A stretch of 64,000 nucleotides of DNA from a virus. Lineage: Duplodnaviria; Caudoviricetes. The translations under genes and the position numbers were made by a program. Under the pieces are notes generated by a model. That model searched no databases, was not told the DNA's origin, and saw nothing but the letters and a program-made list of their open reading frames with translations. Shown one piece after another: positions 1-64,000 of the stretch. Where the stretch lies: the IMG/VR virus record IMGVR_UViG_3300014204_000110; one strand, written 5' to 3'. Each line of letters opens with the position of its first letter. Positions within the stretch are counted from its first letter, which is position 1.

Positions 1-603
1 TTTGATTCTCTGAAAATTAGCATTATCTATTTTACGACCTGACATTGTATCAAGCTGTTCTAGATAGCTCATTCCAGCCGTTCCAATACCAATAAATTTG
101 AAGAAAATATTATATTTTGATATTTCCTTCATATATTTAGTTGTATCACTTCGATCACTGTTATCACCATCTGTTACAAAAATAACAAATGTTGGTATTT
201 TTGATAGATTTTGTTCGACGTAATAGTCAAAAATCTTTGCTATAACAGGACAATATTCTGTACCATTCCATTCTGCTTTTGGAACAATATTTTTATTTAC
301 GAAATCGACGATATTACCAAGACCGACATTTGAGCATGATTCACATCGTCCTGAAAATCTGAATGTTTCCATTTCACCATTATCATCGAATTTAAGTGCA
401 AGTGGCATCATTCGTTCAACTGTTTTCTGAACAGTTCCATTTGAAAATTCATCTTGCATACTTCCAGAAACGTCAATCACAAATGCAACTCTTGCTTGAG
501 TTACTGCAAGTGATTTTGTTTTAAGAACAGCTTCAAATGTCTTTTCCCGAAGTTTGATCCCATCAGTAACTTCAGTTTTCTTACCAAAATCAAATAGTCC
601 CAT
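1..603 (-). CDS. vWA domain protein (TerF-associated vWA type), 3' end beyond the window
   Basis: Not in ORF track. ATG at 603-601 with AAGGAG RBS; reads MGLFDFGKK...VAFVIDVSGSM (MIDAS DxSxS)...FDDNGE...FVIFVTDGDN...FIGIG...LEQLD, open to position 1. Confidence 0.85.
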   Translation of the reverse strand, partial: MGLFDFGKKTEVTDGIKLREKTFEAVLKTKSLAVTQARVAFVIDVSGSMQDEFSNGTVQKTVERMMPLALKFDDNGEMETFRFSGRCESCSNVGLGNIVDFVNKNIVPKAEWNGTEYCPVIAKIFDYYVEQNLSKIPTFVIFVTDGDNSDRSDTTKYMKEISKYNIFFKFIGIGTAGMSYLEQLDTMSGRKIDNANFQRIK

Positions 604-626
604 ATAGATCTCCTTATGTTAAAAGT

Positions 627-1232
627 TTATAAAGACAAAGCTAATTTAATATCATCTATGAATTTAATATCAAAAGATTGGTTATTGGCTGGAATGAATT
701 TACCATAAGTTCTAAGAAGAAAGCTTGGGTGATATGTAGGAAGATATTGATATTTTACATCATTAATTCTTATTGGATATATACTTCCACGAATCTTTCC
801 AATACCAAGATCTCCAAAATTATAAAATGTAGATGCTGCACAACGGCCAAGAGGAATAATTACTTTAGGTTTTAATCTATCGATATCATGTTCTAGATGA
901 TGTTTACACAAACTTATTTCATCTAAAGTTGGTTCACGATTACGATTGTTACTATCAAGTGGATGATTTCTCACGTTATTTGTAAGAGCAATATTAAATA
1001 TTTTGTAAGTATCCCAAAGATGTTTAATTACTGATCGAAGATAACATCCAGCGGGTCCTACAAACGCTTGTTTTAATTCACTTTCACGTACCCCAGATCC
1101 GATTCCGTAGAAGAGTATATCTATTTGTTTATCATTATGTTTGATAACTTCAGTTGGAAGTCGATCACAATTATATATATATTGACATTTAGCAGGACAT
1201 TCTTTTTCTAAGTTTAGAAAGGTTTTTTCCAT
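627..1232 (-). CDS. Uracil-DNA glycosylase, family 4-like
   Basis: Motifs AFVGPAG, TNNVRNHP..NREPT..EI..C, LGR.A, TYHPSFLLR. Confidence 0.85.
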   Translation of the reverse strand: MEKTFLNLEKECPAKCQYIYNCDRLPTEVIKHNDKQIDILFYGIGSGVRESELKQAFVGPAGCYLRSVIKHLWDTYKIFNIALTNNVRNHPLDSNNRNREPTLDEISLCKHHLEHDIDRLKPKVIIPLGRCAASTFYNFGDLGIGKIRGSIYPIRINDVKYQYLPTYHPSFLLRTYGKFIPANNQSFDIKFIDDIKLALSL

Positions 1233-1334
1233 TGAATATTGCTCTTTTTATATTTATAATTTTAAAAATAAATTGTTCAATAAAATTAAAAATAAAATTA
1301 AGCATTGGATTTTCTCTTGTATGATAAGATCTCA

Positions 1335-1586
1335 TTATTGATCCTTAACATCTATTGGTTGATAAAGATAAAATCCTATTAATACAATTGGTACAACTAC
1401 TGTTTCGATAAATATAATGCTTAATGCTACATTACCTGGAGATACATTATAATTTATATCTTTACTCATTTCTTGAGTAGTAAAAAGTCCTTTTGGTTCA
1501 TAATTTTTACCATTAATGTTTCTAACTGATGTACAACTTGTTAAAAACATACATGAAATTAGTAAAACTAACAAAAACTTTTTCAT
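1335..1586 (-). CDS. Putative lipoprotein/membrane protein
   Basis: Signal peptide with lipobox-like LTSC; C-terminal hydrophobic segment. Confidence 0.6.
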   Translation of the reverse strand: MKKFLLVLLISCMFLTSCTSVRNINGKNYEPKGLFTTQEMSKDINYNVSPGNVALSIIFIETVVVPIVLIGFYLYQPIDVKDQ

Positions 1587-2218
1587 GATTTTAATCCTTT
1601 TTTAGTTTGTTTATTAATTTTAAATAAATTTTTTATATTTCTATCAAGTATTTTAGATAGTTCTTTATTAGTTTCATTTATAATAGTAGGTGTTAAACCT
1701 GATTCACCTTGTGTTAAAGTTATATTAATTTCATTTAAAATTTCATATTTTGATATTTCTTTAATTTGATATTCTTTATTTTTTATATAAAATTTTATAG
1801 TTGTAGATTTTCGATCAATTGATTGTATTTCTTTTTGAAGTAATTTTATCAATTTTTCTACTGTTATAGTCATACTTTTATCCTTTCACTTATTAGTTTC
1901 TAAATTAAATGAAGTATTAATTATATTTTCAACTTCATTAAGAGATTCTTCTATTTTTGAAATTTTATCTTGAAATTTTTCTTTTATTAATTCTTTTGTT
2001 TTTTCTAATATATATTTATTAATATTATTTTCCCATTGTTCTATAACTTTTGTAATATCTAATTCAACTCCATCAACTAATAATTGAACATTATATTCTT
2101 CTTTAGCAGGAGTGATAACTTCAGTCCAATCTTTACCACATATTGTATATGCTAATGAATGCATTACAACATGAGATAAAGTAGAATATTCTGTTAATAC
2201 TTTATTTTCTAAAATCAT
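1583..2218 (-). CDS. Two hypothetical proteins (1583-1873, 1886-2218)
   Basis: Tandem ORFs in the minus-strand operon. Confidence 0.6.
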
Positions 2219-2589
2219 AATTTTCTACAATCTATTTGTTGAAGTGAATCATTCGTTGAAAAATAAATTTTCTTAATTTTTACAAACGTTATATAAGAAA
2301 AACAATTCGGACAAGGTTTAGATAATACTAACTGACCTTTAGCATTTATTCTTACAACTAGAAGTGACATTCCTTTGATATCTCGTTTAGCATTTAATAT
2401 AGCTGCTACTTCAGCATGTATACTATTAGGATATCTTTGATATTTCTTAAGAAGATGCTTAACTGAACGTTGTGCTGTGTTATGACCTCTAGAAATAATC
2501 TTATTTTTATCAAATATCACGCATCCAACTTGCATTTTATAAGTACTACGTCTAGCTTCAATTATCGCTTGCTTAAGTAGTGAATTCAT
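2215..2589 (-). CDS. Cytidine/dCMP deaminase-fold zinc protein
   Basis: HAE...SKPCPNC zinc-binding signature; GCVIF..GHN. Confidence 0.85.
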   Translation of the reverse strand: MNSLLKQAIIEARRSTYKMQVGCVIFDKNKIISRGHNTAQRSVKHLLKKYQRYPNSIHAEVAAILNAKRDIKGMSLLVVRINAKGQLVLSKPCPNCFSYITFVKIKKIYFSTNDSLQQIDCRKL

Positions 2590-2591
2590 AA

Positions 2592-3189
2592 TTATTTAAT
2601 TATTTTTTGAAGTATTATATTATTAGTTTTCATAGAATTTATTAGATTATTTGATTTTAATAATATTTCATCTTTAGATTTAACTACTGTTGGACAAAAA
2701 TCACAAACACATATATGATCATGAATATGTTTAACTTCTTTTAATGATATTCTTACGGCTAAATCTGGTCCTACACCAGAATATATTATATTTTCAAGTG
2801 TATGTATATTTAATGCATTATCTTTAAATTTCCATTGTAATTTATTTATTTGATAATCTAATTGTGGTATTTCTTTAAAGAATACTTCAAAATTAAATCT
2901 ATGCATAATATTTCCTATTATTTTAAGTTTCTGTAAGTTCAGCAATTCTTTTAAATATATGACTTATATTATCGCATATACCATTGAGTTGTCTTTTAAA
3001 TTCAGGATCATCTGGAAGATGTAATTGGCGTTTTAAACTTCCATCAAGATCTCCTACTGAATCAAGTAAAAGTTTATTTATCTGTTCAGTATAACTATCT
3101 TTGTCATATGCTATTTTAGGAGTCATTTCTGGATTAGTATAACAAAGTATTGCTCTTATAGTTGCAGCTGTTGTATAAATAGTTTTCAT
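2592..3189 (-). CDS. Two hypothetical proteins (2592-2945, 2923-3189)
   Basis: Overlapping ORFs in the operon. Confidence 0.55.
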
Positions 3190-3211
3190 AATTTACCTTT
3201 TTTAGAAAATA

Positions 3212-3440
3212 TAATATAATTATAACGTGTTGTTACACCAAAGAAACTTACCCATTGGGTGGAAGTCTTTAACTTCACTTACTCCTATTTTACCAACAGC
3301 ACATCATCTATATATACCTTGAATAATTTTTATGTATTATGAATTACCCATTAGATATTTGTAGACATATCGCACTAGTTGGTAGTTCGTCTCACTCATT
3401 AAAGATGGCTACTTCTAAGCCTACTATTATAATTATATTA
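3212..3440 (-). ncRNA. Structured RNA mimicking the 23S rRNA L11-binding (GTPase-associated) domain, with a ~150-nt insertion
   Basis: Minus strand reads AGUAGGCUUAGAAGUAGCCAUCUUUAAUGAG (3425-3395) ... GGUGUAACAACAC (3239-3227), closed by a 15-bp stem (3426-3440 with 3212-3226). Confidence 0.75.
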
Positions 3441-3877
3441 AGATACTAATCTCATCGAGATCCCATCGACAGCATCGCTGCAGGATTGTCCTTGTTTGAT
3501 AACCCAATGTAAAAGATCGGATTAGATATGCATAATTTTAAATAGAATATACTCTTATTGCCACGTATGATATTACATATCCCGTAAAGAGAAGGTACAT
3601 TCTTCTTGTATAGAGTGTGCTGAAGCCATAACAATGGTTACATAACTCCACTATATTCTATTAAAATATAATAGCACGACTTATACGGCTGATAGATTTA
3701 TCACAATTAAGTGGCCAGACGGATAGCCTGGTTATTTTCTTATCGATGTAAGGATTAATTGTCTAACTATTTTTTCCGCGTTTGCCTGTCGTGCATGTAA
3801 ATATACAATAGTTCAGAATTTCACTGTAAACCTTACGTTTCAATAAAGACTATAACTGTTATTGTATATTTATTTTT

Positions 3878-4507
3878 TTAGTTATCAAATACTTGTTCAG
3901 CGGTCATTCCAGATACCTTACTTTCTGAAACATCTGCAACAACAGTAGTTCTTTTTCGTTTATCTGAAGCATCTGCAGCTCTTGCTAATGCTCCAATTGC
4001 ACCTGCAACTTTACTATTTGTACTATCATATGCTGGTTTAGAATCTAGTTCTTCACCAGCTATATTTAAAGATTCTATAACAGCGTTACAAATACCTTTA
4101 TTAGTAATGTTTTTAAATTGTTTTGTTCCATTCTTTTCATTAAGAAAAGAATTAATTGAAATAAATTTGTTTTTATTTGGTTGCTTAATTTCTCTTGATT
4201 GTATTGTAAGAGGACCCATTATATGACTTAGATCAGCTGTTGCAAAATCTCCATCTATTTGTACATTATCTGCTCTGAATATAATTGTTTCTCCAAAACC
4301 AATAATTCTTACATCATTACCATTCTTATTTGTGCTGAGATCTCCAATCCAACTTCTTAATTGGCTTGCTACAACATATTTATGGTCATCTGTAAGAAGT
4401 CCAGTAACTAAACTAATGTTACCAAGACCATCGATCATTTCAACACCTTTAACTTTGAACATAAAAACCTCCAAATAAAGAGTAATATAAAATGCTGTTA
4501 CAAACAA
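3878..4507 (-). CDS. Hypothetical protein (likely start ATG at 4462 after GGAGG RBS)
   Basis: Long ORF with RBS. Confidence 0.65.
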   Translation of the reverse strand: MFVTAFYITLYLEVFMFKVKGVEMIDGLGNISLVTGLLTDDHKYVVASQLRSWIGDLSTNKNGNDVRIIGFGETIIFRADNVQIDGDFATADLSHIMGPLTIQSREIKQPNKNKFISINSFLNEKNGTKQFKNITNKGICNAVIESLNIAGEELDSKPAYDSTNSKVAGAIGALARAADASDKRKRTTVVADVSESKVSGMTAEQVFDN

Positions 4508-4935
4508 TTTATAACAGCTGGAATTTTATCTGTAATCGAAAGAATTAAAGGACAATAACTTTCTCTACTTTTTGTATAACCACACATAAGTATCTCTGGA
4601 ACGTTTTTACATCCAACAACCAGAAGACTATGTGAGTTATTATTTTTAATAAATGCTACATACCCTTTAGATATATCAAACATATCTTTAAGATAAACTG
4701 TATTTTTGTTACTTACAAATCCAATGATTTTAGTAAGTAGTAATTTATCTTTAAATGACAGTAAAATGTCTTTTATACATGAAGGATCTTTTTGTAACAT
4801 AGACCAATATCTAGATATGTGGTCGTTTTGTCGATCAAATGTTATTGTATTTTTCCAAACGTTCTCACCATTCGGACATATATTTATTATTTTTTCTTTA
4901 CTACAAATTAACTTAGTTATTCCTCTGCGCGCCAT
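4498..4935 (-). CDS. Hypothetical protein
   Basis: ORF coupled to 4917-6821. Confidence 0.6.
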   Translation of the reverse strand: MARRGITKLICSKEKIINICPNGENVWKNTITFDRQNDHISRYWSMLQKDPSCIKDILLSFKDKLLLTKIIGFVSNKNTVYLKDMFDISKGYVAFIKNNNSHSLLVVGCKNVPEILMCGYTKSRESYCPLILSITDKIPAVINCL

Positions 4936-6821
4936 ACACCAATTCTCCCGTTAAGATGTGACTGCTCTCCTGTATGACTATCAAACTCACTAAGATCACT
5001 GTAATCATCACTATCAATGTCTGTTTCTATCATACTATCAAAATTTGATATTCCAGATCTTATATTTTCAACTGCTTCTTCATTATAATGATGTTTGTTA
5101 TTTAATACATTGCAACTTGAAAGTATTGTATAGAATGTTTCATAGTTACTTTCTCTTGTTCTTGATACTTTAGCTGAAGCTTCCCACCAATTACATAATG
5201 GAACTTTAATTACGTTAAATTCTTCCCAAGATTGCCAAGTATCCCAATATAAACTATTGTCTAGAATATTACTTGCAAATAATTTTGCTGATGTAAGAAT
5301 TCCATCACCAAGATTAAAATCGTTTCCTCCAAGTTCAAGAATATCATCATAATTATTCATAAGTACACTATCTACTGGTAATGTACTTATATTATTAAGC
5401 CAATCATAAAACATTCTTGGATTGTCTTCAATGAAACTATCTTTATAATGTTCCCAACAATTGAGTATTTCACCAATACTCCAACGTTGTCCAACTTTGA
5501 GAATGTCACAAAATTGATTCCATCCTCCACAGATGTCTAGTTGATTAAAATCTTTATCTTGTTGTATAATCTTTTTAATATTAATCATTGTTGGATAAAG
5601 ATTATTAATTGATTCTGCTTTATCTGAATCAAGATTATATAAAATACTATCTATATATTCTTTCTTGTATTCAGCTGGAAGATCAATTAAACTTTTATCA
5701 TTAAATAACTTAATGTTATAATTTTGTTTTTGTTTAATAAGATCTACTAGAAATTGTGGAAATATTGCATTTTTATTTAAGATACCTTCTTTTAATGCAC
5801 GTTTAACGAGCATTATTACCCACCAATAACGTTCATTGGTATTATAATATTCTTTTTTAGTTATTTTAGTTAGCTGTGGATGATTAAGAATCCAATTAAG
5901 TATATTTTCTTTGTATAATTTAATCATTTCTTTTGGTAATATTTTTGTAACGTTATTTTCAATCCAAGATACTTTACCAATGTAATCATAAAGTTCAAAG
6001 AAATATTTAAAATTAATATATCCTTTATATATATTTTTTAAATTATCAATAGAGGTTTTACCCATAAAGTTTCTTTTTACTTCATGAGCTATAAAATTAT
6101 TACTCATTAATGTCCAGAGATTTATAAATTCTCCATTTTTTACTGCTATCATAGCATCTGACATTATAGATGCTATTTGTTTATTTTTAAAGAAAGTACT
6201 TGCAAAATTAATTATTTCATCATTTGATGCAAAACCAATGTATAATTCTTTTTTAATTGGTTTTTCTTGTCTATAAGTATAATTCTTCCAATTTGGAAGA
6301 CCAATATAACTTTTCATACAAGCATGTATTGTCATGTTTGTATTTTTATCAAACATTCCATAAATACCACCTTGACAGTATTCTACTTGAGATATACCAT
6401 GAAACTTTTCTATATTCCATGAAGTGCCTATAAGAAATGGATTGTATTCTCCGAATACTTCTCCTACTTGATCTATGTTATTAATGTCATTATTTTTATT
6501 TGGAATGTTAAATTCTGAAGTTGAATATAGAGGATGTATATCTGCAGGAAAACTTCTGAAATCAAACTGTTTTCCAGATTGATGTTGAGTTAAGTTTTCA
6601 ATTGTTGTAGACATTTCACCAATTTTAATTGGATCAAGTCTATTAGTATGTTGATAATTTATATCACCATTACTATCAAATTCTGGGTATAAATTGTATA
6701 CATCTTTTCTTTTCTTACCACAACCAAGGTCTATTTCATTACCAAATTCATCTGTTTTTATTATTCTAAATATACATTTTAACTTACCTAGCCTACTGTT
6801 TTTACATTCAAGTACGTTCAT
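4917..6821 (-). CDS. Large hypothetical protein (634 aa)
   Basis: Long ORF with AGGAG RBS; no motif recognised. Confidence 0.75.
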   Translation of the reverse strand: MNVLECKNSRLGKLKCIFRIIKTDEFGNEIDLGCGKKRKDVYNLYPEFDSNGDINYQHTNRLDPIKIGEMSTTIENLTQHQSGKQFDFRSFPADIHPLYSTSEFNIPNKNNDINNIDQVGEVFGEYNPFLIGTSWNIEKFHGISQVEYCQGGIYGMFDKNTNMTIHACMKSYIGLPNWKNYTYRQEKPIKKELYIGFASNDEIINFASTFFKNKQIASIMSDAMIAVKNGEFINLWTLMSNNFIAHEVKRNFMGKTSIDNLKNIYKGYINFKYFFELYDYIGKVSWIENNVTKILPKEMIKLYKENILNWILNHPQLTKITKKEYYNTNERYWWVIMLVKRALKEGILNKNAIFPQFLVDLIKQKQNYNIKLFNDKSLIDLPAEYKKEYIDSILYNLDSDKAESINNLYPTMINIKKIIQQDKDFNQLDICGGWNQFCDILKVGQRWSIGEILNCWEHYKDSFIEDNPRMFYDWLNNISTLPVDSVLMNNYDDILELGGNDFNLGDGILTSAKLFASNILDNSLYWDTWQSWEEFNVIKVPLCNWWEASAKVSRTRESNYETFYTILSSCNVLNNKHHYNEEAVENIRSGISNFDSMIETDIDSDDYSDLSEFDSHTGEQSHLNGRIGVWRAEE

Positions 6822-6874
6822 ACATTCTCCTAGGTTTTGATAGAAAAGTTATATACGAAAAATTAAAAATAAAA

Positions 6875-7516
6875 TTAAGCTTTGTATTGTTTATAAAGTC
6901 CTTCTTTTACTGTACTTATAAATGATTGTATATCTAATCCTTTAAGTACTTCTTTTATTACACTTAAATGTTTTTCTTGTTGCAAATTAATTATTGGAAT
7001 TATTATATCTGTTTTTTTTGATTTTGTTATAAAATCCGCCATTGCTATTGCTTGTCCTGTTCCTCCAGAAGCTTGACCATCTGGAGTATAACATATGACA
7101 AGATCAGTAGGGCTATTCATTAATGGTCCCATTATCTGGAAACTATTTCTTATCATCATCAATTTTGTAGTATCTTTAAGACTGTTCCAAGATACTGGCA
7201 TATTTCTTAAAGACCATACTTTTATTGCATAAGCAGTAGCACTTTTAATATTTAATAGTTTATCAGATAGACACATGTTATTACATTCATAACTATCACG
7301 TCCATTAAATTTTCTCCAAGGAAAGAATATTTGTTTAGGACCTTTTATTGTAGCGCATCCAAGTTCAAATGCCATGTCTGCCCCAGAAGCTCCACCACTT
7401 CTAAGAGTAATGTTATTACGACCAAAATACATACCGATTTCAGTCATTATGTCACAAATGTGTCTAGGCGTGGCTCGCGAGCCTATACCTGAGTAGTACA
7501 TTTTATACTCCAGCAA
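6875..7516 (-). CDS. Phage DprA/SLOG-like protein (likely ATG start at 7501)
   Basis: YSGIGSRATP, LRSGGASGAD, ICYTPDG..SGGTGQA motifs. Confidence 0.75.
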   Translation of the reverse strand: MLEYKMYYSGIGSRATPRHICDIMTEIGMYFGRNNITLRSGGASGADMAFELGCATIKGPKQIFFPWRKFNGRDSYECNNMCLSDKLLNIKSATAYAIKVWSLRNMPVSWNSLKDTTKLMMIRNSFQIMGPLMNSPTDLVICYTPDGQASGGTGQAIAMADFITKSKKTDIIIPIINLQQEKHLSVIKEVLKGLDIQSFISTVKEGLYKQYKA

Positions 7517-7606
7517 ATGATGTTAGTATACCAGCAATTGTTCCAATAAAAAATACAAGTGCTATACATCCTACTGTTTTAAATATTGTTATTAGAAATG
7601 TCATAT

Positions 7607-9472
7607 TTATCCTTTTGTTATTTTTAATAATGCTTCTATGTGTTCTTCTTGTTTTTGAATTATTTTAAGAAGAAATTCGAAATTTTCATGATAAAAATCA
7701 AATACATCTGATTTATCATTCCAAAGTTCACATTCGTCAGTTTTACATACTTCTTTTATTGCTTTAAGACGTTCAATGTCTGGAACACTTGTAAGATTAA
7801 ATGAACTCATATATTTTCCTTTATATCTATAATAAATTCTTGTTGTTCAGTTATAAATCCACTATTGAGTGATCGAGATTCAAATGGATTTATTTTAGCT
7901 AGAATAATAAACTTATCTATCTGTATAAATAATTTACCGAAGTCATGACAGGTATATTTACCAGATCTTATAAGTTCTCCATCTATACTATTTTCATTTG
8001 ATGACGTTTCTATATACCATAAATTTTTAGGTCCTATCCATGTTATTATATTTGTTCGAATTGCTGTTTGAACTTGTATAACTTTTTGATAGACGTTATT
8101 TTTAAATATAAATCCTTTTCTATTTAGATCTTTCAGAGTTCTTGCATATTCTGAAAATCTGATCATCATACACCTCAAAAAATAAAAATAAATTAAGCTT
8201 TTTCATTACAATAAAATCCATTTGATGTGAAACTTAAAAATGCTAAACAATTATGACAATTATTATGTTTTATTGGACATAGACTAGAATTACTAAGTTG
8301 TTCTATTGGTTTAAAACATTTTGTTATTGTACATTTATTATCTTCAAGTAAAAATTTACATTTAAAGCATTTACCTTTAAATGTAAAAAATGCTGGACAA
8401 TCTGTTTCATCAATAAGTTGAATTTTATTTAAAACTAATTTTGTTTGTATAGGTATTGGTTTATTCATTACCATAAATCTTCTGAAAATAGGAAATCATT
8501 TGGTTCTTTAATTTGACCATGTTTAAATGCATAGTCTCCAGCTTGGTTACGATCTAGAAACTCTCCAAGATCTGTTATAAATCCTTGAGTGTCTCTTATT
8601 TTTTCTTTTACTACTCTTTGATGAATTTCATGATTGTTATTATATACACAACAATGACGGGTTTTAGTAAAATCTTTAGGATGTTTACATACTCCTCCAC
8701 CATTTGGTGCTGTATATATAACGTCTCCAAGTTTAATGGCTGCTGCTACTATCATGTTTTTCTCCAATAATAAGTCTTGTTATAAATGGATAAATAGTGT
8801 TATTAGTATCTGGATTTCCATCATCTCCATCCACATATATTGTATAATAACCATCTGTTAAAGTTCCTTTAATTACTTCATTTTGGTTATCGTCGATATC
8901 TTTAACGAGTTGTTTAAGATCAAAATAACAGTCTTTAAGATTAATCAATGATGTTCCACTATAGGCGTATTTACCAGATGGTTTGAATGCTGTCCAATTA
9001 ATTAATCTTTTATTTTGTTTTTCAAAATGTTTTCTTGCTTCATTTGGATATTGCTCAAGAACTTCTTTATAAGATAAACTATCTGGTATTTCTATTTTTA
9101 TAATATTATTTTCTCGAAGTTTTATATTGTCCATTGATATATGTGTATTATATCCAGCTTCGAAAGCATTTCTAGATGCTACTTCTGAAGAAGAAAGAAT
9201 ATAAGCATAGCTTTGTTTTATATCTTTAAGCCATTCTTGAAATTTTTGTTCAATAAAGGATAACATTATGTTACTTTCTAGTTGATGTTCCATTTAAGTT
9301 TATATTTTAAAATAAATTCTTTAGGGAAAGATGATATCCATCTACAATGTGGACATATAAATTGTTTACCATTAAATACTATTCTAGGCATTGTTTTACA
9401 ACTATTACCACAATATGGAGAATAATCTTTTTTAATCATTAAGTTTTCTCTTATAATAGTTTTTTCTGTCAT
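7607..9472 (-). CDS. Six small hypothetical proteins (7607-7810, 7807-8178, 8193-8474 Cys-rich, 8468-8767, 8733-9293, 9278-9472 Zn-ribbon-like)
   Basis: Contiguous, often overlapping ORFs; 8468-8767 has a common phage QGFIT..G.FLDR..A...LFSEDLW pattern. Confidence 0.6.
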
Positions 9473-9538
9473 ATATACCTTTTATATAACTGAATATTAT
9501 ATGAATATTTTAATTTCATATAGTATTAGTTATATTTT

Positions 9539-9895
9539 TTAGTTAACTTCTTCGGATACTTCAATATCTTCTTTATTAGGACCAAGAAATTTCATTTTAT
9601 AAGCACGAATTACTTTCTTTGTATAATGATCACCTTTATAATCCCAATGTTCTGTGTGTATTTTACCTTCTATAAAGATAAAACGTTTAGGTCCTAGATA
9701 GTTTTTACACGTTTCAGCAAGTTTTCCAAAACATACTATTTCATGCCATTCTGTATGATTTTGTTTTTCTCCATTACTCATAAACGTTTCATTGGTTGCC
9801 ATGCTAAATGTACATACTGAACAACCATTTGGAGTTATTGTGAATTCAGGAACTTTTGCACTGAGATTTCCAATAAGAATAGTCTGTTGATGCAT
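9539..9895 (-). CDS. ssb: Single-stranded DNA-binding protein
   Basis: LIGNL, FSMATNE, TEWHEIVCFGKLAE, FIEGKI and a short acidic tail. Confidence 0.9.
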   Translation of the reverse strand: MHQQTILIGNLSAKVPEFTITPNGCSVCTFSMATNETFMSNGEKQNHTEWHEIVCFGKLAETCKNYLGPKRFIFIEGKIHTEHWDYKGDHYTKKVIRAYKMKFLGPNKEDIEVSEEVN

Positions 9896-9948
9896 ATTGA
9901 CTCCTTGTAGAAAAGTGATAAAATATTCATACTTCTGACATAAATTAT

Positions 9949-10380
9949 TTATTTAGGTGTTAAAATTATAAATCTATCATCAAGTAATTTAGATATAATT
10001 GGTTTGACGTAATTCCAATCTAATCCTCCTAGACCACACCCAGGGCGTGTCAGATATATTTCTGTTAAGTTATACTTATCAACGAGTTTTACAAGTTCTT
10101 TGCATGAATTAATAATAAGATTAATATTTGATTTATCTTTCCAGTTATTTTTAGTTGGAAATGATATAATTGATACTATTTTATTAATAGTTACTATTAC
10201 TGGTGTATTGCCATATTCTTTAACATGATTTCCATAAAGAATTGGTAACTGAGGATATCTCTTTTTAGCTTCTAGAGCTATTCCTGCACCCATGACGAGT
10301 TCACCATTTATTTTAACAACACCATTTGTTGTTATACAAAATGTTTTCTTATCAAAGATATTACCAATTTCTTCTTTCAT
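9949..10380 (-). CDS. Macro-domain (ADP-ribose-binding/hydrolase) protein
   Basis: ITTNG..LVMGAGIA, FPTK..W, RPGCGLGGLDW. Confidence 0.85.
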   Translation of the reverse strand: MKEEIGNIFDKKTFCITTNGVVKINGELVMGAGIALEAKKRYPQLPILYGNHVKEYGNTPVIVTINKIVSIISFPTKNNWKDKSNINLIINSCKELVKLVDKYNLTEIYLTRPGCGLGGLDWNYVKPIISKLLDDRFIILTPK

Positions 10381-10450
10381 TATTACCTCATAAGTTCTTT
10401 GTGAGCTTTCTTACAAGAAAGCCATTAGAAATCATACAATTAAAAGAAAA

Positions 10451-11513
10451 TTAAGCTAATAGTTTATCTATATATTCTTTAGCTTTTTCTAGACTCCATG
10501 CATGTATGAAATATTCTCCTCTTGTTACATCTTCATTAGGAAATAAAGTATGTGCTGTTTCTTTTATAGTTGATCCAGTCCAATCTATGTTAATTACTCT
10601 TTTACGCCATCCTATTTTAATTATACCTTTATTTGTTGTTACTAAAAACCAAGGTTTATGTTTACAACAATAGCTAGAACAATATTCATTTGGAATTTCT
10701 TCTACGAATATTGGACAGCTAAATAGTTTTAAAATGTTTTCTTTATTTATTCTGTTATATTCTATTTCTTTTGGATCAAGTTTTTTTGTTTCTGAAAGAA
10801 GTTCATTTATAATTATAGATATATGTTCATCTATAATTATTTTATCATTTTCAGTTAAAGTTCGATTTAAATCTAAATACAACTCTAAATTAATTCCAGA
10901 ACTTTCATAACTATAAATTTTGTTAATAACATACTCCTTTATTGAAATAGTTTTGCTATTTTATTGATTATATTTGATCTTTGTTCTTTTGATGGAGTAT
11001 CTACATCACATAATAAATCTTTCATTTCACATAAAGTTTGTTTTAAATTATTTAAAGTATCTCCAAGAAATTCATCATTATATATTATTTTAATTATTTC
11101 ATAAAGATCTTTCTTTGTTAATGTTATATCATGACAATATGTATTATCAACTATATATAAAGACGTTCCAAATTCTTTACCTTCAAAAAATCCTGATAAA
11201 CATATTTCTCTATCTCCATCAGAATTTTTAGAATTAAATTTAGCAATTTTTGTGACCATAATTACTCCTTTATTTGTTTATATAATTTATTGTTATATGT
11301 TCTTAAAATTACTTTGTCTTTTTCTTCTAATGGTTTATTACATGGAATTGTTAATAGTAATCCACATTTTACACACCATGTAATACCAAATTTGTTATCT
11401 CTTATTTTATGTTTATTTTTAATACAATTATTATCAATATAATTAATAACTTTATATTTTTTGATAGATTTTATTATACCTGTTTTTGAGTTTATTATTA
11501 TTATTTCTATCAT
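10451..11513 (-). CDS. Three hypothetical proteins (10451-10882, 10939-11259, 11262-11513)
   Basis: First has the conserved phage PNEYC..PWF..T..G.IKIGWRKRVI.IDW pattern. Confidence 0.6.
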
Positions 11514-11517
11514 TGTA

Positions 11518-13260
11518 TTAATCCTTATCGAGATGCTCGGTTATAAGTTTAGCTGCTCTTGCTTCTCCACCTAAACGTCCATGTACTTTATATACCTTTC
11601 CGACATAATCATTCTTATTGTTTAACATATCTAGACATGTTTGTTTATCTCCCAAATTACCAGGGCCTAACTTATACATACGATTACTTTCAAGACTTTT
11701 AAACCATACTACTCCTGAGATGTTATCTTTTTCTGTAACTTTAAGATCGATGCTTTCAATCTTCCAATCATGTTCATCTCCCCATACTTTAACTTTATAA
11801 CCATCATTAATAGAAAGTCCTTTAGGAACTCCAACGAGACCTTCATGATCAGTTCTAAGTTTAGCTTTAGCCATTGGAACGATCTTCCAATAACGACTAT
11901 CAAGAACACTACACAAGGTAGACTGAAGATATCTGTTCTTGTGAAACTCCAAGTTTGTAGTTTCTTGTTGTTTAAATTTATCGAGCCTATAGATGTATAC
12001 TTCTGGAAAGATATCGGTACTCCTGACTTTATGTGAGTTGAGAACGCCTGCGACTTGGCTTGCAGATAGGAAAGACCAACAGATATTTTCGGCTCCTTTA
12101 ATATCCCACAGATAGTTAAGTATTCTACCAATCCTTGTATATCTGTAGAATACCAGTTCTGCCATACCTTGGCTTCTGATAGCTGTTGGTTTATCGATGA
12201 GTTCACTTGCTTTATAAGAATATTCAATTCTATGACTAGTGTTCTTGGACATTCTCGGGGAAAATATTTTGAAACTTTCATTTCTTTCAATTTTTCCAGA
12301 GCTTGTAAAATAGCAACTTGCTCCATCCATTTTTCTGGATATTGTTCCATGATCAACCTTTCTTAGAAACTCAGATTTAAAATCTTCTGGTTGAATCATT
12401 TTAAGATGAAGTCTATCTTTAAATGGTTCATCTCTTGGAATAAGTGTACCAACAATAAGTATTGGTGCAGATGTTTTACTTCCTTCATGTATTTTATACA
12501 CATATAAGCCTTGGTCTGCATTTATTAAAGGAGCGTATACATGAAGTGAAGATTTAACTTCTGGATGATAAAATTCACATTGATCTTTAAATATCACTTG
12601 TCTTGTAAATCCCTGTCCATACCCTTTAAGATTTGATCGCTCTGGATCATAACTCCAATCACAAGTAGCATTAGAAAGTGTATGATCATGATTCCAGACT
12701 ACTCGACTATTCTTAGCTATTTCATTTTTAAGATGATCCAGAAGTATCTGTTTACTATCCTCTGTTAGACGACCTTTAGAATTATATTTAAGATCATTTT
12801 CAAATGGTTTACCACTGACACGATAGACCATCGATAGATGTCCAATATGTAAGTCTATGTGTTTACCTGCTTTATGTGCGTCATGGTAAACTATTACTAG
12901 AGGTCTGATGATACGATTATTAATCAGGCTTTTATTTGTTGAAGTTATCCAGCTTCTTCTAGATGCTCCAAGACCATTTAAAAGCCAATCTTTTGGATAT
13001 TGTTTTGCTATTGAATGACCTTTATTGACATAACTTGAGGCTTTATTTATAAACATAAAATTACATATTTTAGAAGATATTGTATCTGAAAGTATATTTT
13101 CTATACTTTTATGTTTAATAAGATCTCGTGTTATGTTAATTATTTGAGGAATGTATCTAGAATACTTAAATTTACTGAGGCTCCATAAAGATGGATTTAC
13201 TGTTAAAAAGCCTTGTCTGCCTTTTATTAAGTTCTGTGTTATTTGCTGTAACATAATCAT
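11518..13260 (-). CDS. LigD-like 3'-phosphoesterase fused to an ATP-dependent DNA ligase-like domain
   Basis: PE motifs HDAHKAGKHIDLH, HDHTL, GYGQG; ligase motifs KMDG (I), EGLV (IV), KVK (V), then a probable OB-fold C-terminus. Confidence 0.7.
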   Translation of the reverse strand: MIMLQQITQNLIKGRQGFLTVNPSLWSLSKFKYSRYIPQIINITRDLIKHKSIENILSDTISSKICNFMFINKASSYVNKGHSIAKQYPKDWLLNGLGASRRSWITSTNKSLINNRIIRPLVIVYHDAHKAGKHIDLHIGHLSMVYRVSGKPFENDLKYNSKGRLTEDSKQILLDHLKNEIAKNSRVVWNHDHTLSNATCDWSYDPERSNLKGYGQGFTRQVIFKDQCEFYHPEVKSSLHVYAPLINADQGLYVYKIHEGSKTSAPILIVGTLIPRDEPFKDRLHLKMIQPEDFKSEFLRKVDHGTISRKMDGASCYFTSSGKIERNESFKIFSPRMSKNTSHRIEYSYKASELIDKPTAIRSQGMAELVFYRYTRIGRILNYLWDIKGAENICWSFLSASQVAGVLNSHKVRSTDIFPEVYIYRLDKFKQQETTNLEFHKNRYLQSTLCSVLDSRYWKIVPMAKAKLRTDHEGLVGVPKGLSINDGYKVKVWGDEHDWKIESIDLKVTEKDNISGVVWFKSLESNRMYKLGPGNLGDKQTCLDMLNNKNDYVGKVYKVHGRLGGEARAAKLITEHLDKD

Positions 13261-15095
13261 CCAATCGTTTATGACATATTGAACAATATTTAACGTTTTT
13301 TATTATATTTGGATCTGCATTATGATTACATTTTTCTTGTCGTTCAATTATATCTATAAGATCCATGCGTTCTCCATTGCATAATTGTTACAAGAAATGT
13401 TATAATTAGAACTGCTATTACTGGAATAACCATTGATGCTTCTATCCATAATGGAAGAGTTATCATAAATGGTACTTGTACAAGAAGTGTCGTAAGACCA
13501 ATTCCAGAAAGTGTTAAGATGATTACACTTTCAAAATTATTAAATAAATCTTTAAAAATATCAACTATTTTGGATATAACTTGTTTAAATAATCTTTTAA
13601 TAAAGTTCATGATATAATAATCCTATTATTAGATGGAACACTTTCAAATGGAAGTGATGGCTCATCAAAACGTTTGTTTTTACGTCTATATTCTCGATCT
13701 TTTTTGATTTTATCTTTAAGATTAAAATCTGAATATTTATCCATTTCATTAAGATGATATGAAATTATTTTATTGATATTACTTTGAGTAGATGGAGAAA
13801 TCATTCTTGATGTCCTTTAGTTAAAGATTTTGCAACTTTACGTGATTGATCTTCGGAATAAGCTTCTAGAATTTCTTGTTCTTTTTGATCATGAGCTTGT
13901 TTAATTCTTAAAGGTGCTGATGCTAAAATAGCAATAACTTGTTTAATTTCAGTAATATGATTATCAATTTCATTCTTAAGTTTAGGTTTGACTACTTTTT
14001 TCATATCTTTAAGAGCTGACCAAAGACCTTTAAGTTCACTAATTGTATATTCAAACATTTAAAATCCTTTAATAGATGGAGTATTAAGTATGAAAAAGAT
14101 AAGATTTATTGCTGCTAAGATATATAAGTATTTCATAGTTATATTTCTATAAAATCATTAGGAAGGTTTAGTTTAAAATAATCATTATAACCTTTAATAT
14201 ATCCATCCATATATGCATTTTGATTTTCTTCACATACTAACCCTAATATACTAAAAGCTTGATCGTGTGTTAATCCTGTAGATATAAGATTTTGTACAAG
14301 TTTTTTCTGATCCATATTATTTCTTTCTGTTAATTTTACGACTTTGTTTTTGTTGTTTAACTTTATCTTTTTTAATTTTATAAGGTTTCTTTCTATTTGT
14401 ATTTTGATGTAAATGTGGAAATGCTTTTGTTTGATATTCAGATCTTGGATGTTTAATTGGATCAGTCCATCCTCCAGATATGTAATCAAATGGTGTATAA
14501 ATCATATAATCCTTTCAGTATTCATTTAACATAAGTTCAATAGCTTTATGATCATAATCTTTTGGTTTAAGATTTAATGATATACTTTCTCCATAACAAG
14601 ATACTTCATATTGTGAATTAGTATATCTAATTGCACAAAAACCTGCTGAAGTGATATTAAAATGTTTAAATTCAGAATGTTTTTGACTTGTTGAAAATAA
14701 GATTGGTTGAGTATCATTAACTACTACATATTTCATTTCTTTAGTAATATATTCTCCTTTTCTTTGCAAACTTTCTTTTTTAAAAGAAAAGTTTCTTATG
14801 ATTAGAACGTTTAAAATAAAGATAAATAACAAGTACCATAAACTACTTCATTTGTTTCTATTTCAATTTCAGTTATACAAACCATTAATAAAGGAATCTG
14901 TCCATATGTATGATGTAATGTATTACGAAAAGATATATCAAGTTTATATTTAATAAAATTATTATTAAATATTATTCTTCTAATATCTTTTGGACGTTTA
15001 AATCGAGTTACACAATCCCATACAAAATATACTATATGTTTATATGTGTGACATATTAAAATAAGTATATTAAGTATTAATCCAATTAATACCAA
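13172..15095 (-). CDS. Cluster of small hypothetical proteins (13172-13366, 13344-13610 two TM segments, 13607-13804, 13801-14058, 14139-14489, 14317-14505, 14515-14832, 14811-15095)
   Basis: Tightly packed ORFs; several starts uncertain. Confidence 0.5.
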
Positions 15096-15334
15096 TGATA
15101 GTTATATTTTCTTAATCTTGTAGTAATACATTCATATAATGAAAGCATACTTTTATTTATAGACATATATCCTCCTGTTAGTTAAATATCATTGATTAGT
15201 ATTAATTATACTATATATTGTATTATATTACTATTATATACTACACATAGTATTTAATACCATTAATTTGTACCTGGCAAATCTAAAAATTTCATATTTT
15301 CATTGATTTCTCCCGCAATGGTAAAATTGTATAA

Positions 15335-15550
15335 TTACTTATCTGACTTAGGGATAGTAATAGTCATAGACGTATGGTCTTTGAATATGATGCTATTTTC
15401 TATTGTTACAAGTCTACGTATAGGTAGATCTGTGTTATTTACACGAAATCCTATGATACTATTGCCAAATTGTATCCATTCATTGGTAAGAGGTCTATAG
15501 AATTCATCAGTTGGTAGTAGTGGAGTGTTGATATCTAGAAGGATATGCAT
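15335..15550 (-). CDS. Hypothetical protein, paralogue of 16191-16463
   Basis: Shared ILL...L..TDE.Y...W...IRR..TI pattern; AAGGAG RBS. Confidence 0.65.
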   Translation of the reverse strand: MHILLDINTPLLPTDEFYRPLTNEWIQFGNSIIGFRVNNTDLPIRRLVTIENSIIFKDHTSMTITIPKSDK

Positions 15551-15802
15551 GATATAGCTCCTTTATAGGTGAATTATATGTGTATAAATACCTTGAAATA
15601 ATTAAATAATTCATGTATAAACAGTTAATATATACATAAATTCTTTACAAAACACATATATATTTATGGTGTATACCACAATATATAGTAATTTACAGAT
15701 AATAAGTGATTTGAGCAAAATCAATGACTTACAGAAATAACCTCCATGTTATTAGAGTTTTTAATAAATCTGAAATTATCAATTTTATACCATAGGTTGT
15801 GG

Positions 15803-16129
15803 TTAATAAAATCTATTATCATAATCATATTCATCATCTATATCTGGATAAGCTGCATATTTTTCAGTTACTACTGGTTCAATACCTGCATTACTTAAAG
15901 CTATTTGATTTTCAATTTCAACCATAAGATCAAAATTTAGATCTTTATGTATTGATGCTCCAAGTATGTTAATACCGATAATAGCTAGAAGTGTAGCTCC
16001 TTTTTCATGAATGCAATCTTTGCAGTTAGTATCTGGATTTGATAATGGACATGGTATATTTTGTTCTGCTATACATGAATATAATCCTCTAGAGATAAGT
16101 TCTTCTTTTACTGCATTGAGAATAGACAT
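15803..16129 (-). CDS. Hypothetical protein
   Basis: AAGGAG RBS; Cys-rich segment; acidic tail. Confidence 0.65.
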   Translation of the reverse strand: MSILNAVKEELISRGLYSCIAEQNIPCPLSNPDTNCKDCIHEKGATLLAIIGINILGASIHKDLNFDLMVEIENQIALSNAGIEPVVTEKYAAYPDIDDEYDYDNRFY

Positions 16130-16190
16130 AGATACTCCTTTGATAAATGTTTAATATGTTATATTAACCCCTCGTTACACTCGGGGGAGT

Positions 16191-16463
16191 TTATAGTTGA
16201 ATTGATATTGACATAGTTATTTTATTTTTTTCTTGATAAAATCCTTTGTTAGTATTAATAGTTATTTTTCTACGTATATTACCAAATACATTATGATAAT
16301 ATGTAGTATTTGACCATTCTTTTGGTATTTGCTCCCATGAGTTATTTATATATCTTTCATCAGTTGATATTAGTCTCATGGTGTTAGTTAGTAGTATGTA
16401 TATATCGTTATCGTAAGAAACTGGATTCCAATTCATAACATTCTCCTTTATGCTAATTTCCAA
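16191..16463 (-). CDS. Hypothetical protein, paralogue of 15335-15550
   Basis: See paralogue. Confidence 0.6.
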   Translation of the reverse strand: MEISIKENVMNWNPVSYDNDIYILLTNTMRLISTDERYINNSWEQIPKEWSNTTYYHNVFGNIRRKITINTNKGFYQEKNKITMSISIQL

Positions 16464-16837
16464 CTATCTTTATTTGTTTTAATTCTTGGAGATATAAAAT
16501 GTCTATGTATCTTTAATAACAATGATGCAGTGAATCCTATAGATAGACCTATTAAAGCTCCATATACACCTCCAGACATGCCAATACTTCCCATTGCTAA
16601 TGCTACACCTACGTCTAGAACAATTGGTGCGCCTTTGGGTAATATACTTATAAATCTGAATGGATAAGCCATTCTATTCTTGATATTACTATGTTTATCT
16701 GTATATACATTAAGAGACTTTAATGCTTTAAAGAATGGTAACATTTCGTTATAAGTTAATATAACGTTTATGATAGCTATCAATGTACCGATACATAGAA
16801 TGATTAACATAAGTCCTCCTTGGTAGATATTAAACAT
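16448..16837 (-). CDS. Membrane protein (likely start ATG at 16810)
   Basis: AAGGAGG RBS; three hydrophobic segments. Confidence 0.65.
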   Translation of the reverse strand: MFNIYQGGLMLIILCIGTLIAIINVILTYNEMLPFFKALKSLNVYTDKHSNIKNRMAYPFRFISILPKGAPIVLDVGVALAMGSIGMSGGVYGALIGLSIGFTASLLLKIHRHFISPRIKTNKDSWKLA

Positions 16838-16867
16838 CAGACATAAACAAAGAATTAAAAATAAAAA

Positions 16868-16908
16868 AGGTAAGTTACTCTATCTATTTCTAGATATTTC
16901 ACTTACCT
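16868..16908. terminator. Probable bidirectional terminator hairpin
   Basis: AGGTAAGT...ACTTACCT inverted repeat flanked by an A-run and a T-run. Confidence 0.5.
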
Positions 16909-16914
16909 CTTTTT

Positions 16915-17360
16915 GATCAGTGAGGAGATTTAAACTATAGACAATTAGCTAACCGACTCAAATGCCTTTGAGAATGAATTATCTATTACTCCTACTACAT
17001 GTAGCAACGCTTGTAGACTATCTCTGGCTTCTAGATTGAAGCAATACGCAGTAACAGAGATATACCTTTGCTGGTGTTGCTAAATTCCAGTTCAGTCACA
17101 CTGATCTCTTTTTATATAATGGATTTTCGATAGTTAAAAATGATAGTCTAACTGTGTACTATCTGGGATTGTTTGACGGTAATCCTACTTTTTAGTGGTC
17201 TACACATATTGACTTTTTGACTGGAACCATATTCAATATGTAGATATACTCCACTCAGTAACCATAACCAGTTGAGGTGTTAAATGGGCTGCTTGCACCC
17301 TGTGTGTTTCTATTCTACATTACATAGAGTAGTCATTCCAGACGCGTGGTAAGCAGCCAT
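16915..17360 (-). ncRNA. Putative structured non-coding RNA(s)
   Basis: No ORF; nested inverted repeats GATCAGTG/CACTGATC (16915/17099), TATCTCTG/CAGAGATA, ACATATTGA/TCAATATGT, GGCTGCTT/AAGCAGCC. Strand inferred from neighbours. Confidence 0.45.
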
Positions 17361-17468
17361 TAATCAGACATAAATTTAACGGGAATTCATATAAACTCCT
17401 ATAGATGTTAGAAGTTGAACGTTGATAAACATACTAACACGTAAACTAATCAATAATCAGACATAAAC

Positions 17469-17618
17469 TTATTTGTGTATTACCTTACACTTGATCTCAC
17501 GATTGTTGAGCAATCTGGCTGCATGTGCTGACATCTTTGTGATGGTGATCTTGGAGATGTTGTGAGCCATCGGTGACTCACTGAACTGACGAAATGAACC
17601 TTTAACTCTGATAAGCAT
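17469..17618 (-). CDS. Small basic protein, 49 aa (MLIRVKGSFRQFSESP...VIHK)
   Basis: Below the ORF-track size cut-off; AAGGAGT RBS. Confidence 0.6.
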   Translation of the reverse strand: MLIRVKGSFRQFSESPMAHNISKITITKMSAHAARLLNNREIKCKVIHK

Positions 17619-17946
17619 ACTGAACTCCTTTGATAATAAGTTGTATGTAATGATAGATATAACTTACTTAGATGTTACCGTTTACCGTTCTGATGACGGA
17701 CTGATTCTCCTCGATTTTCAGTTATATCTATCTATAATATTCAGACATAAATTTCTTTATGTTTTTGAAAATAAAATGAACTTTATGCTTGTAGAAAACA
17801 ACCTATTAATGTATTTAATAGATACGTTAATAAGATGTTTTTGCTTACTTTTTATAAAAAAGTAACAACATGGCAGTATCCTTGTAAAATAAAAAGCCAT
17901 ATCCAGATACAATACAGATCTCTGGATACAGCTTTAACCAAAGGAG

Positions 17947-18309
17947 TTACTTGTTAAACTCTGAATTAAACCCTTCCTGAGCTTTCTTCAAAGTGTTATT
18001 GGCAATCTTACCCACGAACATACCCGATACTTTGAACACATTACTTACTGCTGATGTAGCATCCTTTGCTACTTTCTGACGATTCTCTTCCTTGAGGGAG
18101 TTATTGATAAGCTGAGTAGCATTATCAATAGTACTATCAACCTGTGCTCTGATAACTTTGACAATGTCTTTCTTGTCCTTGTTAGCCAGAGTATCGATCC
18201 CATCGGCAGTAGTCTGGAGTGAAGTAGCCAAACTGGTAAACAAACCTTTTAACATAACAAACTCCTTTATAAAATGCATGGCACTTAATTGGCTCGTATT
18301 TCTGTTCAT
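17947..18309 (-). CDS. Hypothetical helical protein (likely start ATG at 18255)
   Basis: AAGGAG RBS precedes MLKGLF. Confidence 0.6.
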   Translation of the reverse strand: MNRNTSQLSAMHFIKEFVMLKGLFTSLATSLQTTADGIDTLANKDKKDIVKVIRAQVDSTIDNATQLINNSLKEENRQKVAKDATSAVSNVFKVSGMFVGKIANNTLKKAQEGFNSEFNK

Positions 18310-18570
18310 AATGACTTTGAAATTTCATAAGGATTAACCATGTGTCTTTCCTATATGAAACTCTGAAATATTCCAAATTTACTGTCCATGCACAATAATC
18401 AGACATAAATTTGCCTGTTATATTTCATCCATTCATACAGGCTTTTGAATAGACAATCAATGTCATTTCATCTACACACTACTTAACCATCATTAAGTAT
18501 TATTGAATCATGTAGATATAGATGCGATTAAGTACGCAACTAACTATTCAATAATCAGACATAAATATTC

Positions 18571-18771
18571 TTATTGTTGTGAACCTCGACAATAAGCAGA
18601 TATCTCTGAGGGAGACAATCTCGATAATCCAGCAGTCTGGATAAACGAAAGATCCTCTTGAATAGCTTCATTAAGATCTTTAATAGTATCAAGATTTAAT
18701 ATACCTTTATGTGAGTTATATATGAAACTTCCATCCTGTCTGGAATCAATGATGGTCATAATGTTAGGCAT
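18571..18771 (-). CDS. Hypothetical protein
   Basis: AAGGAG RBS. Confidence 0.6.
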   Translation of the reverse strand: MPNIMTIIDSRQDGSFIYNSHKGILNLDTIKDLNEAIQEDLSFIQTAGLSRLSPSEISAYCRGSQQ

Positions 18772-18968
18772 AACTAACTCCTTTGGTTAGAATAGTTTTG
18801 CTTACTTTTTCAAAAGTAACTAATAGTTAATACATCTGACATAAATTTGTATTTATGTTTTTCTTGGTAAGAACAATAATATATGATGCTTGAATATACT
18901 CTCTCTTAGAACTGAGGGAGAAGTAGATAGTTTTTGACTAGAACTATCTTAAACTAGATATCTAGATA

Positions 18969-20249
18969 TTACTTAAGCATTGCTTTCACTTGATTGCAAT
19001 ACTCATTAACATTACTTATCCATAAGTTCCACATCTGAAAGTATACAATTCCTCCTCTAAGTTTAGTTATATTACGGTTATGCACCATAAAGCCTTCATC
19101 ATAAGCCAACTGTACTTGATCAGCATAGAACTTCAAACATTTATCCTTTCCAATTATACGATGTTGATGAGAGTTACAGAACTTACCTCTTATGTAATCA
19201 GTAACCAATACAAAACCTTCTTTCATTGTTGGTGTGGGTTCGTATACGTCGATTATACGATGTTTACGTAATGCAGGATTAACTGGTTGAGGTTTATACT
19301 TACTGTTCTCTATGTACTCTAGAGTGTGTTTAGGATGATAATCTATTACATCGTGATTCTTTCTAAATGTTGCATGAGACATCATAATACTTTGAGCATA
19401 TCTCATCTTACCAGAGTTCTTAACACCTCCAGTAAGTTCACAGATATAATCACATTCGTCTTCAGTAATAAATCCTTCATGAAGCTTTTCAATAGCAATA
19501 TCATAAGCTTTAGTAGGATCTTTACCAATATAGAATATCATACTCTTCCAGAACTTAAGATGAGCTTTATCCTGATGAGTACCAGACTCATTAGCTACAA
19601 GATCATAATCAGATTCAGTTAATTGTCTAGCATCATCATTATAGTTATTACAAACATTCTCATCATACTCATCATCAGTATCTTTGTATAACTCTCTGAT
19701 AGTATCTTTGTTACTCCATATCCATTTAGCCAGAGATCTATCAAGTTTAAGTTTCTTAAGAGCTTTGATATCAAGCATACCTTTATGATCAGTATACCAT
19801 TCAAGATTGAATCTTGTAACAGTATCCTTTTCATATTTATCATTAGAACATACAACTTCTTCGAATATATCCCATTGTTTAGGATGATAGTCTTTATTAC
19901 CATAAATATTATCACCAGGACCATCTACAGCAAAGTCATCACGTATATCAGGAGCGGTGCTATCTGCTAAGATACCAGTAGGACTTATCCATAATCCATC
20001 CTCACAGATATCTAGACTATTTCCTTCTTTATCAAACCTTTGAGGACCATACTCATCAGAGTTACTGTGATACATAACGTTCTCCTTTGATTTATGTGTA
20101 TCAGTAAAAGTTACTTCATGATTTGAAAGATCATACTCAGATAACTTACCATTAGCTTTAGCAATAAGACGATTAATGATCATCTGATTAGAAATAGTAC
20201 GATTCATGATAAACTCCTTTGGTAAAAGTTTAGTTAATTGATACTTCAA
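18969..20249 (-). CDS. Hypothetical protein (likely start ATG at 20208)
   Basis: Long acidic ORF with AAGGAG RBS. Confidence 0.7.
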   Translation of the reverse strand: MKYQLTKLLPKEFIMNRTISNQMIINRLIAKANGKLSEYDLSNHEVTFTDTHKSKENVMYHSNSDEYGPQRFDKEGNSLDICEDGLWISPTGILADSTAPDIRDDFAVDGPGDNIYGNKDYHPKQWDIFEEVVCSNDKYEKDTVTRFNLEWYTDHKGMLDIKALKKLKLDRSLAKWIWSNKDTIRELYKDTDDEYDENVCNNYNDDARQLTESDYDLVANESGTHQDKAHLKFWKSMIFYIGKDPTKAYDIAIEKLHEGFITEDECDYICELTGGVKNSGKMRYAQSIMMSHATFRKNHDVIDYHPKHTLEYIENSKYKPQPVNPALRKHRIIDVYEPTPTMKEGFVLVTDYIRGKFCNSHQHRIIGKDKCLKFYADQVQLAYDEGFMVHNRNITKLRGGIVYFQMWNLWISNVNEYCNQVKAMLK

Positions 20250-20359
20250 TTACTTCTTCATCATTAATAACATCAAAGACACGTTCAAACTCAGATACAT
20301 CTAGAAACTGATCATCATAATCTTGAATAGACATGATATTACTCCTTTGATTAAGTTAA

Positions 20360-20569
20360 TTAAAATTCAAATTTACCAGACATTATTTCTTCAAGTAGAT
20401 CAGCACATTCTTTACCAATAACTGGTTCTTTAGGATCTTTATGTACAGGACTTTCTTGTACTGTGCATAGATCATAGTTACAGTTCTTACAGATAAAAGA
20501 CTGTGGGTTATCTACTGTAGCAGGCATACCACAACCATCACATACAACTAGATACTTTGACTTAGACAT
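20360..20569 (-). CDS. Small zinc-ribbon protein
   Basis: CDGC...CKNC; AAGGAG RBS. Confidence 0.65.
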   Translation of the reverse strand: MSKSKYLVVCDGCGMPATVDNPQSFICKNCNYDLCTVQESPVHKDPKEPVIGKECADLLEEIMSGKFEF

Positions 20570-20760
20570 GACATACTCCTTTGTTTATGGTTATTAATCA
20601 ATGAAACTTAAATTAGCGATTACTACTATAGCTATACATACTACAGCTATTACTAACCTCAATGTACCAGCATGTACACTAAGCTTACTACATCTAGATA
20701 CAAGATTAGATTGTATATACATATCTAATCCTTTCTATTGTTGATTGTTATTAATAAGTA

Positions 20761-21027
20761 CTAGTTAACAATACCACTATCACTAGCAAGCGTGCCTTGT
20801 ACATCAAAGTATGATGCAATAAGCATATACGTTGCTACTGCTTTACTACGATTAAGACAACTAATACGATCACTAAGCTTATGATCTTTTTCAACAAAGA
20901 CCATACTATCAATTAATGTAACAGTAAACATAAAACCTCCTAGAAAAGTGTGTAAGTTATTGTTTTGTATAAAGTTACCCAGTGAGCTCTTATCTTCTGT
21001 AAAGTAATAATATAATACTAATAACAC
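20761..21027 (-). CDS. Hypothetical protein (likely start ATG at 20931)
   Basis: AGGAGG RBS. Confidence 0.5.
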   Translation of the reverse strand: MLLVLYYYFTEDKSSLGNFIQNNNLHTFLGGFMFTVTLIDSMVFVEKDHKLSDRISCLNRSKAVATYMLIASYFDVQGTLASDSGIVN

Positions 21028-21490
21028 TCTAGGTACTATCGAAAAACATCCCTAATATCATAATCTCAATTCTCAAATAATTTTTTACACTAAACTGTAT
21101 ATTAAGCATTAACTATAATATTTAAATCCTAAAATAATTTTTCATCTATTTAAGCAATATCTAAATCCTCCAAAAAATTTTATCTGAAACCTCTTGATAG
21201 AAATTATACCTGATCTGATATAATCTTAGCTTTAAACAGTACTTTTATACCCTTTCTGGTATAAAAACGTAAAATCGAATTTTCAAAAAAAATATATCTG
21301 AATCGACCTCGCAATGGTCCTTTTCTATAACCCTAAACATATCAATAAGTTATAAGATATCTTTGTCTGAAAAGTATATATTATTTCAGACAAGAAGTGC
21401 ATAGTATTGCCTATTTATATGTATTTTGTGTTAAAACTGTTATAAAGCTACTAAAAGTGTTATATACTGCACCTTATGTGTTAAAACAAT

Positions 21491-21519
21491 TTGACATCCT
21501 AGATGTAAAGAAGTATATT
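21491..21519 (+). promoter_or_regulatory. Sigma70/SigA-type promoter
   Basis: TTGACA-N17-TATATT followed by AGGAGG RBS. Confidence 0.8.
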
Positions 21520-21536
21520 ACTAATAGGAGGTAAGT

Positions 21537-22047
21537 ATGAAATATTGTAGTAATTGTAAGTATCTTTCTAAGTATATTCGTGATGAAATTATTGATTATA
21601 GATATATAGATGGAAGTATAGTAGAGTCTGGAAATAAAGTATGTCTATGTGATCCTAAAAGAGAAGATTATAATAATTGGGAATATGAGTGTGTAACTAA
21701 GGTTTTAACTGTTTATGATCCTAGAAAGCTTAATGTTAAGAATGATTGCCAGTGTTATCGAGAGAGATGGATATATAGAATTATAGCGTTTCTTAGAGGA
21801 TGTAAGTATTATCATGTTAATGGTGGATTAAAACATGAACGAGTTAAATAAGTTAGTTATACTTATATTTGCTTTGTATGTGATTGGTGATACTATCAGG
21901 ATAATTGATCATAAGGATCGCTTTGTAATATTAAATGTGTTTAATACAGATACTGATAGTTGTTATGTTATGCTTGGTAATCTAGAGCATAAGTTAATAA
22001 GATATGAGCGTTGTTATAAACTTAGAAAGACTTTAGATAAGTATTGA
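21537..22047 (+). CDS. Two hypothetical proteins (21537-21851 Cys-rich, 21835-22047 N-terminal TM)
   Basis: First ORFs downstream of the promoter. Confidence 0.6.
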
Positions 22048-22072
22048 CTTTAACTTTGAAATATTGTATATT
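22044..22072 (+). promoter_or_regulatory. Sigma70-type promoter for Hsp20
   Basis: TTGACT-N17-TATATT. Confidence 0.75.
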
Positions 22073-22127
22073 ACTTATGTTACTGATCGAATGACAGTAA
22101 CTTTTTTAATCTATCTAAGGAGGATTT

Positions 22128-22535
22128 ATGGACACACAACTATGGGACATCTTCGATGTCTTCTTCAAAGATGCACTGGACACTTCCAGTACCTACACAA
22201 CTCTTACGAACAGCAAACTACATTATCCAATTGATGTTAAGGAGACAACCTCTGGAATTCAATTTGATGTAGCTATTGTTGGGGCTGAGAAAAAAGATGT
22301 AATTATCGAAACCGAAAACGATATATTACGAATAATTTATCCTAATAATGAAAATAAAGACAGCACTGAAAAGTATCTTTATAAGGGGATTACACGTAAG
22401 TCTTTCAATTTTAATTGGAAGCTTGGTGGCAAGTTTGACGTCGCTCAGACAGTGGCAGCTATGGATAAGGGATTACTTACGATTAAGATTCCTTACACTA
22501 AGAACGCTACTAAGAAACGTGTTGAAATAGTTTAA
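22128..22535 (+). CDS. Small heat-shock protein (Hsp20/alpha-crystallin family)
   Basis: YPIDVKE, AIVG..K.DV, YLYKGITRKSF, A.MDKGLLTI.IP and C-terminal VEI motif. Confidence 0.9.
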   Translation: MDTQLWDIFDVFFKDALDTSSTYTTLTNSKLHYPIDVKETTSGIQFDVAIVGAEKKDVIIETENDILRIIYPNNENKDSTEKYLYKGITRKSFNFNWKLGGKFDVAQTVAAMDKGLLTIKIPYTKNATKKRVEIV

Positions 22536-22539
22536 ACAT

Positions 22540-22560
22540 TTGGGGAGATATTCTCCCCAA
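22540..22560 (+). terminator. Terminator-like hairpin after Hsp20
   Basis: TTGGGGAGA-TAT-TCTCCCCAA. Confidence 0.6.
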
Positions 22561-22767
22561 TTATATTTATATGGGTAAAATTAAAAAAATAATGTCTGAA
22601 GAATTTAAGAGACGTAATTTTCCAGATAGTATTAATAATTATTTTATAGCAAATTGTCCATATAGTGATCGAGATTGTGATGTATTTTGTAATGAAGATG
22701 AATGTGAAGATTGTTTTCATGAATTTGTAACATTTGATCAACTTCATGTAAGTCTAGGAATTAAATC

Positions 22768-23082
22768 TTGATACATCTAAGAGATCCATATATAGAGAGT
22801 ATTGTAGAACTTAATTCATTTAAATTATTTTATGAAAGTAATTTTATATGTGACTGTAATGCAATTGAAATAACATCAAATACATTAAAAGGATTTTTTA
22901 CTACTAATTTTAATCTTGATATTTATCAAGATAAAACATATACGATTCTTATAAATTATAATAATACAATATATAATTTAAACTATGTTAAACTAACATC
23001 CAGACATCGTTATGTTGATAATTTTAATATACCAATTAGTCTAGATACTAAATACGAGTTTAAGTATGAACATATCTCTTAG
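22768..23082 (+). CDS. LRDxY-tagged protein 1: minimal tail-tube-like protein
   Basis: MIHLRDPY tag; aligns by eye to the spliced tail tube (ICDCNAI/IGNLNGI, GFFTTNFN/GSLIFTNFD, DTKYEFKYEHI/ETQMTFVARGI). Confidence 0.55.
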   Translation: MIHLRDPYIESIVELNSFKLFYESNFICDCNAIEITSNTLKGFFTTNFNLDIYQDKTYTILINYNNTIYNLNYVKLTSRHRYVDNFNIPISLDTKYEFKYEHIS

Positions 23083-23458
23083 AGATCGAGCAGATCCAAT
23101 ATATCCAGAAAATAGTTTTAATAGTATCTGGTATGCAACAAGAATGCTTATAACTAGTGGATCTATGTTTAAGTTAGAATATAATCTTCCTAGACGTTGG
23201 GGTAAGACTCATCTATGTGGAAAACTCATGGAAGAATTTGAAAATGTAATATATATTGCTAGTAATGATAATATGTGTAAATATTTCTGTTCTACATATG
23301 GATATATAACTAGAACTTTTAGTGCTAATTATATACTTGATTGTTTAAGAGGTCGAATAATAAATTATATTTTATTTGATGAAGTATCTTCTGTTCAAGT
23401 AAATAACGTATTATCTTATGTACATCCTAAAGGTTATCTTGCAGTGAGATCATTATGA
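23066..23458 (+). CDS. LRDxY-tagged protein 2: truncated terminase-ATPase-like P-loop domain
   Basis: PRRWGKT Walker A; LRGRIINYILFDE matches TerL LRGLSGDMVFIDE with identical spacing. Confidence 0.65.
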   Translation: MNISLRDRADPIYPENSFNSIWYATRMLITSGSMFKLEYNLPRRWGKTHLCGKLMEEFENVIYIASNDNMCKYFCSTYGYITRTFSANYILDCLRGRIINYILFDEVSSVQVNNVLSYVHPKGYLAVRSL

Positions 23459-23688
23459 TTCACTTAAGAGATCCATACATAAATGATTTTCCTACTCAAA
23501 GTCCGTCTAGTTCAGATTCAAGTAGTTCAAGTAGTTCAGAAAGTTTTAGTATTAGTGATAGTGCAAGTATTTCAATGAGTGCTAGTCCAAGTATAAGTAA
23601 TGAAAGAAATTATGAACATACACCTAAGAGATCGATACTTTCAAGAATATCCAAAAGATTGGTATCGATTATATCTTTTACTAAGTAA
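23455..23688 (+). CDS. LRDxY-tagged protein 3: serine-rich low-complexity protein
   Basis: MIHLRDPY tag, then SPSSSDSSSSSSSESFSISDSASISMSASPSIS. Confidence 0.55.
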   Translation: MIHLRDPYINDFPTQSPSSSDSSSSSSSESFSISDSASISMSASPSISNERNYEHTPKRSILSRISKRLVSIISFTK

Positions 23689-24022
23689 AAATATAAATGA
23701 AGATAGATTTTTTACCATAAATTTATCTAGACATAAACATTTTGAAACCGTTACTTTAGGTTTAAATTTATTAAATGATTTTGAACATCTTTTAATGATT
23801 GTTAAAAACGCTGGTACTGAAATAATGCTTAGAAAAAATAGTAATTTAAATAATATAAATCAATATAATTTATATTCTGGAGTAGAACTTAAAAATTGTG
23901 GATGTGATGTACATCTAAAATTAAAATATAAATATATATTTATGGATAACTTAGATGATGAACTTATAAAATACTATTCTAATCTTGGACTTAGTTATAT
24001 TAGTATAAAGAACAACTTATGA
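23612..24022 (+). CDS. LRDxY-tagged protein 4: degenerate paralogue of protein 2
   Basis: Start reassigned to ATG at 23612 (MNIHLRDRY); INLSRHK... and KYIFMDN at the Walker A/B positions. Confidence 0.5.
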   Translation: MNIHLRDRYFQEYPKDWYRLYLLLSKNINEDRFFTINLSRHKHFETVTLGLNLLNDFEHLLMIVKNAGTEIMLRKNSNLNNINQYNLYSGVELKNCGCDVHLKLKYKYIFMDNLDDELIKYYSNLGLSYISIKNNL

Positions 24023-24228
24023 ACATAAATTTAAGAGATCGATACATTGCTGAGACACTTACAATCAAAGATATTTCTAATATGGTTGAGTGGTTGATGA
24101 AACAACCATCACAAGAATATATAATTCCAGTAGATAGTTATTATGATAAATTAATAGATGATTATTTTAATGAGCGAATTAAAAAATTAAAAACTAGGAA
24201 ACTATATGACAATAAATCTAAGAGATAG
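24019..24228 (+). CDS. LRDxY-tagged protein 5: capsid-protein fragment-like
   Basis: MNINLRDRY; ungapped match to MCP SMTANDVFEMYAYLL...KL. Confidence 0.5.
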   Translation: MNINLRDRYIAETLTIKDISNMVEWLMKQPSQEYIIPVDSYYDKLIDDYFNERIKKLKTRKLYDNKSKR

Positions 24229-24415
24229 ATACGTAGAAGAACCAAAAGTATGGCCAGGTAAATTTGAATATACTGATACATTAGACTTTGATAATCACAT
24301 CATTCAACAATGGGTGCAAAATGCTAGAAGAGCACTATCTGCTGAAGTTAGACGAACTGTATTAGAACAAATACCGCGTTATAATCAAGGTGGAATAATT
24401 GAACCTAAATCTTAA
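24206..24415 (+). CDS. LRDxY-tagged protein 6: capsid spine-helix fragment-like
   Basis: MTINLRDRY; WVQNARRALSAEVRRTVLEQI vs MCP WLRAAGKAMARCKERIGMKLI. Confidence 0.5.
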   Translation: MTINLRDRYVEEPKVWPGKFEYTDTLDFDNHIIQQWVQNARRALSAEVRRTVLEQIPRYNQGGIIEPKS

Positions 24416-24701
24416 AAATAAATATCCAGATATCTTTAATGCTGTCTATGATAGTGTTACTGATTTTACAGACTTACCTGATGAAGTTATCTCTAAGATA
24501 GCTTATCGAGCAGGTACTGTAGCTTGTGAAGCTCACGAGCGAGAACTAACCAAGGAGAAATCAATGTCAGATGATCTTAAAGATCTTGTAACGTCTACAG
24601 ATGTTCCAAGTATTTCAAAACAAGAGATGCGAAAGACTCACGCTAATCAACATCAGCAAGCAAAGAAAATAACAGGAAAAGCTAAGAAAACAAAGAAATA
24701 A
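24399..24701 (+). CDS. Hypothetical protein with degenerate tag (MNLNLKNKY)
   Basis: Overlaps previous ORF; possible internal start at 24563 after GGAG. Confidence 0.5.
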   Translation: MNLNLKNKYPDIFNAVYDSVTDFTDLPDEVISKIAYRAGTVACEAHERELTKEKSMSDDLKDLVTSTDVPSISKQEMRKTHANQHQQAKKITGKAKKTKK

Positions 24702-24702
24702 C

Positions 24703-24731
24703 TTGATATCTTACTACGGTTGTAGTATATT
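24703..24731 (+). promoter_or_regulatory. Sigma70-type promoter for RNR, followed by an inverted repeat
   Basis: TTGATA-N17-TATATT; ATAGACATC...GATGTCTAT immediately downstream. Confidence 0.65.
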
Positions 24732-24757
24732 ATAGACATCACAATTGATGTCTATTT

Positions 24758-26665
24758 TTGTCTTTGAGGGAAAACAAAATGAGTGTTACTTATCCAAATA
24801 TTGCTAGTGAATTTGTTGCTTTACGATCTTATTGTAGATGGTTACCAGATCAAGAAAGAAGAGAAACTTGGGAAGAAGTTGTAAATCGAGTTGTTAATTT
24901 TTTAAAAACAGAAACTCGTCATGCTGATAGAATTCCTAATAAAGTATGGACTTCTATTGAAGAAGGAATGTTAACTTTTAATGTAATGCCAAGTATGAGA
25001 CTTGCAGCTACTGCTGGGCCTGCTGCAAAAAAAGATAATATTTGTCTTTTTAATTGTTCATATTTACCAATTGATAGTATTAAATCATTTAGTGAATTAT
25101 TATATATATTAATGTGTGGTACAGGAGCAGGATTTAGTGTAGAAAAAGAAAACATTGATAAACTTTCTATTATTAAACATCCAAATTCTCAAAGAAGAGA
25201 TGATTATATAATTGAAGATTCTCGTGAAGGTTGGGCTAAAGCTTTTCAGTTTGGTCTTGAAACATGGTTTAATGGAGAAGATGTTCATTTTGATTTTTCA
25301 AAACTCAGACCATATGGTGCTTCATTAAAAACAATGGGTGGAAGATCTAGTGGTCCTGATCCATTAAAAGAACTTCTTGAATTTACAAAAGATATTATTT
25401 TTAACGCAAAAGGAAGAAAGTTAACTTCTTTAGAATGTCATGATATTTGTTGTAAAGTTGCAGAAGTTGTAGTTGTTGGTGGTACACGAAGATCAGCAAT
25501 GATTTCATTCAGTGATCTCGATGATCAATTAATGTGTCATGCAAAAGAATTTCCAATTCCACCACATCGATTTATGGCAAATAATTCTGCTGTATATAAA
25601 GAAAAACCTGATACTATTACTTTTCTTAAAGAATGGAGTTCATTAGCTGAATCTGGAAGTGGAGAAAGAGGAATTATAAATGTTAGTAATCTTGATGCTA
25701 TATGTAAAGATAGAAAATTTACAAAAGATATAAGATTCAATCCTTGCTCAGAGATTCTTCTTAGACCATACGAATGTTGTAACTTATCAGAAGCAGTTAT
25801 TAGAAGTGATGATGATATTGGAGATCTTGTTGAAAAAGTAACTACTGCTACATGGTTAGGTGTTATTCAAGGAACATTTACACATTTTCCTTTTTTAAGA
25901 CCTGAATGGAAAAAGAATTGTGAAGAAGAAAGATTAATTGGTGTAAGTCTTACTGGTCAAATGGATAATCCAGAAATTCTTTCAGAACAAGTGCTTAAAC
26001 AATTAAAAAAAGTAGTAATAAAAGTTGCAAAACATGCTTCTTCTATTCTAGAAGTGAATACACCAAAAGCATATACTTGTGTTAAACCATCTGGAACTGT
26101 TTCACAAGTTGTAGATAGTGCTTCTGGTTGTCATCCTAGATACAGTAAATTTTATATAAGAAGATATAGGATTTCTAGTTCTGATCCATTATTTCATCTT
26201 ATGAGAGATCAAGGAATTTCATATAAACCTGAAGTTGGTCAAACAGAAGATAATGCTACAACAATGGTTGTTGAATTTCCAATTAAAGCACCAGATAAAG
26301 CTATTACAATTAAAGATTGGTCATCATCAGATCAACTTAATTGGTATCTTAAAGTTCAAAAAAATTGGAGTACTCATAATGTTAGCAATACAGTTTACGT
26401 AAAAAAAGATGAATGGTTAAAAATTGGATCTTGGGTTTATGATCATTTTGCTGAAATAGTTGGTGTAAGTTTTCTTCCAATTGAAGATCATAAATATGAA
26501 TTAGCACCATATGAAGAAATTACTGAAGATAAATACAATGAATTATTAAAATCTTTTCCTAAATTAGATTTTTCAGTATTAGGAGAATATGAAAAACTCG
26601 TTGGTGATAAAACTGAAGCAGCTAAACAAATGGCTTGTTCTTCAGGATCTTGCGAAATAACATAA
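24758..26665 (+). CDS. nrdJ: Class II (adenosylcobalamin-dependent) ribonucleotide reductase, monomeric type (likely start ATG at 24779)
   Basis: FNC, GGRSSGP, VVVGGTRRSA, NPCSEI, CNLSE, CVKPSGT and C-terminal CSSGSC; no beta subunit nearby. Confidence 0.92.
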   Translation: MSLRENKMSVTYPNIASEFVALRSYCRWLPDQERRETWEEVVNRVVNFLKTETRHADRIPNKVWTSIEEGMLTFNVMPSMRLAATAGPAAKKDNICLFNCSYLPIDSIKSFSELLYILMCGTGAGFSVEKENIDKLSIIKHPNSQRRDDYIIEDSREGWAKAFQFGLETWFNGEDVHFDFSKLRPYGASLKTMGGRSSGPDPLKELLEFTKDIIFNAKGRKLTSLECHDICCKVAEVVVVGGTRRSAMISFSDLDDQLMCHAKEFPIPPHRFMANNSAVYKEKPDTITFLKEWSSLAESGSGERGIINVSNLDAICKDRKFTKDIRFNPCSEILLRPYECCNLSEAVIRSDDDIGDLVEKVTTATWLGVIQGTFTHFPFLRPEWKKNCEEERLIGVSLTGQMDNPEILSEQVLKQLKKVVIKVAKHASSILEVNTPKAYTCVKPSGTVSQVVDSASGCHPRYSKFYIRRYRISSSDPLFHLMRDQGISYKPEVGQTEDNATTMVVEFPIKAPDKAITIKDWSSSDQLNWYLKVQKNWSTHNVSNTVYVKKDEWLKIGSWVYDHFAEIVGVSFLPIEDHKYELAPYEEITEDKYNELLKSFPKLDFSVLGEYEKLVGDKTEAAKQMACSSGSCEIT

Positions 26666-27620
26666 ATGAAGCAAATAAAAACATATCTAGAATATAACTT
26701 AGATAGTAAAAACATAATTATAATAAGTAATACTTATAAAGGAAGTCCTAAGATGTATTATAAATATGATATCTTGATAGGATCTAAAGAAATTATAACT
26801 AAATATAAAAGTGATCTTGTTCCAGAACATCTGCTTAAAACTGGATGGAAACCGAAGGTGGTTTATTTATGAAAGCAAAATTAATTATTTTAAAACACGA
26901 ACTAAATAATTGGTCAGAAAGATATAAAAAAGAAGCTGAAAGATGTCTTAATAATTGTAGTTTAGAATGTGTTGGATATAAAATAAGACAAGAAACTGTT
27001 GATGTAATTGTTGAAATGTTAAACAAAATATTAAATGAAGAGGAAAATAATGAGTAAAGAAGATAAATTAATAGAAGTGTTAAATAATATGATTAAATTA
27101 GTAGAACCAATTTATTACAAAGATTTTAATAAGAAAATAAAAGCAATTAATAATGAAGATCTTATCAAATATGAAGAAAAAGAATCTGTTGTTGGAGTTA
27201 CAAATATAAACAATAATGATTATGCAATTTCAACTTTAAGTATAATTGCTACAATAACTGATATTTTAATTGATAAACGTTTAGCATTTAATGTTGAAGA
27301 TACTGGAGTTATAAGTGGAGTTAAATTTTATGAACCTTTGGTGTAAATTAGGATTTCATGATTATGAAACTATAAAATCTTTATCAATAAGAGATATAGA
27401 AAACGATATAGCTATTAAAAGAGGAATTACTCCAATTCTTGACTATTATACAACTGGAATAACTTCTTATTTTAGTCAAAAAATATGTTTAAATTGTTGT
27501 AAGTATATTGATGAAATTACACCAGAAATTAAAAGACAAGAAAAAGTAGTAGATAAATCAAATATTCGAGAAAACAAATTAAAAGAAATACTTTCTAAAA
27601 AAGGAATTAATAATGAGTGA
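26666..27620 (+). CDS. Four small hypothetical proteins (26666-26872, 26845-27057, 27035-27346, 27315-27620)
   Basis: Coupled ORFs; last has an LWCKLGFHDY...C..C pattern. Confidence 0.55.
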
Positions 27621-28134
27621 AATTAAGTTACAAATAGTTAAAATGTTTGATGATGTTAAGTTACCTAGTAAGCAGAATCCTACTGATAGTGGATTTGATC
27701 TTTACGCTTATAGTTTTAAAAAGTACTATCAGAATCATGGTAGTAACTATGAACGACTTTTTGAAGATGATAAAGTAACTCCTTTTATACGTGATGGGGA
27801 ACTTGAACTGGCTAGTCTTGATAGAGTTCTTATAGGTACTGGTCTTAAGATGACAGTTGGACCTGGATATGAACTTCAAGTACGTGCTAGAAGTGGACTT
27901 GCTCTTAAACAAGGATTATCATTAGTAAACGGAATTGGCACAATTGACTATTCTTATCGTGACGAATGTTGTGTTATACTTATTAATCTTTCTAGAAAGA
28001 ATCAAGTGATTAAACTAGGAGATAGAATAGCACAAATTGTTCCTATGGCGGTTGCTTTGCCTGAAATACAGGTTGTTCAAACTTTAGATGGTGTTGATCG
28101 TGGTGGTGGTTTTGGGCATACGAATAACAATTAG
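27613..28134 (+). CDS. dut: dUTPase (trimeric type)
   Basis: SGFDL, RSGLALK, GTIDYSYR, RIAQ, RGGGFGHT motifs. Confidence 0.95.
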   Translation: MSEIKLQIVKMFDDVKLPSKQNPTDSGFDLYAYSFKKYYQNHGSNYERLFEDDKVTPFIRDGELELASLDRVLIGTGLKMTVGPGYELQVRARSGLALKQGLSLVNGIGTIDYSYRDECCVILINLSRKNQVIKLGDRIAQIVPMAVALPEIQVVQTLDGVDRGGGFGHTNNN

Positions 28135-28251
28135 TCTATACTATAGGAGATAAATTATGTTTAATATGTTCATACGAACACTTATTAGGGCGATAACTTA
28201 TAATATAGTTAATGTTCTATTTAGAAAATTAATAAGATTAAAGAGGTTAAA

Positions 28252-28701
28252 ATGAATGTTGAAATAACTACAGATGGAACTCTGCAAAACACAATACTTA
28301 AAGTTGATGGTAAGGATATTACCAAAAATAACAAAGTAGTAAGTATAAGTGCTTATGCTTCTGCTCCTTTTAAAGGACAGGTAAGTGGTGACATTTATAA
28401 AGGTCACGTTGGTGTAAGTTATGAAATAATGGATGATAAAGGCACAATTGAACGACTTTCTATAGGAAGTTCTGAAACAGACTACGTAAAAGGCATCGGT
28501 CAGAAGATTAAACAGAATGATCAGGTATTGCAGTATCTAGGTCAGAATATTCCTGCAGAGCTAGACGTTATTGTAGATAAAATTGTAAAACATTGTGAAG
28601 ATAATAAGATAGCATGTCCCGCTAAAGATGTTCTTGTTACGAGAACAAAAGAATCATTGATGGATAAAGTCATTGATCTTGGAATTAAATTGGAGAATTA
28701 A
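28252..28701 (+). CDS. Hypothetical protein
   Basis: GAGG RBS; 149 aa. Confidence 0.65.
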   Translation: MNVEITTDGTLQNTILKVDGKDITKNNKVVSISAYASAPFKGQVSGDIYKGHVGVSYEIMDDKGTIERLSIGSSETDYVKGIGQKIKQNDQVLQYLGQNIPAELDVIVDKIVKHCEDNKIACPAKDVLVTRTKESLMDKVIDLGIKLEN

Positions 28702-29050
28702 AATGTATAGTAAATGTAAAAAAGGCAAAGGTTCTAAAGGAAAATGAGTAAAACTAAACCAATTGTTATAAAGACTGGTAATACTTTTAAGGGACCAGGC
28801 TGGAATGGCCAAAAAGTTCAACCTGTGGTACAACCCAAACCACAAAAGACTTATGATCCTAAAAAAGGAAATACTGGAATTGCAGGATAGTTGCATATAA
28901 AAATATTAGAAGGGCTATTCTATATATGAGGTCCATCTTACGATGGAATAAGTTATAAAATCTCCCTTTCTACTGGATGTCCCTCAACATCCTTTCCTCA
29001 AGCGGCTAACGTTCTGTTAGCCGTATTTATTTTATACCTATACTAATTTT

Positions 29051-29539
29051 ATGACGCAATGTATATTATGTAACTTTAAATGTGAAGAAGACTTATGTAA
29101 AAGACATAAGAAGTTATATGTATTTGATGCATGTCTTAATGGATACCGATTAAAGAAACGCACATCTGGAAGCCGATATACACAAGCTAAATTTCATAAA
29201 ACAGAGATTACTCTTACAAAAATACTTGAAAAACGTTATGGAAAGAAAAATGTTATAACATCTTTTCATCCATTATGGGCAGTAAGTACAAAAGGAGTTT
29301 TACTCGAATATGATATTTATATAAAATCAAAAGATATTCTTGTGGAATATAATAGTATCATTCATTATGAATGGACTAAGTTCTTCCACAAGACAAAACT
29401 AGAGTTCTTACAACAGCAAAGGCGCGATAAAAGCAAAGCGCGTCTAGCTAAGAAAAATGGTAAAAAATTAATAATTTTTAAATATGATGAACCGTTGTTT
29501 AAAGATTATATTATAAATAAAATTGAAGGAGATAAATAA
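29051..29539 (+). CDS. Vsr/DUF559-like (PD-(D/E)xK) endonuclease
   Basis: LEYDIYI...ILVEYNSIIHY...RD..K...A...G.KLIIF.Y. Confidence 0.65.
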   Translation: MTQCILCNFKCEEDLCKRHKKLYVFDACLNGYRLKKRTSGSRYTQAKFHKTEITLTKILEKRYGKKNVITSFHPLWAVSTKGVLLEYDIYIKSKDILVEYNSIIHYEWTKFFHKTKLEFLQQQRRDKSKARLAKKNGKKLIIFKYDEPLFKDYIINKIEGDK

Positions 29540-29890
29540 ATGGAATCGATGATTATTAGAGGAAGTGATGCAAGTGGAATGTATATTGCAGGACCTCAAA
29601 GATATTTTAATGTTGAAAGTGTAATGTTTGATGTTCCAATAAGTGCTACTAATGATGCTACTGTAACATTAAGTGGTGCTCAAACTGGAGAAAAAACTTT
29701 TAATAGTACAACGATTGTTAATGTTCCTTTTAAAGCAAATGAAGATGTATATATTACCACGTCTGGTTTTCTATCAACATATCAAGTTGTTATAAACTAT
29801 ACTCAAGTAGGAGACGCATCATCTTATGTACAGTCAGATATTTCTAGAGTTTCAGGTGGTGGATACTCAGTACCTTGGAGATTCCAGTAA
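29540..29890 (+). CDS. Hypothetical beta-rich protein, possibly virion-associated
   Basis: S/T/G-rich composition like the downstream structural proteins. Confidence 0.55.
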   Translation: MESMIIRGSDASGMYIAGPQRYFNVESVMFDVPISATNDATVTLSGAQTGEKTFNSTTIVNVPFKANEDVYITTSGFLSTYQVVINYTQVGDASSYVQSDISRVSGGGYSVPWRFQ

Positions 29891-29925
29891 ACTATCATAT
29901 AATTTAACAACTTGGAGGAAGCAGC

Positions 29926-30507
29926 ATGTCAGAAGTAATAAGTTTGATAGAAAAAATTACTGGATTTATAAATCCTCAAACATCATTAGTAATAATAGTT
30001 TTTTTAGCAGTACTTGTAATAATATCAGTAGCGGGAAATGTTGGGATTGACTGGAATAATAAAAAGATAACATTTGGTAGTGGTAAAAATAAAAGATCAT
30101 GCGCAGATTGTGTTAATTATCTTTTAACTAAAAGAACAACATTTGAAACTTTATATTATAATAAACAAAATAGTATTCTTAGACAACAGATGATTTTTGC
30201 AGAACATAAACTTCTAGAAATGGAACTTTTTGTAGGATATGAATTTAAATGTAATATAAAAGACGAATTACGTCGCTCTTTCAAAAACAATGGTTTTGCT
30301 GAAAGAACACCAGTAGAATATGAAAAATATATTCAAGAACGTATTGGTTCTTTAACAACAATGATAGCAGTTACACATCCATCCTTTCCAGCAATAATAA
30401 GAGAAATATATGATCATGCTAAAGACACCACCTTAAGAGTTGAATCAGAACTTAAAAAACTCGAAAAAGATTTTATAAAAGATGTAGATAAATTTATAGG
30501 AGTATAA
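29926..30507 (+). CDS. Membrane protein upstream of the endolysin (holin candidate)
   Basis: Single N-terminal TM helix; adjacent to the endolysin. Confidence 0.45.
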   Translation: MSEVISLIEKITGFINPQTSLVIIVFLAVLVIISVAGNVGIDWNNKKITFGSGKNKRSCADCVNYLLTKRTTFETLYYNKQNSILRQQMIFAEHKLLEMELFVGYEFKCNIKDELRRSFKNNGFAERTPVEYEKYIQERIGSLTTMIAVTHPSFPAIIREIYDHAKDTTLRVESELKKLEKDFIKDVDKFIGV

Positions 30508-30508
30508 A

Positions 30509-30907
30509 ATGCCAACCTTTTCTAAAAGTTCATTAGATAAATTAATTACTTGTGATCCTAAACTTCAGAAACTTTTTAATGAAGTTATTAAATATTTTGA
30601 TTGTGTGGTTGTTTTTGGTCATCGAGGTAAAGAAGATCAAGATAAAGCTTTTGCTGAAGGTAATTCTAAAGTACAATGGCCTAATGGTAAACATAATACA
30701 GTTCCTTCAAAAGCAATAGATGTTGCTCCTTTTATTAATGGTAAAATTTCTTGGGATAGTAAACAGTGTTTATATTTTGGTGGAATTGTAAAAGGTATTG
30801 CTACAATGCTTGGTATAGATATAAGATATGGCGGCGATTGGGACAGTGATAATGATGTAACTGATAATAAATTCAATGACTTAGTCCACGTAGAATTAAA
30901 GGAATAA
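30509..30907 (+). CDS. Endolysin, peptidase M15 (L-Ala-D-Glu peptidase-like)
   Basis: GHR...Q, KHN..PS.AIDVAP, GGDW, DLVHVEL. Confidence 0.9.
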   Translation: MPTFSKSSLDKLITCDPKLQKLFNEVIKYFDCVVVFGHRGKEDQDKAFAEGNSKVQWPNGKHNTVPSKAIDVAPFINGKISWDSKQCLYFGGIVKGIATMLGIDIRYGGDWDSDNDVTDNKFNDLVHVELKE

Positions 30908-30908
30908 G

Positions 30909-33487
30909 ATGTCAGAAATTAATTTAAGAAACGTTTCTAATCAAACAGAACTTGCTATTCTAGGACAAAATAATCCAGAACTTGCTAGTTTATTACAGGT
31001 ATATCCTCCAGAAATGGCAACTCTTTTAATTAATAATAAAGAAAAACTTGCAAGTATATCTAAACAGATGGAAAATTTTACAACAGTTACTTGTATTAAT
31101 ACAATGATAATGAAGTGTTCTCAAAATTGTGTATATAATAATGTTTGTATTTTCGTTAAGAATGATATACGTCCCGATGGGTTTCCCTGCCCTATCGAGA
31201 AAAAAGTTATATTAGATATGGAATTTGACATCGTAAGAAGTCTTGAAATTGATAAAAGTGATCCTATAGAAATGGAAATGCTTTGGGATTTAATCGATGC
31301 TAAACTTCTAGATATGCGAAGTAGTGGAGCACTTAAAGATGGAAGACTTACTCAGATAGTTGAACAAAAAGTTGGTCAAGCTATAGTAAGTCGTGAAGAA
31401 CTTTCTCCAAATATCGAAGCTAAGATGGAACTTAAAAGACTTAAACATAATATTATTGATAGCTTCGTAGCGACTCGTAGAGCCAAGAAAAAATATGGTA
31501 TGAGTAGTGATCAGAGTACTCTTGAAAAGATGATCAGAGAGGCTGCAATGAATGTTGAAGACCAATTGGAATGACATATATGATTCAGTTAAAAAACGTG
31601 TAAATTATATATCTTCGCGTACAAGAAATGTATTAACTAAAAATCAATTATATAATGTTGGTCAAAGAGAAGTTGGAAGAATTGATCAAAAAGAACTTAG
31701 ACATAATATTAAAAAAAAGTATGATAAAGCAGCGTTAAGAATAAATGAATATGTTTCTACTACTAGTAACAAAACACGTAAACTTCTAGAAGGTAATAAA
31801 GCTGGACGACTTCTTACACAGATTGCAAATAAAAAGTATGGAAAACATATTTTAATAGCAGCTGGAACGCTTTTAGCATCTAGTTTAATTGGAAAGATAA
31901 CACAATATAAATCAGAACCTGTTATACCTAAAAATTATGATCGTGGATATGACATTATGAATGAGACATTAACTGATTTTTCATCTCCAGTTAACTTACT
32001 TAAAGCTACTACAAGATCAAATATTATGCCATATTATAGTAGTGTAAGAAAAGGAACAGTTACTTCAGTCAGGTCTGTTCAAGAAAGAAATTTATCTTTA
32101 TTTTTAAATAAACATGCAATAGGACATACAAGGTATTAAATATGTCATCTATGTATAAACCATCATCAAAACTTGCAAGATCTTCATATATGCAAGGTTT
32201 TAAATCAAGCCCATTAAGTAGACAAACTTATAAAAAAATGAGTGCTAATATAATGCCTAAAGTCTCTAGAGGTAGTGATCCTATAATGGCTCAAAATTCT
32301 CTTGGACGAGTACGATCAGATAAAAAATTTAATATATATCGTGGTGTTAGCAAGTCACTTATAGGTAAGAGTAAGGTTATTCCATCTCCTATAAGAAAAG
32401 GTGGACTTAAAGGTGCTCTTGTTACTGGTGCTGTTTCTATGTTAAATGTTGCAATAATGAAAGGTGCTATGAATCCAGGACGCTTTGAAGTATATGGTCG
32501 TATGATGCAAAATTTAGCAGTAGGTAAAAACATGTTGAATAATACTAGACTAGGATTAGCATCTGGAACCTCTAGAATGAACGATATGGGACACACAATG
32601 GGATTATCTTTAGCTTTATCTAAATCTCGTCATGGACGTTACTAATGTATCAATATGATCCTTATACTGGTGATCAAATACAACCTCAAAGTAATCTTGT
32701 AGGTGAGATTGCTTCATATCCTATTAAACCATCTAGTTATTTTACATTAGCTACATCATATCCAGGAATGTATAGTCCAACTAATGGTGTTAAAATACCT
32801 TTCAGAAAACTTGCTAAAGATATTAAAAAAAGTATAAAAAGTCCTGCCATATATAATAGATATAATCAAAGATTTGGTAAAAATGCACTTAAAACTAAAT
32901 TTGTAGGTCTAGGCTCAAGAGCAATAACTAGTCCATTTTCACTTGGAATGACCGAAAGTGAATGGGTTGGTAAAGATTGGCTTAATAAAAAATCTGTTCA
33001 AAAATATAAAAGAGTTGTAAATAAAAATGATTTTAATGTCGCGCTTGGTGAAGCTAAAAAAGATTATCTTAGACAACCAAATACAAATAAAGCATCATGG
33101 ACTCTATTTAATAGAATCTCTGAAGGATCTAGAATTAAAAACGAAATAGGAACTTATGTTAAAGATGGTTTTGGATTTTCTAGAAAACAAATATTAGCAA
33201 AAGGTGCTCTTGGAGTTGCAAAAGTCGGATCTACTATTGGTCTTGGACTTCTTGCTATTGATCTAGCTTCTATGGTTGCTAAACCATTAGCTCAAGCAGC
33301 TATAGGAACATTAAACAATCTTGCTACTGAATATCAGAACCGATTTATGCCAGAAATGGGCGGACAACTTGCTTTAAGTTATCTATCTCAAGGCGCTTAC
33401 ACCGAGAGACAAAGAGCTATACAAAGTATATCTCGCTCTTCTTTGAATGCGAGGAGTGCGCTAGGTCAAGAAGCCAATTACATGTAA
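30909..33487 (+). CDS. Four late hypothetical proteins (30909-31574 possible terminase small subunit; 31552-32139; 32142-32645; 32645-33487)
   Basis: Coupled ORFs immediately upstream of TerL; TerS assignment is positional only. Confidence 0.55.
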
Positions 33488-33490
33488 ATT

Positions 33491-36400
33491 ATGAATAATT
33501 CAAATATAATAAAAACATTTTCTGATCCACTAATATGGTGTGAGAGTTATTTAAGAGATCCTAGAGATAGGGATAAACCTCTTGTTCTTCGATCATATCA
33601 ACAAAATATTCTTAAAAATACTCGTAAATATAAGAGCATGATAAGTCGATGGGGTCGTCGTTGTGTTGCTGAAGATAGTCCAGTACAATTATATAATGGA
33701 ACTACAATTAAAATACAAGATATTAAAGTTGGTTATAAAGTAGCATCTTGGTCTTTTAATAAACAAAAAGCAGTTCCTGGAAATGTAAGTGAAGTATTTA
33801 ATAATGGTATTCAAGATATATTTGAAGTGTTACTTGAAAATGATTTAATTATAAAATGCACATCCAATCATCCAATTTTAATTTTAAGAAATACTACATA
33901 TTTATATAAACAAATAGATAGAGATTTATCTATAAATGATATGTGTGTAATTTTAAATAAAGATCACACATTTTCTACTTCTAGAATTGTAGATATAACA
34001 TATATTGGTAAAAAACAAACATATGATATAACTGTTGATAATTATAGTAATTTTTCTTGTAATTTTATCATTTGTCATAATAGTGGAAAAAGCGTAACTT
34101 TCTGTGCAGATACATTATGGTGGGCGCAGGCTTATCCACTAGTACGAATGATAGAAACTAAAGCAATAAAACAGAAGTCATTTAGAGTACTTGTCTTTTG
34201 TCCTTATGAATCACAAATTAAAGAACTCTGGAATACTTATACACAATTGATTGGTGATAGTCCATTACTTATGGATCAGTTAGTTAAGATAAGAACTTCT
34301 GATATACATCTTATTGAATTTAAAGGTACTGACGATAGTACTCGTGGAAGCACAATTGAAGGATTCACGATTGGTATTAGTTCATCTAACCAAGGTACAA
34401 GTTTACGCGGATTATGTCTTGGTGAAAACACAAGAATATCTATGATAGATGGTAGTACAAAAAATATTAAAGATTTAAATATAAACGATAAAATAATATC
34501 TTATAATATTAATTCTAAATCATTTGTTGAAGATTCAATTGCTTATATTGCTGATGAAGAAGAAAAAGAATTATTTGAGATAGAATTTCAATCAGGTAGA
34601 AAAATACAATCCTCAAAAGATCATAAATTTCTTACAGATAATGGATGGAAAAAACTTGAAGATATAACATTATTTGATAAAATTAAATCATCTTTTAATT
34701 TTGTAACAAATTCAGTAACAAATCCTCAAGATGAGTATGTCAAAATATGTGCATATTTAATAGGAGATGGATGTATATCAGATAATAGAATTAAAAACAG
34801 TACCATTCCTTTTACTAATACTAATAAAAAATTAATAGATGATTATAAAAATTGTCTAAAAACTTTAGGATTTTATTTTAGTGAACAAAGAAAAAAAGAA
34901 TGGGTAAATAAACAACCAATAGATATAGTTGTTACTGGTTTTAAAAGAAAACAACCAAAATTTTATCAATTTTTAAAAGATTATGAGTTATTAGGTAAAA
35001 TTCATAATACTAAAAGTGTTCCAGATATAATTAAAAAATCATCTACGTTAAAAAAAGCATTATTTTTAAGACATTTATTTTCAACTGACGGCTGGTGTAG
35101 TTTATATATATCTAAACAAAATTATAATCAGTGCGAAATAGGATATTGTTCAACATCCTTCAAATTATGTCAAGATATTCATGATATATTATATCAATTT
35201 GGAATATATAGTAAAATTCAAACTAAATATTATTATGTTAATAATATCAAATTTATTAAATATGAATTAAAAATTAGAAGTAAAACTAATATTAAAACTT
35301 TTTTTCAAAAAATTGGATATATTTTTGGAAAAGAAAATAGTTGTAAAATAGTAGATAATATTGTTAGTGTTGGTGTTCATGCTGATAAAATTAATCCAGA
35401 ATATGAAAAAATAATTTCTATAAAATCTATAGGTTTAAAAAAATGTTATGATATTACTACAAAAAAATACCATAACTTTATAGCAAATGGAGTTATTACT
35501 CATAATTCTGGAGATATGGTTTTTATAGATGAAATGGATTATATTCCATCTGATATTATGGAACAAGTTATATTACCTATTACTACAACACACGTTGATG
35601 TAAGACTTCGAATTTGTTCTACTCCTAGTGGTAAACGTGAGAAATTTTTCCATTTTTGCTCAGATTCAAAACAACTTGGATGGTTTCATACTCATATACA
35701 ATCATGGCATCCAGATAATACTAACTGGAGAAGTATAGAACAAGCAAGAAAACTTGGAATACCAATAGAAGAAAGTACTGAATTTCAAGTAAGACATAGT
35801 ACAACAACTTCTGCTTTTGAACGTGAATATGGTGCTGAGTTTGGTGAAGAATTTGGTGGAGTATATAAACATACACTTATAAATAAATCTATTACTAAAT
35901 ATAATCGTAATATAGATACAAGAGATCTAGATGTATTTGATCCTGGATTTGAACAAAATCCAGAACATAAATATATTGTTGGAGTTGACTGGAATAGTTA
36001 CGTTAATGGTGGTCAGGTTGTAATGGTTGAATACTGTAGTACTCCAACATTGCATACTTTTTATGACGATGATAGACAAGAAGATGTTATTGTTGATTTC
36101 ACTGGCAAATATAGATTATTTTATAGAAGAAGTATAAAGTCTCAAGAATCCACACAACGTATGACTCGTAATGAAGTTATAAGATTAATGACTTATTATA
36201 AAGTTGATTACGTGTATGTTGATTATGGAGCTGGTGATACTAATATCGAAGAATTATCTCTTTATGGAAGAGGTCATCCAGAATTAAAACTTTCTGAAAA
36301 ATTAGTCGTCATAGATAGTGGTGCTGTTGCTGAACATTATGATCATATAATTGGAAAAAAAGTTAAAAAAAGAAATAAGACTTTAATGGTAAACTTTTCA

Positions 36401-36835
36401 GTAATATCTCTTGAAGAAGGAATGTTTTTACTTCCAAAAGAAGAAGATCAAGATACTAGACTTGTTGGTCAGATGAGAAGTTATGTTGTTAAAAATATAA
36501 CAGCTCGTGGAGAATATTCATATGAAGGTGATGATCATATACTTGATGCTTTTAATTTAGCTATATATGGATTTCAACAAAAGTTCGGTCAATTGATGGC
36601 ATCTAGAATTAAGTATGATATAAATATTACTGCTGATCCTAGAATGCAATACTTTCCTAAACGTGCTGGAAATATAACAACACCTATTCCTATTAAGATC
36701 AAAAACTCTTATAGTACACCAATAAGAGATCCTGAAAAACCATTGGCCTATCCTCATAAAAATAATCGATCAGCATTTCCATTGGTTGGTGCTGGACGAT
36801 CATTACATTTTAATACAAGACGTGGATCTTTTTAA
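33491..36835 (+). CDS. terL: Terminase large subunit with two inteins (about 610 aa after splicing)
   Basis: Spliced Walker A WGRR|SGKS, Walker B LRGL|SGDMVFIDE, motif III STPSG, nuclease GVDW...YVD...DDHILDA. Confidence 0.93.
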   Translation: MNNSNIIKTFSDPLIWCESYLRDPRDRDKPLVLRSYQQNILKNTRKYKSMISRWGRRCVAEDSPVQLYNGTTIKIQDIKVGYKVASWSFNKQKAVPGNVSEVFNNGIQDIFEVLLENDLIIKCTSNHPILILRNTTYLYKQIDRDLSINDMCVILNKDHTFSTSRIVDITYIGKKQTYDITVDNYSNFSCNFIICHNSGKSVTFCADTLWWAQAYPLVRMIETKAIKQKSFRVLVFCPYESQIKELWNTYTQLIGDSPLLMDQLVKIRTSDIHLIEFKGTDDSTRGSTIEGFTIGISSSNQGTSLRGLCLGENTRISMIDGSTKNIKDLNINDKIISYNINSKSFVEDSIAYIADEEEKELFEIEFQSGRKIQSSKDHKFLTDNGWKKLEDITLFDKIKSSFNFVTNSVTNPQDEYVKICAYLIGDGCISDNRIKNSTIPFTNTNKKLIDDYKNCLKTLGFYFSEQRKKEWVNKQPIDIVVTGFKRKQPKFYQFLKDYELLGKIHNTKSVPDIIKKSSTLKKALFLRHLFSTDGWCSLYISKQNYNQCEIGYCSTSFKLCQDIHDILYQFGIYSKIQTKYYYVNNIKFIKYELKIRSKTNIKTFFQKIGYIFGKENSCKIVDNIVSVGVHADKINPEYEKIISIKSIGLKKCYDITTKKYHNFIANGVITHNSGDMVFIDEMDYIPSDIMEQVILPITTTHVDVRLRICSTPSGKREKFFHFCSDSKQLGWFHTHIQSWHPDNTNWRSIEQARKLGIPIEESTEFQVRHSTTTSAFEREYGAEFGEEFGGVYKHTLINKSITKYNRNIDTRDLDVFDPGFEQNPEHKYIVGVDWNSYVNGGQVVMVEYCSTPTLHTFYDDDRQEDVIVDFTGKYRLFYRRSIKSQESTQRMTRNEVIRLMTYYKVDYVYVDYGAGDTNIEELSLYGRGHPELKLSEKLVVIDSGAVAEHYDHIIGKKVKKRNKTLMVNFSVISLEEGMFLLPKEEDQDTRLVGQMRSYVVKNITARGEYSYEGDDHILDAFNLAIYGFQQKFGQLMASRIKYDINITADPRMQYFPKRAGNITTPIPIKIKNSYSTPIRDPEKPLAYPHKNNRSAFPLVGAGRSLHFNTRRGSF
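33662..34081 (+). mobile_element. Mini-intein (140 aa) in the TerL Walker A motif
   Basis: Starts CVAEDS, block B TSNHP, ends ICHN followed by Ser. Confidence 0.92.
34415..35506 (+). mobile_element. Intein with LAGLIDADG endonuclease (364 aa) upstream of the TerL Walker B motif
   Basis: Starts CLGENT, has AYLIGDG and LRHLFSTDG blocks, ends ITHN followed by Ser. Confidence 0.93.
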
Positions 36836-39498
36836 TGGATAAAACATATCAAATATCAGAGTTTATAAATAAAAGTTTACCTCCAGAAGTTCTAGAGCAA
36901 CTTAAAATAGTTGATAGAGTTAAACATTTTCTTAAACCAACAACTGTATCTTCAATATCACAAATAGAAGATCAACCAGAAAAACCTACAGATCAAACTC
37001 TTTCAACACAAAGAGAAGTTGAAGATGAGATTGATAAACTTATAGATGATGTAAAGGATTTTGAAGATCTTGTAGAACAACTTGAAGATCTTGCTGATGA
37101 ACATCTTAAAAATATGGCAATACCTTCTGAAAATAATCTTGTATCTGATGCAGTAAATAAACTTGGTGGTAAAGATGGAGTTATAACAAAAGAAATTCTT
37201 GATAAAGCTCAAGCTATAATAGATTATGTTCCAATGATGTCTTTAGGACAAGATCCAGTATTAGCAGCTTTGCTTGGTGATGGAGTTATTGATGGACCAT
37301 ATGTAAGTTGTAATGAAATAACATCAAATATTGGAAGAGAATTAAAATTAAAAGTTAAAGGTATAAATTCTGCAGAAGTAGTTATAAAAGATCAAGCATC
37401 TAAAATGAATGAAACTCATGATGCAAAAATGAAAAATTTTCTTATAGAATTTATATTACAATTATGGTGGAATCAACTTTGGCCTAAATTTGTTGTTGAT
37501 CTTGCTATAATAAATCCAAATAGAATTCTTGCAACTCCTCCAGATAGTGTTGTTTGTTTTTTTAAAAGTATAAAATGGAATGGACAAACATATCCTAGAT
37601 TTAGAAGAAAACCAAAAGATAGTATTACTGGAACATCTAATTCTGGTTATAGTGACGCCAATGGACCAGTTAATAAATTGTTAAATAAATTAAGAATGTT
37701 ATTATTATGTAAGTTACCTAAAAAGTTTTATAAAAACTATAAACCAGATGCTAAATTAAACTGTCCAGAAGATCAATTAAATGATTGCGTTGCTAAAACT
37801 GATAATCCAAAAGATATGTCTGGAAGTAAAGATTTATCTGATCTTGAAAAAATATATAATGATATAGATGAAAATTCTCCATGTTTTGATGTAAATGATT
37901 TAATTGGTAATATGTCTTCAGATCAACCACAAGGATTTGGATGTCCTCCAGAATGTATACAAGCTGCAAAAGTTATATTAGATGCAGTAATGGCTGATGC
38001 ATTAACTCCATTAGAAAGTAATGTATAATGAGTTATATAAGAAAAAATGGATACGTCCAAGGAGCTTTATTATTTCTTCCTCAAATTAAAAAATTAAGAG
38101 AAACTCTTGAATTTGAAAAATTTCAATGTAGAGTTCTTAAGGATGATGAACGAACACAAGAATTTAAAAAGAAAACAGAAGAACTTAAAGATAGTATATA
38201 TGCTTTTAGATATAATAATATAGAGTCTGAAAAAATGACTGAAGCAGGAAAGAAATATGAATCAAAAGGGACCTAATAGTCAAATAGATGTTGATCAATT
38301 TTCTACTGGTATTAAAAATGTATTTAATACTATAGAACATCCATCTATTACAAATATTCTTGGAACTCCTGGACAAGAATTAAGAAAACGTAGTGAATTA
38401 TTATCTCAAATGGTTAATAATTTAAATAAACCAATATTAAAAGCTTTAGCTAATGATATGCTCACTACAATGGTTTCTTGGCTTGATGATCCTCAAGTGT
38501 TATGCTGTCTTATACAAGGAATATGGTCTTCTTATGTTGCTAAAAATGTTAATTTAAGTGCAAGTTCAAAAATTAAATTAGCAGATAGTGATTTTGGAAA
38601 GTTTCTAGATAATCTTATAGCATTTGTTGATTTTATAATTATTTTTATAACTCAGGATATTAGAAGATTAGTTATATTCATTCCTGATCTTATTAAAGAA
38701 ATAATGAACGCAATAATGGGAATGATAATATTACTTATTCAAGAAACTGCTTTTGCTCTTAGAAATTCTGTATTATCAGTTATATTTGAATGGATGGATA
38801 AATGGGATACAGAACGTACTTGGTCAAAATGTCTTCCACTTAAACAAATGATTAATATTTTAAAAAAGTATATAAGTGATTATGGAATTTTAGCAACCAT
38901 ATTTGAAAAGATTAAAGGATATATATCTGGATTAAGTATTAAATCAGAAAAAATAGCGAAAGAACTTGTTCCTAATGTTAAAGATCTAGAATTTTTATAT
39001 TGGTTACGTGATTTATTAATTAAACTTAAACGAGCTTCTTTAAATTTTGATTTATGTATAGACTATGATTTTTTACCAACTTCTGATACAATTAATACAA
39101 ATAATGATGAAAATAATCAAAAATTTGCTAAAAAAACATACATTGATGAAATAAATGATGAAAATAAAGACTTCCAAGGTGATATTAAAAAACAACAAGG
39201 CTATACTATTGGATCAGATGGTACTATTTTTATAGATAAAGATAATACCTTGAATGATAATGGAAATTGGATACCAAGATTATCAAATAGTTTTTTAAGA
39301 GAATTTATTCATAAAGAATATAGTATTCCATATGATGTAATAGACAATACTATTACTCGTGGAACATCAAAAGATAATATTCAAGGAACTTCAATTACGT
39401 CAGATAATTTTATAATTCAAGATAGATGTGCTAATACACCAACATCTCAAGAAACAATTCAATGGATATTAAATTTGAGGAGTAGATTGAATACATGA
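36835..39498 (+). CDS. Three hypothetical proteins between TerL and portal (36835-38028, 38028-38276, 38257-39498)
   Basis: Translationally coupled ORFs. Confidence 0.7.
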
Positions 39499-41570
39499 GC
39501 TGGTTAGATATATTTAAATCAAATTCTAAACAAGAAAAAGAAATTACTACAATAGAAGTTTCTGATTCAGTTATTCTTGCAAATGGTCAAGATAAACGCG
39601 AAGTAGATGATCCAACATCTAAATTTTGTTGTCCATCTCCAGTTAAAAGGTATCAATATACAAGACGTAATGTAAGTTATAAACCATCTGAGTATGATCT
39701 AGAAATGGTCGCTAATGCAGTTAGTCTAGATGGTATTCTTCGTAGAACTGTTAATATATATGTAGAACAGATACTTAAAAATGGTTATGAAATAAATTCT
39801 GAAAACGATAAAATAAGTAAACACGTTGCAAAACGACTTAAAGAAATACAATATTTTACTGGTATTTCATTTTATGAACTTTTAAATCAAATTTCTACTC
39901 AACTTGTTACTTATGGTAACGCATACGTTATTAAAGAACGCGCCAGAGATGTAAGCAAATTTGGAAAAGGTTATAGATTATATAATCGTAGTGTTTATCC
40001 AATTGTAGGATTATTTTGTGCTGATGCTTCTACTATGGAGGTTGGTCTTAATGATGCTGGAACAGTAGTAACTTATAAACAAGAAATTCGTGGAGAAGCA
40101 AATGAATGGGATGAACGAGATGTTATTCATTTTACTTATAATAAAATACCAGGAACACTTACAGGACAAAGTCAGATACTTCCAGTTCTAGATGACGTAA
40201 GAGCACTTCGAAAACTTGAAGAAGAAATAGAAATTTTAGGATTTCAATATTCTATTCCTCTTTATCTTTATAAAGTTGGTACAAAAGAAATACCACCAGC
40301 TCCTGGAGAAGTTGAACTTGTAAGTAGTACAATAGCTAATATGCCTTCTTATGGAATGCTTGTTGTTCCTGGTCATCACGATATTACTATTCCATCTAAT
40401 ACAAATAGCATGGATATCATAAAATATGTTGATCATTTTAAAAGTAGAATATTTGGTGGACTTGGAGTATCTCCTGTAGCACTAGGTCAGAGTGATACTT
40501 CTAATCGTAATACTGCTCAAGTAGCAGATCTAGCAATGCAAAGTATTACTAAATCATATCAACAAATTGAAAAAAATAAAATAGAACTTGAATTATTTCG
40601 TGAACTTATGCTTGATGGTGGATTTGATAGTATTGATGATGAAGTTGAATTTAGATTTCCTGAAATTGATATTGAAACTCAAATTAAAAAAGAAACACAT
40701 ATTATAGCAAAATGGCAGAATAATCTTATTACAAGAACTGAAGCTCGTAATGAAATGGATTATGAAAATAAAGTAAAAGATAGTGATACATTTTTAAATA
40801 CAGTTGATATTCCTAAAATTGAAGCTCAACAAAAAGGTCAAATGGAATTAGCAGAATTAAATAATGCTAATGCAGTTAAACTTGCTAAGTTAAAACCAGC
40901 ACCATCTGCTGGTGGAGAAAAAACTTCTACTCCAGCATTACCTAAACCAAATTCTGGTGGAAAATCAGTTACCAAAGTTACACATACAATTACTGCTCCT
41001 AAGAATCAAAAATCTACAAGTAATAAAGTAGCTCCAGCTAATCAACATGGAAAATCTACAAGACCCAAATATGTTAAAAATTCTAGTGATAATATTTTTG
41101 ATGGATTATCATTATTTAATAACGATAATTTTTCTAAAACACTATCAAAAAATATAACTGATTATTTATATGAAGAACTTGATTATACTATAAATAAGTT
41201 ATGTTCTTTTTATCATAAACCAAAGTTTGAAATTAATACAGATATAACAGATAAGTATTTTTCTGGATTAGACATGATAATATCTAATAGAGTTTCAACT
41301 GCGGTTAAATTTTTAGATGAATATGATAAATTAGATTTATATAATCAGAAGACAAAAGAGTTTGTTGATGATCAAGTATCTAAAGTTCATAATTTGGCTA
41401 AAATTCTAATGTACAAAGAATTTGATATTAACACTATACTAATATCAGCGGATAACTGCGATAAACACGCAGATGTTATTATTAATCTAGATAATTTTGA
41501 TTATAGTAAACTTCCACCATTTGGATATCAATGTAAGTGTGAAATAAGTGAAGAGAATTTAAATGAGTAA
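39495..41570 (+). CDS. Portal protein with a C-terminal MuF-like extension
   Basis: LVTYGNAYV, DVIHF, GQSQILP, IFGGLGVSP..LG, ITRTEAR; ends C..H...LPPFGYQCKC. Confidence 0.85.
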   Translation: MSWLDIFKSNSKQEKEITTIEVSDSVILANGQDKREVDDPTSKFCCPSPVKRYQYTRRNVSYKPSEYDLEMVANAVSLDGILRRTVNIYVEQILKNGYEINSENDKISKHVAKRLKEIQYFTGISFYELLNQISTQLVTYGNAYVIKERARDVSKFGKGYRLYNRSVYPIVGLFCADASTMEVGLNDAGTVVTYKQEIRGEANEWDERDVIHFTYNKIPGTLTGQSQILPVLDDVRALRKLEEEIEILGFQYSIPLYLYKVGTKEIPPAPGEVELVSSTIANMPSYGMLVVPGHHDITIPSNTNSMDIIKYVDHFKSRIFGGLGVSPVALGQSDTSNRNTAQVADLAMQSITKSYQQIEKNKIELELFRELMLDGGFDSIDDEVEFRFPEIDIETQIKKETHIIAKWQNNLITRTEARNEMDYENKVKDSDTFLNTVDIPKIEAQQKGQMELAELNNANAVKLAKLKPAPSAGGEKTSTPALPKPNSGGKSVTKVTHTITAPKNQKSTSNKVAPANQHGKSTRPKYVKNSSDNIFDGLSLFNNDNFSKTLSKNITDYLYEELDYTINKLCSFYHKPKFEINTDITDKYFSGLDMIISNRVSTAVKFLDEYDKLDLYNQKTKEFVDDQVSKVHNLAKILMYKEFDINTILISADNCDKHADVIINLDNFDYSKLPPFGYQCKCEISEENLNE

Positions 41571-43062
41571 AATTGAATTACCAAATAGTATTGATATTAA
41601 AATAAAAGCAACACATTTTGAACCTTTTATAAATAAAAATGCTGTAAAATATACTGAAAAAGCTATTAAAGCTGGAGTTAATTCTTGGATTAAACCTTAT
41701 CAGAAACCTCAACTTACAGGTCATGATAAAAATTCTTCTCCGCTTGGTAGAATAATAAATTGTGAAATAATTAAAGATAAAAAATCATCTGATGAACCTT
41801 CCAATTATATAAGACTTTATGCTAGAATAACTGACAAAGATGCTATTGAAAAGATCCTTGATGGGCGTTTTAATACTGTATCTGTTGGATCTAAATCTTC
41901 TAGAGTTCTATGTAGTGAATGTTCCCAGGTAATTACCGAAGATGGTCTTTGTGACCATAAAAAAGGTTCTTATAATGAAAAAGGAGATATGATCCATTGG
42001 GTCATTGATCAAATTGAATATACAGAAGATTCTTTTGTAAACGAACCTGCTGATGAGTATGCTGGTATTGAGGAAGTTAATTTTGGTAATGGTTGGATTG
42101 AATATCGTAACTTTCTAGATAACAGAGAAACTCATCTTAAAGAAATATCTATGGAGGATTGCATGACAGTACAAACGGATGCCAAGTTATCAACTGAGGC
42201 AAGAAATAAACTTTCCGAAAGTGTATTCTGCGGTCCTGGAAGATCTTTTCCTGCTCATGATAAAGCTCATGTACTTGCTGGTTTAAAATTAATTGGAAAA
42301 TCAAAATTTTCTGATTCTACTAAATCAAAAATTAAAGCATGTCTTTATAGAAAAGGTAAAAGATATGGAGTAGTTCCTTCTGAAGATGAACTTAAAATTG
42401 ATACCATTGAAAATTTATTAACATTTGGCGTCGATGATGAATGGACTACTGAACAACGGACTGAACTGGAAACTTTTTTTAAAGATAATCCAGATGCAGA
42501 TCTTCCAGACGCGAATGATACTCAAACTGATAGTAATACAGTTACATCAGATGTTAAAATAGAAGATATGAAGAAGCCAGAATTAGTAATTCTAGCAAAT
42601 AAACTTCAAAAAGAATTTGAAGATCTCAAGAAATCAAATCTTGATGCTTTAACTCTTCGAGATAATAAAATAACTGATCTAACAAAAAAACTTTCTGATA
42701 GTGAAACTTTAGCACTTCAAAAAGAAGATGAAATAAGCAAATATCTAGATGATCATGCTATTTTATCAAAAAAATTGAAAGATTCTTTAGTTTTTAATAT
42801 TATTGATCTTAAAACGACCGATAATAATAATGAAGAGTCTAAGATTCTTATAGAGAAATATTCTAAACGATCAGTTGAAAGTTTAAATGATACTCTTAAT
42901 GATCTTAGAAACTTAAAAATAGATAACAAACAAAATACTGAAGTGAAAGTTGTATTAACAACTTCTCAAGCAGATAATTCTGATAAAAATTTAAATGATC
43001 AGAAAAATGACGGAGATAAATTCAAACTCTTCGATCAAGATAGAAGGTCAACGGAGGAATAA
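41563..43062 (+). CDS. Prohead protease/scaffold
   Basis: GHD...PLGR, GRFNTVSVG, EDSFVNEPAD; C-terminal coiled coil. Confidence 0.75.
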   Translation: MSKIELPNSIDIKIKATHFEPFINKNAVKYTEKAIKAGVNSWIKPYQKPQLTGHDKNSSPLGRIINCEIIKDKKSSDEPSNYIRLYARITDKDAIEKILDGRFNTVSVGSKSSRVLCSECSQVITEDGLCDHKKGSYNEKGDMIHWVIDQIEYTEDSFVNEPADEYAGIEEVNFGNGWIEYRNFLDNRETHLKEISMEDCMTVQTDAKLSTEARNKLSESVFCGPGRSFPAHDKAHVLAGLKLIGKSKFSDSTKSKIKACLYRKGKRYGVVPSEDELKIDTIENLLTFGVDDEWTTEQRTELETFFKDNPDADLPDANDTQTDSNTVTSDVKIEDMKKPELVILANKLQKEFEDLKKSNLDALTLRDNKITDLTKKLSDSETLALQKEDEISKYLDDHAILSKKLKDSLVFNIIDLKTTDNNNEESKILIEKYSKRSVESLNDTLNDLRNLKIDNKQNTEVKVVLTTSQADNSDKNLNDQKNDGDKFKLFDQDRRSTEE

Positions 43063-43065
43063 AAC

Positions 43066-44235
43066 ATGACTATTTACAATGATCGTCTATCATTAAACCA
43101 GGGTACTATACAAAAGCAGGATCTTCGTACACGACCGTCCAAATATGCTCAGTCTAATCTTAGAAATTGGGCATTTGAACAGTCTGAAGGAGTACGTCCA
43201 GCTGAATATATGGGTGTGTATAAGTATCTCCCTGTAGAATTTCAAGATGTTAATACTGAAGATTGGGTAGTCTTACAGAAGGGCCGCATTGTTAGTGCTC
43301 TTGGTATGAATAGCACCAGTCCTAGTGGAATTCCTGCCCCTCAAGGTAGTGGATATATTCCAATTGGTATTAGCGGAGATTATATGGGAACTGGTACTGG
43401 AGCTACAATAGTTGTATCTGATGATACTTCTTTCTTTGGTTACGAAGAACACATCGTTAACCTTTTAGTTCCAGCTAATGGTGGATCAGGAACAATTACA
43501 CGATATTACAGTGCGGATGACGTTACTGCAGGTACGCGAGTAGCAGGAACTTTTGCTGCTGCAACTGCTTCAGGTGCGGTTTCTTTTGCTGCTAATATTC
43601 CTATTGGTGTTGCTTTTCATGATATTTATCAAGATATACGCGGTAAATATCTTAACTATAGAATGCATCCAGATGGTCAGCATATATTAACTGACTGGTA
43701 CGTCGAAGTACCTTTCGTTAATAGTGTTTCTACTGGTGATGCAGCTACTTTCTCAGGTGTTCCACTTAATGCGAGTGTAAATACTTGGGGTCGATGGCGT
43801 GAACTTAATAAACAGTTTACTTATCTTTCTTTTGATAGTTCTTCAACGAACTATAGTGTAATTCCTGGAGCACTTATTTGTCCTGATATTCAGGGTAATT
43901 ATTCTCTTCAGAATAAAACAACTACCATGCTTGCTGGTGCTAATGTTGCCGTATCTGGTTTTGTTTCAACTCAGGGAATTGTCACATCACAGACAGTTGG
44001 TAAACTAATAGCATTAGATAGTCGTTTTCCAAAAGATGATCTAGAAGATGTTCTTACATATCCTCGATCTGGTATGCCTGGTAGTCAAACTGGTGGTATC
44101 ATAAAGAATCTTTTTGATTTCGTATACTATTGTTTATACATTGGTAATGGAACAGCCCCAACTATTGAGGCAATATACAACGGAATTCGTTCTGGAGTAT
44201 TTGGTCTGGCCCGAATCCAGCTGCATGTATCATAA
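43066..44235 (+). CDS. Putative capsid decoration/minor head protein
   Basis: Between protease and MCP; G/S/T-rich; highly-expressed codon style. Confidence 0.6.
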   Translation: MTIYNDRLSLNQGTIQKQDLRTRPSKYAQSNLRNWAFEQSEGVRPAEYMGVYKYLPVEFQDVNTEDWVVLQKGRIVSALGMNSTSPSGIPAPQGSGYIPIGISGDYMGTGTGATIVVSDDTSFFGYEEHIVNLLVPANGGSGTITRYYSADDVTAGTRVAGTFAAATASGAVSFAANIPIGVAFHDIYQDIRGKYLNYRMHPDGQHILTDWYVEVPFVNSVSTGDAATFSGVPLNASVNTWGRWRELNKQFTYLSFDSSSTNYSVIPGALICPDIQGNYSLQNKTTTMLAGANVAVSGFVSTQGIVTSQTVGKLIALDSRFPKDDLEDVLTYPRSGMPGSQTGGIIKNLFDFVYYCLYIGNGTAPTIEAIYNGIRSGVFGLARIQLHVS

Positions 44236-44253
44236 TTATAGGAGAAAAATATT

Positions 44254-45585
44254 ATGCCTTTCATGACAATTAGAGATCAAGTCGCAGCTGAATTTTTCCC
44301 AAAGAAAGAAGATAGAGTTAAATATACTAATGTATATGACGCTTTTACTTCTCGCGGACGGTTAATGGATTCTGACGGCAATATTAATAAATATGAACTA
44401 AAAGATTTAGTAACAAGAGAAGATCTTATGCGGTTTATGCCTCAAACGGTAGAAACTGTTGTACGAGAAGCTATTGAACCTAATCTTTTTATAATCGATC
44501 GACTCTTTCAGAGTATTACTATCGAACAGGGTAGTCGTATACAGATTGGTGCTATTGGTGCCATGACTGCTGGACGAGTTGGACAGGCTGGAGAATATCC
44601 AGAAAAAATGTTAGACCTTGATGGTGGAGACATGATTGCTATCACTACTGATAAGTATGGTATCAAAATTTCTCTTACTGAAGAGGTTGTTTCTCAGAAT
44701 CAGTTTGATGTCGTAAACGTTTGGCTTCGTGCTGCTGGTAAAGCAATGGCTCGTTGTAAAGAACGTATCGGTATGAAACTTATAAATGAGATGGGATATA
44801 AGGTATTTGATAATGCATCACCTTCTGCTTCATATTGTGGTAGTACAACTGGTCGAAATATCGCTGGCGTTACTAATGGAAGTATGACTGCTAATGATGT
44901 ATTTGAAATGTATGCTTATCTTCTAAATCGTGGATTTACTCCAGATACTCTTCTACTTCATCCTCTTGCTTGGAAGCTTTTTGCAACTGATACAGAGATG
45001 AGAGAAGTAGTTCTTGCTGGTTCTACGATTGCTCAGGTACAGGGTGGAAAACCAGTATCACAATGGGGTGGAACATCTCATAATGGTTATGGTCTTCGTA
45101 CAACTGGTACTGGTAATGAGAATCTTGCGGGTAGCGTTCCTAAAGGACCAAATGCTTGGACTCAGACATTGAATCCTCTTGGTGCAACATGGAATGTACG
45201 ACCTGCATATCTTCCTTCTCCAATACAAGTAATTGTAACTCCAATGGTTCCTTTCTCATATGGAACTGCTGGAATTGAACGTATGGATACTGGAAGTACT
45301 TGTAACGTCATTATGGTTGATAGTAGTAACTGTGCAGTAATTGGTCAGAGCGAAGCAATTCGTACTGATCGTTGGACTGATCCTGAACGGGATATAGTCA
45401 ATATTAAACTACGTGAAGCTTATGGTATGGCTGTTCTTGAACAGGGTAAAGGTATTGCTAAAGCAAGTAATATAGCTATTGCTAAAAATTACAACTTTGA
45501 GAATTACAATTCTCAGACTTTATCAAACTTTGATCCTACTACAGCTCCTAGTGGTTTCTCAGCTGCAAGTCCTAATCTACCGTAA
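44254..45585 (+). CDS. Major capsid protein (HK97 fold)
   Basis: VGQAGEYPE, KYGIKISLTEE, PDTLLLHPLAW, IKLREAYG; followed by a terminator. Confidence 0.88.
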   Translation: MPFMTIRDQVAAEFFPKKEDRVKYTNVYDAFTSRGRLMDSDGNINKYELKDLVTREDLMRFMPQTVETVVREAIEPNLFIIDRLFQSITIEQGSRIQIGAIGAMTAGRVGQAGEYPEKMLDLDGGDMIAITTDKYGIKISLTEEVVSQNQFDVVNVWLRAAGKAMARCKERIGMKLINEMGYKVFDNASPSASYCGSTTGRNIAGVTNGSMTANDVFEMYAYLLNRGFTPDTLLLHPLAWKLFATDTEMREVVLAGSTIAQVQGGKPVSQWGGTSHNGYGLRTTGTGNENLAGSVPKGPNAWTQTLNPLGATWNVRPAYLPSPIQVIVTPMVPFSYGTAGIERMDTGSTCNVIMVDSSNCAVIGQSEAIRTDRWTDPERDIVNIKLREAYGMAVLEQGKGIAKASNIAIAKNYNFENYNSQTLSNFDPTTAPSGFSAASPNLP

Positions 45586-45613
45586 TTGATAGATTAATTA
45601 GTTAGTTTTTATG

Positions 45614-45647
45614 AGGCATTGGGGCCAACAGCCTCGATGCCTTTTTT
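45614..45647 (+). terminator. Rho-independent terminator after MCP
   Basis: AGGCATTGGGGC-loop-GCCTCGATGCCT followed by a T-run. Confidence 0.8.
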
Positions 45648-45673
45648 ATTAATTCAAAAACAAAGGGAGTTTT

Positions 45674-46351
45674 ATGAATAAATCTAAAGAGGAAAAAAAG
45701 AAACCAGAATATAAGTTACCAAAATACTTACGTCTGGCTAAAGGATCGATGTGGCTTGATACTGAAGGTGAGGAAGCTTCTGGTGTTAGGTTATATTCAG
45801 TTAAAGAAGTGTTTGTTAGTCGTGATATGAAGTTTGAAATAAATGATGGAAAAGTAAAAGTATTTGCTACTGATGTTCCAAAAGATAGATATAATAATAA
45901 TAATAATGTTGATTTTGGTAAAGTAGATAGTGATCTTCCTTGGTATGTTGATACAACAACTATAGATCCATCTAAATTATCGCATATTCTAACTGCATAT
46001 AAACATGGAATTCTTATAGCTGCAGATCCAGATAAAAAACCTGGAGAAGCTAAAGAAAAAGTTCAAGATAATGATTTTGGTTATGAAAAGAATGGTGATC
46101 GAATTTTTGTTGGTAAAAATAAAGAAATGTTTAAGAAACTTCAAAATCTTACTTTTAATAAATTAAAAGAATTTGTAGCAACATCACCATTAACTGAAGC
46201 ATCAAAAAGAAATCTTATAGATCTTTATGATTATGAACGTAAAGGTTATAATGCTTTAGGAAGACTTCGATTAGAAGTTGTTGATTTAATAAGAGATAAA
46301 TTAAAAGAATATGGTTCTGGAATGTCTGATGTTCGTATAAATGAAGATTAA
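45674..46351 (+). CDS. Hypothetical protein
   Basis: GGGAG RBS; located in the head-neck module. Confidence 0.7.
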   Translation: MNKSKEEKKKPEYKLPKYLRLAKGSMWLDTEGEEASGVRLYSVKEVFVSRDMKFEINDGKVKVFATDVPKDRYNNNNNVDFGKVDSDLPWYVDTTTIDPSKLSHILTAYKHGILIAADPDKKPGEAKEKVQDNDFGYEKNGDRIFVGKNKEMFKKLQNLTFNKLKEFVATSPLTEASKRNLIDLYDYERKGYNALGRLRLEVVDLIRDKLKEYGSGMSDVRINED

Positions 46352-46360
46352 GGAATATAA

Positions 46361-46960
46361 ATGAAAGTCATAGATCATTATCCAACAATTGGAGCAACGG
46401 GAATTTATAGAAATCAAAGTATACAAATATATTTTGATAAACCTATTGAAGCAACAAGTATTGATTGGCAAACATTTTCACTTAATGATAGTAATACATT
46501 TACTTCAGTTGTTGGAGATCTAGGACCTATATGGGCTTCTGGTATTAATCTTAGTGGTGTTACAAGTGGACTTGTATTTACTCCATCTGTAGCACTTCTA
46601 GCAAATACAGAATATAGTGTTTATATATATCATGAACCTAATAGTGTTATTGCTAAAGATGGTGATTTTGTAAGAAAAACTTATAGTTATAGTTTTGTAA
46701 CTGGAACAGGATATTATAGTAATATAATTATTCCAGGAATTCCAACTGGAATTGTTGATTATAGTAATCCAGATCCTAACACAGATTTATATAATATAAC
46801 TAATGGAATATATGTAACTAAAACTACTCCAACACATCAAGCAACTAATTTTCCATCAGCAAGTGGACAGATAGATATATTTTTTAATATTCCATTAACA
46901 ATTTCTGATAGTGATATATCTGGATGTATAGATATTCAGATAACTGATGTTTTAGATTAG
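46361..46960 (+). CDS. Ig-like (SbsA/Big_5-type) virion protein
   Basis: P..GATG...I.I.FDKPI...LVFTP...L.ANTEY...YSFVTG. Confidence 0.7.
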   Translation: MKVIDHYPTIGATGIYRNQSIQIYFDKPIEATSIDWQTFSLNDSNTFTSVVGDLGPIWASGINLSGVTSGLVFTPSVALLANTEYSVYIYHEPNSVIAKDGDFVRKTYSYSFVTGTGYYSNIIIPGIPTGIVDYSNPDPNTDLYNITNGIYVTKTTPTHQATNFPSASGQIDIFFNIPLTISDSDISGCIDIQITDVLD

Positions 46961-46968
46961 AGAATATA

Positions 46969-49150
46969 ATGGCTTACAATATTAGTATTTCTGGAAATGT
47001 ATATCAAGTTGATCATGTTAATCTTACTGGAAGTTTGGTATCAATAGTATTTCCTGATGGATTTGAAAATAATAAACAATATGAAGTAACGTTAAGTAAT
47101 AATATTTCTGGAGAATTTAATAGTTCAAATTATTATCTAGAAAATGGTTATTCTTTCTGGTTTACCTCTACGTATTGTCCATTATTTACAACCGTAAAGA
47201 AAATACATCTTACTGGTGGTCCTCAGACTGAAATGTTTCTAGATGACACGATAAATAAGATGATACATAAAAATTCTATAGATGCAGTTGATCTTTATAA
47301 TTTATATAATAATACATCAGTAGCTTATGATTATTGGGGATGTACAGCAAGTGGAGTTCCAACTATATTAAGACGGTATGTAGAATGTAAAACTGCTTAT
47401 GATCTTATATCTCTTTTAAAGATGTCTGGAAGTTCTAATGAACAACTTAAAACTCTTGGAGATCTAACTATTAAATATGATACTAATAGTAATGCTTCTA
47501 AAGATGATCCTAATCGATTAAAAGAACTTTATGATTGTTGGAAAACATCTTTAAATACTTTTGGTAATATTAAAAGTACGGTTCGTGGTTTTTACGACCA
47601 GAGCAAGCAGTTCCGACATCCAGTTTTGGAACCAGCATATAATAGAGTAAAACAACCAGTATATCCAATACAAAGAAATTACAGTCCTGGTACGATTGGT
47701 GTTCGAGGTTTTTAATGAACTGGTATAAAAATAATATAAGTACATCTTCAAGTGAAGGTATTGATCTTAGACAAGAACTTAATTGGATTCTTTATGGTCG
47801 TAGTAATCCTCCTAGAAGTCCTAAAGGTCATTGGGTAGTATATCGTAGATATGATCAATGTAGTAAATCTGAATTTTATAGTACACGAACTCATGAAGGT
47901 GTTGGAGGACCAGCGTATAATTTTACTGATGTTCTTTTAAGAACACGAAGAGTTCCATCTAGAAAACGTGCTGATATGTTAACTCCTACAAAATTAGGTG
48001 CTGATATAGGAGATACATATAATTATTATTTTGAATATACTGTTAATCCAAAAATGGGTGATCATATAATTGAAATTGATTGGCCAGATCATTCAATTAA
48101 ACCAACGGATATATTATCTCTAACCTTTACATGTAAATATCTTATTAAACGTGTTCATGATTATCGTTTAGATAATGGAAATTTACAGTATTATATAATA
48201 AGTTGTGATTATGATGAGGTTAATTATTAATGAATGAAACTGATTTTCGTTTTGTTGTTGTTGAAAATAAACAAAATGAACCAAATAGATTACAACTTGA
48301 ATATTCATCTAATCCTCCAAAATTAAAATCTGTTGGACATATAAATACATTGTATGAAATGCATGAACTTATGTCTAGATCACTTGAAATTTTAGCACCA
48401 TTTAAAGATGATTGTCAACCATATGAAACTCAAAATACTCATACTACGTCTGGATTTAATATTAATAATGTAATTAAAAATTATGGTATTTATTTTGCTC
48501 CAGATTTTCCAGATTTTCTTGTTCCTAAAATGACTCCAAAAGAATTTAAAGCAGCACCTCAAATGGTACGAAATGCTATTACTTGGGGTGTCGTAAGACA
48601 AGAACCTGGAACAATATCACAAGATGATCCATTTAGAGGTGTAAGAGAATTAAAAGCTAGAAATCGTGAGTTTATAACTTATTATAATGCTTTTGGAAGA
48701 ATGAAAAATACAAATATTACAACTTATAATGATAAGTTTGCTTATATAAATATTAAAGCTCAAGTATTTGATAATCTTGTACAATATAATATCTGGAGTA
48801 AATCTAACTATGAGGTAGAACGTCTTACTGAATGGTTTATAGATGATTATATGGATAATTATATTGGTATGTTTAGAGAAGCTGGAATTGTTCAAATGTA
48901 CTATGATAGACGTGTTAGAGACAATGTAATTGAACAAACTAAAAACGGATATCATTTAAGATCAGTGCTATACTATATAAGAACTGAACGTATAAAACCT
49001 GAAATTGTCGGTCCTATAAAGCAAATTACACTAAATGTTAGTGTTGAAAGCCTTCAAAATCTATTAAAGATTGAAGAAGGAAATAGTATTGGATCTACTA
49101 ATGATATATTATTATCAAAGTGGATTCAAAGAAACCAACTTGGAGGATAA
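46969..49150 (+). CDS. Head-tail joining/neck and tail completion proteins (46969-47715, 47715-48230, 48230-49150)
   Basis: Position between MCP and sheath; KTLGDLTIKY adaptor-like motif in the first. Confidence 0.6.
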
Positions 49151-49154
49151 ATAA

Positions 49155-51908
49155 ATGCCTATAGCTAGAGAAATAAATCTACCCTCTCCTGCTACATATG
49201 TCCAAGATTATGGTCTCAATGTTTCTCCTACTCCTACTCAACGAAATAAAAAAGTCGTTGTTATTGGTACAGCTGAAGATGGTCCAATGTATGAACCTAT
49301 TCAGATTGAAAAACCAGAGGATGCAGAATATGTCTGGGGAAGACTTGGTGCTGGTGATCTTGTTCGTGGTGTCTTCGAATGTTGGGATGTTCAAGGCGGT
49401 CATCCTACTGTTGTAGGAGTTCGTATTGGAAATGGTGAAGAAGCCTCTTTAGATATCGAAGAATCCACAGGTAGTGGATCAGATACTGAACTTGGTGGTA
49501 ATGCCACATCTTTAAAATTAGAAGCTCTTTTTCCTGGAGCAATATATAATCAGATTAGTGTAAGCTATGATGAAAATAGAGATGTTGCAATATATAATCC
49601 TAAAACTGGAGTTACTTCTACTTTTTCAGTTGATACAGAACGACCAACTAATCCTAACGTAGATGCACATAATGTAGCCGAGTTAGTAGACGCAATAAAT
49701 GCAGATCCTAATTTAAATAGTATTTTAAAAGCGACATATTCTGGAATATTAACAGATTATGAAGTATGTATTAGTGGAAATAGTACTGGTGTAAATAATA
49801 CTTCTACTTATGTTGAAGTAAGTTTACCTGATTTAATCAGTAATAGTTATATTACTACTTCTGGTTATATGATTCCTAATCCAATTCATGGAGTAGTTTC
49901 AGCTGGAAATGATATTATAAATGTTGAAGCAATTGAAGCTGTAAGTATTTCTGAATGGGAACAGATACAGTGTGCTGGTAAAACTACTAACAAATTAGCA
50001 TATATGCCATTGGATGGTAAAGCACCAGCTCGATGGAATACAATACAATCATTATATGATTATAATAGTGATTCAGAATATATTCAAGATCCTTCTGGTA
50101 ATATAGTTTCTGAGTATATATATAATCTTAATAGTGCTCTTATGGATGGTGGTACTGGAGAAGGTGGACCTACTAGATCTGGTGGTTACTTTGTTACTGG
50201 ACTTCCTACTAATACTATTCGAGTCACCGTTCCTCTTTGTATTGCAGATAATGAAGAACTCGTAAATAGTGGTGTTGCGGATGCTTATATTAATAGTTTA
50301 ATTACATCTACTTATGCATCATATTCTGGTGTTGGACATAGATATGCAACTTGTTCTGGAATTGCTACTAAATTAGTAGAAGGTGTTGCAGTTCGACCTT
50401 CTGGTAAAATTCAGATTCAGGCTGCAATGTCAGATGATCCAAATGATTTCTGGCAGACTCTTCCATATGATGGAATATCTGGTATTTATTTATCAAGTTA
50501 TTCAGCGGGTGTAGCAGTATTTTCAATTGGAGCAAATGCTTATGCAGATAGTCCTATTATGCAAACACTTGTATCATCTGGAAATATTATACGACCTGAT
50601 GTATATCTTAGAATAACTGCTAATACTGTAAAAGGATTTTTGAATGAGAAAGAAAACTTAAATGCTTTATCAAGTGCTTCTACTCTCACAGATTATTTTG
50701 TTAGAGGACAGGAAATAGTATTTAATACTCCTCCTTCTTTTAATGTTACAGTAAATTATGGAACTAGGATTGAATATGAACTTGGAAGCAATGTTACATT
50801 AAGTGATGCTGCTAATGGTAAATTTGTATTTGATGACGCAGAGCTATTGCCTGGTCCAGGAGGTGGTCCTTTATCTAATACAACAAAATCATATTTACGA
50901 TTTAGATATACTTATTTACCAACGTGGCCTAATATAACTACTGCTGCTAAAGCAATGTCTGGTGGAAGTAATGGAACTAATCTAAATAGTCGTCAGCGTA
51001 AAGAACTATTAACTACATGTTATGATAGACTCCGAAATTATGGAGCTGATCTATGGGTCCCAATGAGTGCGTTTATAGATGAATTAAGTGAACGATTTAA
51101 TCCAATTACTGGTCTTAAGGAAACAATTCCTACAGACTATATAACTGACATTAATGACTTTCTAGAAGATCTATCTATAAATAATATTCAACCACATGCT
51201 ATACTTGGTGTTAAACCAATGGATGACGTTAATCAGGCTAATAAAGATCTATGGGTAAAACGACTTACAGAACGTGATCTTAAAGATCCTAATCGAGGTG
51301 CTAATATTATGGCTTTGGTTGGAAGTAAGTTTATTTCTGTATCCGCTTTTGAACCTGTATTTCTAAATATTGGTAGAGGTCGACCATATGTAGCAAATGG
51401 ACAAGCTGCTTATGCAGGTATGCTTGCTTCAATGCCATATGATATATCTCCAACTAATAAATCTATTACTGGACTTCAAGGTCTTAGATTTTCATTGTCA
51501 ACATCTCAATATGAAGCTCTTAATAGTTCTAGATATGTTACTATGAGAACAAAACCTGGACGTGATCCAGTTGTTGTAGAAGATGTTACTGCTGCACCAG
51601 TTGGAAGCGATTTCGTAAACTGGTCAACTTATAGTATCACTGCTGAAGCTGCTAATAGAGTATATGCAATTGCAGAAACCTTTATTGGTAGACCAAATAG
51701 TGTAGAAGTAAGAACATCTCTAGAACAGTTAATCTCTAATACTCTTATGAGTATGGCTGGTTTACGAGGATTCGATTTCTCCATAAATAGTACTCCGAAT
51801 CAACAGGTTCTTGGTATTATCGAGGTCGATCTTATAATTGTTCCGATTTTTAGTATTAAAAAAATTAGAACAACTGTTAAATTGCGTAAAAACTTACCAA
51901 GTAGATAA
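49155..51908 (+). CDS. Tail sheath protein
   Basis: VVIGTAEDGPMYEP N-terminus; AYAGMLAS..SPTNK, FIGRPN, LIIVPIFSIKKI C-terminus. Confidence 0.9.
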   Translation: MPIAREINLPSPATYVQDYGLNVSPTPTQRNKKVVVIGTAEDGPMYEPIQIEKPEDAEYVWGRLGAGDLVRGVFECWDVQGGHPTVVGVRIGNGEEASLDIEESTGSGSDTELGGNATSLKLEALFPGAIYNQISVSYDENRDVAIYNPKTGVTSTFSVDTERPTNPNVDAHNVAELVDAINADPNLNSILKATYSGILTDYEVCISGNSTGVNNTSTYVEVSLPDLISNSYITTSGYMIPNPIHGVVSAGNDIINVEAIEAVSISEWEQIQCAGKTTNKLAYMPLDGKAPARWNTIQSLYDYNSDSEYIQDPSGNIVSEYIYNLNSALMDGGTGEGGPTRSGGYFVTGLPTNTIRVTVPLCIADNEELVNSGVADAYINSLITSTYASYSGVGHRYATCSGIATKLVEGVAVRPSGKIQIQAAMSDDPNDFWQTLPYDGISGIYLSSYSAGVAVFSIGANAYADSPIMQTLVSSGNIIRPDVYLRITANTVKGFLNEKENLNALSSASTLTDYFVRGQEIVFNTPPSFNVTVNYGTRIEYELGSNVTLSDAANGKFVFDDAELLPGPGGGPLSNTTKSYLRFRYTYLPTWPNITTAAKAMSGGSNGTNLNSRQRKELLTTCYDRLRNYGADLWVPMSAFIDELSERFNPITGLKETIPTDYITDINDFLEDLSINNIQPHAILGVKPMDDVNQANKDLWVKRLTERDLKDPNRGANIMALVGSKFISVSAFEPVFLNIGRGRPYVANGQAAYAGMLASMPYDISPTNKSITGLQGLRFSLSTSQYEALNSSRYVTMRTKPGRDPVVVEDVTAAPVGSDFVNWSTYSITAEAANRVYAIAETFIGRPNSVEVRTSLEQLISNTLMSMAGLRGFDFSINSTPNQQVLGIIEVDLIIVPIFSIKKIRTTVKLRKNLPSR

Positions 51909-51994
51909 AATAGTTAGGAGTCATGACCTAACTTATAAGGGTAGAGGTAGTTTAACCTATTGCCTCTACCCAAACTTTAAAAATAGGAAAAATA

Positions 51995-52474
51995 ATGAGT
52001 TCAAAAACTTGTAAAACATGTAATATTGAAAAAGATGAATCGGAATATTATAAATATAAAAATACATATTGTCGAAGAGATCATTCGTATAAAGAATGTA
52101 AAAAATGTTATAATCTTAGAGTTAAAAAATATTGTGAAAATAATAAAGAAAAAAAAAGAAAATCCAGTAAAATATGGTGGGAAAATAATAAAACTAGTAG
52201 AAATATAATACGTAAAGAACAACGTTTAAAACGAAATTATGATTTATCTTTAATTGATAGAGAAAATATTTTAAAAGAACAAGATTATAAATGTAAAAGT
52301 TGTAATACTGATTTAAAAAATTTAATATCTTATCATATACATATTGATCATGATCATACTACAAATGTTATTCGTGGAATATTATGTAGAGGATGTAATA
52401 TTGCTTTAGGTTTATTAAATGATGACCCAGATAAAATATTAAAATTATATAATTATTTAAAACCCTTTAAATAA
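51995..52474 (+). CDS. Free-standing endonuclease VII-type HNH (putative homing endonuclease)
   Basis: CKTC...CKKC N-terminus; CKSC...HIDHDH...RGILCRGCN..LG...D. Confidence 0.88.
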   Translation: MSSKTCKTCNIEKDESEYYKYKNTYCRRDHSYKECKKCYNLRVKKYCENNKEKKRKSSKIWWENNKTSRNIIRKEQRLKRNYDLSLIDRENILKEQDYKCKSCNTDLKNLISYHIHIDHDHTTNVIRGILCRGCNIALGLLNDDPDKILKLYNYLKPFK

Positions 52475-52508
52475 TATCAAAATCTTCCAAGTAGATAACT
52501 TGGAAGTA

Positions 52509-52540
52509 AGAAAGGGGGTTAAAATCCCCTTTCTAGTTTT
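52509..52540 (+). terminator. Hairpin between the HNH gene and the tube gene
   Basis: AGAAAGGGG...CCCCTTTCT followed by AGTTTT. Confidence 0.55.
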
Positions 52541-52559
52541 AACAATAAGGAGGTAATTT

Positions 52560-54396
52560 ATGGGCGCAAGTCCTGCTAATTACCAGAATACTGAAAGCGC
52601 AGTTGATGGTATTAAATCCACTTATAACGCTTCGGCAGGAACAGATATCGTCGCTACCATTGACGGTATCTTAATTGGAAATTTGAATGGTATAAGTTTC
52701 AGTACAACCCGTGAATAGCTTGCGGCCTTATATAGTAATATATATTGAATAACGCCATTAATTGCTGGAACATCCTTATAGGACAATCAGCAGCTACTTA
52801 ATTGTAGTTCAACGACTATCCCGAAAGGGAGTAGAGTTTAGTAAACTCGAAACATGGCGGTTCTTTGAAAGAACGTGATATAGTCTGAACTTACTGGTAA
52901 CAGTAAGAGAATGTATGGAAACGATACATTCGTAACATATTTGGAGAAAGCTCCGATTTATACACTGGGTAAATAACACTGCCCACTTTTAGAGTAATCT
53001 AATTGTAAAAACATTGGGTGAATTCGGTGAAGGTCTGAAAAGAATAATACCGAGCCAAGACCTTGGTACACTAAGGTAAGGTGTAGAGACTACTGGAGAG
53101 ATATAGTTCTCTTAATAACCAGTCCAGCGCCCAACATCCTTATAGGATGAAGAGATAGTCCAAAATAAAGAGTGTAGATGCCGTTTCATTCGGCAGAGGT
53201 AAGCGTAAGCAACATTGCGCTTGTAAAATTCTGTAAATTGCTGGGATAACCTTATAGGTCAATCAGCAGCCAAGCTTAAGTAGAAATACTTTTGAAGGTT
53301 CAGAGACTATTCCGAAAGGAAGTAGGGTCTAAGTAGACTCGAAAGACAGAATAGTTAGAAATAACTAATGATATAGTCCGATCTTTATGGTAACATAAAG
53401 AGAATATATGGAAACGATATATTCGTAACACAAATGGGTCATGCTGGTTCGTTAATCTCAAAGTAAAAGGGATCGTATGTTAGTAATAACATATTGCAAC
53501 TCGTCAAATTGCTGGAATCTCCTTAGAGTCTTAAATACTTAGAAATAAGTGACAATTTTAAGAATTGGACAATCAGCAACTAAATTCATAAGTAATTATG
53601 ATAAATGCTCAGAGACTAAATGGCGAGATCCTCTATCTAGAGGAATAAGATATAGTCCAGACTACAACCGAAAGGGCTTGAGAAATCAAGAGTAGTAAAG
53701 TTACGAACTTTGATAGACATGCATTATATGATATAATGCAAGGTACATTTCAGGACAGTAATGCAGGACCTGCAGATAGGTATAAATATTATGCTAAAAC
53801 TACAGATATTCCTGCTGGTGGACGAAGTTTACTTTTAGGTAAACAACATCTTGACGCATTAGGAGCACTTGGTTCACAAAAATCAATTGCAAACTATAGC
53901 GATCAACTTCCACCAATGACTATCACTTTAACTTCAATGAATGAGTATGGAAATGTTAGTGCAATGCACATACTTGGAGTTGAATTGATTAATGAGGGTT
54001 CTGGTGTGTCAATTGATGATATTGTGACAGAAACGCAGATGAACGGTTGTCTGCCTCAGTAGTAATACTGATGATAAAACATCACCATATGCGGGAATAA
54101 CCTTAGAGTCTTAAGTACCAAAGTGTAACAATCTTAAGAATTGGTCAATCCGCAGGAAAGACTCGAAAGAGAATCCTCAGAGACTTTATGTGATGCTCCT
54201 ACTTGTAGGATGAAGATAAAGTCCGATCTTAATAGAAATATTAAGCTAACACATTTGGACGTTTGTAGCTCGTGGTATTATCGGTTGGAAACCAATCTCT
54301 CAGAATGGTGGAAATGTGAATATTAAAGCAGATGTACTTGCTCAGATGAATAATCTTACAGCAGTACAACAGGCTCAATACAACGGGCTCAATTAG
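52560..54396 (+). CDS. Tail tube protein (238 aa) split by five group I introns; exons 52560-52712, 52944-52970, 53171-53206, 53437-53458, 53701-54040, 54258-54396
   Basis: AGGAGG RBS; joined exons total 717 nt in frame: ...SFSTTR|EKAPIYTLG|SVDAVSFGRGKR|GHAGSLIF|TNFDRHAL...DQLPP...ETQM|TFVARGI..., collinear with the paralogue at 54464 (THRRKAPVDVIG...GSMIFIVFDR...DQLPP...MSYIARDI); directly downstream of the sheath. Confidence 0.92.
52713..52943 (+). ncRNA. Group I intron 1 (231 nt, no ORF)
   Basis: 5' splice site after U with P1 CCGU/GCGG; AATTGCTGG / AATCAGCAG; P7 GACTA / TAGTC; terminal G. Confidence 0.9.
52971..53170 (+). ncRNA. Group I intron 2 (200 nt, no ORF)
   Basis: P1 UGGGU/GCCCA; P10 ACACU with AGUGU; P7 GAGACTA / GATAGTCC; terminal G. 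Confidence 0.9.
53207..53436 (+). ncRNA. Group I intron 3 (230 nt, no ORF)
   Basis: P1 AAGCGU/GCGCUU; AATTGCTGG / AATCAGCAGCC; TTCAGAGACTA / GATATAGTCC; terminal G. Confidence 0.9.
53459..53700 (+). ncRNA. Group I intron 4 (242 nt, no ORF; splits a Phe codon T|TT)
   Basis: P1 AUCU/GGAU; P10 GUAA with UUAC; CTCAGAGACTA / GATATAGTCC; terminal G. Confidence 0.88.
54041..54257 (+). ncRNA. Group I intron 5 (217 nt, no ORF; splits a Met codon AT|G)
   Basis: P1 GCAGAU/GUCUGC; ATGCGGG / AATCCGCAG; CTCAGAGACTT / GATAAAGTCC; terminal G. Confidence 0.88.
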
Positions 54397-54429
54397 CACA
54401 GAGTTTACCATTTAACGCTTAAAAAATTG

Positions 54430-54450
54430 GGAGGGTTCATGTAACCCTCC
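54430..54450 (+). terminator. Hairpin after the tail tube gene
   Basis: GGAGGGTT-CATGT-AACCCTCC. Confidence 0.5.
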
Positions 54451-54463
54451 TTATACTATCTAT

Positions 54464-55498
54464 ATGGCAACGTTTTTCGATAAAATTAAAAATAATATAT
54501 TTACTCAAGTAGAGGAAAATGTCTCTGCTAATAGTCAGCCATATTTGGGTGGATCGCTTGGTCCAGCAGAAGTTAATCCATTTGCTGAAGATCCAGTAGT
54601 AGATTTTTCTAAGAGTAATACATCATATAGTGGTAGTGATTGTACTGTTATGGTACAATTGAATAATAAACTTATTGTCTTAGGTAATCTAGAGACATTC
54701 TCACATTCTACGCATCGACGAAAAGCACCAGTAGACGTAATTGGACGATCTCACGCAAAAGGTTTTGTTAGTGGAAGTCGTGTTGTAGCAGGAAGTATGA
54801 TATTTATTGTATTTGATAGATCTCCATTGTATGATGTTGTTAAAGAAATTAATTACGTTAGAAATGCTTCTGATAGACGTACATCACCATTACCTGATCA
54901 ACTTCCACCATTAGATTTAATATTACTATTTCATAATGAATATGGACATAGAAGTTTAACTAGAGTCTATGGGGTAGAATTTGTTGATGAGGGTCAGGTT
55001 CATAGTATTAATGATCTTTATACGGAATGTACAATGAGTTACATTGCTCGTGATATTGATCAGATGATTGCTTATGATGAACTTAGTGATTTTAAAAATA
55101 TGTTATTTGAACGTCAGGTTCGAGGACAATTTGTAGATAATAAATTTACTGGATTACTTGAATATAAAGCAAGAGTTGAAAGAGAACTTTCTGATTGTGA
55201 AAAAGTAATTTCTGGTATTGATATGGAAACAGATAGACGTGCTGTTGCTGGAGTTTTTACATTAAGTGCTTCATATTGGTTATCTAGACTATCTTATGGA
55301 AAAGATTATGTAACACGCGAAGAACTTAATAAAGAAAAAACAAAACAACTTAAAATAAAAGAATATCTACTTACTGAACTTGAAAAGATTAATCAACAAG
55401 TTAGAATTTATGAACAGAACGTTAATGTTGGTTTTAATGCTCAACACACTGATGCTGGTAATGTACAATTTGATTACTTATCTCATGCGAGTAAATAA
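54464..55498 (+). CDS. Tail tube paralogue (tube initiator/baseplate-proximal) with coiled-coil extension
   Basis: SYSGSD...RKAP...GSMIF.VFDR...DQLPP...NEYG...GVEF..EG...YIARD. Confidence 0.75.
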   Translation: MATFFDKIKNNIFTQVEENVSANSQPYLGGSLGPAEVNPFAEDPVVDFSKSNTSYSGSDCTVMVQLNNKLIVLGNLETFSHSTHRRKAPVDVIGRSHAKGFVSGSRVVAGSMIFIVFDRSPLYDVVKEINYVRNASDRRTSPLPDQLPPLDLILLFHNEYGHRSLTRVYGVEFVDEGQVHSINDLYTECTMSYIARDIDQMIAYDELSDFKNMLFERQVRGQFVDNKFTGLLEYKARVERELSDCEKVISGIDMETDRRAVAGVFTLSASYWLSRLSYGKDYVTREELNKEKTKQLKIKEYLLTELEKINQQVRIYEQNVNVGFNAQHTDAGNVQFDYLSHASK

Positions 55499-57408
55499 TG
55501 TGGCCATTTAAAAAATCCGAAAATGATATACTTCAACAGGATTTAAAATCTAAAGAAAATAATATAAAACTTCAACAGAATGCAAGTTTTATAGGAAGTT
55601 CTAATGATCCTTTTTCTACTCCTACACGAGATAATTATCAAACTTATCCTTATGATTATTATTCATCCTCTGATTGTAAAATATTTCTAGGAGATATCTG
55701 GTGTGATGATATTGTTTCAATACAATATAATTGTTCTCAATCTAAAACTCCAATATATGGATATGCTTCACAAAACTTTGATGCTATAGCTAAAGGTCAG
55801 ATACTTGTACAAGGAACATTAGCAATCGCATTTAAAGAAGTTGGGTATTTAAATGTTATTCAAGCAACGTTAGAAGCTCAACGAAGAAATTCATCTGAAG
55901 TAATATCAAGTAAAATTAAATCTTATCAAACTGAAGCAAAAGATGGAACTGCTAAATTTATACCAAGACTTAATACAATTGGAGAACAATCAGTAGATTC
56001 TCAAGTATCTTTTCAGTATTCTCCAAATGGAAGTCCTCAGATAATAAGACAACAACAAACTATTGAACAGATATTAACAAGTAAAAAAGGTAATATTGCT
56101 AGTTCTGGAGTTGCTAAAGAACTTGGATTAGGCCCAAGTGATAATAGAGATTTTGAAGATTTTGCTGAAGTACTTGAAGATAGTATCTGGGGTGATAGTA
56201 ATGGACAAGCAATTAATCTTGTAGATAAACTTAAAAGAGTCGATGAATTTGATTATAATTCAAATGGTGGTATTACTACTGCTAAAGGTAGACAGTATTC
56301 TGATGTTTTAAATATTATGCTTACGTTTGGTGACATTAATGATTATCGAGCTGAACATACAATGATTGTTATAAATGATGTTCATTTTACATCTAGTTCA
56401 CTTATTGTTAACACTGATGGAAATCCTATATTTGAAGAATATACTTTTATAGCTAGAGATATTAATGATAGCATCACTGGTAAGTCTATAAACGTTTCTC
56501 CTATTAAACTTAATGTTGGAATTGATAATTTAAAACTGTCTACATTAGAAAACGTTAATGAAATTGAAAAGTTTTTAAATGAAAGAGATTCAAATAGTCA
56601 GGTAACAATTAATTTCTTATCTGCTTATAATGGCACTTGGAATGTTTATAATGGTCAGATTATTGCTACTTTTATATCTAATAAAACTGAACCTTTTACT
56701 GATCAAGTTTGTAAGTTTGCTGAAAACATTGTTAATGAAATTTATTATCCAGAAATTGTAAATACAAGTTACTCTCAATATATTATAGAACTTGATATGA
56801 CTGATAATAAACTTACAATGATACTTGAACAAGTTACTGCAAATACTCGTAGTTATAGAGTAATATCTCCTACTCGAAGTGGGTTTGCTGCGGTTAATAT
56901 TATTTCTAGAGATGATTTATTTCAAGGATCAAGTCTTCCTGAACCAATACAAGACCGACCAATATCTAATACACTAACTCAAAAGAAACAAGCAAGTATA
57001 AATGAAAGTACTAAAGTTAAAGAAGTTCAAGTAACATCATCGTATGATATAGAACGTCCATTTCAAGAAGATAGATTAAATATAATTAATGCTAATTTAA
57101 AAGAAACTAGATTTGATAGTGTAGCAGGATCACAGGTTTCTGATGATATTAAAGCTAGACTAGGTGATCAGGATGCAAGACTTAGACAACAAAATAAAGA
57201 ATCTGATCTTGAAAAACAACGTAGAGTTTCACAAGAAATGCAAGATGAACGAAATTTAAAATTAGAAATAGATCATCTAGAACAAAAAGTTAATATACAA
57301 TTACCTTGGTATGATGTTATTAATCCTGGTATAATTTCTGAACGAAATAAAGAGAAAAAAGAATTAAAAGAAGCTAAATTAAAATATTATAAAGATATTG
57401 GAAATTAA
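55498..57408 (+). CDS. Second tube-fold-containing tail/baseplate protein
   Basis: YYSSSD...SKTPIYGY...VQGTL...EEYTFIARD. Confidence 0.65.
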   Translation: MWPFKKSENDILQQDLKSKENNIKLQQNASFIGSSNDPFSTPTRDNYQTYPYDYYSSSDCKIFLGDIWCDDIVSIQYNCSQSKTPIYGYASQNFDAIAKGQILVQGTLAIAFKEVGYLNVIQATLEAQRRNSSEVISSKIKSYQTEAKDGTAKFIPRLNTIGEQSVDSQVSFQYSPNGSPQIIRQQQTIEQILTSKKGNIASSGVAKELGLGPSDNRDFEDFAEVLEDSIWGDSNGQAINLVDKLKRVDEFDYNSNGGITTAKGRQYSDVLNIMLTFGDINDYRAEHTMIVINDVHFTSSSLIVNTDGNPIFEEYTFIARDINDSITGKSINVSPIKLNVGIDNLKLSTLENVNEIEKFLNERDSNSQVTINFLSAYNGTWNVYNGQIIATFISNKTEPFTDQVCKFAENIVNEIYYPEIVNTSYSQYIIELDMTDNKLTMILEQVTANTRSYRVISPTRSGFAAVNIISRDDLFQGSSLPEPIQDRPISNTLTQKKQASINESTKVKEVQVTSSYDIERPFQEDRLNIINANLKETRFDSVAGSQVSDDIKARLGDQDARLRQQNKESDLEKQRRVSQEMQDERNLKLEIDHLEQKVNIQLPWYDVINPGIISERNKEKKELKEAKLKYYKDIGN

Positions 57409-57445
57409 TATAAACTATACTAAAAGTAGATAAATATTTAAACTA

Positions 57446-57474
57446 TTGACTAAATGTTTTAAAATAAGTATATT
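57446..57474 (+). promoter_or_regulatory. Sigma70-type promoter inside the tail module
   Basis: TTGACT-N17-TATATT, 7 nt before the ATG. Confidence 0.7.
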
Positions 57475-57481
57475 ATAACTT

Positions 57482-58475
57482 ATGTCTCATAATACTAATT
57501 TATGTAAAATTAATGTTGATAAAAATATAAGTAAAATAGTACAATTTTTCTTAGATAAAACAACATATGAAATTATACCATTTGCGTCATGTGAGGGAGA
57601 TTCTACTGCATATATATCAGTTATTGTTAGATCAAATGAAGCATTTTTAATTATATTAAATCTATTATTTTATGAAATATATTTTAAATTTGAAAGAGAA
57701 AACACACATGATTGTATTTCTTATACAATACGTTGGGATAATAAAGATACAAATAAAATTATAGAAAATATTAAAAATTGTGAATGGTTAGAGTTTAATA
57801 GTAAAATACAACAAGAAATAACAAGTTTAATATATAATGATAAACAACAGTATGGTATGATTCAAGATGATAGTATTAAAAAAATAATAAGTACAATTTC
57901 AACAATATAGGAAAAGTATGACAAAACAAGAAGTTTTAGATAATTTTCATAATTCTATAATTAAATTTTGGTCACCATTTAAAGAAATAGATAAACAATA
58001 TATTCCATATTTATCAAAAAATAAATATGGAAGAGATGTTATATATATAAAAACACCTAACTGTAATAATGATTGGATATTTGCTATTTTTGATGCAATA
58101 AAAGAAATATCTAATATAAATGAAGATGTATGGATTTGTTTTTGTGATATTTGTATTAAAAAAGATCATTTAACAATTTTTTTAGCATCTGGGATAGAAG
58201 ATATAAATAAAAAAGATAATGATAACGTTTTAGAATTAAATACTAATTCACTTAGGTTAATTAATCCATTTGCTGGATTATTTATAGATTTAAATTTGAA
58301 TTTAGAAATAAATGAACTTATAAAAATTATTATAGATAAATTAGATTCTGTTGGTGATTATGAACAATTAGGTTTTGAATTTCCAAGTAATAATCAAATG
58401 AATGTTAGGTGGAAATATAATAATGAGCGTTATGGATTTGGTATATCTTTTAAAGATAATATCTTAAATAATTAA
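57482..58475 (+). CDS. Two very AT-rich hypothetical proteins (57482-57910, 57918-58475), moron-like
   Basis: Own promoter; composition differs from flanking structural genes. Confidence 0.6.
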
Positions 58476-58484
58476 AATTATAAA

Positions 58485-59410
58485 TTGAGGAGAGATTTTA
58501 TGGAAGAAAAAATTGTAGAATGGAAAAAATTATATACTTTTGTATATAAAACTACTGTTGCTGGAGTTGATTACTTTTTTAAGACTTTAACCAGAGATGA
58601 TTACGCAGATATTCTAACAATACAGGCGTCTACTAGAGATCCTAGAGCGTTTGATCACGATCTTGAAGTTTGCAAAAAATGTATTCTTTCAGATTATGAT
58701 GAAGTTGTAATATCTAAAAAAGCTGGTATTGCTGTTGTTATTGCTGAAAAAATAATGTTATATTCTGGATTTGAAGCCGCTGATGTGACAGAGTTGTAAG
58801 TAATTAAATATATAATTATATTGGAGCTTGGGACCTTTAATGGCTCCAAGCTCTTTTTATTTAAAGGAAATATATGACCCGACAAACTAAACTTTATAAA
58901 ATATCAGCAATGGTAAATAAAACTAAACAAAATATATTTTATAGAGATCTTACTGCTAATGAATATACTTTTATAAATAATATTAAAAATTTAGCAATAA
59001 AAGAAGATATCGCAGGTAGAACAGCTATATATAATTACGATCCAGATAAACTTTCATTAGGTGTAAGAATTCAAATTGGCCGTGACGCGTTATCTAGAGT
59101 AGATAATATTTTAAGTTCAAAACAAATATTTGAAATAACTATTTCTGAGTTTAGAGCAAGTATTAAATCTGATGATTTTATGTTACTTATTAAACAAATA
59201 TTATCATGTCTTCCTGGACAATCATATATCGATCTACTTAATTTAACTCTTAAAGATCTTATTGAATTGGCTTGTTTATGTGAACTTTTAATTGGAAAAC
59301 CATTATTTGATAGTGGTAAAAAAGGTGGACTTGTTAATCCTAAAAATTTAGAAGATAATGGTAAAAGTCTTCAAGATAAAATGAATAAATTACATGGAGT
59401 TACAAAATAA
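58485..59410 (+). CDS. Probable tail assembly chaperones (58500-58799, 58874-59410)
   Basis: Position before the tape-measure-like gene; FFKTLTRDDY...IAEKIMLYSGF and FYRDLTANEY patterns. Confidence 0.55.
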
Positions 59411-62400
59411 TGGATTACTCTCCAGACGATCAAAATAGATATTATGATCCGCAGCAAAACACTAAGTCTGATGTAGATGTAGGTACTCTTGCTAGGCAAA
59501 TTGTATTACCAATGGTTGCTGATGTTGCAGGATTACTTGTAGCAAAATATGTTACACATACTTCTATTTCTAAACTTAAGTCTTGGAGAACTTCACAAAA
59601 TAGTTTTAAAAATTCTTTATCTAATTCAATTTTTAGTAAAACAGAGAGTTTTAATAAAAAGATACAACCATTTAAAAAATCTATAACAGAAAATCCATTA
59701 TATAAATCTGTTGTAAAATCTGGTCAAGAAAGAGAAGCTTTATTATCTAATCTTAAAGGAACGTCTAGATATAATACTACGAGAGTTTCTTCAGTTTTTA
59801 AAAATCCAAAAACATTAGCATACTCAGCTGCAAAAGTTTGGAAAGAAAATGTATGGTCTGGGATGGCTGCTCAATATGCTATTGATCATATGTTAGGTGT
59901 TAATGAACAATGGGGATTAGAGAAGAAATCAGTATATGATATTCCTGGTCAAGCAGTTAATTTTGGTAAATGGCTTGGAGCATCTACTGTATTTGGACTT
60001 GGTTTTGGAGGTGCTGGTCCTCTTGTTAAAGCAATGGGAAGTACTGGCTTAAAAGCTACTCAAAAAGTATTTGGTGGTGAATTTGGTAAAAAGGTTTTAG
60101 ACACTTTATCAATGAGACCTTTAGGTGTTCCTAAAGATTATAAATATACTTCAAGTAGTGATATTTCAGTTTTTAATAAACATGTTATTTCTGATCTTAG
60201 AAGTAATGAACAACAAAAATTTGCTGCTAATGCTGTACGAAATAAATTATCATTTGGATCAAATGTTGGAGAAGCATTTAGAAATGTTCAAAATTCTTTA
60301 TATGTAGCTTCTGATACTTTTAAAGGTGGATGGCAAAGTAGTGGAGTTAATGTAGGTTCTAGAACACGACAAGCTTTAGGTGTATTAGAAACTTCTCTTA
60401 AAAATGTTCGTGAGATATTAATCAAGCCAAGAGAAAAACTTACTTCTACTATATCACATCCTGGAATTCAAGCAATAAATTTTCTTACAGAAATATCTAA
60501 AAATAAGAATACAAAAATAGATACTGGATCTACTGAATTTGCTAATTTCATGACTCAAGTTTCTAAAGATTCTTATAAAGAAACTGCTGTTGGTAGAATA
60601 TTTAAATTTTTAAAACCTTTACAAAATAAAGATGTTGTTAGTAATGAATGGATAAAAAATACTTATGGAAATTTAAGTGATAGATTTGCTGATACTTCTA
60701 CTGCTAAAACTCTTATGAGAAATGTTCTTAATATGAGAGTTGGTCAGAATATTTATAGAGATTGGCGTGGAAGTAATATTAAAGGTGCTGGTGTTGATCT
60801 TGGTGCTTTTGATCCAATTCTTAGTATGCGAAGAACAGCATCAAAGATACTTAATCATCAATTTAATTTACCACTTACTAAACTTGGAATGAGTCTTGGA
60901 GATATTACTGGTATAAATACATATTTATCAGAAGCTCCTTCATTTGAGTTTTTTAAACAACCTCCAGAGTTTAAATATAAAAATCATGGATCTATTGGTG
61001 ATCTTGCTGATAATAAATCCAATGCAATGTTTGCATATAACAATGGTAAATGGGCAGTAATAAATAACAATACAGTAAGAATAGTTGATGATAGTGGACA
61101 TCGATTACGATATGCATCTAAATCAGGAAAAGATAAAGCGTTTGAATTAAAAACTATTGGTGTTAATAGAATGAGAGATGCGTTAAATAAAGAAGATCCT
61201 TTAACTGCAGCTCTTAGATATAATCAAATTAAAGAACGTGTTGATTATCAAGATGCTCCAACTAATCCATTTTTACATTATCTAGATCGACGTAATATTG
61301 GACTTCCTACAAAGTTAAAAGAATATGCTCAAATAATAACTGATAAATTTCAAGATAAAGAAGTTTATAAACAATATGTGTCTGATTTCTTTACTGCTCC
61401 ATCAATACTTAATGCAAGAGCATTGCCTATAATTGGAAATATATATGAACGAACTTCTCAGACATTTTCTAGAGTATTACAAAATAAAAATGCTCATCAA
61501 ATAATAGCACATTATGTACATAATAAAGAACTTAAAGATGACTTTGCTGGAATTGCTTATTCTGATCAAAAGATGATAGATATTTTAGATCGATCTGAAT
61601 TTAAAGCAGATAGACATATATTTGATAATGATTTTCATCGATCTGTAAAAGAACTTAGAGCTTATCCTCAAAAAGCAAAAGATCATGCAAGTACAAAACG
61701 TTTAGGTCCATTTTCTGATATGACATCTAGTGATGTTGTAAGAAAAGATCTAATAGAAGATATTTTTAATAGAGATTTTATTGGTGCTCCTGCTGGACAT
61801 GCGCATCCTCTTATTGGTGCCGCTGATGATTTATTTACAGCAAGAATAATTAATGATAAAGAAAGAAAATATCTTAAACTTCATGCAAAGTTATCTGTAT
61901 TTAAAGATGAAGGACTTATAAAAGGTTCTGATCATCATGCAGATTATTGGCCAAGTATTGTTAAGAATATTAATGATCGATCAAAGAAAAATAACTGGGA
62001 TATTTTAAATGAAATAACAGATTTTATTTCTAATGAAGATATACGTCGACCAAGTATTCGATTATCACAAAATCAAATTATTCCAAAAGATTGGGGTAAT
62101 TTAAGTGATGCTAAATTATTTCCTAAAGATATTAATCCATATACATCAATACCAGATAATGGTATAGTAATATTTAAAGATATAATAACTAAGTCTACTG
62201 ATTCAGTTACTACAATGATGGGTGAATGGTTACCATATAAAAAGAGATATTTACAACATCATGGATTTACTGGAAGTGCTAAATATATTGGAGGTATTTT
62301 AGGAACTTCAGCAGCAGTATTTGGAGCTTATAGAATAACAGATACTCTTGTTGCTACTAATCCATTATTTGATGACACTTTACTTGGAGATGGTCTTACA

Positions 62401-64000
62401 GGAGCAGGAGCAGATGCTATAGCGCGAGTTAGAATGGGTGTGTCTAGAGTATCAGACCTAACTGGTATAACGGCTACAATGAAGTATCTGCATGGTTTAA
62501 TGCCACTTTCTGAAAGTAGTATTCCTGGAGCTGTTGTTGGTGGAATATTTAGTAAAATAATGCAAACTGGACCTCTTGGAACTGCTAAAAATATATTTGC
62601 TGGAGCAATTATAAATAGAATAGTTTCTCCATATCTTCCAGATATGACAAAGACTCATAAAGAACTTACTGAGATATATTCTGGAAGACAACAAGTTCCA
62701 ATCATGAAAGCACCTACATGGTTACTTGGAAGTACTCCTTGGGAAGGAAGTAAAGTAGCTGGATATTCTCCTAACTGGTATGTAAGAGCTAAAAGTAGAT
62801 GGAAAGAATCTGATAATATGTATGGTTCTGCTTTTAGAAAACTTATACATGAACCATTACCTTTTCTTGGTTTTAATGTAGGAGACATTGTAGATCCATA
62901 TTTTCTCGAACGTAAATCGTATTGGTCAAGACCTTTCCCTGTAACAGGAAAACCATTTGAAGAAGTTCCAGTAATTGGAGGAATACTTGCAAATACAATT
63001 GGTAGAATAATTAAACCACAGAAGACAATGCATCAAGAGTTTTTACAAGAAAGATTTGCTTCTGCAGATGATTCTAATAATCCATATCCTTTTTCTATAC
63101 GTCCACCAACAGTAAGTGAAGGAATGGAAATAATGAAAACTTCTTCTAAAATGAAAAGTCTTGGAGGAAGAACATTTAATGGTGGTAACGTTAAACAAGT
63201 AAATCCAGATTGGGGTGAAACTGCAGCAGAAGATTTCTTATATGACATACAAAATTTTACTGGTCTTAAAGGATTTTTATCAAGTACAATCACAGATAGA
63301 ATCTTTGGTAAAAATACAGTAACTCCAACCTTTGAAACTGCAGGAAGAATAGCATCATTTAGCAGAAGTTATAGTGATCTTAATCTTGGTGGTATCGGTA
63401 TGATAAGTGAAGGTATGAGAAGAATTATAGAGAAACCTAAGTATAGACAATATGGAATTAATCCAATTCCAAATATGATGCCTGAATATTTAGGACCAGA
63501 GTTTATAACTGGTGATCCTTGGAGTTCCATACAAAGGGGAGAATTAAGACTTCCTGGAGAAAGTTATTTGCGGACACATCCAGATGTAAAGAGATCTATG
63601 CCTGCAAGATCATCTTTAATCGGAGGTAATATAGAACATATTGTTCAATATTTTACAGGTTTACTTCCACCATTACTCAAAGAAGAATATGACATCATGG
63701 AAACTGGAACAGAGTTTCATAGATCTATTCAGGATTCTCTTGCTGCTGAAGGACTATTGATACAAGCCGAATCATTGGTTCATGATGTTAAAAATGATAT
63801 TACTGGTCACGTTGATGCTATTATACGTGATGGTACTGGTGGTGGTGGTCGAAGAGCACTTGAAATAAAGACAATAAGTAATGAAGGTTTTGAAAAATTA
63901 AATGCTCCAAAAGGATCCCATCTAACTCAATTAAATTTTTACTTACGTCAACTTAAGATGAGAAAAGGAACATTGTTATATGTTAATAGAGATAATCCAT
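59410..64000 (+). CDS. Giant tape-measure-position virion protein (>1530 aa, runs off the window) with a PD-(D/E)xK nuclease domain
   Basis: Not in ORF track; ATG overlaps the previous stop (TAATG) and the same frame reads GTEFH...TGHVDAII...LEIKT...HLTQLNFY near the window end. Confidence 0.8.
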   Translation, partial: MDYSPDDQNRYYDPQQNTKSDVDVGTLARQIVLPMVADVAGLLVAKYVTHTSISKLKSWRTSQNSFKNSLSNSIFSKTESFNKKIQPFKKSITENPLYKSVVKSGQEREALLSNLKGTSRYNTTRVSSVFKNPKTLAYSAAKVWKENVWSGMAAQYAIDHMLGVNEQWGLEKKSVYDIPGQAVNFGKWLGASTVFGLGFGGAGPLVKAMGSTGLKATQKVFGGEFGKKVLDTLSMRPLGVPKDYKYTSSSDISVFNKHVISDLRSNEQQKFAANAVRNKLSFGSNVGEAFRNVQNSLYVASDTFKGGWQSSGVNVGSRTRQALGVLETSLKNVREILIKPREKLTSTISHPGIQAINFLTEISKNKNTKIDTGSTEFANFMTQVSKDSYKETAVGRIFKFLKPLQNKDVVSNEWIKNTYGNLSDRFADTSTAKTLMRNVLNMRVGQNIYRDWRGSNIKGAGVDLGAFDPILSMRRTASKILNHQFNLPLTKLGMSLGDITGINTYLSEAPSFEFFKQPPEFKYKNHGSIGDLADNKSNAMFAYNNGKWAVINNNTVRIVDDSGHRLRYASKSGKDKAFELKTIGVNRMRDALNKEDPLTAALRYNQIKERVDYQDAPTNPFLHYLDRRNIGLPTKLKEYAQIITDKFQDKEVYKQYVSDFFTAPSILNARALPIIGNIYERTSQTFSRVLQNKNAHQIIAHYVHNKELKDDFAGIAYSDQKMIDILDRSEFKADRHIFDNDFHRSVKELRAYPQKAKDHASTKRLGPFSDMTSSDVVRKDLIEDIFNRDFIGAPAGHAHPLIGAADDLFTARIINDKERKYLKLHAKLSVFKDEGLIKGSDHHADYWPSIVKNINDRSKKNNWDILNEITDFISNEDIRRPSIRLSQNQIIPKDWGNLSDAKLFPKDINPYTSIPDNGIVIFKDIITKSTDSVTTMMGEWLPYKKRYLQHHGFTGSAKYIGGILGTSAAVFGAYRITDTLVATNPLFDDTLLGDGLTGAGADAIARVRMGVSRVSDLTGITATMKYLHGLMPLSESSIPGAVVGGIFSKIMQTGPLGTAKNIFAGAIINRIVSPYLPDMTKTHKELTEIYSGRQQVPIMKAPTWLLGSTPWEGSKVAGYSPNWYVRAKSRWKESDNMYGSAFRKLIHEPLPFLGFNVGDIVDPYFLERKSYWSRPFPVTGKPFEEVPVIGGILANTIGRIIKPQKTMHQEFLQERFASADDSNNPYPFSIRPPTVSEGMEIMKTSSKMKSLGGRTFNGGNVKQVNPDWGETAAEDFLYDIQNFTGLKGFLSSTITDRIFGKNTVTPTFETAGRIASFSRSYSDLNLGGIGMISEGMRRIIEKPKYRQYGINPIPNMMPEYLGPEFITGDPWSSIQRGELRLPGESYLRTHPDVKRSMPARSSLIGGNIEHIVQYFTGLLPPLLKEEYDIMETGTEFHRSIQDSLAAEGLLIQAESLVHDVKNDITGHVDAIIRDGTGGGGRRALEIKTISNEGFEKLNAPKGSHLTQLNFYLRQLKMRKGTLLYVNRDNP

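Follow-up and report, generated by a model that had tools for sequence, protein, structure and literature searches.

The 64,000-nucleotide stretch of phage DNA analysed here (the window) contains, on its minus strand at positions 3212-3440, a copy of the GTPase-associated centre of 23S rRNA (GAC; helices H42-H44, positions 1051-1108 in E. coli), which lies outside any rRNA gene and belongs to a large family of RNAs that moves with tRNA arrays, both those of phages and those acquired by horizontal transfer. In our judgement the element is best explained as a stand-alone RNA gene that rebuilds the GAC and probably works as a free mimic binding uL11, in the manner of a sponge or decoy. An earlier note on this DNA had proposed a non-coding RNA mimicking the GAC at this location, and all of the sequence features on which it built that proposal are present where it placed them (Table 1). 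Full-text literature searches found no description of a GAC-mimic RNA family, and relative to published knowledge this looks like a new kind of phage RNA.

Table 1. Layout of the element and its immediate surroundings in the window (E. coli 23S rRNA numbering for equivalent positions)
Feature	Position	Strand	Sequence and remarks
Whole element	3212-3440	minus	229-nt unit, two ends plus insert
P1, 5′ strand (closing stem, substitutes for H42)	3426-3440	minus	UAAUAUAAUUAUAAU; pairs with 3212-3226 over 15 bp
H43 copy	3404-3424	minus	GUAGGCUUAGAAGUAGCCAUC; equivalent to 1059-1079; loop UUAGAAGUA, U at 1072
Linker	3394-3403	minus	UUUAAUGAGU; approximately 1081-1090: 1082-1086 turn, G1087, A1088
Insert domain	3243-3393	minus	151 nt; basal helix, Pa, Pb, Pc and joining strands
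Insert basal helix	3393-3389 / 3247-3243	minus	GAGAC / GUUUC; three compensatory pairs
First joining strand	3388-3384	minus	GAACU
Long hairpin Pa	3383-3292	minus	conserved internal loops UGAUGUGC, CAAGGU and AUCUA
Second joining strand	3291-3277	minus	AAAAUAGGAGUAAGU
Hairpin Pb	3276-3262	minus	GAAGU/ACUUC
Hairpin Pc	3260-3250	minus	ACCC/GGGU
H44 copy	3227-3242	minus	UUUGGUGUAACAACAC, consisting of UUUG, GUGUAACAAC (1091-1100) and AC (1101-1102)
H44 loop copy	3229-3238	minus	GUGUAACAAC; 164 nt beyond H43
P1, 3′ strand (closing stem)	3212-3226	minus	GUUAUAAUUAUAUUA, then UAUAUUUUCU
Downstream ORF, 88 aa	2923-3189	minus	ATG at 3189, 23 nt past the element; context only

The isolated 1051-1108 RNA, a 58-nt domain, binds both thiostrepton and L11, for which it is the classical high-affinity site. 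With E. coli 23S rRNA from NC_000913.3 as the reference (1051-1108, GCCAGGAUGUUGGCUUAGAAGCAGCCAUCAUUUAAAGAAAGCGUAAUAGCUCACUGGU), the H43 copy is identical to 1059-1079 (GUUGGCUUAGAAGCAGCCAUC) at 19 of 21 positions, the differences being U1061A and C1072U, and the H44 loop copy is identical to GCGUAAUAGC at 7 of 10, differing at 1092, 1097 and 1099. Both matches had been recognised in the earlier note, which put the H44 loop about 150 nt beyond H43. U1060 and A1077 are present in the window copy, as are G1087 and A1088 in an imperfectly copied 1081-1088 turn and the H44 loop with G1093 and A1098; G1071, G1091 and C1100, the partners in the second tertiary contact, are kept as G/G-C (G1071.G1091-C1100), and the base triple has the U.U-A form found in the 23S rRNAs of CPR bacteria and DPANN. 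The element departs from the ribosomal domain in other respects. The linker 3′ of H43 (UUUAAUGAG) has no nucleotide equivalent to A1080 and 1082/1086 reads U.U, which makes the copy imperfect in the lower part of H43 and in the turn; at 1101, A takes the place of U. H42 is replaced, as previously claimed, by an unrelated A-U stem (P1), whose 15 bp comprise 14 Watson-Crick pairs and one G.U and which covaries within the family. The three-way junction does not form one unbroken stretch of about 58 nt: at 1090/1091 it is interrupted by a structured domain of 151 nt, and the long spacing between H43 and H44 that had been described is real, although what fills it is a structured and conserved insert.

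An Rfam scan for a named family had been proposed as a check; the Rfam LSU models give no match in the window even at E values up to 10, which is explained by the 164-nt interruption between H43 and H44. Relatives that lack an insert are recognised by these models, L296 scoring 59.4 bits to RF02540 (positions 1170-1239) and L285 scoring 55.1 bits to RF02541 (positions 1077-1160), both above gathering and with alignments that run across H42, H43 and H44. In these alignments the bacterial LSU consensus at 1087-1090 is GAgu, so the phage GAGU fits it and the insert enters directly after 1090. Comparison of E. coli 23S rRNA with the rest of the element revealed no further similarity, and no other rRNA sequence flanks it. 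Rfam 15 contains no family for the element, either at the gathering score or at E values up to 10, and the hits to GA-cis (E 0.77), the S15-Flavobacteria leader (E 9.5) and TUG1_3 (E 5.7), all far below gathering, were set aside as chance.

A single copy of the 15-mer GGCUUAGAAGYAGCC is present in the whole window, where 0.04 would be expected when up to two mismatches are allowed, and this excess, together with the recurrence of the same layout in IMG/VR and the score obtained with the family covariance model described below, indicates that the resemblance is more than chance. Identity to relatives (79% to the closest, L276, over 229 nt) ends at the boundaries of the closing stem, implying that the element is a discrete module. 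Folded as a single sequence, it reaches -56.4 kcal/mol (z = -3.4) in a structure that includes the closing stem, the top of H43 and a long internal hairpin. RNAalifold prefers alternative local pairings at the junction (the G before 1091 with C1102), and the insert interrupts the 5′ strand of H44, making the exact junction geometry, and hence also the fit to uL11 and uL10, uncertain. A different H44 register that RNAalifold suggested for the subfamily pairs GUGU with ACAC around an AACA loop; it was rejected, because members with the C-type triple have C1092 opposite A1101 in this register and because 1092 covaries with 1099.

An exact 18-mer from the H43 copy has 26 matches in IMG/VR, of which about 23 show the succession of stem, H43,.U.UAA.GAGU, variable insert, UUUGG(U)GUAAYAACAC and stem. 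The version with C1072 has at least 120 IMG/VR matches, mostly with inserts and ending in UUUGGCGUAAnAGCACAC. In a pattern-based catalogue there are 101 non-identical full elements, which span 82-416 nt and whose inserts measure 34-360 nt. From an alignment of 26 other phage members (A3), from which the window element and its subfamily were left out, RNAalifold draws P1, both parts of H43, the insert basal helix and H44, with compensatory changes in 16 of 23 pairs. A covariance model built from this alignment (R1) finds the window element as its sole significant match in 64 kb, at 3219-3433 on the minus strand, with 70.2 bits (E 3.4e-17) across model positions 1-154 of 154, the H43 copy falling on the H43 positions of R1. 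It also has 89 matches in loci L001-L100 and 27 in 100 loci fetched via the 3′ motif alone; members score 24-116 bits, most of those with the full architecture lying at about 60-116. Sequence, covariation of the fold and membership of the family are in this sense established for the window element.

The pattern of conservation in the family follows the GAC fold. Each pair of P1 has both sides changed in 6-16 sequences, and the insert basal helix, between GAGU and UUUGG, covaries family-wide. The pairs 1058/1080 and 1082/1086 covary with several pair types, 1082/1086 appearing as U-A, C-G and A-U. With positions fixed by the search patterns excluded as evidence of conservation, and bearing in mind that some counts depend on how members were ascertained, G1059, U1060, A1077, A1084, A1085, A1088, G1093 and A1098 are present in 72 of 72 model-aligned non-identical members; U1083 (70), G1091 (71), C1100 (71) and C1102 (69) are nearly invariant, and 1061 and 1097 vary freely. 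The linker consensus is.U.UAA.GAGU, in which A1084, A1085 and A1088 are invariant, and the 3′ module reads UUUGG(C/U)GUAAnA(G/A)CACAC. Members retrieved through the 3′ motif alone show pair exchanges in the H43 stem, C1064-G1074 becoming A-U in L222, L237 and L193 and G1062-C1076 becoming U-A in L173. In the same members the loop at 1067-1070 varies, with A1067G in about 7 of 17, while G1071, 1072 and A1073 do not change; elsewhere in the family a few members vary at A1095. Relaxation at A1067 and, rarely, at A1095 affects the nucleotides in contact with factors, tRNA and thiopeptides, whereas the family conserves its fold and the sequence of the H43 stem. The variability of A1067-A1070, set beside the retention of G1071, U1072, A1073 and the stem pairing, points to selection on the fold and the protein platform, not on the adenine that contacts factors and thiostrepton.

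The earlier note argued that the triple 1072.1092-1099 had changed as a unit to U.U-A, and that this argues for selection on tertiary structure rather than a decayed rRNA fragment. The window copy indeed reads U/U/A where E. coli has C/C/G. In E. coli, according to a molecular dynamics study of ribosomal three-way junctions, C1072 and C1092 form a cis Watson-Crick/Hoogsteen pair and C1072(N4) bonds to G1099(O6), a second contact being G1071/G1091 with G1071-C1100 (PMC2952862). Covariation across phage homologues, which had been named as a check, is found: of the 72 members aligned to the model, 51 carry C.C-G at the triple and 20 carry U.U-A, the remaining row being odd and probably misaligned, so 1072 covaries with 1092-1099 in 71 of 72. 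The pattern-based catalogue shows a similar split with a few possible intermediates (C/C-A, C/U-A and U/C-G). Both states occur within lineages defined by homologous inserts, one cluster combining 20 C-type members with the U-type L006 and L026, and the U-type L022 grouping by its insert with the C-type L101 and L104; the distribution therefore reflects more than one ancient split. Natural 23S rRNAs with U1072 (from CPR bacteria, DPANN and other archaea) likewise have U-A at 1092-1099 in 20 cases, U.G in five and C-G in one. Taken together, the covariation in the family and the pattern in rRNA uphold the argument for selection on tertiary structure. Conn, Gutell and Draper are said to have found in 1998 that the U.U-A set restored folding experimentally.

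The insert of the window element is common to four other lineages (L276, L009, L013 with near-identical relatives, and L015). The consensus fold of the five lineages is a four-way junction in which the basal helix, Pa, Pb and Pc all show compensatory changes, and the joining strands GAACU and AAAAUAGGAGUAAG are invariant among the lineages. For the conserved loops of the insert, K-turns or S-turns are conceivable readings by eye. The insert shows no similarity to Rfam families or rRNA at E values up to 10, and BLAST against E. coli 23S rRNA gave nothing beyond a 9-nt match at E 2. A scan of IMG/VR with an insert motif returned, beyond three known members, chance coding matches alone. A sarcin-ricin-loop-like sequence, GUACGAGAGGA, is present in the inserts of L176 and L183; no sarcin-ricin motif was found in the window, even at up to two mismatches. 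We propose that the insert would project away from the GAC mimic.

Family members tend to keep company with tRNA genes, though not strictly: of 100, 61 lie no more than 1 kb from a tRNA, in every case with both on one strand, and for 40 the distance is at most 100 nt. The closest relative, L276, sits inside an array of 15 tRNAs. The window has no tRNA in its 64 kb, and its element is an atypical member in lacking tRNA neighbours, in its U.U-A triple and in its conserved four-helix insert. It lies in a stretch of about 690 nt without a convincing ORF, among small minus-strand genes, and genes for a dCMP deaminase, a UDG-superfamily protein and a vWA-TerF-like protein are nearby. An AAAAAGG sequence is located between the end of the element and the ATG of the downstream 88-aa ORF, which has no Pfam or PHROG family and no homologue beside other family members. 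Clustering of neighbouring genes revealed no recurrent protein gene, the largest cluster covering 6 of about 100 loci and the small clusters including HTH/endonuclease-like, vWA-TerF-like and TerD proteins; tRNA genes are the sole recurrent neighbour. A related 213-kb IMG/VR phage, L173, encodes homologues of two ORFs upstream of the element and has its own family member with a different insert. A promoter scan returned 15 promoter-like sites against 12.2 expected; a -10 match at 3431-3426 was discounted as lying inside the A-T closing stem, and no terminator was found after the element in the promoter and terminator scan. Across the family, a T-run of at least four follows the stem in 23% of members against a background of 6%. 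The phage itself is large and uncultured with 30% G+C, and in its major capsid protein it shares about 31% identity with jumbo phages resembling Bacillus phage 0305phi8-36. The window DNA was present in one landfill and one groundwater metagenome run; no RNA runs are listed with it.

Compact copies without an insert adjoin long tRNA arrays in cyanobacterial genomes (L279, L285, L296 and others). They share with the phage elements the 5′ and 3′ modules, the U.U-A triple, the closing stem and the association with tRNA arrays, but differ in being about 75 nt long, in having conserved flanks (GAACCUGG...CCAGCGGAGUCCC) and in residing on cellular replicons. In three Nostocales genomes our patterns matched the stand-alone copy alone, the resident 23S rRNA being probably masked or divergent. 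For one compact copy, L356, metatranscriptome contigs from three runs in two studies cover the element together with its non-rRNA flanks, though at low depth and with DNA carry-over a possible source, and the deep pieces in these data are the true 23S rRNA of other organisms. In Anabaena, ribosome-targeting antibiotics induce long horizontally transferred tRNA arrays, which help the cells to survive (PMC8421152); we found no mention of an rRNA-like gene in that paper.

How might such an RNA act? We infer that it is transcribed, probably within a longer transcript together with its neighbours, and that it would then fold on its own; most relatives are presumably cut out of tRNA-array transcripts. 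In the folded RNA, P1 would stand in the place of H42, followed by a near-exact H43, the 1082-1088 turn and an H44 with the U1072.U1092-A1099 triple, and the two ends would meet to rebuild the GAC, thereby presenting off the ribosome the surface of the real domain. The most likely ligand is predicted to be uL11, possibly together with uL10. L11 is needed for RelA activation, and an RNA acting as a sponge for free uL11 might lead to L11-poor ribosomes unable to activate RelA; more generally, the RNA could be a decoy for molecules that recognise the GAC fold. No protein gene recurs beside the element, which suggests that its partner is probably a host component. A uL11 sponge would need a high RNA copy number, uL11 being abundant.

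The main rival to the uL11 sponge is that the RNA serves as a decoy for agents that attack the GAC, such as toxins of defence systems or competitors or thiopeptide antibiotics, sparing the ribosomes for phage messages. Such attack is known, since Tre23 ADP-ribosylates 23S rRNA in H44 at 1095-1098 and blocks the GTPase activity of EF-G (PMC8661411). The association of the family with tRNA arrays also fits this reading, as do the antibiotic induction and survival benefit in Anabaena of arrays of the type that carries compact copies (PMC8421152), and the GUACGAGAGGA sequence in the inserts of L176 and L183 resembles the other classic target of factor-site toxins. However, toxin, antitoxin and defence genes are not among the recurrent neighbours of the RNA, the window copy is devoid of a sarcin-ricin-like motif, and A1095 and A1067, the likely sites of attack or contact, vary in a minority of members. 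We know of no anti-phage defence that targets the GAC, and we regard a role as a shield against such attackers as unlikely.

Other readings are less likely than either the sponge or the decoy. The GAC is the docking site of translational GTPases, and the RNA could bind EF-G, the EF-Tu ternary complex, IF2, RF3 or RelA directly, retuning translation or the stringent response without involvement of uL11. Binding of EF-G to oligoribonucleotides that mimic the GAC and the sarcin-ricin domain has been reported, and in some members a GAC copy is joined by a sarcin-ricin-like element, so that both halves of the factor site are represented. However, the window copy lacks the sarcin-ricin-like half, members retrieved through the 3′ motif do not conserve A1067, which contacts the factors, a few members differ at A1095, and titration of elongation factors would harm phage translation as well, making direct factor binding improbable.

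The absence of tRNA neighbours and the ORF 23 nt downstream leave room for a role in cis at the window copy, in which, as in ribosomal-protein leaders that mimic rRNA, a GAC-binding protein would act on the 5′ UTR of the 88-aa ORF to control its translation or stability. The ATG of the ORF, at 3189, follows the element on one and the same strand, and AAAAAGG lies between the two. Against this, the closing stem does not touch the ribosome-binding site, there is no match to an Rfam leader, no downstream gene is conserved in the family, relatives in the same subfamily precede a tRNA (L276) or unrelated sequence, and the ORF has neither a family assignment nor a homologue next to other members; we therefore think a cis-acting leader very improbable. 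Finally, although phages occasionally acquire host DNA and no dedicated Rfam family exists, a functionless element, whether a captured and decaying fragment of host 23S rRNA or a chance resemblance, is barely credible, since the covariation contradicts it: the fold persists, through compensatory changes, in over 100 diverged copies whose flanks and inserts are unrelated, no other rRNA sequence flanks the window copy, a precise closing stem replaces H42, and the triple switches as a unit.

The proposed uL11-binding mimic has parallels among known RNAs. Ribosomal-protein leaders such as the L10 leader (RF00557) are also off-ribosome RNAs that imitate a protein-binding site of rRNA, and the L10(L12)4 leader imitates part of the same 23S region. 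However, these leaders are cis-regulatory, lie upstream of ribosomal-protein operons and copy part of the site, whereas the element copies a whole tertiary domain and adjoins no ribosomal-protein gene; the Rfam leader families gave no match to it at E values up to 10 save the chance-level S15 hit (E 9.5). Like tRNA-like RNAs, Y RNAs, GOLLD and ROOL, the family occurs in large phages, often with tRNA genes on the same strand, and has modular variable domains, but its core is a copy of an rRNA domain, not a tRNA-like or nanocage-type fold. GOLLD, ROOL and other curated phage RNAs in Rfam likewise gave no match, at gathering or at E values up to 10.

In a broader view, which we offer tentatively as a conceivable but somewhat doubtful generalisation, phages and tRNA arrays may carry copies of the GAC, sometimes accompanied by a copy of the sarcin-ricin loop, as unrecognised translation-directed counter-measures, either stripping uL11 and so silencing RelA and the stringent response or absorbing the toxins of immune systems, with the swappable inserts, the four-helix domain of the window copy among them, acting as second modules that recruit partners. 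If the RNAs bind uL11 or other GAC ligands in infected cells, this would represent a new way in which phages manipulate the host ribosome in trans, and would tie phage tRNA arrays to control of the stringent response and possibly to defence toxins that hit the ribosome. The family would also provide a natural and varied set of GAC folds, with both triples, loop variants and inserts, for studies of RNA tertiary structure and thiopeptides. The long tRNA arrays of cyanobacteria, a kind of array that in Anabaena is induced under translational stress, would then contain an unnoticed gene that is not a tRNA.

Most members of the family carry a variable insert at position 1090/1091 between H43 and H44 of the GTPase-associated centre (GAC). 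Compact stand-alone copies of the GAC, about 75 nt long and lacking this insert, were found at the loci L279, L285, L296, L301, L327 and L356, together with approximately 45 further loci from genome_contigs. These copies, which score above the gathering threshold with the Rfam LSU models, carry U.U-A at the 1072/1092/1099 triple and have conserved flanks, GAACCUGG...CCAGCGGAGUCCC. They are located on cyanobacterial chromosomes and one plasmid, adjoining long tRNA arrays; at L279, more than 25 tRNAs lie immediately upstream of the copy. A published study of such arrays that we read (PMC8421152) did not, as far as we saw, refer to these compact cyanobacterial copies. A fully compact, insert-less copy, GGAUGUUGGCUUAGAAGCAGCCACUCAUUUAAAGAGUGCGUCAUAGCUCACUAGUC, is also present around the H43 match in the IMG/VR contig L111, with C at the A1095 position; this is a phage contig and the flanks are non-rRNA.

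The 213-kb IMG/VR contig L173, from a related phage, encodes (sites 212-1166 and 3627-3785) homologues of the window ORFs 4498-4935 and 3878-4507 (31% and 41% identity), both of which are upstream of its own family member. The insert of this RNA is unrelated to that of the window element, and G1062-C1076 has undergone a compensatory change to U-A. In the window, the roughly 440 nt that precede the element on its strand contain no convincing ORF, only a 60-aa frame with a TTG start, and the portion scanned (3441-3600) gave no Rfam match. The window is one of a few loci in which genes encoding vWA-TerF-like or TerD-domain proteins lie within 4 kb of the family RNA; the cases are too few to establish an association. 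Elsewhere in the window, five tandem group I introns (RF00028, 59.9-84.7 bits) are separated by very short spacers and flanked by two ORFs. A Pistol ribozyme (RF02679, 64 bits) was observed among tRNA genes in a Gastranaerophilales MAG contig, L329, that also carries an insert-bearing family member.

Coordinates of features in the window and in other loci with family members
Feature	Locus	Coordinates	Strand
vWA-TerF-like/TerD-domain gene	window	1-603	-
vWA-TerF-like/TerD-domain gene	L055	2751-3515	
vWA-TerF-like/TerD-domain gene	L075	4806-5609	
vWA-TerF-like/TerD-domain gene	L012	8490-9194	
Stretch upstream of element	window	3441-3877	-
Tandem group I introns	window	52690-54245	+
ORF flanking introns	window	51995-52474	
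ORF flanking introns	window	54464-55498	
Member with second inserted hairpin	L031	816-977	-
Member with second inserted hairpin	L143	4635-4794	+
Pistol ribozyme	L329	1325-1397	+

Some family members contain extra modules. In L031 and L143, which also have the usual insert at 1090/1091, a second hairpin is inserted directly after the H43 3′ strand, in the region of 1078-1080. The inserts of two IMG/VR members, L176 and L183, include sarcin-ricin-loop-like sequences (UUGUACGAGAGGAUC and CAGUACGAGAGGAGA, compared with UAGUACGAGAGGACC in E. coli), and both halves of the factor-binding site are therefore represented in some members of the family.

Follow-up and report, generated by a model that had tools for sequence, protein, structure and literature searches.

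Seven small genes that share their first residues lie one behind the other at positions 22768-24701 of the stretch of DNA analyzed here (64 kb, referred to below as the window), which comes from an uncultured, AT-rich groundwater jumbo myovirus. The array adjoins genes for Hsp20, RNR and dUTPase and is located outside the head module. The window was compared with two relatives, L095 and G001 (219 kb, 95% complete, 274 genes), and further tagged genes were found in L102 and L103. A search of 50,697 GenBank phage records found no close relative; the clade is uncultured, its best match to an isolate protein is only 31% identical, and G001 has homologues for only 37 of the 94 window genes.

Directly upstream of the array is an Hsp20 gene (22128-22535, plus strand; Pfam HSP20 E 4e-12, phrog_432), which also lies directly 5' of the array in L095 and is absent from G001. 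The gap between this gene and the array holds a terminator-like hairpin (22540-22560, plus strand), with a 9-bp stem that includes five GC pairs and is followed by a T-run, and an untagged Cys-rich ORF of 66 aa (22571-22771, plus strand), for which no family match was found and which is absent in L095. The stop of this ORF overlaps the TTG start of the first array gene (TTGA), and each of the seven array ORFs, all on the plus strand, overlaps the one that precedes it. Gene A (22768-23082, 104 aa) carries the tag MIHLRDPY ahead of an all-beta barrel, gene B (23066-23458, 130 aa) the tag MNISLRDRA ahead of a minimal RecA-like P-loop domain, and ORF C (23455-23688, 77 aa), a doubtful or young gene, again MIHLRDPY, followed by a Ser-rich low-complexity tail. 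Gene D (23612-24022; 136 aa, or 140 aa if read from 23600), a degenerate paralogue of B, starts MNIHLRDRY; genes E (24019-24228) and F (24206-24415), each of 69 aa and with no relatives found, start MNINLRDRY and MTINLRDRY; and gene G (24399-24701, 100 aa, TTG start) opens with the degenerate tag MNLNLKNKY. The 8-9 aa that had been described as common to the N-termini of seven consecutive overlapping ORFs are indeed present at all seven starts, in degenerate form in G. A promoter-like site with a hairpin (24703-24755, plus strand) closes the array and precedes the class II RNR gene (24779-26665) downstream. The array had also been placed downstream of sigma70-type promoters, however, promoter-like sites were commoner in shuffled than in real sequence in a promoter scan, and the strong hairpin at 22540-22560 intervenes after Hsp20.

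With Walker A (PRRWGKT) and Walker B (ILFDE) motifs that are invariant in three homologues, set in a fold of alternating beta and alpha elements, B is a P-loop NTPase. Its AF2 model is poor (pLDDT 45), and the nearest structures to its ESM Atlas model (pLDDT 0.80) are domain 1 of SF2 helicases (TM 0.65-0.72). Its family matches are to Pfam AAA_14 (E 4e-4, below the cut-off) and, weakly, to phrog_2 (E 0.007). The PRRWGKT context is reminiscent of the phage's own intein-split TerL (RWGRR/SGKS), and the likeness of B to TerL is that of a generic Walker A/B P-loop. An orthologue of B (P0002) is 52% identical and starts MNICLRERY. D aligns collinearly with B, with GKT of Walker A changed to ETV and DE of Walker B to DN, and on this alignment the two are true paralogues, D being the degenerate one that has lost both Walker motifs; its orthologue in L095 starts MVNLRDRY. 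ORF C overlaps D by 77 nt, was left uncalled by the ENA gene caller and is absent from L095, where B abuts D.

A alone among the cargoes is predicted to adopt a tail-tube/Hcp-like beta-barrel, a fold-level resemblance with PilZ close behind. Structures nearest to its AF2 model (pLDDT 76.6) belong to tail-tube, CIS-tube and Hcp proteins (Z 8.7-9.2); PilZ scores 8.4, and the usual background of the aligner is Z 7-8. Tube proteins align over 93-95 of the 104 residues at 3.0-3.5 A and dominate the matches in three libraries, TM to the Phage_T4_gp19 clusters is 0.66, and the Foldseek E-values are all 0.0025 or weaker. Tag residues 2-5 form an extra strand in this model, outside the fold-aligned residues 10-104. 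The L095 orthologue of A is 46% identical and bears the tag MNLRDRY; an exhaustive profile search of 1.84 billion representatives returned only A, this orthologue and one repeat protein, and the family has only two members among them. At the far end of the array, G is the only member conserved in G001 (42% identity), where an in-frame stop divides the gene into ORFs of 81 aa and 49 aa and the LRD tag is missing. In the window, an internal ATG of G at 24564 is preceded by AAGGAG, and its C-terminal 45 aa are Lys-rich. E and F had no match in the comparison of window ORFs or in family searches.

The earlier note had interpreted these cargoes as fragments of the phage's own virion and packaging proteins, serving as decoys for bacterial immune sensors. 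At the level of sequence and profile this fails for all five cargoes concerned. Once the tags had been taken off, BLASTP against every ORF of the window together with Smith-Waterman alignment gave z <= 1.3 for A against the tube, B and D against TerL, and E and F against the MCP, while hhalign probabilities were 0.07% for A against the phage's own tube paralogues and <= 0.15% for E and F against the MCP. The structural comparison, which covered A and B, is divided: the model of A is tube-like, though with PilZ barrels nearly equal, whereas B is nearest to an SF2 helicase and not to TerL.

In a translation of the window in all six frames, LRD[RP][YA] is present six times, every time at the start of an array ORF, the 15-nt tag core has five matches where shuffles predict 0.73, and a direct-repeat search recovers the tags as repeat families. 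The consensus in the array is M-x(0-3)-[NHS]-L-R-D-[RP]-Y, and it heads bodies that are mutually unrelated by BLASTP and alignment once the tags are removed, the B/D pair excepted. Conservation starts at the start codon, and the DNA 5' of the starts is not conserved. A and C have the same tag peptide with four synonymous differences; across the copies, Leu is encoded by CTA, CTT or TTA and Arg by AGA, CGA, CGT or CGG. The L095 orthologues of A, B and D (40-52% identity) retain LR[DE]RY, with the next 12 residues only 17-45% identical, although the gap between tags (55-60% identity) and bodies (41-53%) is only modest. The synonymous differences, the mixed Arg codons and the retention of the tag in orthologues this divergent demonstrate, as far as sequence comparison can, that selection works on the tag peptide and that the tag is maintained as protein. 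Additionally, the rare codons AAC, CGA and TAC are common to the window copies and the second Arg is AGA in all three L095 copies; this sharing of codons within genomes points to gene conversion or to a constraint on DNA or RNA that acts alongside. Two translational roles were considered and rejected: many tagged genes carry a strong SD of their own, and so the tag is no substitute for a ribosome-binding site, and no in-frame start was found after the tag for which it could act as SD.

A looser form of the motif, M-x(0-3)-NLR-[DN] at the N-terminus, is carried by 6 of the 94 window genes and 7 of the 274 G001 genes (about 3-6%), and by 1 of 1388 genes (79 loci) in unrelated phages. By this comparison of predicted N-termini, the array tag is established as the strict version of a clade-wide, lineage-specific motif. 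A gene of 221 aa outside the array (30909-31574, plus strand) starts MSEINLRN, and its G001 orthologue, 65% identical, starts MNLRDL. Other carriers in the clade include a vWA protein, a weakly matched OsmC-like protein, in which the motif may be just the first beta-strand, a Cas4-like nuclease and further non-virion-like proteins. The 20 closest homologues of the vWA protein (42-100% identity, from many metagenomes) all start MNLR, as do 27 of the closest 30; homologues further away do not. At the same site upstream of RNR, G001 has other cargoes, yet they start MSILLRDRPY and MGILLRDK. With the leader kept while the content of the locus varies between the window, L095 and G001, the array is best read as a putative hypervariable accessory-gene locus. 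The tag had been proposed as a label for baits; its presence on non-virion-like proteins across the clade means that it is no label specific to them. What holds of the proposed modular system is a common tag on unrelated small proteins together with the tube-like fold predicted for A, and the decoy mechanism attached to it is without support.

On these sequence patterns, we favor an explanation in which the tag serves as an address or docking peptide, bringing unrelated proteins to one partner, and here sits in a hypervariable locus, and we give this explanation as a whole a probability of roughly 45%. The main competitor is that the tag lacks a dedicated reader and is a relic of common descent, its copies being homogenized through gene conversion or through recombination of 27-nt repeats that act as DNA cassette junctions, much like the promoter-stem-loop cassettes of T4-type genomes, with generic constraints on the first codons perhaps contributing. 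The true paralogy of B and D fits with this, as do the codon sharing described above, which suggests homogenization within genomes, the repeats of D and E, which are 84% identical over 38 nt including some 8 nt 5' of the ATG, and ORF C, which, compared with L095, looks like an indel bounded by tags. However, identical peptides differ at several synonymous sites with Arg alternating between AGA and CGN, mismatched 27-nt repeats are poor substrates for recombination, conservation begins at the ATG with no conservation of intergenic DNA, and the motif is retained on unrelated families and, in many samples, on the 20 nearest homologues of the vWA protein, whose identity goes as low as 42%. We consider a relic unlikely on balance; if the tag is only a recombination scar, the locus would show short repeats at gene starts driving cassette turnover in hyperplastic regions.

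It is also conceivable, though we would rate it a shade below the relic, that an enzyme recognizes the tag, either as a degron for timed turnover (e.g., by an AAA+ unfoldase/protease) or, in the case of a protease or modifying enzyme, as its substrate motif. Being short, N-terminal and exposed, with Arg and Asp, the tag would suit such a role, and a 603-aa AAA+ ATPase of G001 (Pfam AAA E 2e-21) carries KLNLRTDD at its own C-terminus, a copy that is not SD-derived; however, in none of three relatives, few genomes as these are, is a protease or modifying enzyme linked to the array. That the cargoes are mimics of the tail tube, the TerL ATPase and the capsid and so blind Avs/DSR2/CapRel-type sensors, which the tag would route to a partner or protease, is highly improbable, for the tube-like neighbors of A and the Walker A context and weak phrog_2 match of B are outweighed by the missing similarity to the phage's own tube, TerL and MCP, the near-equal PilZ barrels, the helicase-like fold of B, the loss of both Walker motifs in D and the presence of the tag on a vWA protein, an OsmC-like protein and a nuclease.

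Under the address reading, the tag would be separate from the folded part of its cargo, have the capacity to form a beta-strand and recruit unrelated proteins to one common partner, a receptor whose existence and identity we infer. On this reading the array arose partly by tandem duplication and divergence, as in B and D, and probably by gain and loss of cassettes at the repeated tag sequence. Two candidates for the partner were set aside. Phage Hsp20 was suggested as a general receptor by the fit of the tag to the I-x-I/L motif and by gene adjacency in two relatives, and was rejected as G001 has tagged genes without Hsp20; for the phage sliding clamp as a hub, the DnaN/gp45 family was unmatched in G001. 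It should be noted, against the address reading, that the array sits next to Hsp20, RNR and dUTPase and outside the head module, and that the carriers of vWA, weak OsmC-like and Cas4-like nuclease type are atypical head proteins. A broader form of the idea, which we put forward tentatively, is a so far undescribed code for sorting, placed at the N-terminus and of the form M-x(0-3)-NLR-D (here extended to LRDRY), in groundwater and freshwater jumbo phages, whose receptor would send a few percent of the proteome, the array included, to the capsid interior for co-injection or to another phage-built assembly.

The most likely specific version of the address reading, itself unlikely on its own, is a capsid-targeting, propeptide-like signal of the kind found on T4 internal proteins. 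Tagged proteins would enter the prohead and later be delivered along with the DNA; a trimming step may intervene, with the cut after an [IVF]-x-E. This motif comes behind the tag in A, D, E and F, at residues 10-14, and is missing or shifted in B, C and G and in the copies of G001. The N-terminus of the MCP (MPFMTIRDQVAAE) ranks 17th of 368 N-termini against the tag profile, or within about the top 2% when training members are left out, in what is a post hoc comparison; this likeness and the [IVF]-x-E motif are weak hints toward the capsid. Prohead protease families PF03420 (S77, T4 gp21) and PF04586 (S78) were unmatched in G001 at E <= 1. A 499-aa gene that lies between those for portal and MCP matched neither a family nor a PDB entry, and so could encode a divergent prohead protease.

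The closest precedent is the capsid-targeting sequence (CTS) of T4, carried by IPI, IPII, IPIII and Alt, a 10-residue N-terminal leader that is sufficient for head incorporation and stands on unrelated, poorly conserved internal proteins (PMC9026906, PMC3012670). Both leaders are N-terminal, of about 10 residues, and head unrelated, mostly small proteins, and in both cases the genes are in tandem in a poorly conserved myovirus locus where relatives keep the leader and swap the bodies (PMC9026906, PMC3012670). The hydrophobic-x-Glu that follows the tag in four array members also recalls the gp21 site of T4 (L/I-x-E). However, the array tag has no sequence similarity to the T4 leader and a T4-type S77 protease went undetected in G001; the array motif is also found on a vWA protein and a Cas4-like nuclease and is spread over an uncultured clade.

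Encapsulin cargo-loading peptides and microcompartment encapsulation peptides are likewise short and terminal and dock unrelated cargo inside a shell, one of HK97 fold in the case of encapsulins. They resemble the tag in being short terminal peptides on unrelated cargo, and differ from it in being usually C-terminal or amphipathic helices where the array tag is N-terminal. A leader cleaved by Prp is common to ribosomal protein L27 and to capsid and scaffold proteins of Staphylococcus phage 80alpha; it too is a short N-terminal leader with an (L/I)-N-L core on unrelated proteins, but its F-F-A cleavage motif is missing from the array tag. For PicA-dependent import, we know of no linear N-terminal signal that has been described. 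That pathway, at least as outlined in one account, routes selected jumbo-phage proteins into the chimallivirus phage nucleus (PMC11087766), and the likeness is that a subset of jumbo-phage proteins reaches one destination, as is proposed for the array. Sensor-blocking phage proteins of the DSAD1 type are similar to the array in being small accessory proteins, and one array member is tube-like in fold; the array cargoes differ in that no likeness to the sensed proteins of the phage itself was found, and known decoys in having no common tag.

Should the tag work as an address label, it would provide a sequence handle with which to list everything that this clade sorts to one place, and the list might turn out to be the capsid cargo that is injected along with the DNA. 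It is in cargo of this kind that T4 carries its anti-restriction proteins. Were this true of the tag, the capsid-targeting principle of T4 would reach beyond the three or four proteins of that phage to a code used across a whole lineage, and the tag might serve as a portable loading signal.

A scan of IMG/VR with the tag DNA pattern gave no matches, and a metagenome scan for MNIxLRD[RS]Y gave five loci, about chance level by our estimate and none related, one of which encodes an HNH endonuclease with ..NILLRDRYTCQYCG. An origin of the tags as remnants of genes of that type was considered and dropped, the HNH motif being encoded in neither the window nor G001. In G001, three of seven apparent C-terminal NLRR "tags" are the TAAGGAGA / TTAGGAGA of the next gene read in frame; such copies are in-frame SD sequences, and hence a nucleotide effect and no peptide tag.

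Seven consecutive, mutually overlapping ORFs on the + strand (A to G; 22768-24701), starting at 22768, 23066, 23455, 23612, 24019, 24206 and 24399, open with MIHLRDPY, MNISLRDRA, MIHLRDPY, MNIHLRDRY, MNINLRDRY, MTINLRDRY and MNLNLKNKY, respectively. The shared N-terminal tag, which had been picked out in the earlier note, is real and non-random. Translated in all six frames, the entire window contains LRD[RP][YA] six times, each time at an array ORF start; the 15-nt core of the tag was matched five times against 0.73 expected, and a repeat search recovered the tags among the direct-repeat families of the window. The copies are conserved from the start codon onward and not in the DNA upstream of it. 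This comes with the caveats that A and G have TTG start codons, that the tag of G is a degenerate copy and that the Ser-rich ORF C is doubtful as a gene: it was skipped by the ENA gene caller, overlaps D by 77 nt, and in a relative without it B adjoins D directly with nothing between.

Near the start of a long block of rightward genes, the array is bordered by Hsp20 on one side and by the ribonucleotide reductase (RNR) and dUTPase genes on the other, with a strong terminator-like hairpin separating it from Hsp20 (22540-22560) and another hairpin after G. Its proposed position downstream of host-sigma70-type promoters could not be established, as promoter-like sites are not enriched (43 found vs. 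55 in shuffles). Hsp20 is flanked by small Cys-rich ORFs with several CxxC-like pairs (21537-21851, 104 aa; 22571-22771, 66 aa), neither of which gave a family hit.

The tag extends beyond the array. A relaxed form of the N-terminal motif, M-x(0-3)-[NHSLIC]LR[DEN], begins 6 of 94 crude window genes and 7 of 274 genes in G001, a 219-kb IMG/VR genome of the same clade, compared with 1 of 1388 genes in 79 unrelated RNR-bearing phage loci (1.04 Mb in total). Carriers in G001 include a vWA protein, a Cas4-like PD-(D/E)XK nuclease and, by a weak sub-threshold match, an OsmC-like protein, and additional tagged genes were found on two further clade contigs (213 and 57 kb). The vWA family provides the clearest test of a clade-wide tag, with MNLR plus a polar or charged residue starting all of the 20 closest homologues and 27 of the closest 30 (identities between 100% and about 42%, numerous contigs and samples); more distant homologues lack the MNLR start. 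A widespread type of HNH endonuclease (L101:732-1055) carries NILLRDRYTCQYCG, tag residues followed by a zinc-binding CxxC, a likeness that is probably coincidental given that neither the window nor G001 has such a gene.

The composition of the locus is highly variable. On a 10.9-kb JGI contig (L095), Hsp20 precedes orthologues of A (46% identity, MNLRDRY), B (52%, MNICLRERY) and D (40%, MVNLRDRY). In G001, whose RNR and major capsid protein (MCP) are 87 and 82% identical to those of the window phage, Hsp20 and A to F are absent; the same position, 5' of the G orthologue and RNR, is occupied by two different genes, one of 103 aa beginning MSILLRDRPY and one of 194 aa beginning MGILLRDK, the latter with beta-helix-like repeats. 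A 59-aa gene in another part of G001 begins MGIILRDPPDPIEPEE. Homologues in G001 exist for only 37 of the 94 window genes, which places the array in a hyperplastic region. The best-supported reading is of a hypervariable accessory locus whose members bear a lineage-specific N-terminal short linear motif. Duplication (B and D) would account for part of the growth of the locus, with turnover of cassettes at the repeated tags probably contributing. The motif is kept on unrelated proteins, over 40-60% divergence and outside the folded domain, forming an extra edge strand in the model of A, and it is therefore most plausibly a putative address or docking peptide with one common partner as reader, to which we assign a probability of roughly 0.45.

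The evidence points mainly to conservation of the tag at the peptide level. The octapeptides of A and C are identical in spite of four synonymous differences in their codons; Leu is encoded by CTA, CTT or TTA, and Arg, over all copies in three genomes, by AGA, CGA, CGT or CGG. The window copies do have rare codons in common, namely AAC (13% of Asn codons), CGA (15% of Arg) and TAC (11% of Tyr), and the second Arg is AGA in 3/3 L095 copies, which suggests either that the tags of one genome undergo gene conversion or that an additional RNA/DNA constraint acts on them. That the tag is a relic of recombination or ancestry with no reader is unlikely in our estimation, and an enzyme recognition site or degron somewhat less likely again. 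Many tagged genes are preceded by their own strong Shine-Dalgarno (SD) sequence, and the tag is not followed by an in-frame start, excluding a ribosome-binding device. C-terminal NLRR endings in G001 were also rejected as peptide tags, as three of seven (...INLRRR or ...NLRRNND before the stop; 54514-54738, 67117-67338, 18407-18610) are the next gene's SD, TAAGGAGA, read in frame. The C-terminus of a 603-aa AAA+ ATPase (G001 51171-52982), KLNLRTDDVNI, is tag-like and not explained in this way, the next SD being located after the stop.

The feature belongs with N-terminal address-like leaders on unrelated phage proteins, a kind already known, and the capsid-targeting sequence of T4 is the closest documented precedent. 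In T4, incorporation into the head requires no more of IPIII than its first 10 residues; apart from their leaders the internal proteins are unrelated to one another, and T4 relatives have different proteins with similar leaders (PMC9026906, PMC3012670). The array tag is likewise a short leader on otherwise unrelated proteins. Capsid loading is the most likely specific version of the address tag, although unlikely when taken on its own. Weak hints in its favor are an [IVF]-x-E after the tag in A, D, E and F and the MCP N-terminus (44254-44295; MPFMTIRDQVAAE), which loosely resembles the tag and following x-x-E and, scored post hoc, ranks 17th of 368 N-termini against a tag profile (roughly top 2% once training members are removed; G001 MCP 25th). 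Against it count the lack of a detectable S77 or S78 protease in G001, carriers that are not typical head proteins and the location outside the head module.

The earlier note's derivation of the cargoes from the phage's own tail tube, large terminase (TerL) and MCP does not hold, and the decoy array that it proposed is very improbable. A against tube-region ORFs, B and D against TerL, and E and F against MCP gave Smith-Waterman z of at most 1.3 with tags removed; hhalign gave probabilities of 0.07% (A vs. tube paralogues) and at most 0.15% (E and F vs. MCP), and BLASTP nothing except B-D similarity. A tube-like fold for A is plausible but not established: the modeled all-beta barrel (AF2 pLDDT 76.6, pTM 0.69, fair confidence) has tail-tube, contractile-injection-system tube and Hcp proteins as best neighbors in three libraries (VIA Z 8.7-9.2 over 93-95 residues, against a stated background of 7-8; Atlas TM 0.66 to Phage_T4_gp19 clusters), with PilZ barrels close (Z 8.4) and Foldseek E-values all 0.0025 or weaker. 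Of 1.84 billion representatives, only 2 belong to its family. B consists of a minimal P-loop domain in which the Walker A (PRRWGKT) and B (ILFDE) motifs are invariant. In structural superposition its Atlas model (pLDDT 0.80) matches domain 1 of SF2 helicases, and a language model groups it with many small viral proteins (130-150 aa). Its Walker A similarity to TerL is generic and was probably noticed through the apparently intein-split TerL context (RWGRR/SGKS). D, a paralogue collinear with B, retains neither Walker motif, and no relatives of E or F were found. G (24399-24701), the sole member kept in G001, is untagged there and split by an in-frame stop into two separate ORFs (L003:9365-9799, the RNR locus); together with an internal ATG at 24564 behind a strong AAGGAG, this suggests that its Lys-rich 45-aa C-terminal part may be made alone.

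The window derives from an uncultured jumbo myovirus with an AT-rich genome (27-34% GC), encoding a portal (39495-41570), an HK97-type MCP (44254-45585), a tail sheath (49155-51908) and a 1114-aa TerL with Hint/intein and LAGLIDADG domains (33491-36835). The intein apparently interrupts the TerL Walker A (RWGRR / C...HN / SGKS), and the G001 orthologue is only 612 aa. Conversely, the class II RNR is 939 aa in G001 (L003:9866-12685) vs. 628 aa in the window phage, the extra segment resembling an intein inserted after residue ~94, such that the two phages would have inteins in different genes. No close relative was found among GenBank phages; the sequencing runs in which the stretch occurs are of landfill and groundwater metagenomes, and B (130 aa) has identical copies on a 229-kb ENA metagenome contig and on Logan contigs. 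The vWA protein of the ENA contig (P0015) is named in NCBI as from a ‘Candidatus Omnitrophica bacterium’ MAG, so the phage contig was binned together with an Omnitrophota genome or wrongly assigned to one, and Omnitrophota are a possible host lead.

Follow-up and report, generated by a model that had tools for sequence, protein, structure and literature searches.

The window analysed here is a 64,000-nucleotide stretch of viral DNA (IMG/VR record IMGVR_UViG_3300014204_000110) whose source is a jumbo myovirus, uncultured and AT-rich, with a genome of about 229 kb. A first-pass annotation had singled out two small genes in it, here called ORF1 and ORF2, as truncated terminase-ATPase-like domains, one of them catalytically degenerate. 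Both reading frames are present on the plus strand, and both encode very short, stand-alone P-loop domains of the ASCE, RecA-like class that carry no nuclease or second domain. The features that bear on their interpretation are listed below.

22768 to 24701, plus strand: operon of seven overlapping small genes sharing an N-terminal tag; ORF1 is the second member and ORF2 the fourth
23066 to 23458, plus strand: ORF1, 130 aa, a minimal RecA-like (ASCE) P-loop protein, stand-alone and with intact motifs
23066 to 23092, plus strand: N-terminal tag of ORF1, MNISLRDRA, common to six neighbouring ORFs and 11 of 15 family members
23186 to 23209, plus strand: Walker A motif (P-loop) of ORF1, LPRRWGKT, residues 41-48, with the P-loop arginine R43
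23348 to 23353, plus strand: R95-G96 of ORF1, between alpha2 and beta3, 10 residues ahead of the Walker B Asp
23369 to 23383, plus strand: Walker B motif and catalytic Glu of ORF1, ILFDE, residues 102-106 (strand E101-105 in the model)
23612 to 24022, plus strand: ORF2, 136 aa, a putative catalytically dead paralog of ORF1 (pseudo-ATPase)
23723 to 23749, plus strand: degenerate P-loop of ORF2, LSRHKHFET, with HFE in place of GKT, aligning with PRRWGKT
23939 to 23950, plus strand: degenerate Walker B motif of ORF2, FMDN, with Asn in place of the catalytic Glu
33491 to 36835, plus strand: the phage's own large terminase, TerL, with two inteins (phrog_2 at 9e-21), used as comparator

The operon is flanked by terminator-like hairpins (22540-22560 and 24732-24755), and its genes carry the tag M-x-(x)-x-LRD(R/P)Y, also written M-x-(x)-x-L-R-D-R-(Y/P/L). 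ORF1 starts with MNISLRDRA and ORF2 with MNIHLRDRY, and five more tagged ORFs lie within 22768-24701; for ORF2 the start at 23612 is the one that bears the tag, another in-frame ATG being present at 23600. When the seven tagged ORFs were compared by BLASTP with the spliced TerL and with every window ORF 100 aa or longer, the sole matches below E 0.003 were between one tagged ORF and another. The same tag was found in contigs L001, L007, L009 and L010. It is conserved as a peptide, with a mixture of codons for Leu (CTA 7, TTA 6, CTT 6) and for the second Arg (AGA 7, CGA 5). This shared tag is a more unusual feature than the ATPase pair itself.

In ORF1, NLPRRWGKT occupies residues 40-48 and LRGRIINYILFDE residues 94-106, with 58 residues from the Walker A Lys to the Walker B Asp and 24 residues from Walker B to the C-terminal end. 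An AF2 run on three sequences reached a pLDDT of only 45, and a run on the 15-member family alignment (A2) was used instead, which gave a pLDDT of 90.4 and a pTM of 0.82, the low-confidence part being residues 1-10. In this model, ORF1 is a single RecA-like domain with the order helix, beta1, P-loop, alpha, beta2, alpha, short beta, alpha, beta3 (bearing the Walker B D-E), alpha and beta4; the chain stops after beta4, at residue 130, and neither a lid subdomain nor a C-terminal RNase H-like nuclease domain is present. The analysis shows the fold class of ORF1, its intact nucleotide-binding and hydrolysis motifs and its stand-alone architecture. Both the family alignment and the model place R95 between the helix and the Walker B strand. 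In the TerL of P74-26, R139 is described at the matching position (PMC5727402), and R95 is by analogy a candidate trans arginine finger.

Homologs of ORF1 share 50-61% identity, the close ones being 105-136 aa long, and the conserved homologs have NLPRRWGKTHLCGKLM, LRG, FDEV and LSYVHPKGYL as invariant stretches; ORF1 and the close homologs retain all the catalytic motifs without exception. A HMMER search of 1.84 billion representatives returned relatives of 128-163 aa, all of them stand-alone, and no fused or longer relative was found, although this profile search was unrestricted in length. Long proteins with multi-stretch profile matches (P0006-P0008, P0014 and P0020) were judged to be false positives; P0007, the sole one inspected, is a repeat protein with TRRWTATDACGN. 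Because every true relative found in the exhaustive profile search is 105-163 aa long, the short form is the native architecture, and the description of the two proteins as truncated does not hold.

Conservation is looser across the whole family. In A2, P42, G46 and D105 are invariant and R43 and T48 nearly so, and K47 is present in ORF1; Gly occupies the position of G96 in 11 of the 15 members. Several members have lost either the Lys of Walker A or the catalytic Glu, namely P0009 (GTT, D-S), P0021 and P0022 (GNT), and P0010 and P0015 (D-D), which argues that ATP hydrolysis is not essential to the role of the family. The 30 nearest clusters in the ESM Atlas all consist of hypothetical proteins of viruses, and three examples among them have lengths of 130-149 aa and 71-168 members each. 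In tblastn searches of 50,697 GenBank phages, neither ORF1 nor P0018 had a match and P0021 had weak matches only, to 201phi2-1 gp446 and Pseudomonas phage Viktualia, and RNR (ribonucleotide reductase) fragments were the sole blastn matches of the region. Scans of the family against NCBIfam and PADLOC gave only scattered sub-threshold P-loop or helicase matches. The ORF1 family is widespread and sizeable, uncharacterised and unannotated among phage proteins, and the searches show it to be conserved across divergent phages.

In structural comparison with the PDB, the ORF1 model scored best against helicases. Its best PDB matches were domain 1 of XPB, NS3, nsP2, Dda and Upf1 (Z 10-11.6, rmsd 2.3-3.5, 95-118 residues), all 50 of the top 50 structural rows at Z>=10 were SF1/SF2 helicase domain 1, and ResIII/DEAD clusters of the ESM Atlas matched the model at TM 0.65-0.72. 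Like these domains, ORF1 has motif I (GKT) and motif II (D-E-x-x), and several family members have T-T-P or N-T-P after beta4, resembling helicase motif III. In contrast to SF1/SF2 helicases, however, it has no second RecA-like domain, motif VI arginines, Q motif or nucleic-acid-binding insertions, and the whole of ORF1 is only 130 aa, the match to flavivirus NS3 or XPB-type helicases being to domain 1 alone. AAA+-type structures (IstB, ORC and RuvB) fitted the model less well than helicases (TM 0.41-0.45). The closest counterparts in overall form were small uncharacterised phage P-loop proteins of about 145-175 aa, which stand alone and have the same minimal fold; the best BFVD matches were a 149-aa protein of Vibrio phage JSF10, a 152-aa protein of Enterobacter phage phiEap-3 and a 172-aa protein of 201phi2-1, the phage of gp446 (E 8e-6 to 2e-5).

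Sequence profiles gave a different emphasis. Pfam AAA_14 (PF13173) was the profile matched by most family members (11 of 15 at E<=0.1, best 3.3e-5, from Walker A to Walker B), with ORF1 itself at 20.8 bits and E 4e-4, below the gathering cut-off of 27 bits; ResIII matched two of the 15, and DEAD, Viral_helicase1 and RNA_helicase one member each. PHROG 2586 (phrog_2586) matched six of the 15, best P0021 at 2.1e-10, and ORF1 itself had E 0.27, so that the link of ORF1 to this group would be transitive, via the family alignment; P0021, the best-matching member, differs in having no LRDRY tag, and P0021 and P0022 have GNT for GKT. Searches of PDB sequences gave nothing significant and no terminase at E<=10, the profile search at that threshold returning ClpB, Schlafen, guanylate kinases and XPB. 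With sequence profiles favouring AAA_14 at sub-threshold scores and structure favouring helicase domain 1, the family has no secure position inside the ASCE division.

The second gene is related to the first. Residues 26-137 of the ORF2 stop-to-stop frame, read from 23597, matched the family HMM without the tag at 26.3 bits, and hhalign of A2 against the ORF2 alignment (A4) gave a probability of 97.8% and E 1.1e-12 over 112 columns, pointing to ORF2 as a full-length paralog of ORF1. The degeneracy noted earlier was borne out: the P-loop site of ORF2 reads NLSRHKHFET, the Walker B site reads YIFMDN, with D-E changed to D-N, and the Arg-Gly upstream of Walker B is absent, so that the P-loop Arg and the Walker B Asp are the only terminase-type motif residues retained. 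Orthologs in two related phages (P0023, and L001 at 6399-6758) retain the degenerate motifs; R40, K42, F44 and T46 are invariant in all three sequences, as is YKYIFMDNLD. Because GKT, the catalytic Glu and Arg-Gly were lost yet the replacement residues are conserved, ORF2 is best read as a maintained pseudo-ATPase. Its orthologs were found only next to the closest ORF1 homologs, the two genes being adjacent in L001; P0023 and P0005 each come from a 1161-bp JGI contig. A tagged 128-aa ORF of L007 (2859-3245), beside an ORF1 homolog, was considered as a counterpart of ORF2 and rejected (BLASTP E 21, missed by the family HMM). An ESM Atlas search for ORF2 yielded no model and no usable match, and the predicted complex of ORF1 (A2) with ORF2 (A4) scored 0.00 with the partner fold uncertain, a result that neither supports nor opposes binding.

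These results bear directly on the proposed descent from terminase. The TerL of this phage is interrupted by two inteins (Pfam Intein_splicing and LAGLIDADG_3), and splicing at the C...HN/S boundaries (the slash marks the junction) yields SRWGRR/SGKS and SLRGL/SGDMVFIDE, in agreement with the motif strings quoted by the first-pass annotation. ORF1 resembles TerL ATPases (T4 gp17, P74-26, D6E and the phage's own TerL) in its ASCE fold, P-loop arginine and catalytic Glu, and in an Arg between alpha2 and beta3 that precedes the Walker B Asp by 10 residues; it has the TerL motif set in R43/R44, R95 and D105-E106, the positions of the P-loop Arg and the alpha2-beta3 Arg being as described for TerLs (PMC5727402), and some family members have (S/T)-T-P after beta4. 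The 'same layout' that had been claimed holds for these motifs and for the Arg-to-Asp spacing, which is 10 in both ORF1 and spliced TerL, but not for the whole domain, since the distance from the Walker A Lys to the Walker B Asp is 116 residues in spliced TerL and 58 in ORF1. ORF1 also differs in having no lid or nuclease, and in overall sequence it is no more like the TerL of its own phage than expected by chance. Among fold matches to the ORF1 model, P74-26 TerL (4znl_B) was at Foldseek rank 9 (E 2.6e-3, TMq 0.51), the phiV-1 TerL of the Avs3 complex (8dgc_E) had Z 9.5, rmsd 5.0 and 111 aligned residues, and a TerL stood at rank 45 in BFVD; helicases were ahead of TerL by about 1-2 Z units.

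We weighed several explanations against this evidence. It is very unlikely that the pair are terminase-derived decoys or dominant-negatives that block Avs1-3 sensing or poison the packaging motors of competitors or satellites. The residues common to ORF1 and spliced TerL (the P-loop arginine, R-G 10 residues before Walker B, and D-E), the TerL ATPases among the fold matches, and weak matches to TerL PHROGs by one member each (phrog_2 at E 0.0072 for ORF1 only, phrog_9 at E 0.0035 for P0017 only) speak for such an origin. However, ORF1 scored z = -0.84 against shuffles in Smith-Waterman comparison with the spliced TerL ATPase domain, had no BLASTP match to its own TerL at E<=5 and reached 3.9 bits in the HMM comparison; Pfam terminase models matched none of the 15 members at E<=0.1; and the helicase matches and halved Walker A-to-B distance described above count against it as well. 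The P-loop arginine is not specific to terminases, being also known from other multi-subunit ATPases (PMC5727402). An IMG/VR podovirus TerL that likewise has RRWGKTHLC was rejected as a sign of terminase ancestry; the match is circular because this TerL was retrieved by that very shared heptapeptide. We found no published terminase decoy against Avs, 'decoy' in the retrieved literature referring to mass-spectrometry databases only. Terminase as the specific parent is not supported, with no Pfam match, similarity to the own TerL at or below that of shuffled sequences and helicases leading the fold searches. Of the outcome that had been named as speaking against terminase, best hits to an unrelated P-loop family such as helicases together with a complete architecture, one half was found: helicases are the best hits, but the architecture is incomplete. 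A split engine is also quite unlikely: here ORF1 and ORF2 would together form a miniature two-RecA machine like the SF1/SF2 core, with ORF1 as domain 1 and ORF2 as a P-loop-less domain 2. The nearest folds to ORF1 are indeed helicase domain 1, helicases too have a RecA-like duplicate lacking the P-loop as their domain 2, and ORF2 is a degenerate duplicate whose gene adjoins ORF1 in the closest relatives. Most family members, however, have no ORF2-like neighbour (L007, L009, L010 and L011), which argues that the ORF1 family works without ORF2; moreover, ORF2 has no Arg-Gly and no conserved motif VI-like arginine motif is evident, and neither protein has a nucleic-acid-binding element.

Other readings look to the tag and the neighbourhood. 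The family could be a non-enzymatic binder, with the RecA-like fold as a scaffold and the tag conferring the activity, be it targeting, capsid packaging, degradation at a set time or docking to a shared partner. In that case, the tag system would have several cargo or adaptor proteins, ORF1 and ORF2 being simply two among them. The repeated loss of the Walker A Lys or catalytic Glu within the family fits this proposal, as do the conservation of the tag as a peptide, its retention by 11 of the 15 members at about 25% identity and its presence, in five or more phage contigs, at the head of neighbouring proteins that are not related to the family. For the branch of ORF1 and its close homologs, the strict conservation of the catalytic motifs speaks in favour of nucleotide chemistry, and we regard a purely binding role as possible but unlikely. 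On another reading, drawn from gene order, ORF1 would be an accessory factor of a nucleotide-metabolism module, for instance a small NTP-dependent RNR regulator. The gene lies just upstream of the RNR gene in four divergent contigs (the window, L007, L010 and L011) whatever the RNR class (class II in the window and L010, NrdD in L007 and L011), and dUTPase comes next in the window, L007 and L010. Yet a terminator-like hairpin parts the operon from the RNR gene, the ASCE fold of ORF1 is helicase-like rather than kinase-like, and no such partner of an RNR is known to us; moreover, the early regions of phages often keep their gene order without a functional link. We hold such a factor to be highly improbable. 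A real long shot is that LRDRY might be a targeting signal, for instance one for capsid targeting and cleavage as in the T4 internal proteins, or else a docking peptide for one shared partner. ORF1 and ORF2 would then be delivered or docked effectors, a live and a dead version of a bare helicase/terminase-type ATPase core, and would jam host proteins that recognise such cores or use them, for example terminase-sensing STAND receptors, motor subunits of restriction systems or helicase-nucleases of defence systems.

The explanation that we favour, to which we give about an even chance, is that ORF1 is a native, full-length small phage ATPase-core protein and not a broken terminase, and that ORF2 is a maintained pseudo-ATPase. 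Most likely, ORF1 serves as an accessory module that binds nucleotides or acts as an ATPase, and ORF2 is a pseudo-ATPase specific to its lineage. Under this explanation, ORF1 would consist of a disordered LRDRY tag and, behind it, a single RecA-like ASCE P-loop domain of minimal form, and would be made from a translationally coupled operon just upstream of the RNR and dUTPase genes. It would most likely bind ATP and hydrolyse it only on self-association or on docking to a partner, because a single RecA-like domain cannot complete the active site alone; R95 may complete the site of a neighbouring subunit, as at the trans arginine finger of some terminases. Since ORF1 has no substrate-handling domain, a small nucleotide-dependent switch or adaptor acting in infection seems more likely than a motor. 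ORF2 would stem from an ORF1 duplication confined to this phage lineage, and its role would be confined to binding, possibly in pairing with ORF1 or regulating it. The occurrence of Arg at the R95 position in only 8 of the 15 members, the repeated losses of Lys or Glu, and the insecure position of the family among ASCE proteins were counted against this view.

The original observation is confirmed as real and beyond chance, because ORF1 has conserved homologs and a 15-member family modelled at a pLDDT of 90.4, ORF2 is homologous over 112 columns, and its degenerate motifs are kept in orthologs. The terminase interpretation is partly supported, with no specific sign that ORF1 and ORF2 are cut-down copies or decoys of the packaging enzyme of the phage. 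'Terminase-like' or 'AAA+ ATPase' labels drawn from motifs alone are accordingly unsafe for such proteins. The family shrinks the ASCE ATPase fold to about 115 residues, and one operon pairs, close together, an active-looking copy with a conserved dead copy. It could therefore be used to ask how little of a RecA-like domain suffices for nucleotide binding and trans-activated hydrolysis, and pseudo-ATPase partners are a recurring regulatory theme into which the pair would fit.

Both ORFs were found where the first-pass annotation had placed them, with the motifs as given, and they belong to a set of small overlapping genes headed by a common N-terminal peptide (the tag).

Features of the window (nucleotide positions)
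627-1232, uracil-DNA glycosylase family protein
22128-22535, HSP20 small heat-shock protein
22540-22560 and 24732-24755, terminator-like hairpins bounding the seven-gene set
22768-24701, seven consecutive overlapping small tagged genes (ORF1 second, ORF2 fourth)
23066-23458, ORF1, 130 aa (translation of the window)
23455-23688, serine-rich 77-aa ORF between ORF1 and ORF2, overlapping ORF2 by 77 nt in a different frame
23612-24022, ORF2, 136 aa counted from the tag-bearing ATG (translation of the window)
24758-26665, class II ribonucleotide reductase (RNR)
27613-28134, dUTPase
33491-36835, large terminase TerL with two inteins (intein matches and splice points)

The window is AT-rich (G+C about 29%) and part of a 229-kb contig; its tail sheath, portal, major capsid protein and 1114-aa large terminase genes indicate a jumbo myovirus. 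A GenBank nucleotide search with the window region returned no close relative, and the portal shares about 30% identity with its counterparts in Bacillus phage 0305phi8-36 and phages like it.

Judged from sequence conservation, ORF1 and ORF2 are real genes. Two ORF1 homologs share 50% and 61% identity with it, and the P-loop, LRG, FDEV and the C-terminal LSYVHPKGYL are invariant between them and ORF1. The phage contig L001 is syntenic with the window, HSP20 being followed by a 101-aa gene, one of these two ORF1 homologs and an ORF2 homolog. ORF2 has orthologs in the protein P0023 (89%) and in the L001 copy (40%); R-x-K-x-F-E-T at the P-loop position and YKYIFMDNLD at the Walker B position are invariant in the three ORF2 orthologs, indicating that ORF2 is maintained rather than decaying.

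A HMMER profile built from ORF1 plus the two homologs, run against 1.84 billion representative proteins with any length allowed, added 13 small relatives (128–163 aa) and revealed no fused or longer form, which argues that 130 aa is the native size of ORF1; the earlier description of the domain as truncated is not upheld, the relatives all being small and stand-alone. Five long multi-stretch matches were judged false positives; P0007, which alone was inspected, proved to be a repeat protein with TRRWTATDACGN. In the 15-sequence family alignment, P42, G46 and D105 are invariant, R43 and T48 nearly so, and about half of the members carry Arg-Gly ahead of Walker B. The 30 nearest ESM Atlas clusters by features were all viral hypothetical proteins with no common Pfam family (the three displayed: score 0.95–0.96, 130–149 aa, 71–168 members each). 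PHROG 2586 (function not assigned) was matched by 6 of the 15 members (best 2e-10); the best matcher, P0021, led by tblastn to 201phi2-1 gp446, a 172-aa hypothetical protein annotated without a virion-protein role. The ORF1 family is a widespread, uncharacterised phage family, and its type is an unusual minimal form of P-loop ASCE ATPase.

TerL is interrupted by a 140-aa mini-intein in its P-loop (between WGRR and SGKS) and by a 364-aa LAGLIDADG intein directly before Walker B (between LRGL and SGDMVFIDE); once spliced it reads SRWGRRSGKS and SLRGLSGDMVFIDE, in agreement with the motif strings quoted previously. The class II RNR of the related contig L010 (9424-12162) is also interrupted by a LAGLIDADG intein, so different essential genes bear inteins across this phage group.

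ORF1 has a P-loop arginine and a catalytic Glu in common with large terminases, and an arginine lies exactly 10 residues ahead of the Walker B Asp in ORF1, TerL and a podovirus TerL alike. In P74-26 TerL the proven trans finger is R139, between alpha2 and beta3 (PMC5727402), and R95 of ORF1 sits at this position; the P-loop arginine is also found in other multi-subunit ATPases (PMC5727402). Comparison of the sequences shows that this likeness is real at the motif level and gone beyond it. BLASTP of ORF1 against spliced TerL gave no match at E ≤ 5, the tag-stripped family HMM scored TerL at 3.9 bits, a Smith-Waterman comparison with 500 shuffles gave z = -0.84, and no Pfam terminase model matched the 15 family members. 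Walker A and Walker B are 58 residues apart in ORF1 versus 116 in TerL. AAA_14 matched 11 of the 15 below threshold, and a PDB profile search (E ≤ 10) listed ClpB, Schlafen, guanylate kinases and XPB. Of the proposed terminase derivation, the shared P-loop Arg, R-10-Asp spacing and Glu stand, but no wider similarity accompanies them. We conclude that ORF1 most probably lies outside the terminase family and is no copy of TerL; it may function in the way a single subunit does in a terminase-type ring ATPase.

AlphaFold2 modelled ORF1 from the family alignment as one alpha/beta domain (pLDDT 90.4, pTM 0.82), with low confidence confined to the first ~10 residues; strand 35–41 leads into the P-loop, Walker B lies on strand 101–105, and strand 123–129 closes the chain. 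The best BFVD matches were uncharacterised small phage proteins (149–172 aa), then SF1/SF2 helicases, with TerL at rank 45, and Foldseek against the PDB placed the TmcA helicase module, alphavirus nsP2, RadD, XPB and Dda best and P74-26 TerL ninth (E 2.6e-3, TMq 0.51). A wide VIA-align search of the PDB gave XPB (Z 11.6, rmsd 3.5, 112 aligned), nsP2 (Z 11.5), Dda (Z 11.1) and phiV-1 TerL (Z 9.5, rmsd 5.0, 111 aligned); in a second look, the best 50 rows (Z at least 10.0) were all helicase-type domain 1, with no terminase among them. ESM Atlas structural matches were ResIII/DEAD (TM 0.65–0.72), and AAA+ structures fitted less well (TM 0.41–0.45). These searches indicate a RecA-like ASCE domain of helicase/terminase type, and the predicted fold leans towards helicases over terminases by 1–2 Z units, a difference that is not decisive.

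ORF2 is a conserved dead paralog of ORF1. When the profile of the ORF1 family was aligned with that of the three ORF2 orthologs, the probability was 97.8% (E 1.1e-12, 112 columns), and the tag-stripped family HMM still detected ORF2 (26.3 bits, nearly full length), so the homology is independent of the common tag. The profile alignment pairs GKT with HFE, D-E with D-N and R-G-R with L-K-L, bearing out the description of ORF2 as catalytically degenerate, and ORF2 is predicted to lack all parts for ATP binding, hydrolysis or finger donation. ORF2-like genes were seen only beside the closest ORF1 homologs; remoter members have different neighbours. A tagged 128-aa ORF directly upstream of the ORF1 homolog in contig L007 (2859-3245) had no detectable ORF1 or ORF2 homology: BLASTP gave E 21, and the family HMM did not pick it up. 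Its product contains a C-I-L-D-N stretch resembling a degenerate Walker B.

ORF1 itself is minimal and conserved, an ASCE domain that stands alone and has its motifs intact. We infer that it would bind ATP and hydrolyse it only once self-associated or docked, with R95 possibly acting in trans; because it has no substrate-handling domain, it would serve as a nucleotide-dependent switch or adaptor, and the role of ORF2 would be binding only. That the two ORFs are terminase decoys, as the first-pass annotation proposed, is an unlikely reading that gained no support. The observation in that annotation is confirmed, and its interpretation as a whole is partly supported. Elsewhere in the family, the Walker A Lys or catalytic Glu has been lost repeatedly, which weakens the enzymatic reading of ORF1 and keeps alive a scaffold or tag-cargo role for the family.

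All seven operon products begin M-x-(x)-x-LRD(R/P)Y. The tag is present on 11 of the 15 ORF1-family members and also heads many unrelated small ORFs in four other phage contigs.

Runs of tagged ORFs
Window, 22768-24701
L001, 5712-6758
L007, 2859-4389
L009, 91-1265
L010, 4284-8411

Across these runs of mostly unrelated ORFs, the consensus is M-x-(x)-x-L-R-D-R-(Y/P/L)-x-(P/E). Its Leu (CTA/TTA/CTT) and Arg (AGA/CGA) codons vary synonymously, indicating that the tag is conserved as a peptide. Hydrophobic-x-Glu is frequent downstream, at about residues 10–15. TerL residues 20–27, YLRDPRDR (33548-33571), are encoded by TTAAGAGATCC, identical to the tag DNA core; this match may be chance or a hint at the tag's model. 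The 77-aa ORF (23455-23688) has no counterpart in L001. It bears the tag MIHLRDPYI, which the ORF at 22768 shares exactly, and it may be a leftover of between-tag recombination.

The operon lies upstream of the class II RNR and dUTPase genes, and the RNR-adjacent position of the ORF1 family is kept in four divergent contigs irrespective of RNR class. The order HSP20–tagged genes recurs in L001, and tagged genes–RNR–dUTPase in L007 and L010. The tag may resemble the T4 capsid-targeting and cleavage sequence, and its sharing among these genes is more intriguing than ORF1 and ORF2 alone.

Follow-up and report, generated by a model that had tools for sequence, protein, structure and literature searches.

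In the Staphylococcus phage Twort, three group I introns that self-splice interrupt the tail-tube gene orf142, whose product is TmpA (Landthaler & Shub 1999, as summarized in PMC10136302 and PMC11878797). Comparable interruptions of structural genes have been predicted from sequence in uncultured phages, the MCP gene of one Zeta-group crAss-like phage being split into five fragments by four insertions, three of which were recognized by endonuclease domains (PMC7886860). In jumbo gut (‘Jug’) phages, group I introns of small size (~206 nt) and without ORFs are present at a mean of 18.5 per genome, and metatranscriptome reads confirmed 37 of 76 predictions (PMC12880540). In Bastillevirinae and other phages, endonuclease-bearing group I introns reach a maximum of three per gene, and about half of the tested Bastillevirinae introns spliced only in infected cells, not in vitro (PMC11878797).

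The window (the entire 64-kb stretch of DNA analyzed here) derives from an uncultured jumbo phage of about 200 kb that resembles 0305phi8-36 and WH1. Within it, the reading that we favor, with a probability of roughly 0.88, is that a gene for a 238-aa tail-tube protein is split by five group I introns that are independent of one another and lack ORFs, probable relics of repeated homing that would be removed by splicing (Table 1).

Table 1. Predicted features of the tail-tube locus, with the evidence for each and the P1 pairs of the introns.
Feature	Coordinates	Strand	Evidence
Tail sheath gene (917 aa)	49155..51908	+	PHROG tail sheath families 1e-39, 3e-25; weak Pfam Phage_sheath_1
Endonuclease VII / HNH-type nuclease gene, free-standing, 159 aa	51995..52474	+	Pfam PF02945 3e-18; PHROG endonuclease VII 3e-25
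Ribosome-binding site AAGGAGG, 6 nt 5' of ATG	52547..52553	+	Read from sequence
Tube exon 1, 153 nt, codons 1-51	52560..52712	+	
Intron 1, between R51 and E52, 231 nt; IA-like group I intron bearing P7.1/P7.2	52713..52943	+	RF00028 60.2 bits (52690-52907); P1 CCGU/GCGG; P10 GAG/CUU
Micro-exon 2, 27 nt, EKAPIYTLG	52944..52970	+	Same as in uninterrupted L009 gene; family-invariant residues
Intron 2, between G60 and S61, 200 nt; compact group I intron without P9 hairpin	52971..53170	+	RF00028 59.9 bits (52961-53170); 5-bp P1 UGGGU/GCCCA; 5-bp P10
Micro-exon 3, 36 nt, SVDAVSFGRGKR	53171..53206	+	
Intron 3, between R72 and G73, 230 nt; P7.1/P7.2, sister to intron 1	53207..53436	+	RF00028 80.3 bits (53175-53400); 8-bp P1 GUAAGCGU/GCGCUUGU
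Micro-exon 4, 22 nt, GHAGSL and first base of I79	53437..53458	+	
Intron 4, 242 nt, long P5 extension, without P7.1/P7.2, phase 1 in codon I79	53459..53700	+	RF00028 84.7 bits (53440-53680); P1 AUCU/GGAU
Exon 5, 340 nt	53701..54040	+	Protein 61-86% identical to 15 IMG/VR relatives
Intron 5, 217 nt, P5 extension like intron 4, phase 2 in codon M193	54041..54257	+	RF00028 72.4 bits (54031-54245); 6-bp P1 GCAGAU/GUCUGC
Exon 6, 139 nt including TAG stop	54258..54396	+	
Tube paralogue 2, 344 aa, uninterrupted	54464..55498	+	Alignment; PHROG 9206 2e-29
Tube paralogue 3, 636 aa, uninterrupted; tube core, large insertions, C-terminal extension	55498..57408	+	Alignment; PHROG matches

A covariance-model scan against Rfam produced five matches to RF00028 (Intron_gpI; gathering score, 50 bits), all on the plus strand between positions 52690 and 54245, with scores of 60–85 bits and E-values from 1e-12 to 4e-20. 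Each alignment spans the full-length model, and the group I core (P3-P8, P4-P6, and P7 with J8/7) along with a GAUAUAGUC-type J8/7-P7 strand could be aligned in all five introns. Each of the introns starts with a P1 of 4–8 bp that is closed by the U.G wobble at the splice site, ends with a terminal G, and has the potential to form a P10 of 3–5 bp, which adjoins the P1 guide in four introns and lies 3 nt off in intron 4. Joining the exons at these boundaries yields 717 nt, that is, 238 codons and the TAG stop, such that the introns account for 1120 of the 1837 nt of the gene (61%). The sequence-only reading had proposed five ORF-less group I introns of 200–242 nt with the same ten boundaries, micro-exons, P1, P4, P7 and terminal G elements, and the same intron share, all of which were recovered here to the nucleotide; its claim that the window contains no similar introns elsewhere also holds, the Rfam scan of all 64 kb being empty beyond the five introns even at E ≤ 1.

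The longest ORF within the five introns encodes 48 aa, or 61 aa when extended into exon 6; they thus lack the internal endonuclease ORF that marks endonuclease-encoding mobile introns. The introns fall into at least three lineages (1 and 3; 2; 4 and 5). Introns 1 and 3, which are 74% identical over 196 nt, both contain the P7.1/P7.2 trait of subgroup IA in the form of a 32–33-nt insert with two hairpins, intron 2 has one composite insert in this position, and introns 4 and 5 have none. Because intron 2 lacks the P9 hairpin (the respective positions are deleted in its RF00028 alignment) and scores only 10 bits above the threshold, its predicted autonomy is the least certain of the five.

Mis-stitching of intron-like repeats into the gene during assembly could conceivably mimic such an array, and one public contig of run X1 ends within intron 3, as repeats can cause. 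However, pairwise identity among the introns is at most 74% and each site restores the frame exactly; furthermore, 100% of the sampled words are present in two metagenome runs from different studies, and a 117-kb contig is identical over positions 52300–53323. An artifact of this kind is therefore extremely improbable. Two other forms of gene interruption were considered and rejected, namely, inteins, given that each boundary contains stops in frame and that the frame shifts, and translation of the gene in pieces, given that the micro-exons have no start codons. GenBank phages contained no near-identical DNA, the sole match being an exact 32-nt segment of an intron core. In two metagenome runs labeled as RNA-Seq, and in two DNA runs, the matches were short, involved conserved intron cores of other organisms, included no join at any predicted junction, and are uninformative on expression; none of the runs listed as containing the locus is recorded as RNA.

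The predicted spliced protein aligns without indels, and thus without a gap where exons are joined, to its uninterrupted counterparts from more than 50 contigs of related phages, and is collinear with the two downstream paralogues, as the sequence-only reading had claimed. It shares 83% identity with the product of the intron-less orthologue in the relative L005, and the uninterrupted gene of L009 encodes the same residues across micro-exon 2. The dN/dS of the joined frame against two other relatives (L015 and L013) is ~0.10, with dS saturated, and we therefore consider this frame to be under purifying selection. Given the two downstream tube paralogues and the minimal intron 2, it might be argued that the first copy is a decaying pseudogene, with the tube supplied by paralogues 2 and 3. 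This appears very unlikely because the frame and the family-invariant residues are retained in all exons, including those of 22–36 nt, dN/dS is low, all ten splice signals are canonical, and relatives with the same three-paralogue layout, among them the Bacillus phages WH1 and KLEB27-3, have an intact first copy.

Assignment of this protein to the tail tube is supported by structure prediction and synteny, the model being that of the L005 orthologue rather than of the spliced protein of the window itself. The AlphaFold model (pLDDT 81.9), built from a 93-sequence alignment (an 8-sequence alignment gave a pLDDT of 34), displays the beta-sandwich with a long beta-hairpin that characterizes the tube fold and has 70 PDB matches at E ≤ 1e-3. 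Tube proteins rank on top, those of phage 812, diffocin, PVC, AFP, lambda (V), and T4, the best match being the phage 812 tube (E = 1.4e-7, TM 0.74). In relatives, the tube gene is located directly downstream of the sheath gene; in the window, a nuclease gene intervenes. Among the sequence-based searches, a Pfam search of the orthologues and a PDB sequence search with family profiles found nothing, and Pfam Phage_tube_2 gave weak matches (3.5e-4) in 5 of the 93 family members. PHROG 9206 is annotated as ‘major head protein’, at odds with both the fold and the synteny.

Comparison with the described systems indicates that the five introns are an extreme of a known phenomenon, of the same kind as the three-intron tube gene of Twort. 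The precedent named in the sequence-only reading, orf142, is itself a tail-tube gene (PMC11878797). The two genes share the position after the sheath gene, several small ORF-less introns (IA-like in the case of introns 1 and 3), a micro-exon (23 nt in Twort), and a pair of near-identical introns, and the best structural match of the orthologue is the tube protein of a Twort-like phage, 812. The resemblance extends to the introns themselves: the 3' 138 nt of intron 1 are 72.9% identical to orf142 intron 2, and introns 1 and 3 align with orf142 introns 2 and 3, with compensatory changes in 20 of 48 predicted pairs, distributed over P3, P4/P5, P7.1, P7.2, P9 and P9.1. The differences are that the window gene has five introns, amounting to 61% of its length, versus three, that these introns come from several lineages, and that four of them cluster where the beta-hairpin is encoded, those of Twort being grouped near the C-terminus. 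Moreover, Twort belongs to Herelleviridae and its introns are known to splice, whereas in the 0305phi8-36/WH1-like phage splicing is predicted from sequence.

The other described systems depart from the window in different respects. Like the Zeta-group MCP gene, the tube gene of the window codes for a major structural protein in an uncultured phage and is predicted from sequence to contain several group I-type insertions; it differs in having five of them, all ORF-less and all recognized by a ribozyme model, and in being much shorter. Intron 3 shares 70.8% identity with an MCP-gene intron of the crAss-like phage cr128_1. The Jug introns belong to the same size class, contain no ORFs, and split essential genes of jumbo phages, but they are scattered genome-wide, with terL in two to three fragments, whereas all five Rfam-detectable introns of the window reside in one 717-nt gene. 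The number five and the 61% share exceed the published counts that we found for a single phage gene, three validated and four predicted. The extent of precedent had been understated in the sequence-only reading, given the Zeta MCP gene (PMC7886860) and the Jug introns (PMC12880540).

Introns in the tube genes of relatives point to the origin of the array. At the exact site of intron 4, one relative has an ORF-less orthologue (L004:3801-3998; 69% identity, 66.7 bits). At the exact site of intron 5, another (L003) contains an 869-nt intron with a LAGLIDADG ORF, the last 47 nt of which are 89% identical to intron 5. The intron-2 site is occupied in L054 by an intron that has a P9, contains a LAGLIDADG_2 ORF, and shares its guide sequence with intron 2. 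Altogether, L003, L004, L047 and L054 carry LAGLIDADG-bearing introns at the same or neighboring sites; these conform to the Bastillevirinae type, with the ribozyme disrupted by the ORF, in contrast to the introns of the window, which encode nothing. Rfam misses the endonuclease-bearing introns of L003, L047 and L054, which were recognized by their boundaries, guide sequences, and 3' core similarity. The window and its relatives, a handful of genomes, jointly present eight insertion sites in the tube gene, six of them within 85 nt. The gene is uninterrupted in 13 of the 15 relatives in an exon-5-anchored scan. Intron frequencies were counted only from such scans; the peptide patterns of a separate metagenome scan span intron sites 3 and 4 and are biased toward intron-less alleles. 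Three related complete or near-complete genomes contain zero to one Rfam-detectable intron each, that one being also in the tube gene.

Given that relatives carry endonuclease-encoding introns at the intron-2, intron-5 and other sites, the ORF-less introns look like homing remnants. Under the favored reading, introns homed repeatedly into those stretches of the gene that are most conserved, encoding the long beta-hairpin and one strand near the C-terminus, and the array would be what is left of these events; the window copies would have lost, or never had, an endonuclease ORF, and sites already occupied would be protected from cleavage by the matching endonucleases. Upon transcription, each intron would fold into a group I core and take up free guanosine; cleavage would occur after the exon U whose partner in the P1 wobble pair is a G, P10 would position the next exon, and the exons would be ligated with release of the intron at the terminal G. 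All five events would be required to establish the reading frame, and in unspliced RNA translation would stop 1–9 codons into each intron. Because about half of the tested Bastillevirinae introns failed in vitro (PMC11878797), such ‘self’-splicing may need helper factors.

The sequence-only reading also suggested that tail production may be gated by splicing. The array would then be adaptive regulation, with five slow or condition-dependent steps, all of them needed for any tube protein, that gate or time tube production. The similarity of introns 1 and 3 is compatible with regulated splicing, skipping of exons 2 and 3 (63 nt) being in frame, as in the exon skipping of Twort orf142 (PMC10136302, PMC11878797). 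Yet in 13 of the 15 relatives this protein is encoded without any interruption, so that there is no evident regulatory need, and selfish spread would be expected to produce just such a pattern of variable occupancy and endonuclease-bearing versions. We consider regulation unlikely.

The alternative offered in the sequence-only reading, that the introns shield a conserved target sequence, gains indirect support from the LAGLIDADG-encoding introns that occupy the same and neighboring sites in relatives. In an extended version, the 85-nt beta-hairpin segment would be a contested target of competing homing endonucleases that circulate among co-infecting jumbo phages; each intron would split one recognition site, so that the stack would act as a multi-site armor conferring immunity to several endonucleases at almost no coding cost, and might be propagated as a block by the neighboring nuclease. 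We regard this extension as possible but rather unlikely.

Collaborative homing involves an ORF-less intron and a neighboring free-standing endonuclease, as in the cyanophage psbA intron/F-CphI type. The ORF-less introns of the window likewise adjoin a free-standing nuclease gene, which ends 85 nt before the tube gene and whose product belongs to the His-Me finger family. This EndoVII/HNH nuclease could mobilize them in trans by cutting intron-less alleles of co-infecting relatives, the subsequent repair copying the intron array along with the nuclease gene. The aberrant GC content of the nuclease gene (20% vs 29.6% for the window) and its sporadic distribution would fit a mobile element of this type, with a counterpart at this position in only one of ~60 relatives (L015; 45% identical). 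However, unlike in the psbA/F-CphI type, the association is not conserved: L015 pairs the nuclease gene with an intron-less tube gene, so that nuclease and introns are not strictly linked, and L003 and L004 carry introns without such a gene. This scenario, which is compatible with the favored reading and, if true, would explain the persistence of endonuclease-less introns, is thus possible but doubtful.

Gene callers and family databases miss this tube gene, reporting 52-aa and 108-aa fragments and the label ‘major head protein’. The window and its relatives reveal an intron hotspot of eight sites in a structural gene, not a DNA-metabolism gene, with several stages of the homing cycle visible side by side. 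Provided that all five introns splice, no phage protein-coding gene that we found is more densely packed with introns; its exons of 22–36 nt must act at the same time as P1 substrate for one ribozyme and as P10 partner for the preceding one, and the locus would provide a compact natural test bed for exon skipping and for the folding of neighboring ribozymes without interference.

At the tail tube gene of this uncultured jumbo phage, ORF calling yields only fragments, 52 aa from position 52560 and 108 aa from 53736. The Rfam group I intron model RF00028, the scan that a sequence-only reading of the locus had proposed as a check, matches the window five times (60.2, 59.9, 80.3, 84.7, and 72.4 bits). 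All five matches are full-length, on the + strand and above the gathering score of 50 bits, with E-values, computed for the whole window, of 1e-12 to 4e-20. Matches of this strength lie far outside what chance would give. A permissive Rfam scan (E<=1) of the 64-kb window gave no further match, so that the introns are, within the window, restricted to the tube gene, as that reading had held. The complete DNA arrangement was found in two sequencing runs from separate studies; no RNA run was found to contain the locus, and the other runs compared with it match only at core motifs, which derive from other organisms. GC-rich hairpins lie on either side of the gene: the one at 52512-52532, directly before the tube RBS, is terminator-like on the + strand, and the one at 54430-54450, downstream, scores as terminator-like on the - strand only.

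Coordinates of the split tube gene, its neighbors, and insertions in related phage contigs (L handles); sites in relatives are numbered in spliced nucleotides or residues of the tube gene
Feature	Location	Strand	Details
Tail sheath gene	49155-51908		917 aa; PHROG sheath families, 1e-39
Endonuclease VII / His-Me-finger (HNH-type) gene	51995-52474		159 aa; Pfam 3e-18; between sheath and tube genes
Split tail tube gene	52560-54396	+	just 3' of the sheath gene and the small nuclease gene
Exons 1-6	52560-52712, 52944-52970, 53171-53206, 53437-53458, 53701-54040, 54258-54396	+	153, 27, 36, 22, 340, 139 nt
Introns 1-5	52713-52943, 52971-53170, 53207-53436, 53459-53700, 54041-54257	+	231, 200, 230, 242, 217 nt
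P5 extension, introns 4/5	53520-53590 and 54100-54165
ORF-less intron-4 orthologue	L004:3801-3998		site 238/239, exact intron-4 site; 198 nt
Intron with LAGLIDADG ORF	L004, L047		site 210/211, between G70/K71, 6 nt 5' of intron 3; ~890 nt
Intron with LAGLIDADG ORF	L003		site 578/579, exact intron-5 site; 869 nt
LAGLIDADG insertion	L003:2806-3922		site ~162/163, between A54/P55; ~1.1 kb
Intron with LAGLIDADG_2 ORF (1e-33)	L054:2455-3482 approx.		intron-2 site; same guide as intron 2; P9 hairpin
Second insertion	L054		near DQ(I/L)PP motif

The joined exons comprise 717 nt (238 codons and TAG), and the introns take up 1120 of the 1837 nt of the gene. In all five cases, the U that closes the 5' exon has as its partner a G, the 5'-terminal base of a guide located 9-12 nt inside the intron (P1 of 4-8 bp), the last intron base is G, and a P10 of 3-5 bp forms with the next exon. 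In four introns this P10 directly abuts the P1 guide; in intron 4 it is 3 nt off. Translation in the frame of the upstream exon would meet a stop after 1, 1, 9, 2, and 7 codons of introns 1-5, respectively, and ORF calling detected no ORF longer than 48 aa inside any of them, consistent with their description as ORF-less. Splicing of all five is predicted, intron 2, which lacks the P9 hairpin, being the weakest candidate for autonomous activity.

Exon-5-anchored IMG/VR scans identified 15 distinct relatives (exon 5 identity 61-86%), 13 of which have an uninterrupted tube gene. The previously proposed boundaries, which yield the 238-aa frame, hold up in this comparison: the spliced protein aligns with its uninterrupted relatives with zero gaps at any junction (83% identity over 228 residues with the L005 protein). 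The longest stretch of family-invariant residues is the one encoded by the micro-exons (exons 2-4), and the residues of micro-exon 2 and its flanks are the same in L009. More distant homologs, likewise uninterrupted and collinear with the spliced protein, occur in WH1 and KLEB27-3, jumbo phages of Bacillus, where their annotation is virion structural or tail tube protein; these phages share with the window a layout of sheath followed by three tube paralogs. In comparisons with L015 and L013, dN/dS of the joined frame is ~0.10, with synonymous change saturated, so that selection maintains the predicted spliced frame. Thus, RF00028 matches, splice signals, and collinear uninterrupted homologs all uphold five group I introns in the tube gene.

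A Pfam search with the protein gave no match, and PHROG 9206, which covers it and its paralogs, is labeled 'major head protein'. Profile search detected homologs in 2931 representative clusters. We modeled the intron-less L005 ortholog with AlphaFold2 (93-sequence alignment, pLDDT 81.9); Foldseek against the PDB returned 70 matches at E<=1e-3, with tail-tube proteins topmost, including that of phage 812 (E 1.4e-7, target TM 0.74), and further tube matches to diffocin, PVC, AFP, lambda V, and T4. Pfam Phage_tube_2 is also touched by 5 of the 93 family members. By its modeled fold and its synteny, the gene encodes a tail tube protein; the PHROG label, which RefSeq also gives to ORF140 of phage 0305phi8-36, is incorrect. 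The three paralogs, of which the second and third occupy 54464-57408, rise in length (238, 344, and 636 aa); the third carries sizable insertions within the tube core and, at its C-terminus, a long charged extension. Mapped onto the model, introns 1-4 lie in the long beta-hairpin (intron 1 in the first strand, 2 at the tip, 3 and 4 in the return strand) and intron 5 in a conserved C-terminal strand.

By sequence comparison, the five introns do not form one family. Introns 1 and 3 (74% identity, 196 nt) have two extra hairpins after P7, as in subgroup IA; introns 4 and 5 lack these and have in common only the 69-nt P5 extension (78% identical). This extension is absent from the L004 ortholog of intron 4, which suggests that two introns in one gene have exchanged a peripheral module. 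Intron 2 is distinct from the other four, with only ~9 nt separating the P7 3' strand from the terminal G; given that the same-site intron of L054 retains P9 and a LAGLIDADG_2 ORF, it looks like a trimmed derivative. The 3' 138 nt of intron 1 are 72.9% identical to Twort orf142 intron 2 (E 6e-6; the Twort intron positions were taken from the CDS annotated in four parts, from three Rfam hits, and from the 23-nt exon). Introns 1 and 3, aligned together with introns 2 and 3 of the Twort gene, gave 48 consensus pairs, 20 with compensatory double changes, which fall in P3, P4/P5, P7.1, P7.2, P9, and P9.1. Intron 3 is similar to an intron of a crAss-like MCP gene, and intron 5 to sequences of Acinetobacter phages and WH1. 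A 32-nt stretch of intron 1 (52803-52834, P7 to P7.2) occurs with 100% identity in Escherichia and Salmonella phage genomes of ~146-151 kb, as well as in records labeled Campylobacter phage; these copies presumably belong to introns of this lineage. Joining the intron 1 5' site to the intron 3 3' site (52713-53436) would drop exons 2 and 3 (63 nt) in frame, removing 21 invariant residues, a predicted parallel to exon skipping in Twort orf142.

Across the family, insertions occupy eight sites in the tube gene, and six of these fall between spliced nt 153 and 238. The L004 ortholog is 69% identical to intron 4 (66.7 bits), the L004 and L047 introns at 210/211 are homologous, with a perfect 6-bp P1, and the final 47 nt of the 869-nt L003 intron are 89% identical to intron 5. 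In-frame removal of the other L003 insertion requires a 5' exon that ends in G, not U; the insertion has a group I-like P7 strand at its 3' end, and an Rfam scan found no core in it. Among three related genomes that are complete or nearly so (213-230 kb), Rfam detected a group I intron nowhere but in the tube gene. Occupancy varies, one site can hold versions with and without an endonuclease, and the most conserved sequence is the target; this is what a homing cycle of selfish introns would predict, and we accordingly read the five introns of the window as probable accumulated survivors without an endonuclease. A site that already holds an intron should escape cutting by the cognate endonuclease. 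The earlier idea that tail production is gated by splicing has no support, as the introns are absent from most relatives.

The neighboring nuclease gene has a GC content of 20%, while the window has 29.6%. Of ~60 relatives, L015 alone was found to have a counterpart here (45% identical), which adjoins an intron-less tube gene. The behavior of the gene is that of a mobile, free-standing nuclease.

The classical phage gene with three introns, Twort orf142, has a 23-nt exon and shows exon skipping; it was later recognized as the tail tube gene (PMC11878797; PMC10136302), in agreement with its annotation. The same situation is found here in a jumbo phage that is only distantly related. Its introns, in part homologous to those of Twort and predicted from sequence to be spliced, number five instead of three. 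Bastillevirinae genes have at most three introns each (PMC11878797), and a crAss-like MCP gene is in five fragments (PMC7886860). In jumbo gut phages, the mean is 18.5 introns per genome, of ~206 nt each, and RNA reads confirmed half of those tested (PMC12880540). We found no phage gene with five group I introns in the published literature. The tube gene of the window is an extreme case of a known phenomenon, the observation being confirmed and its interpretation supported.
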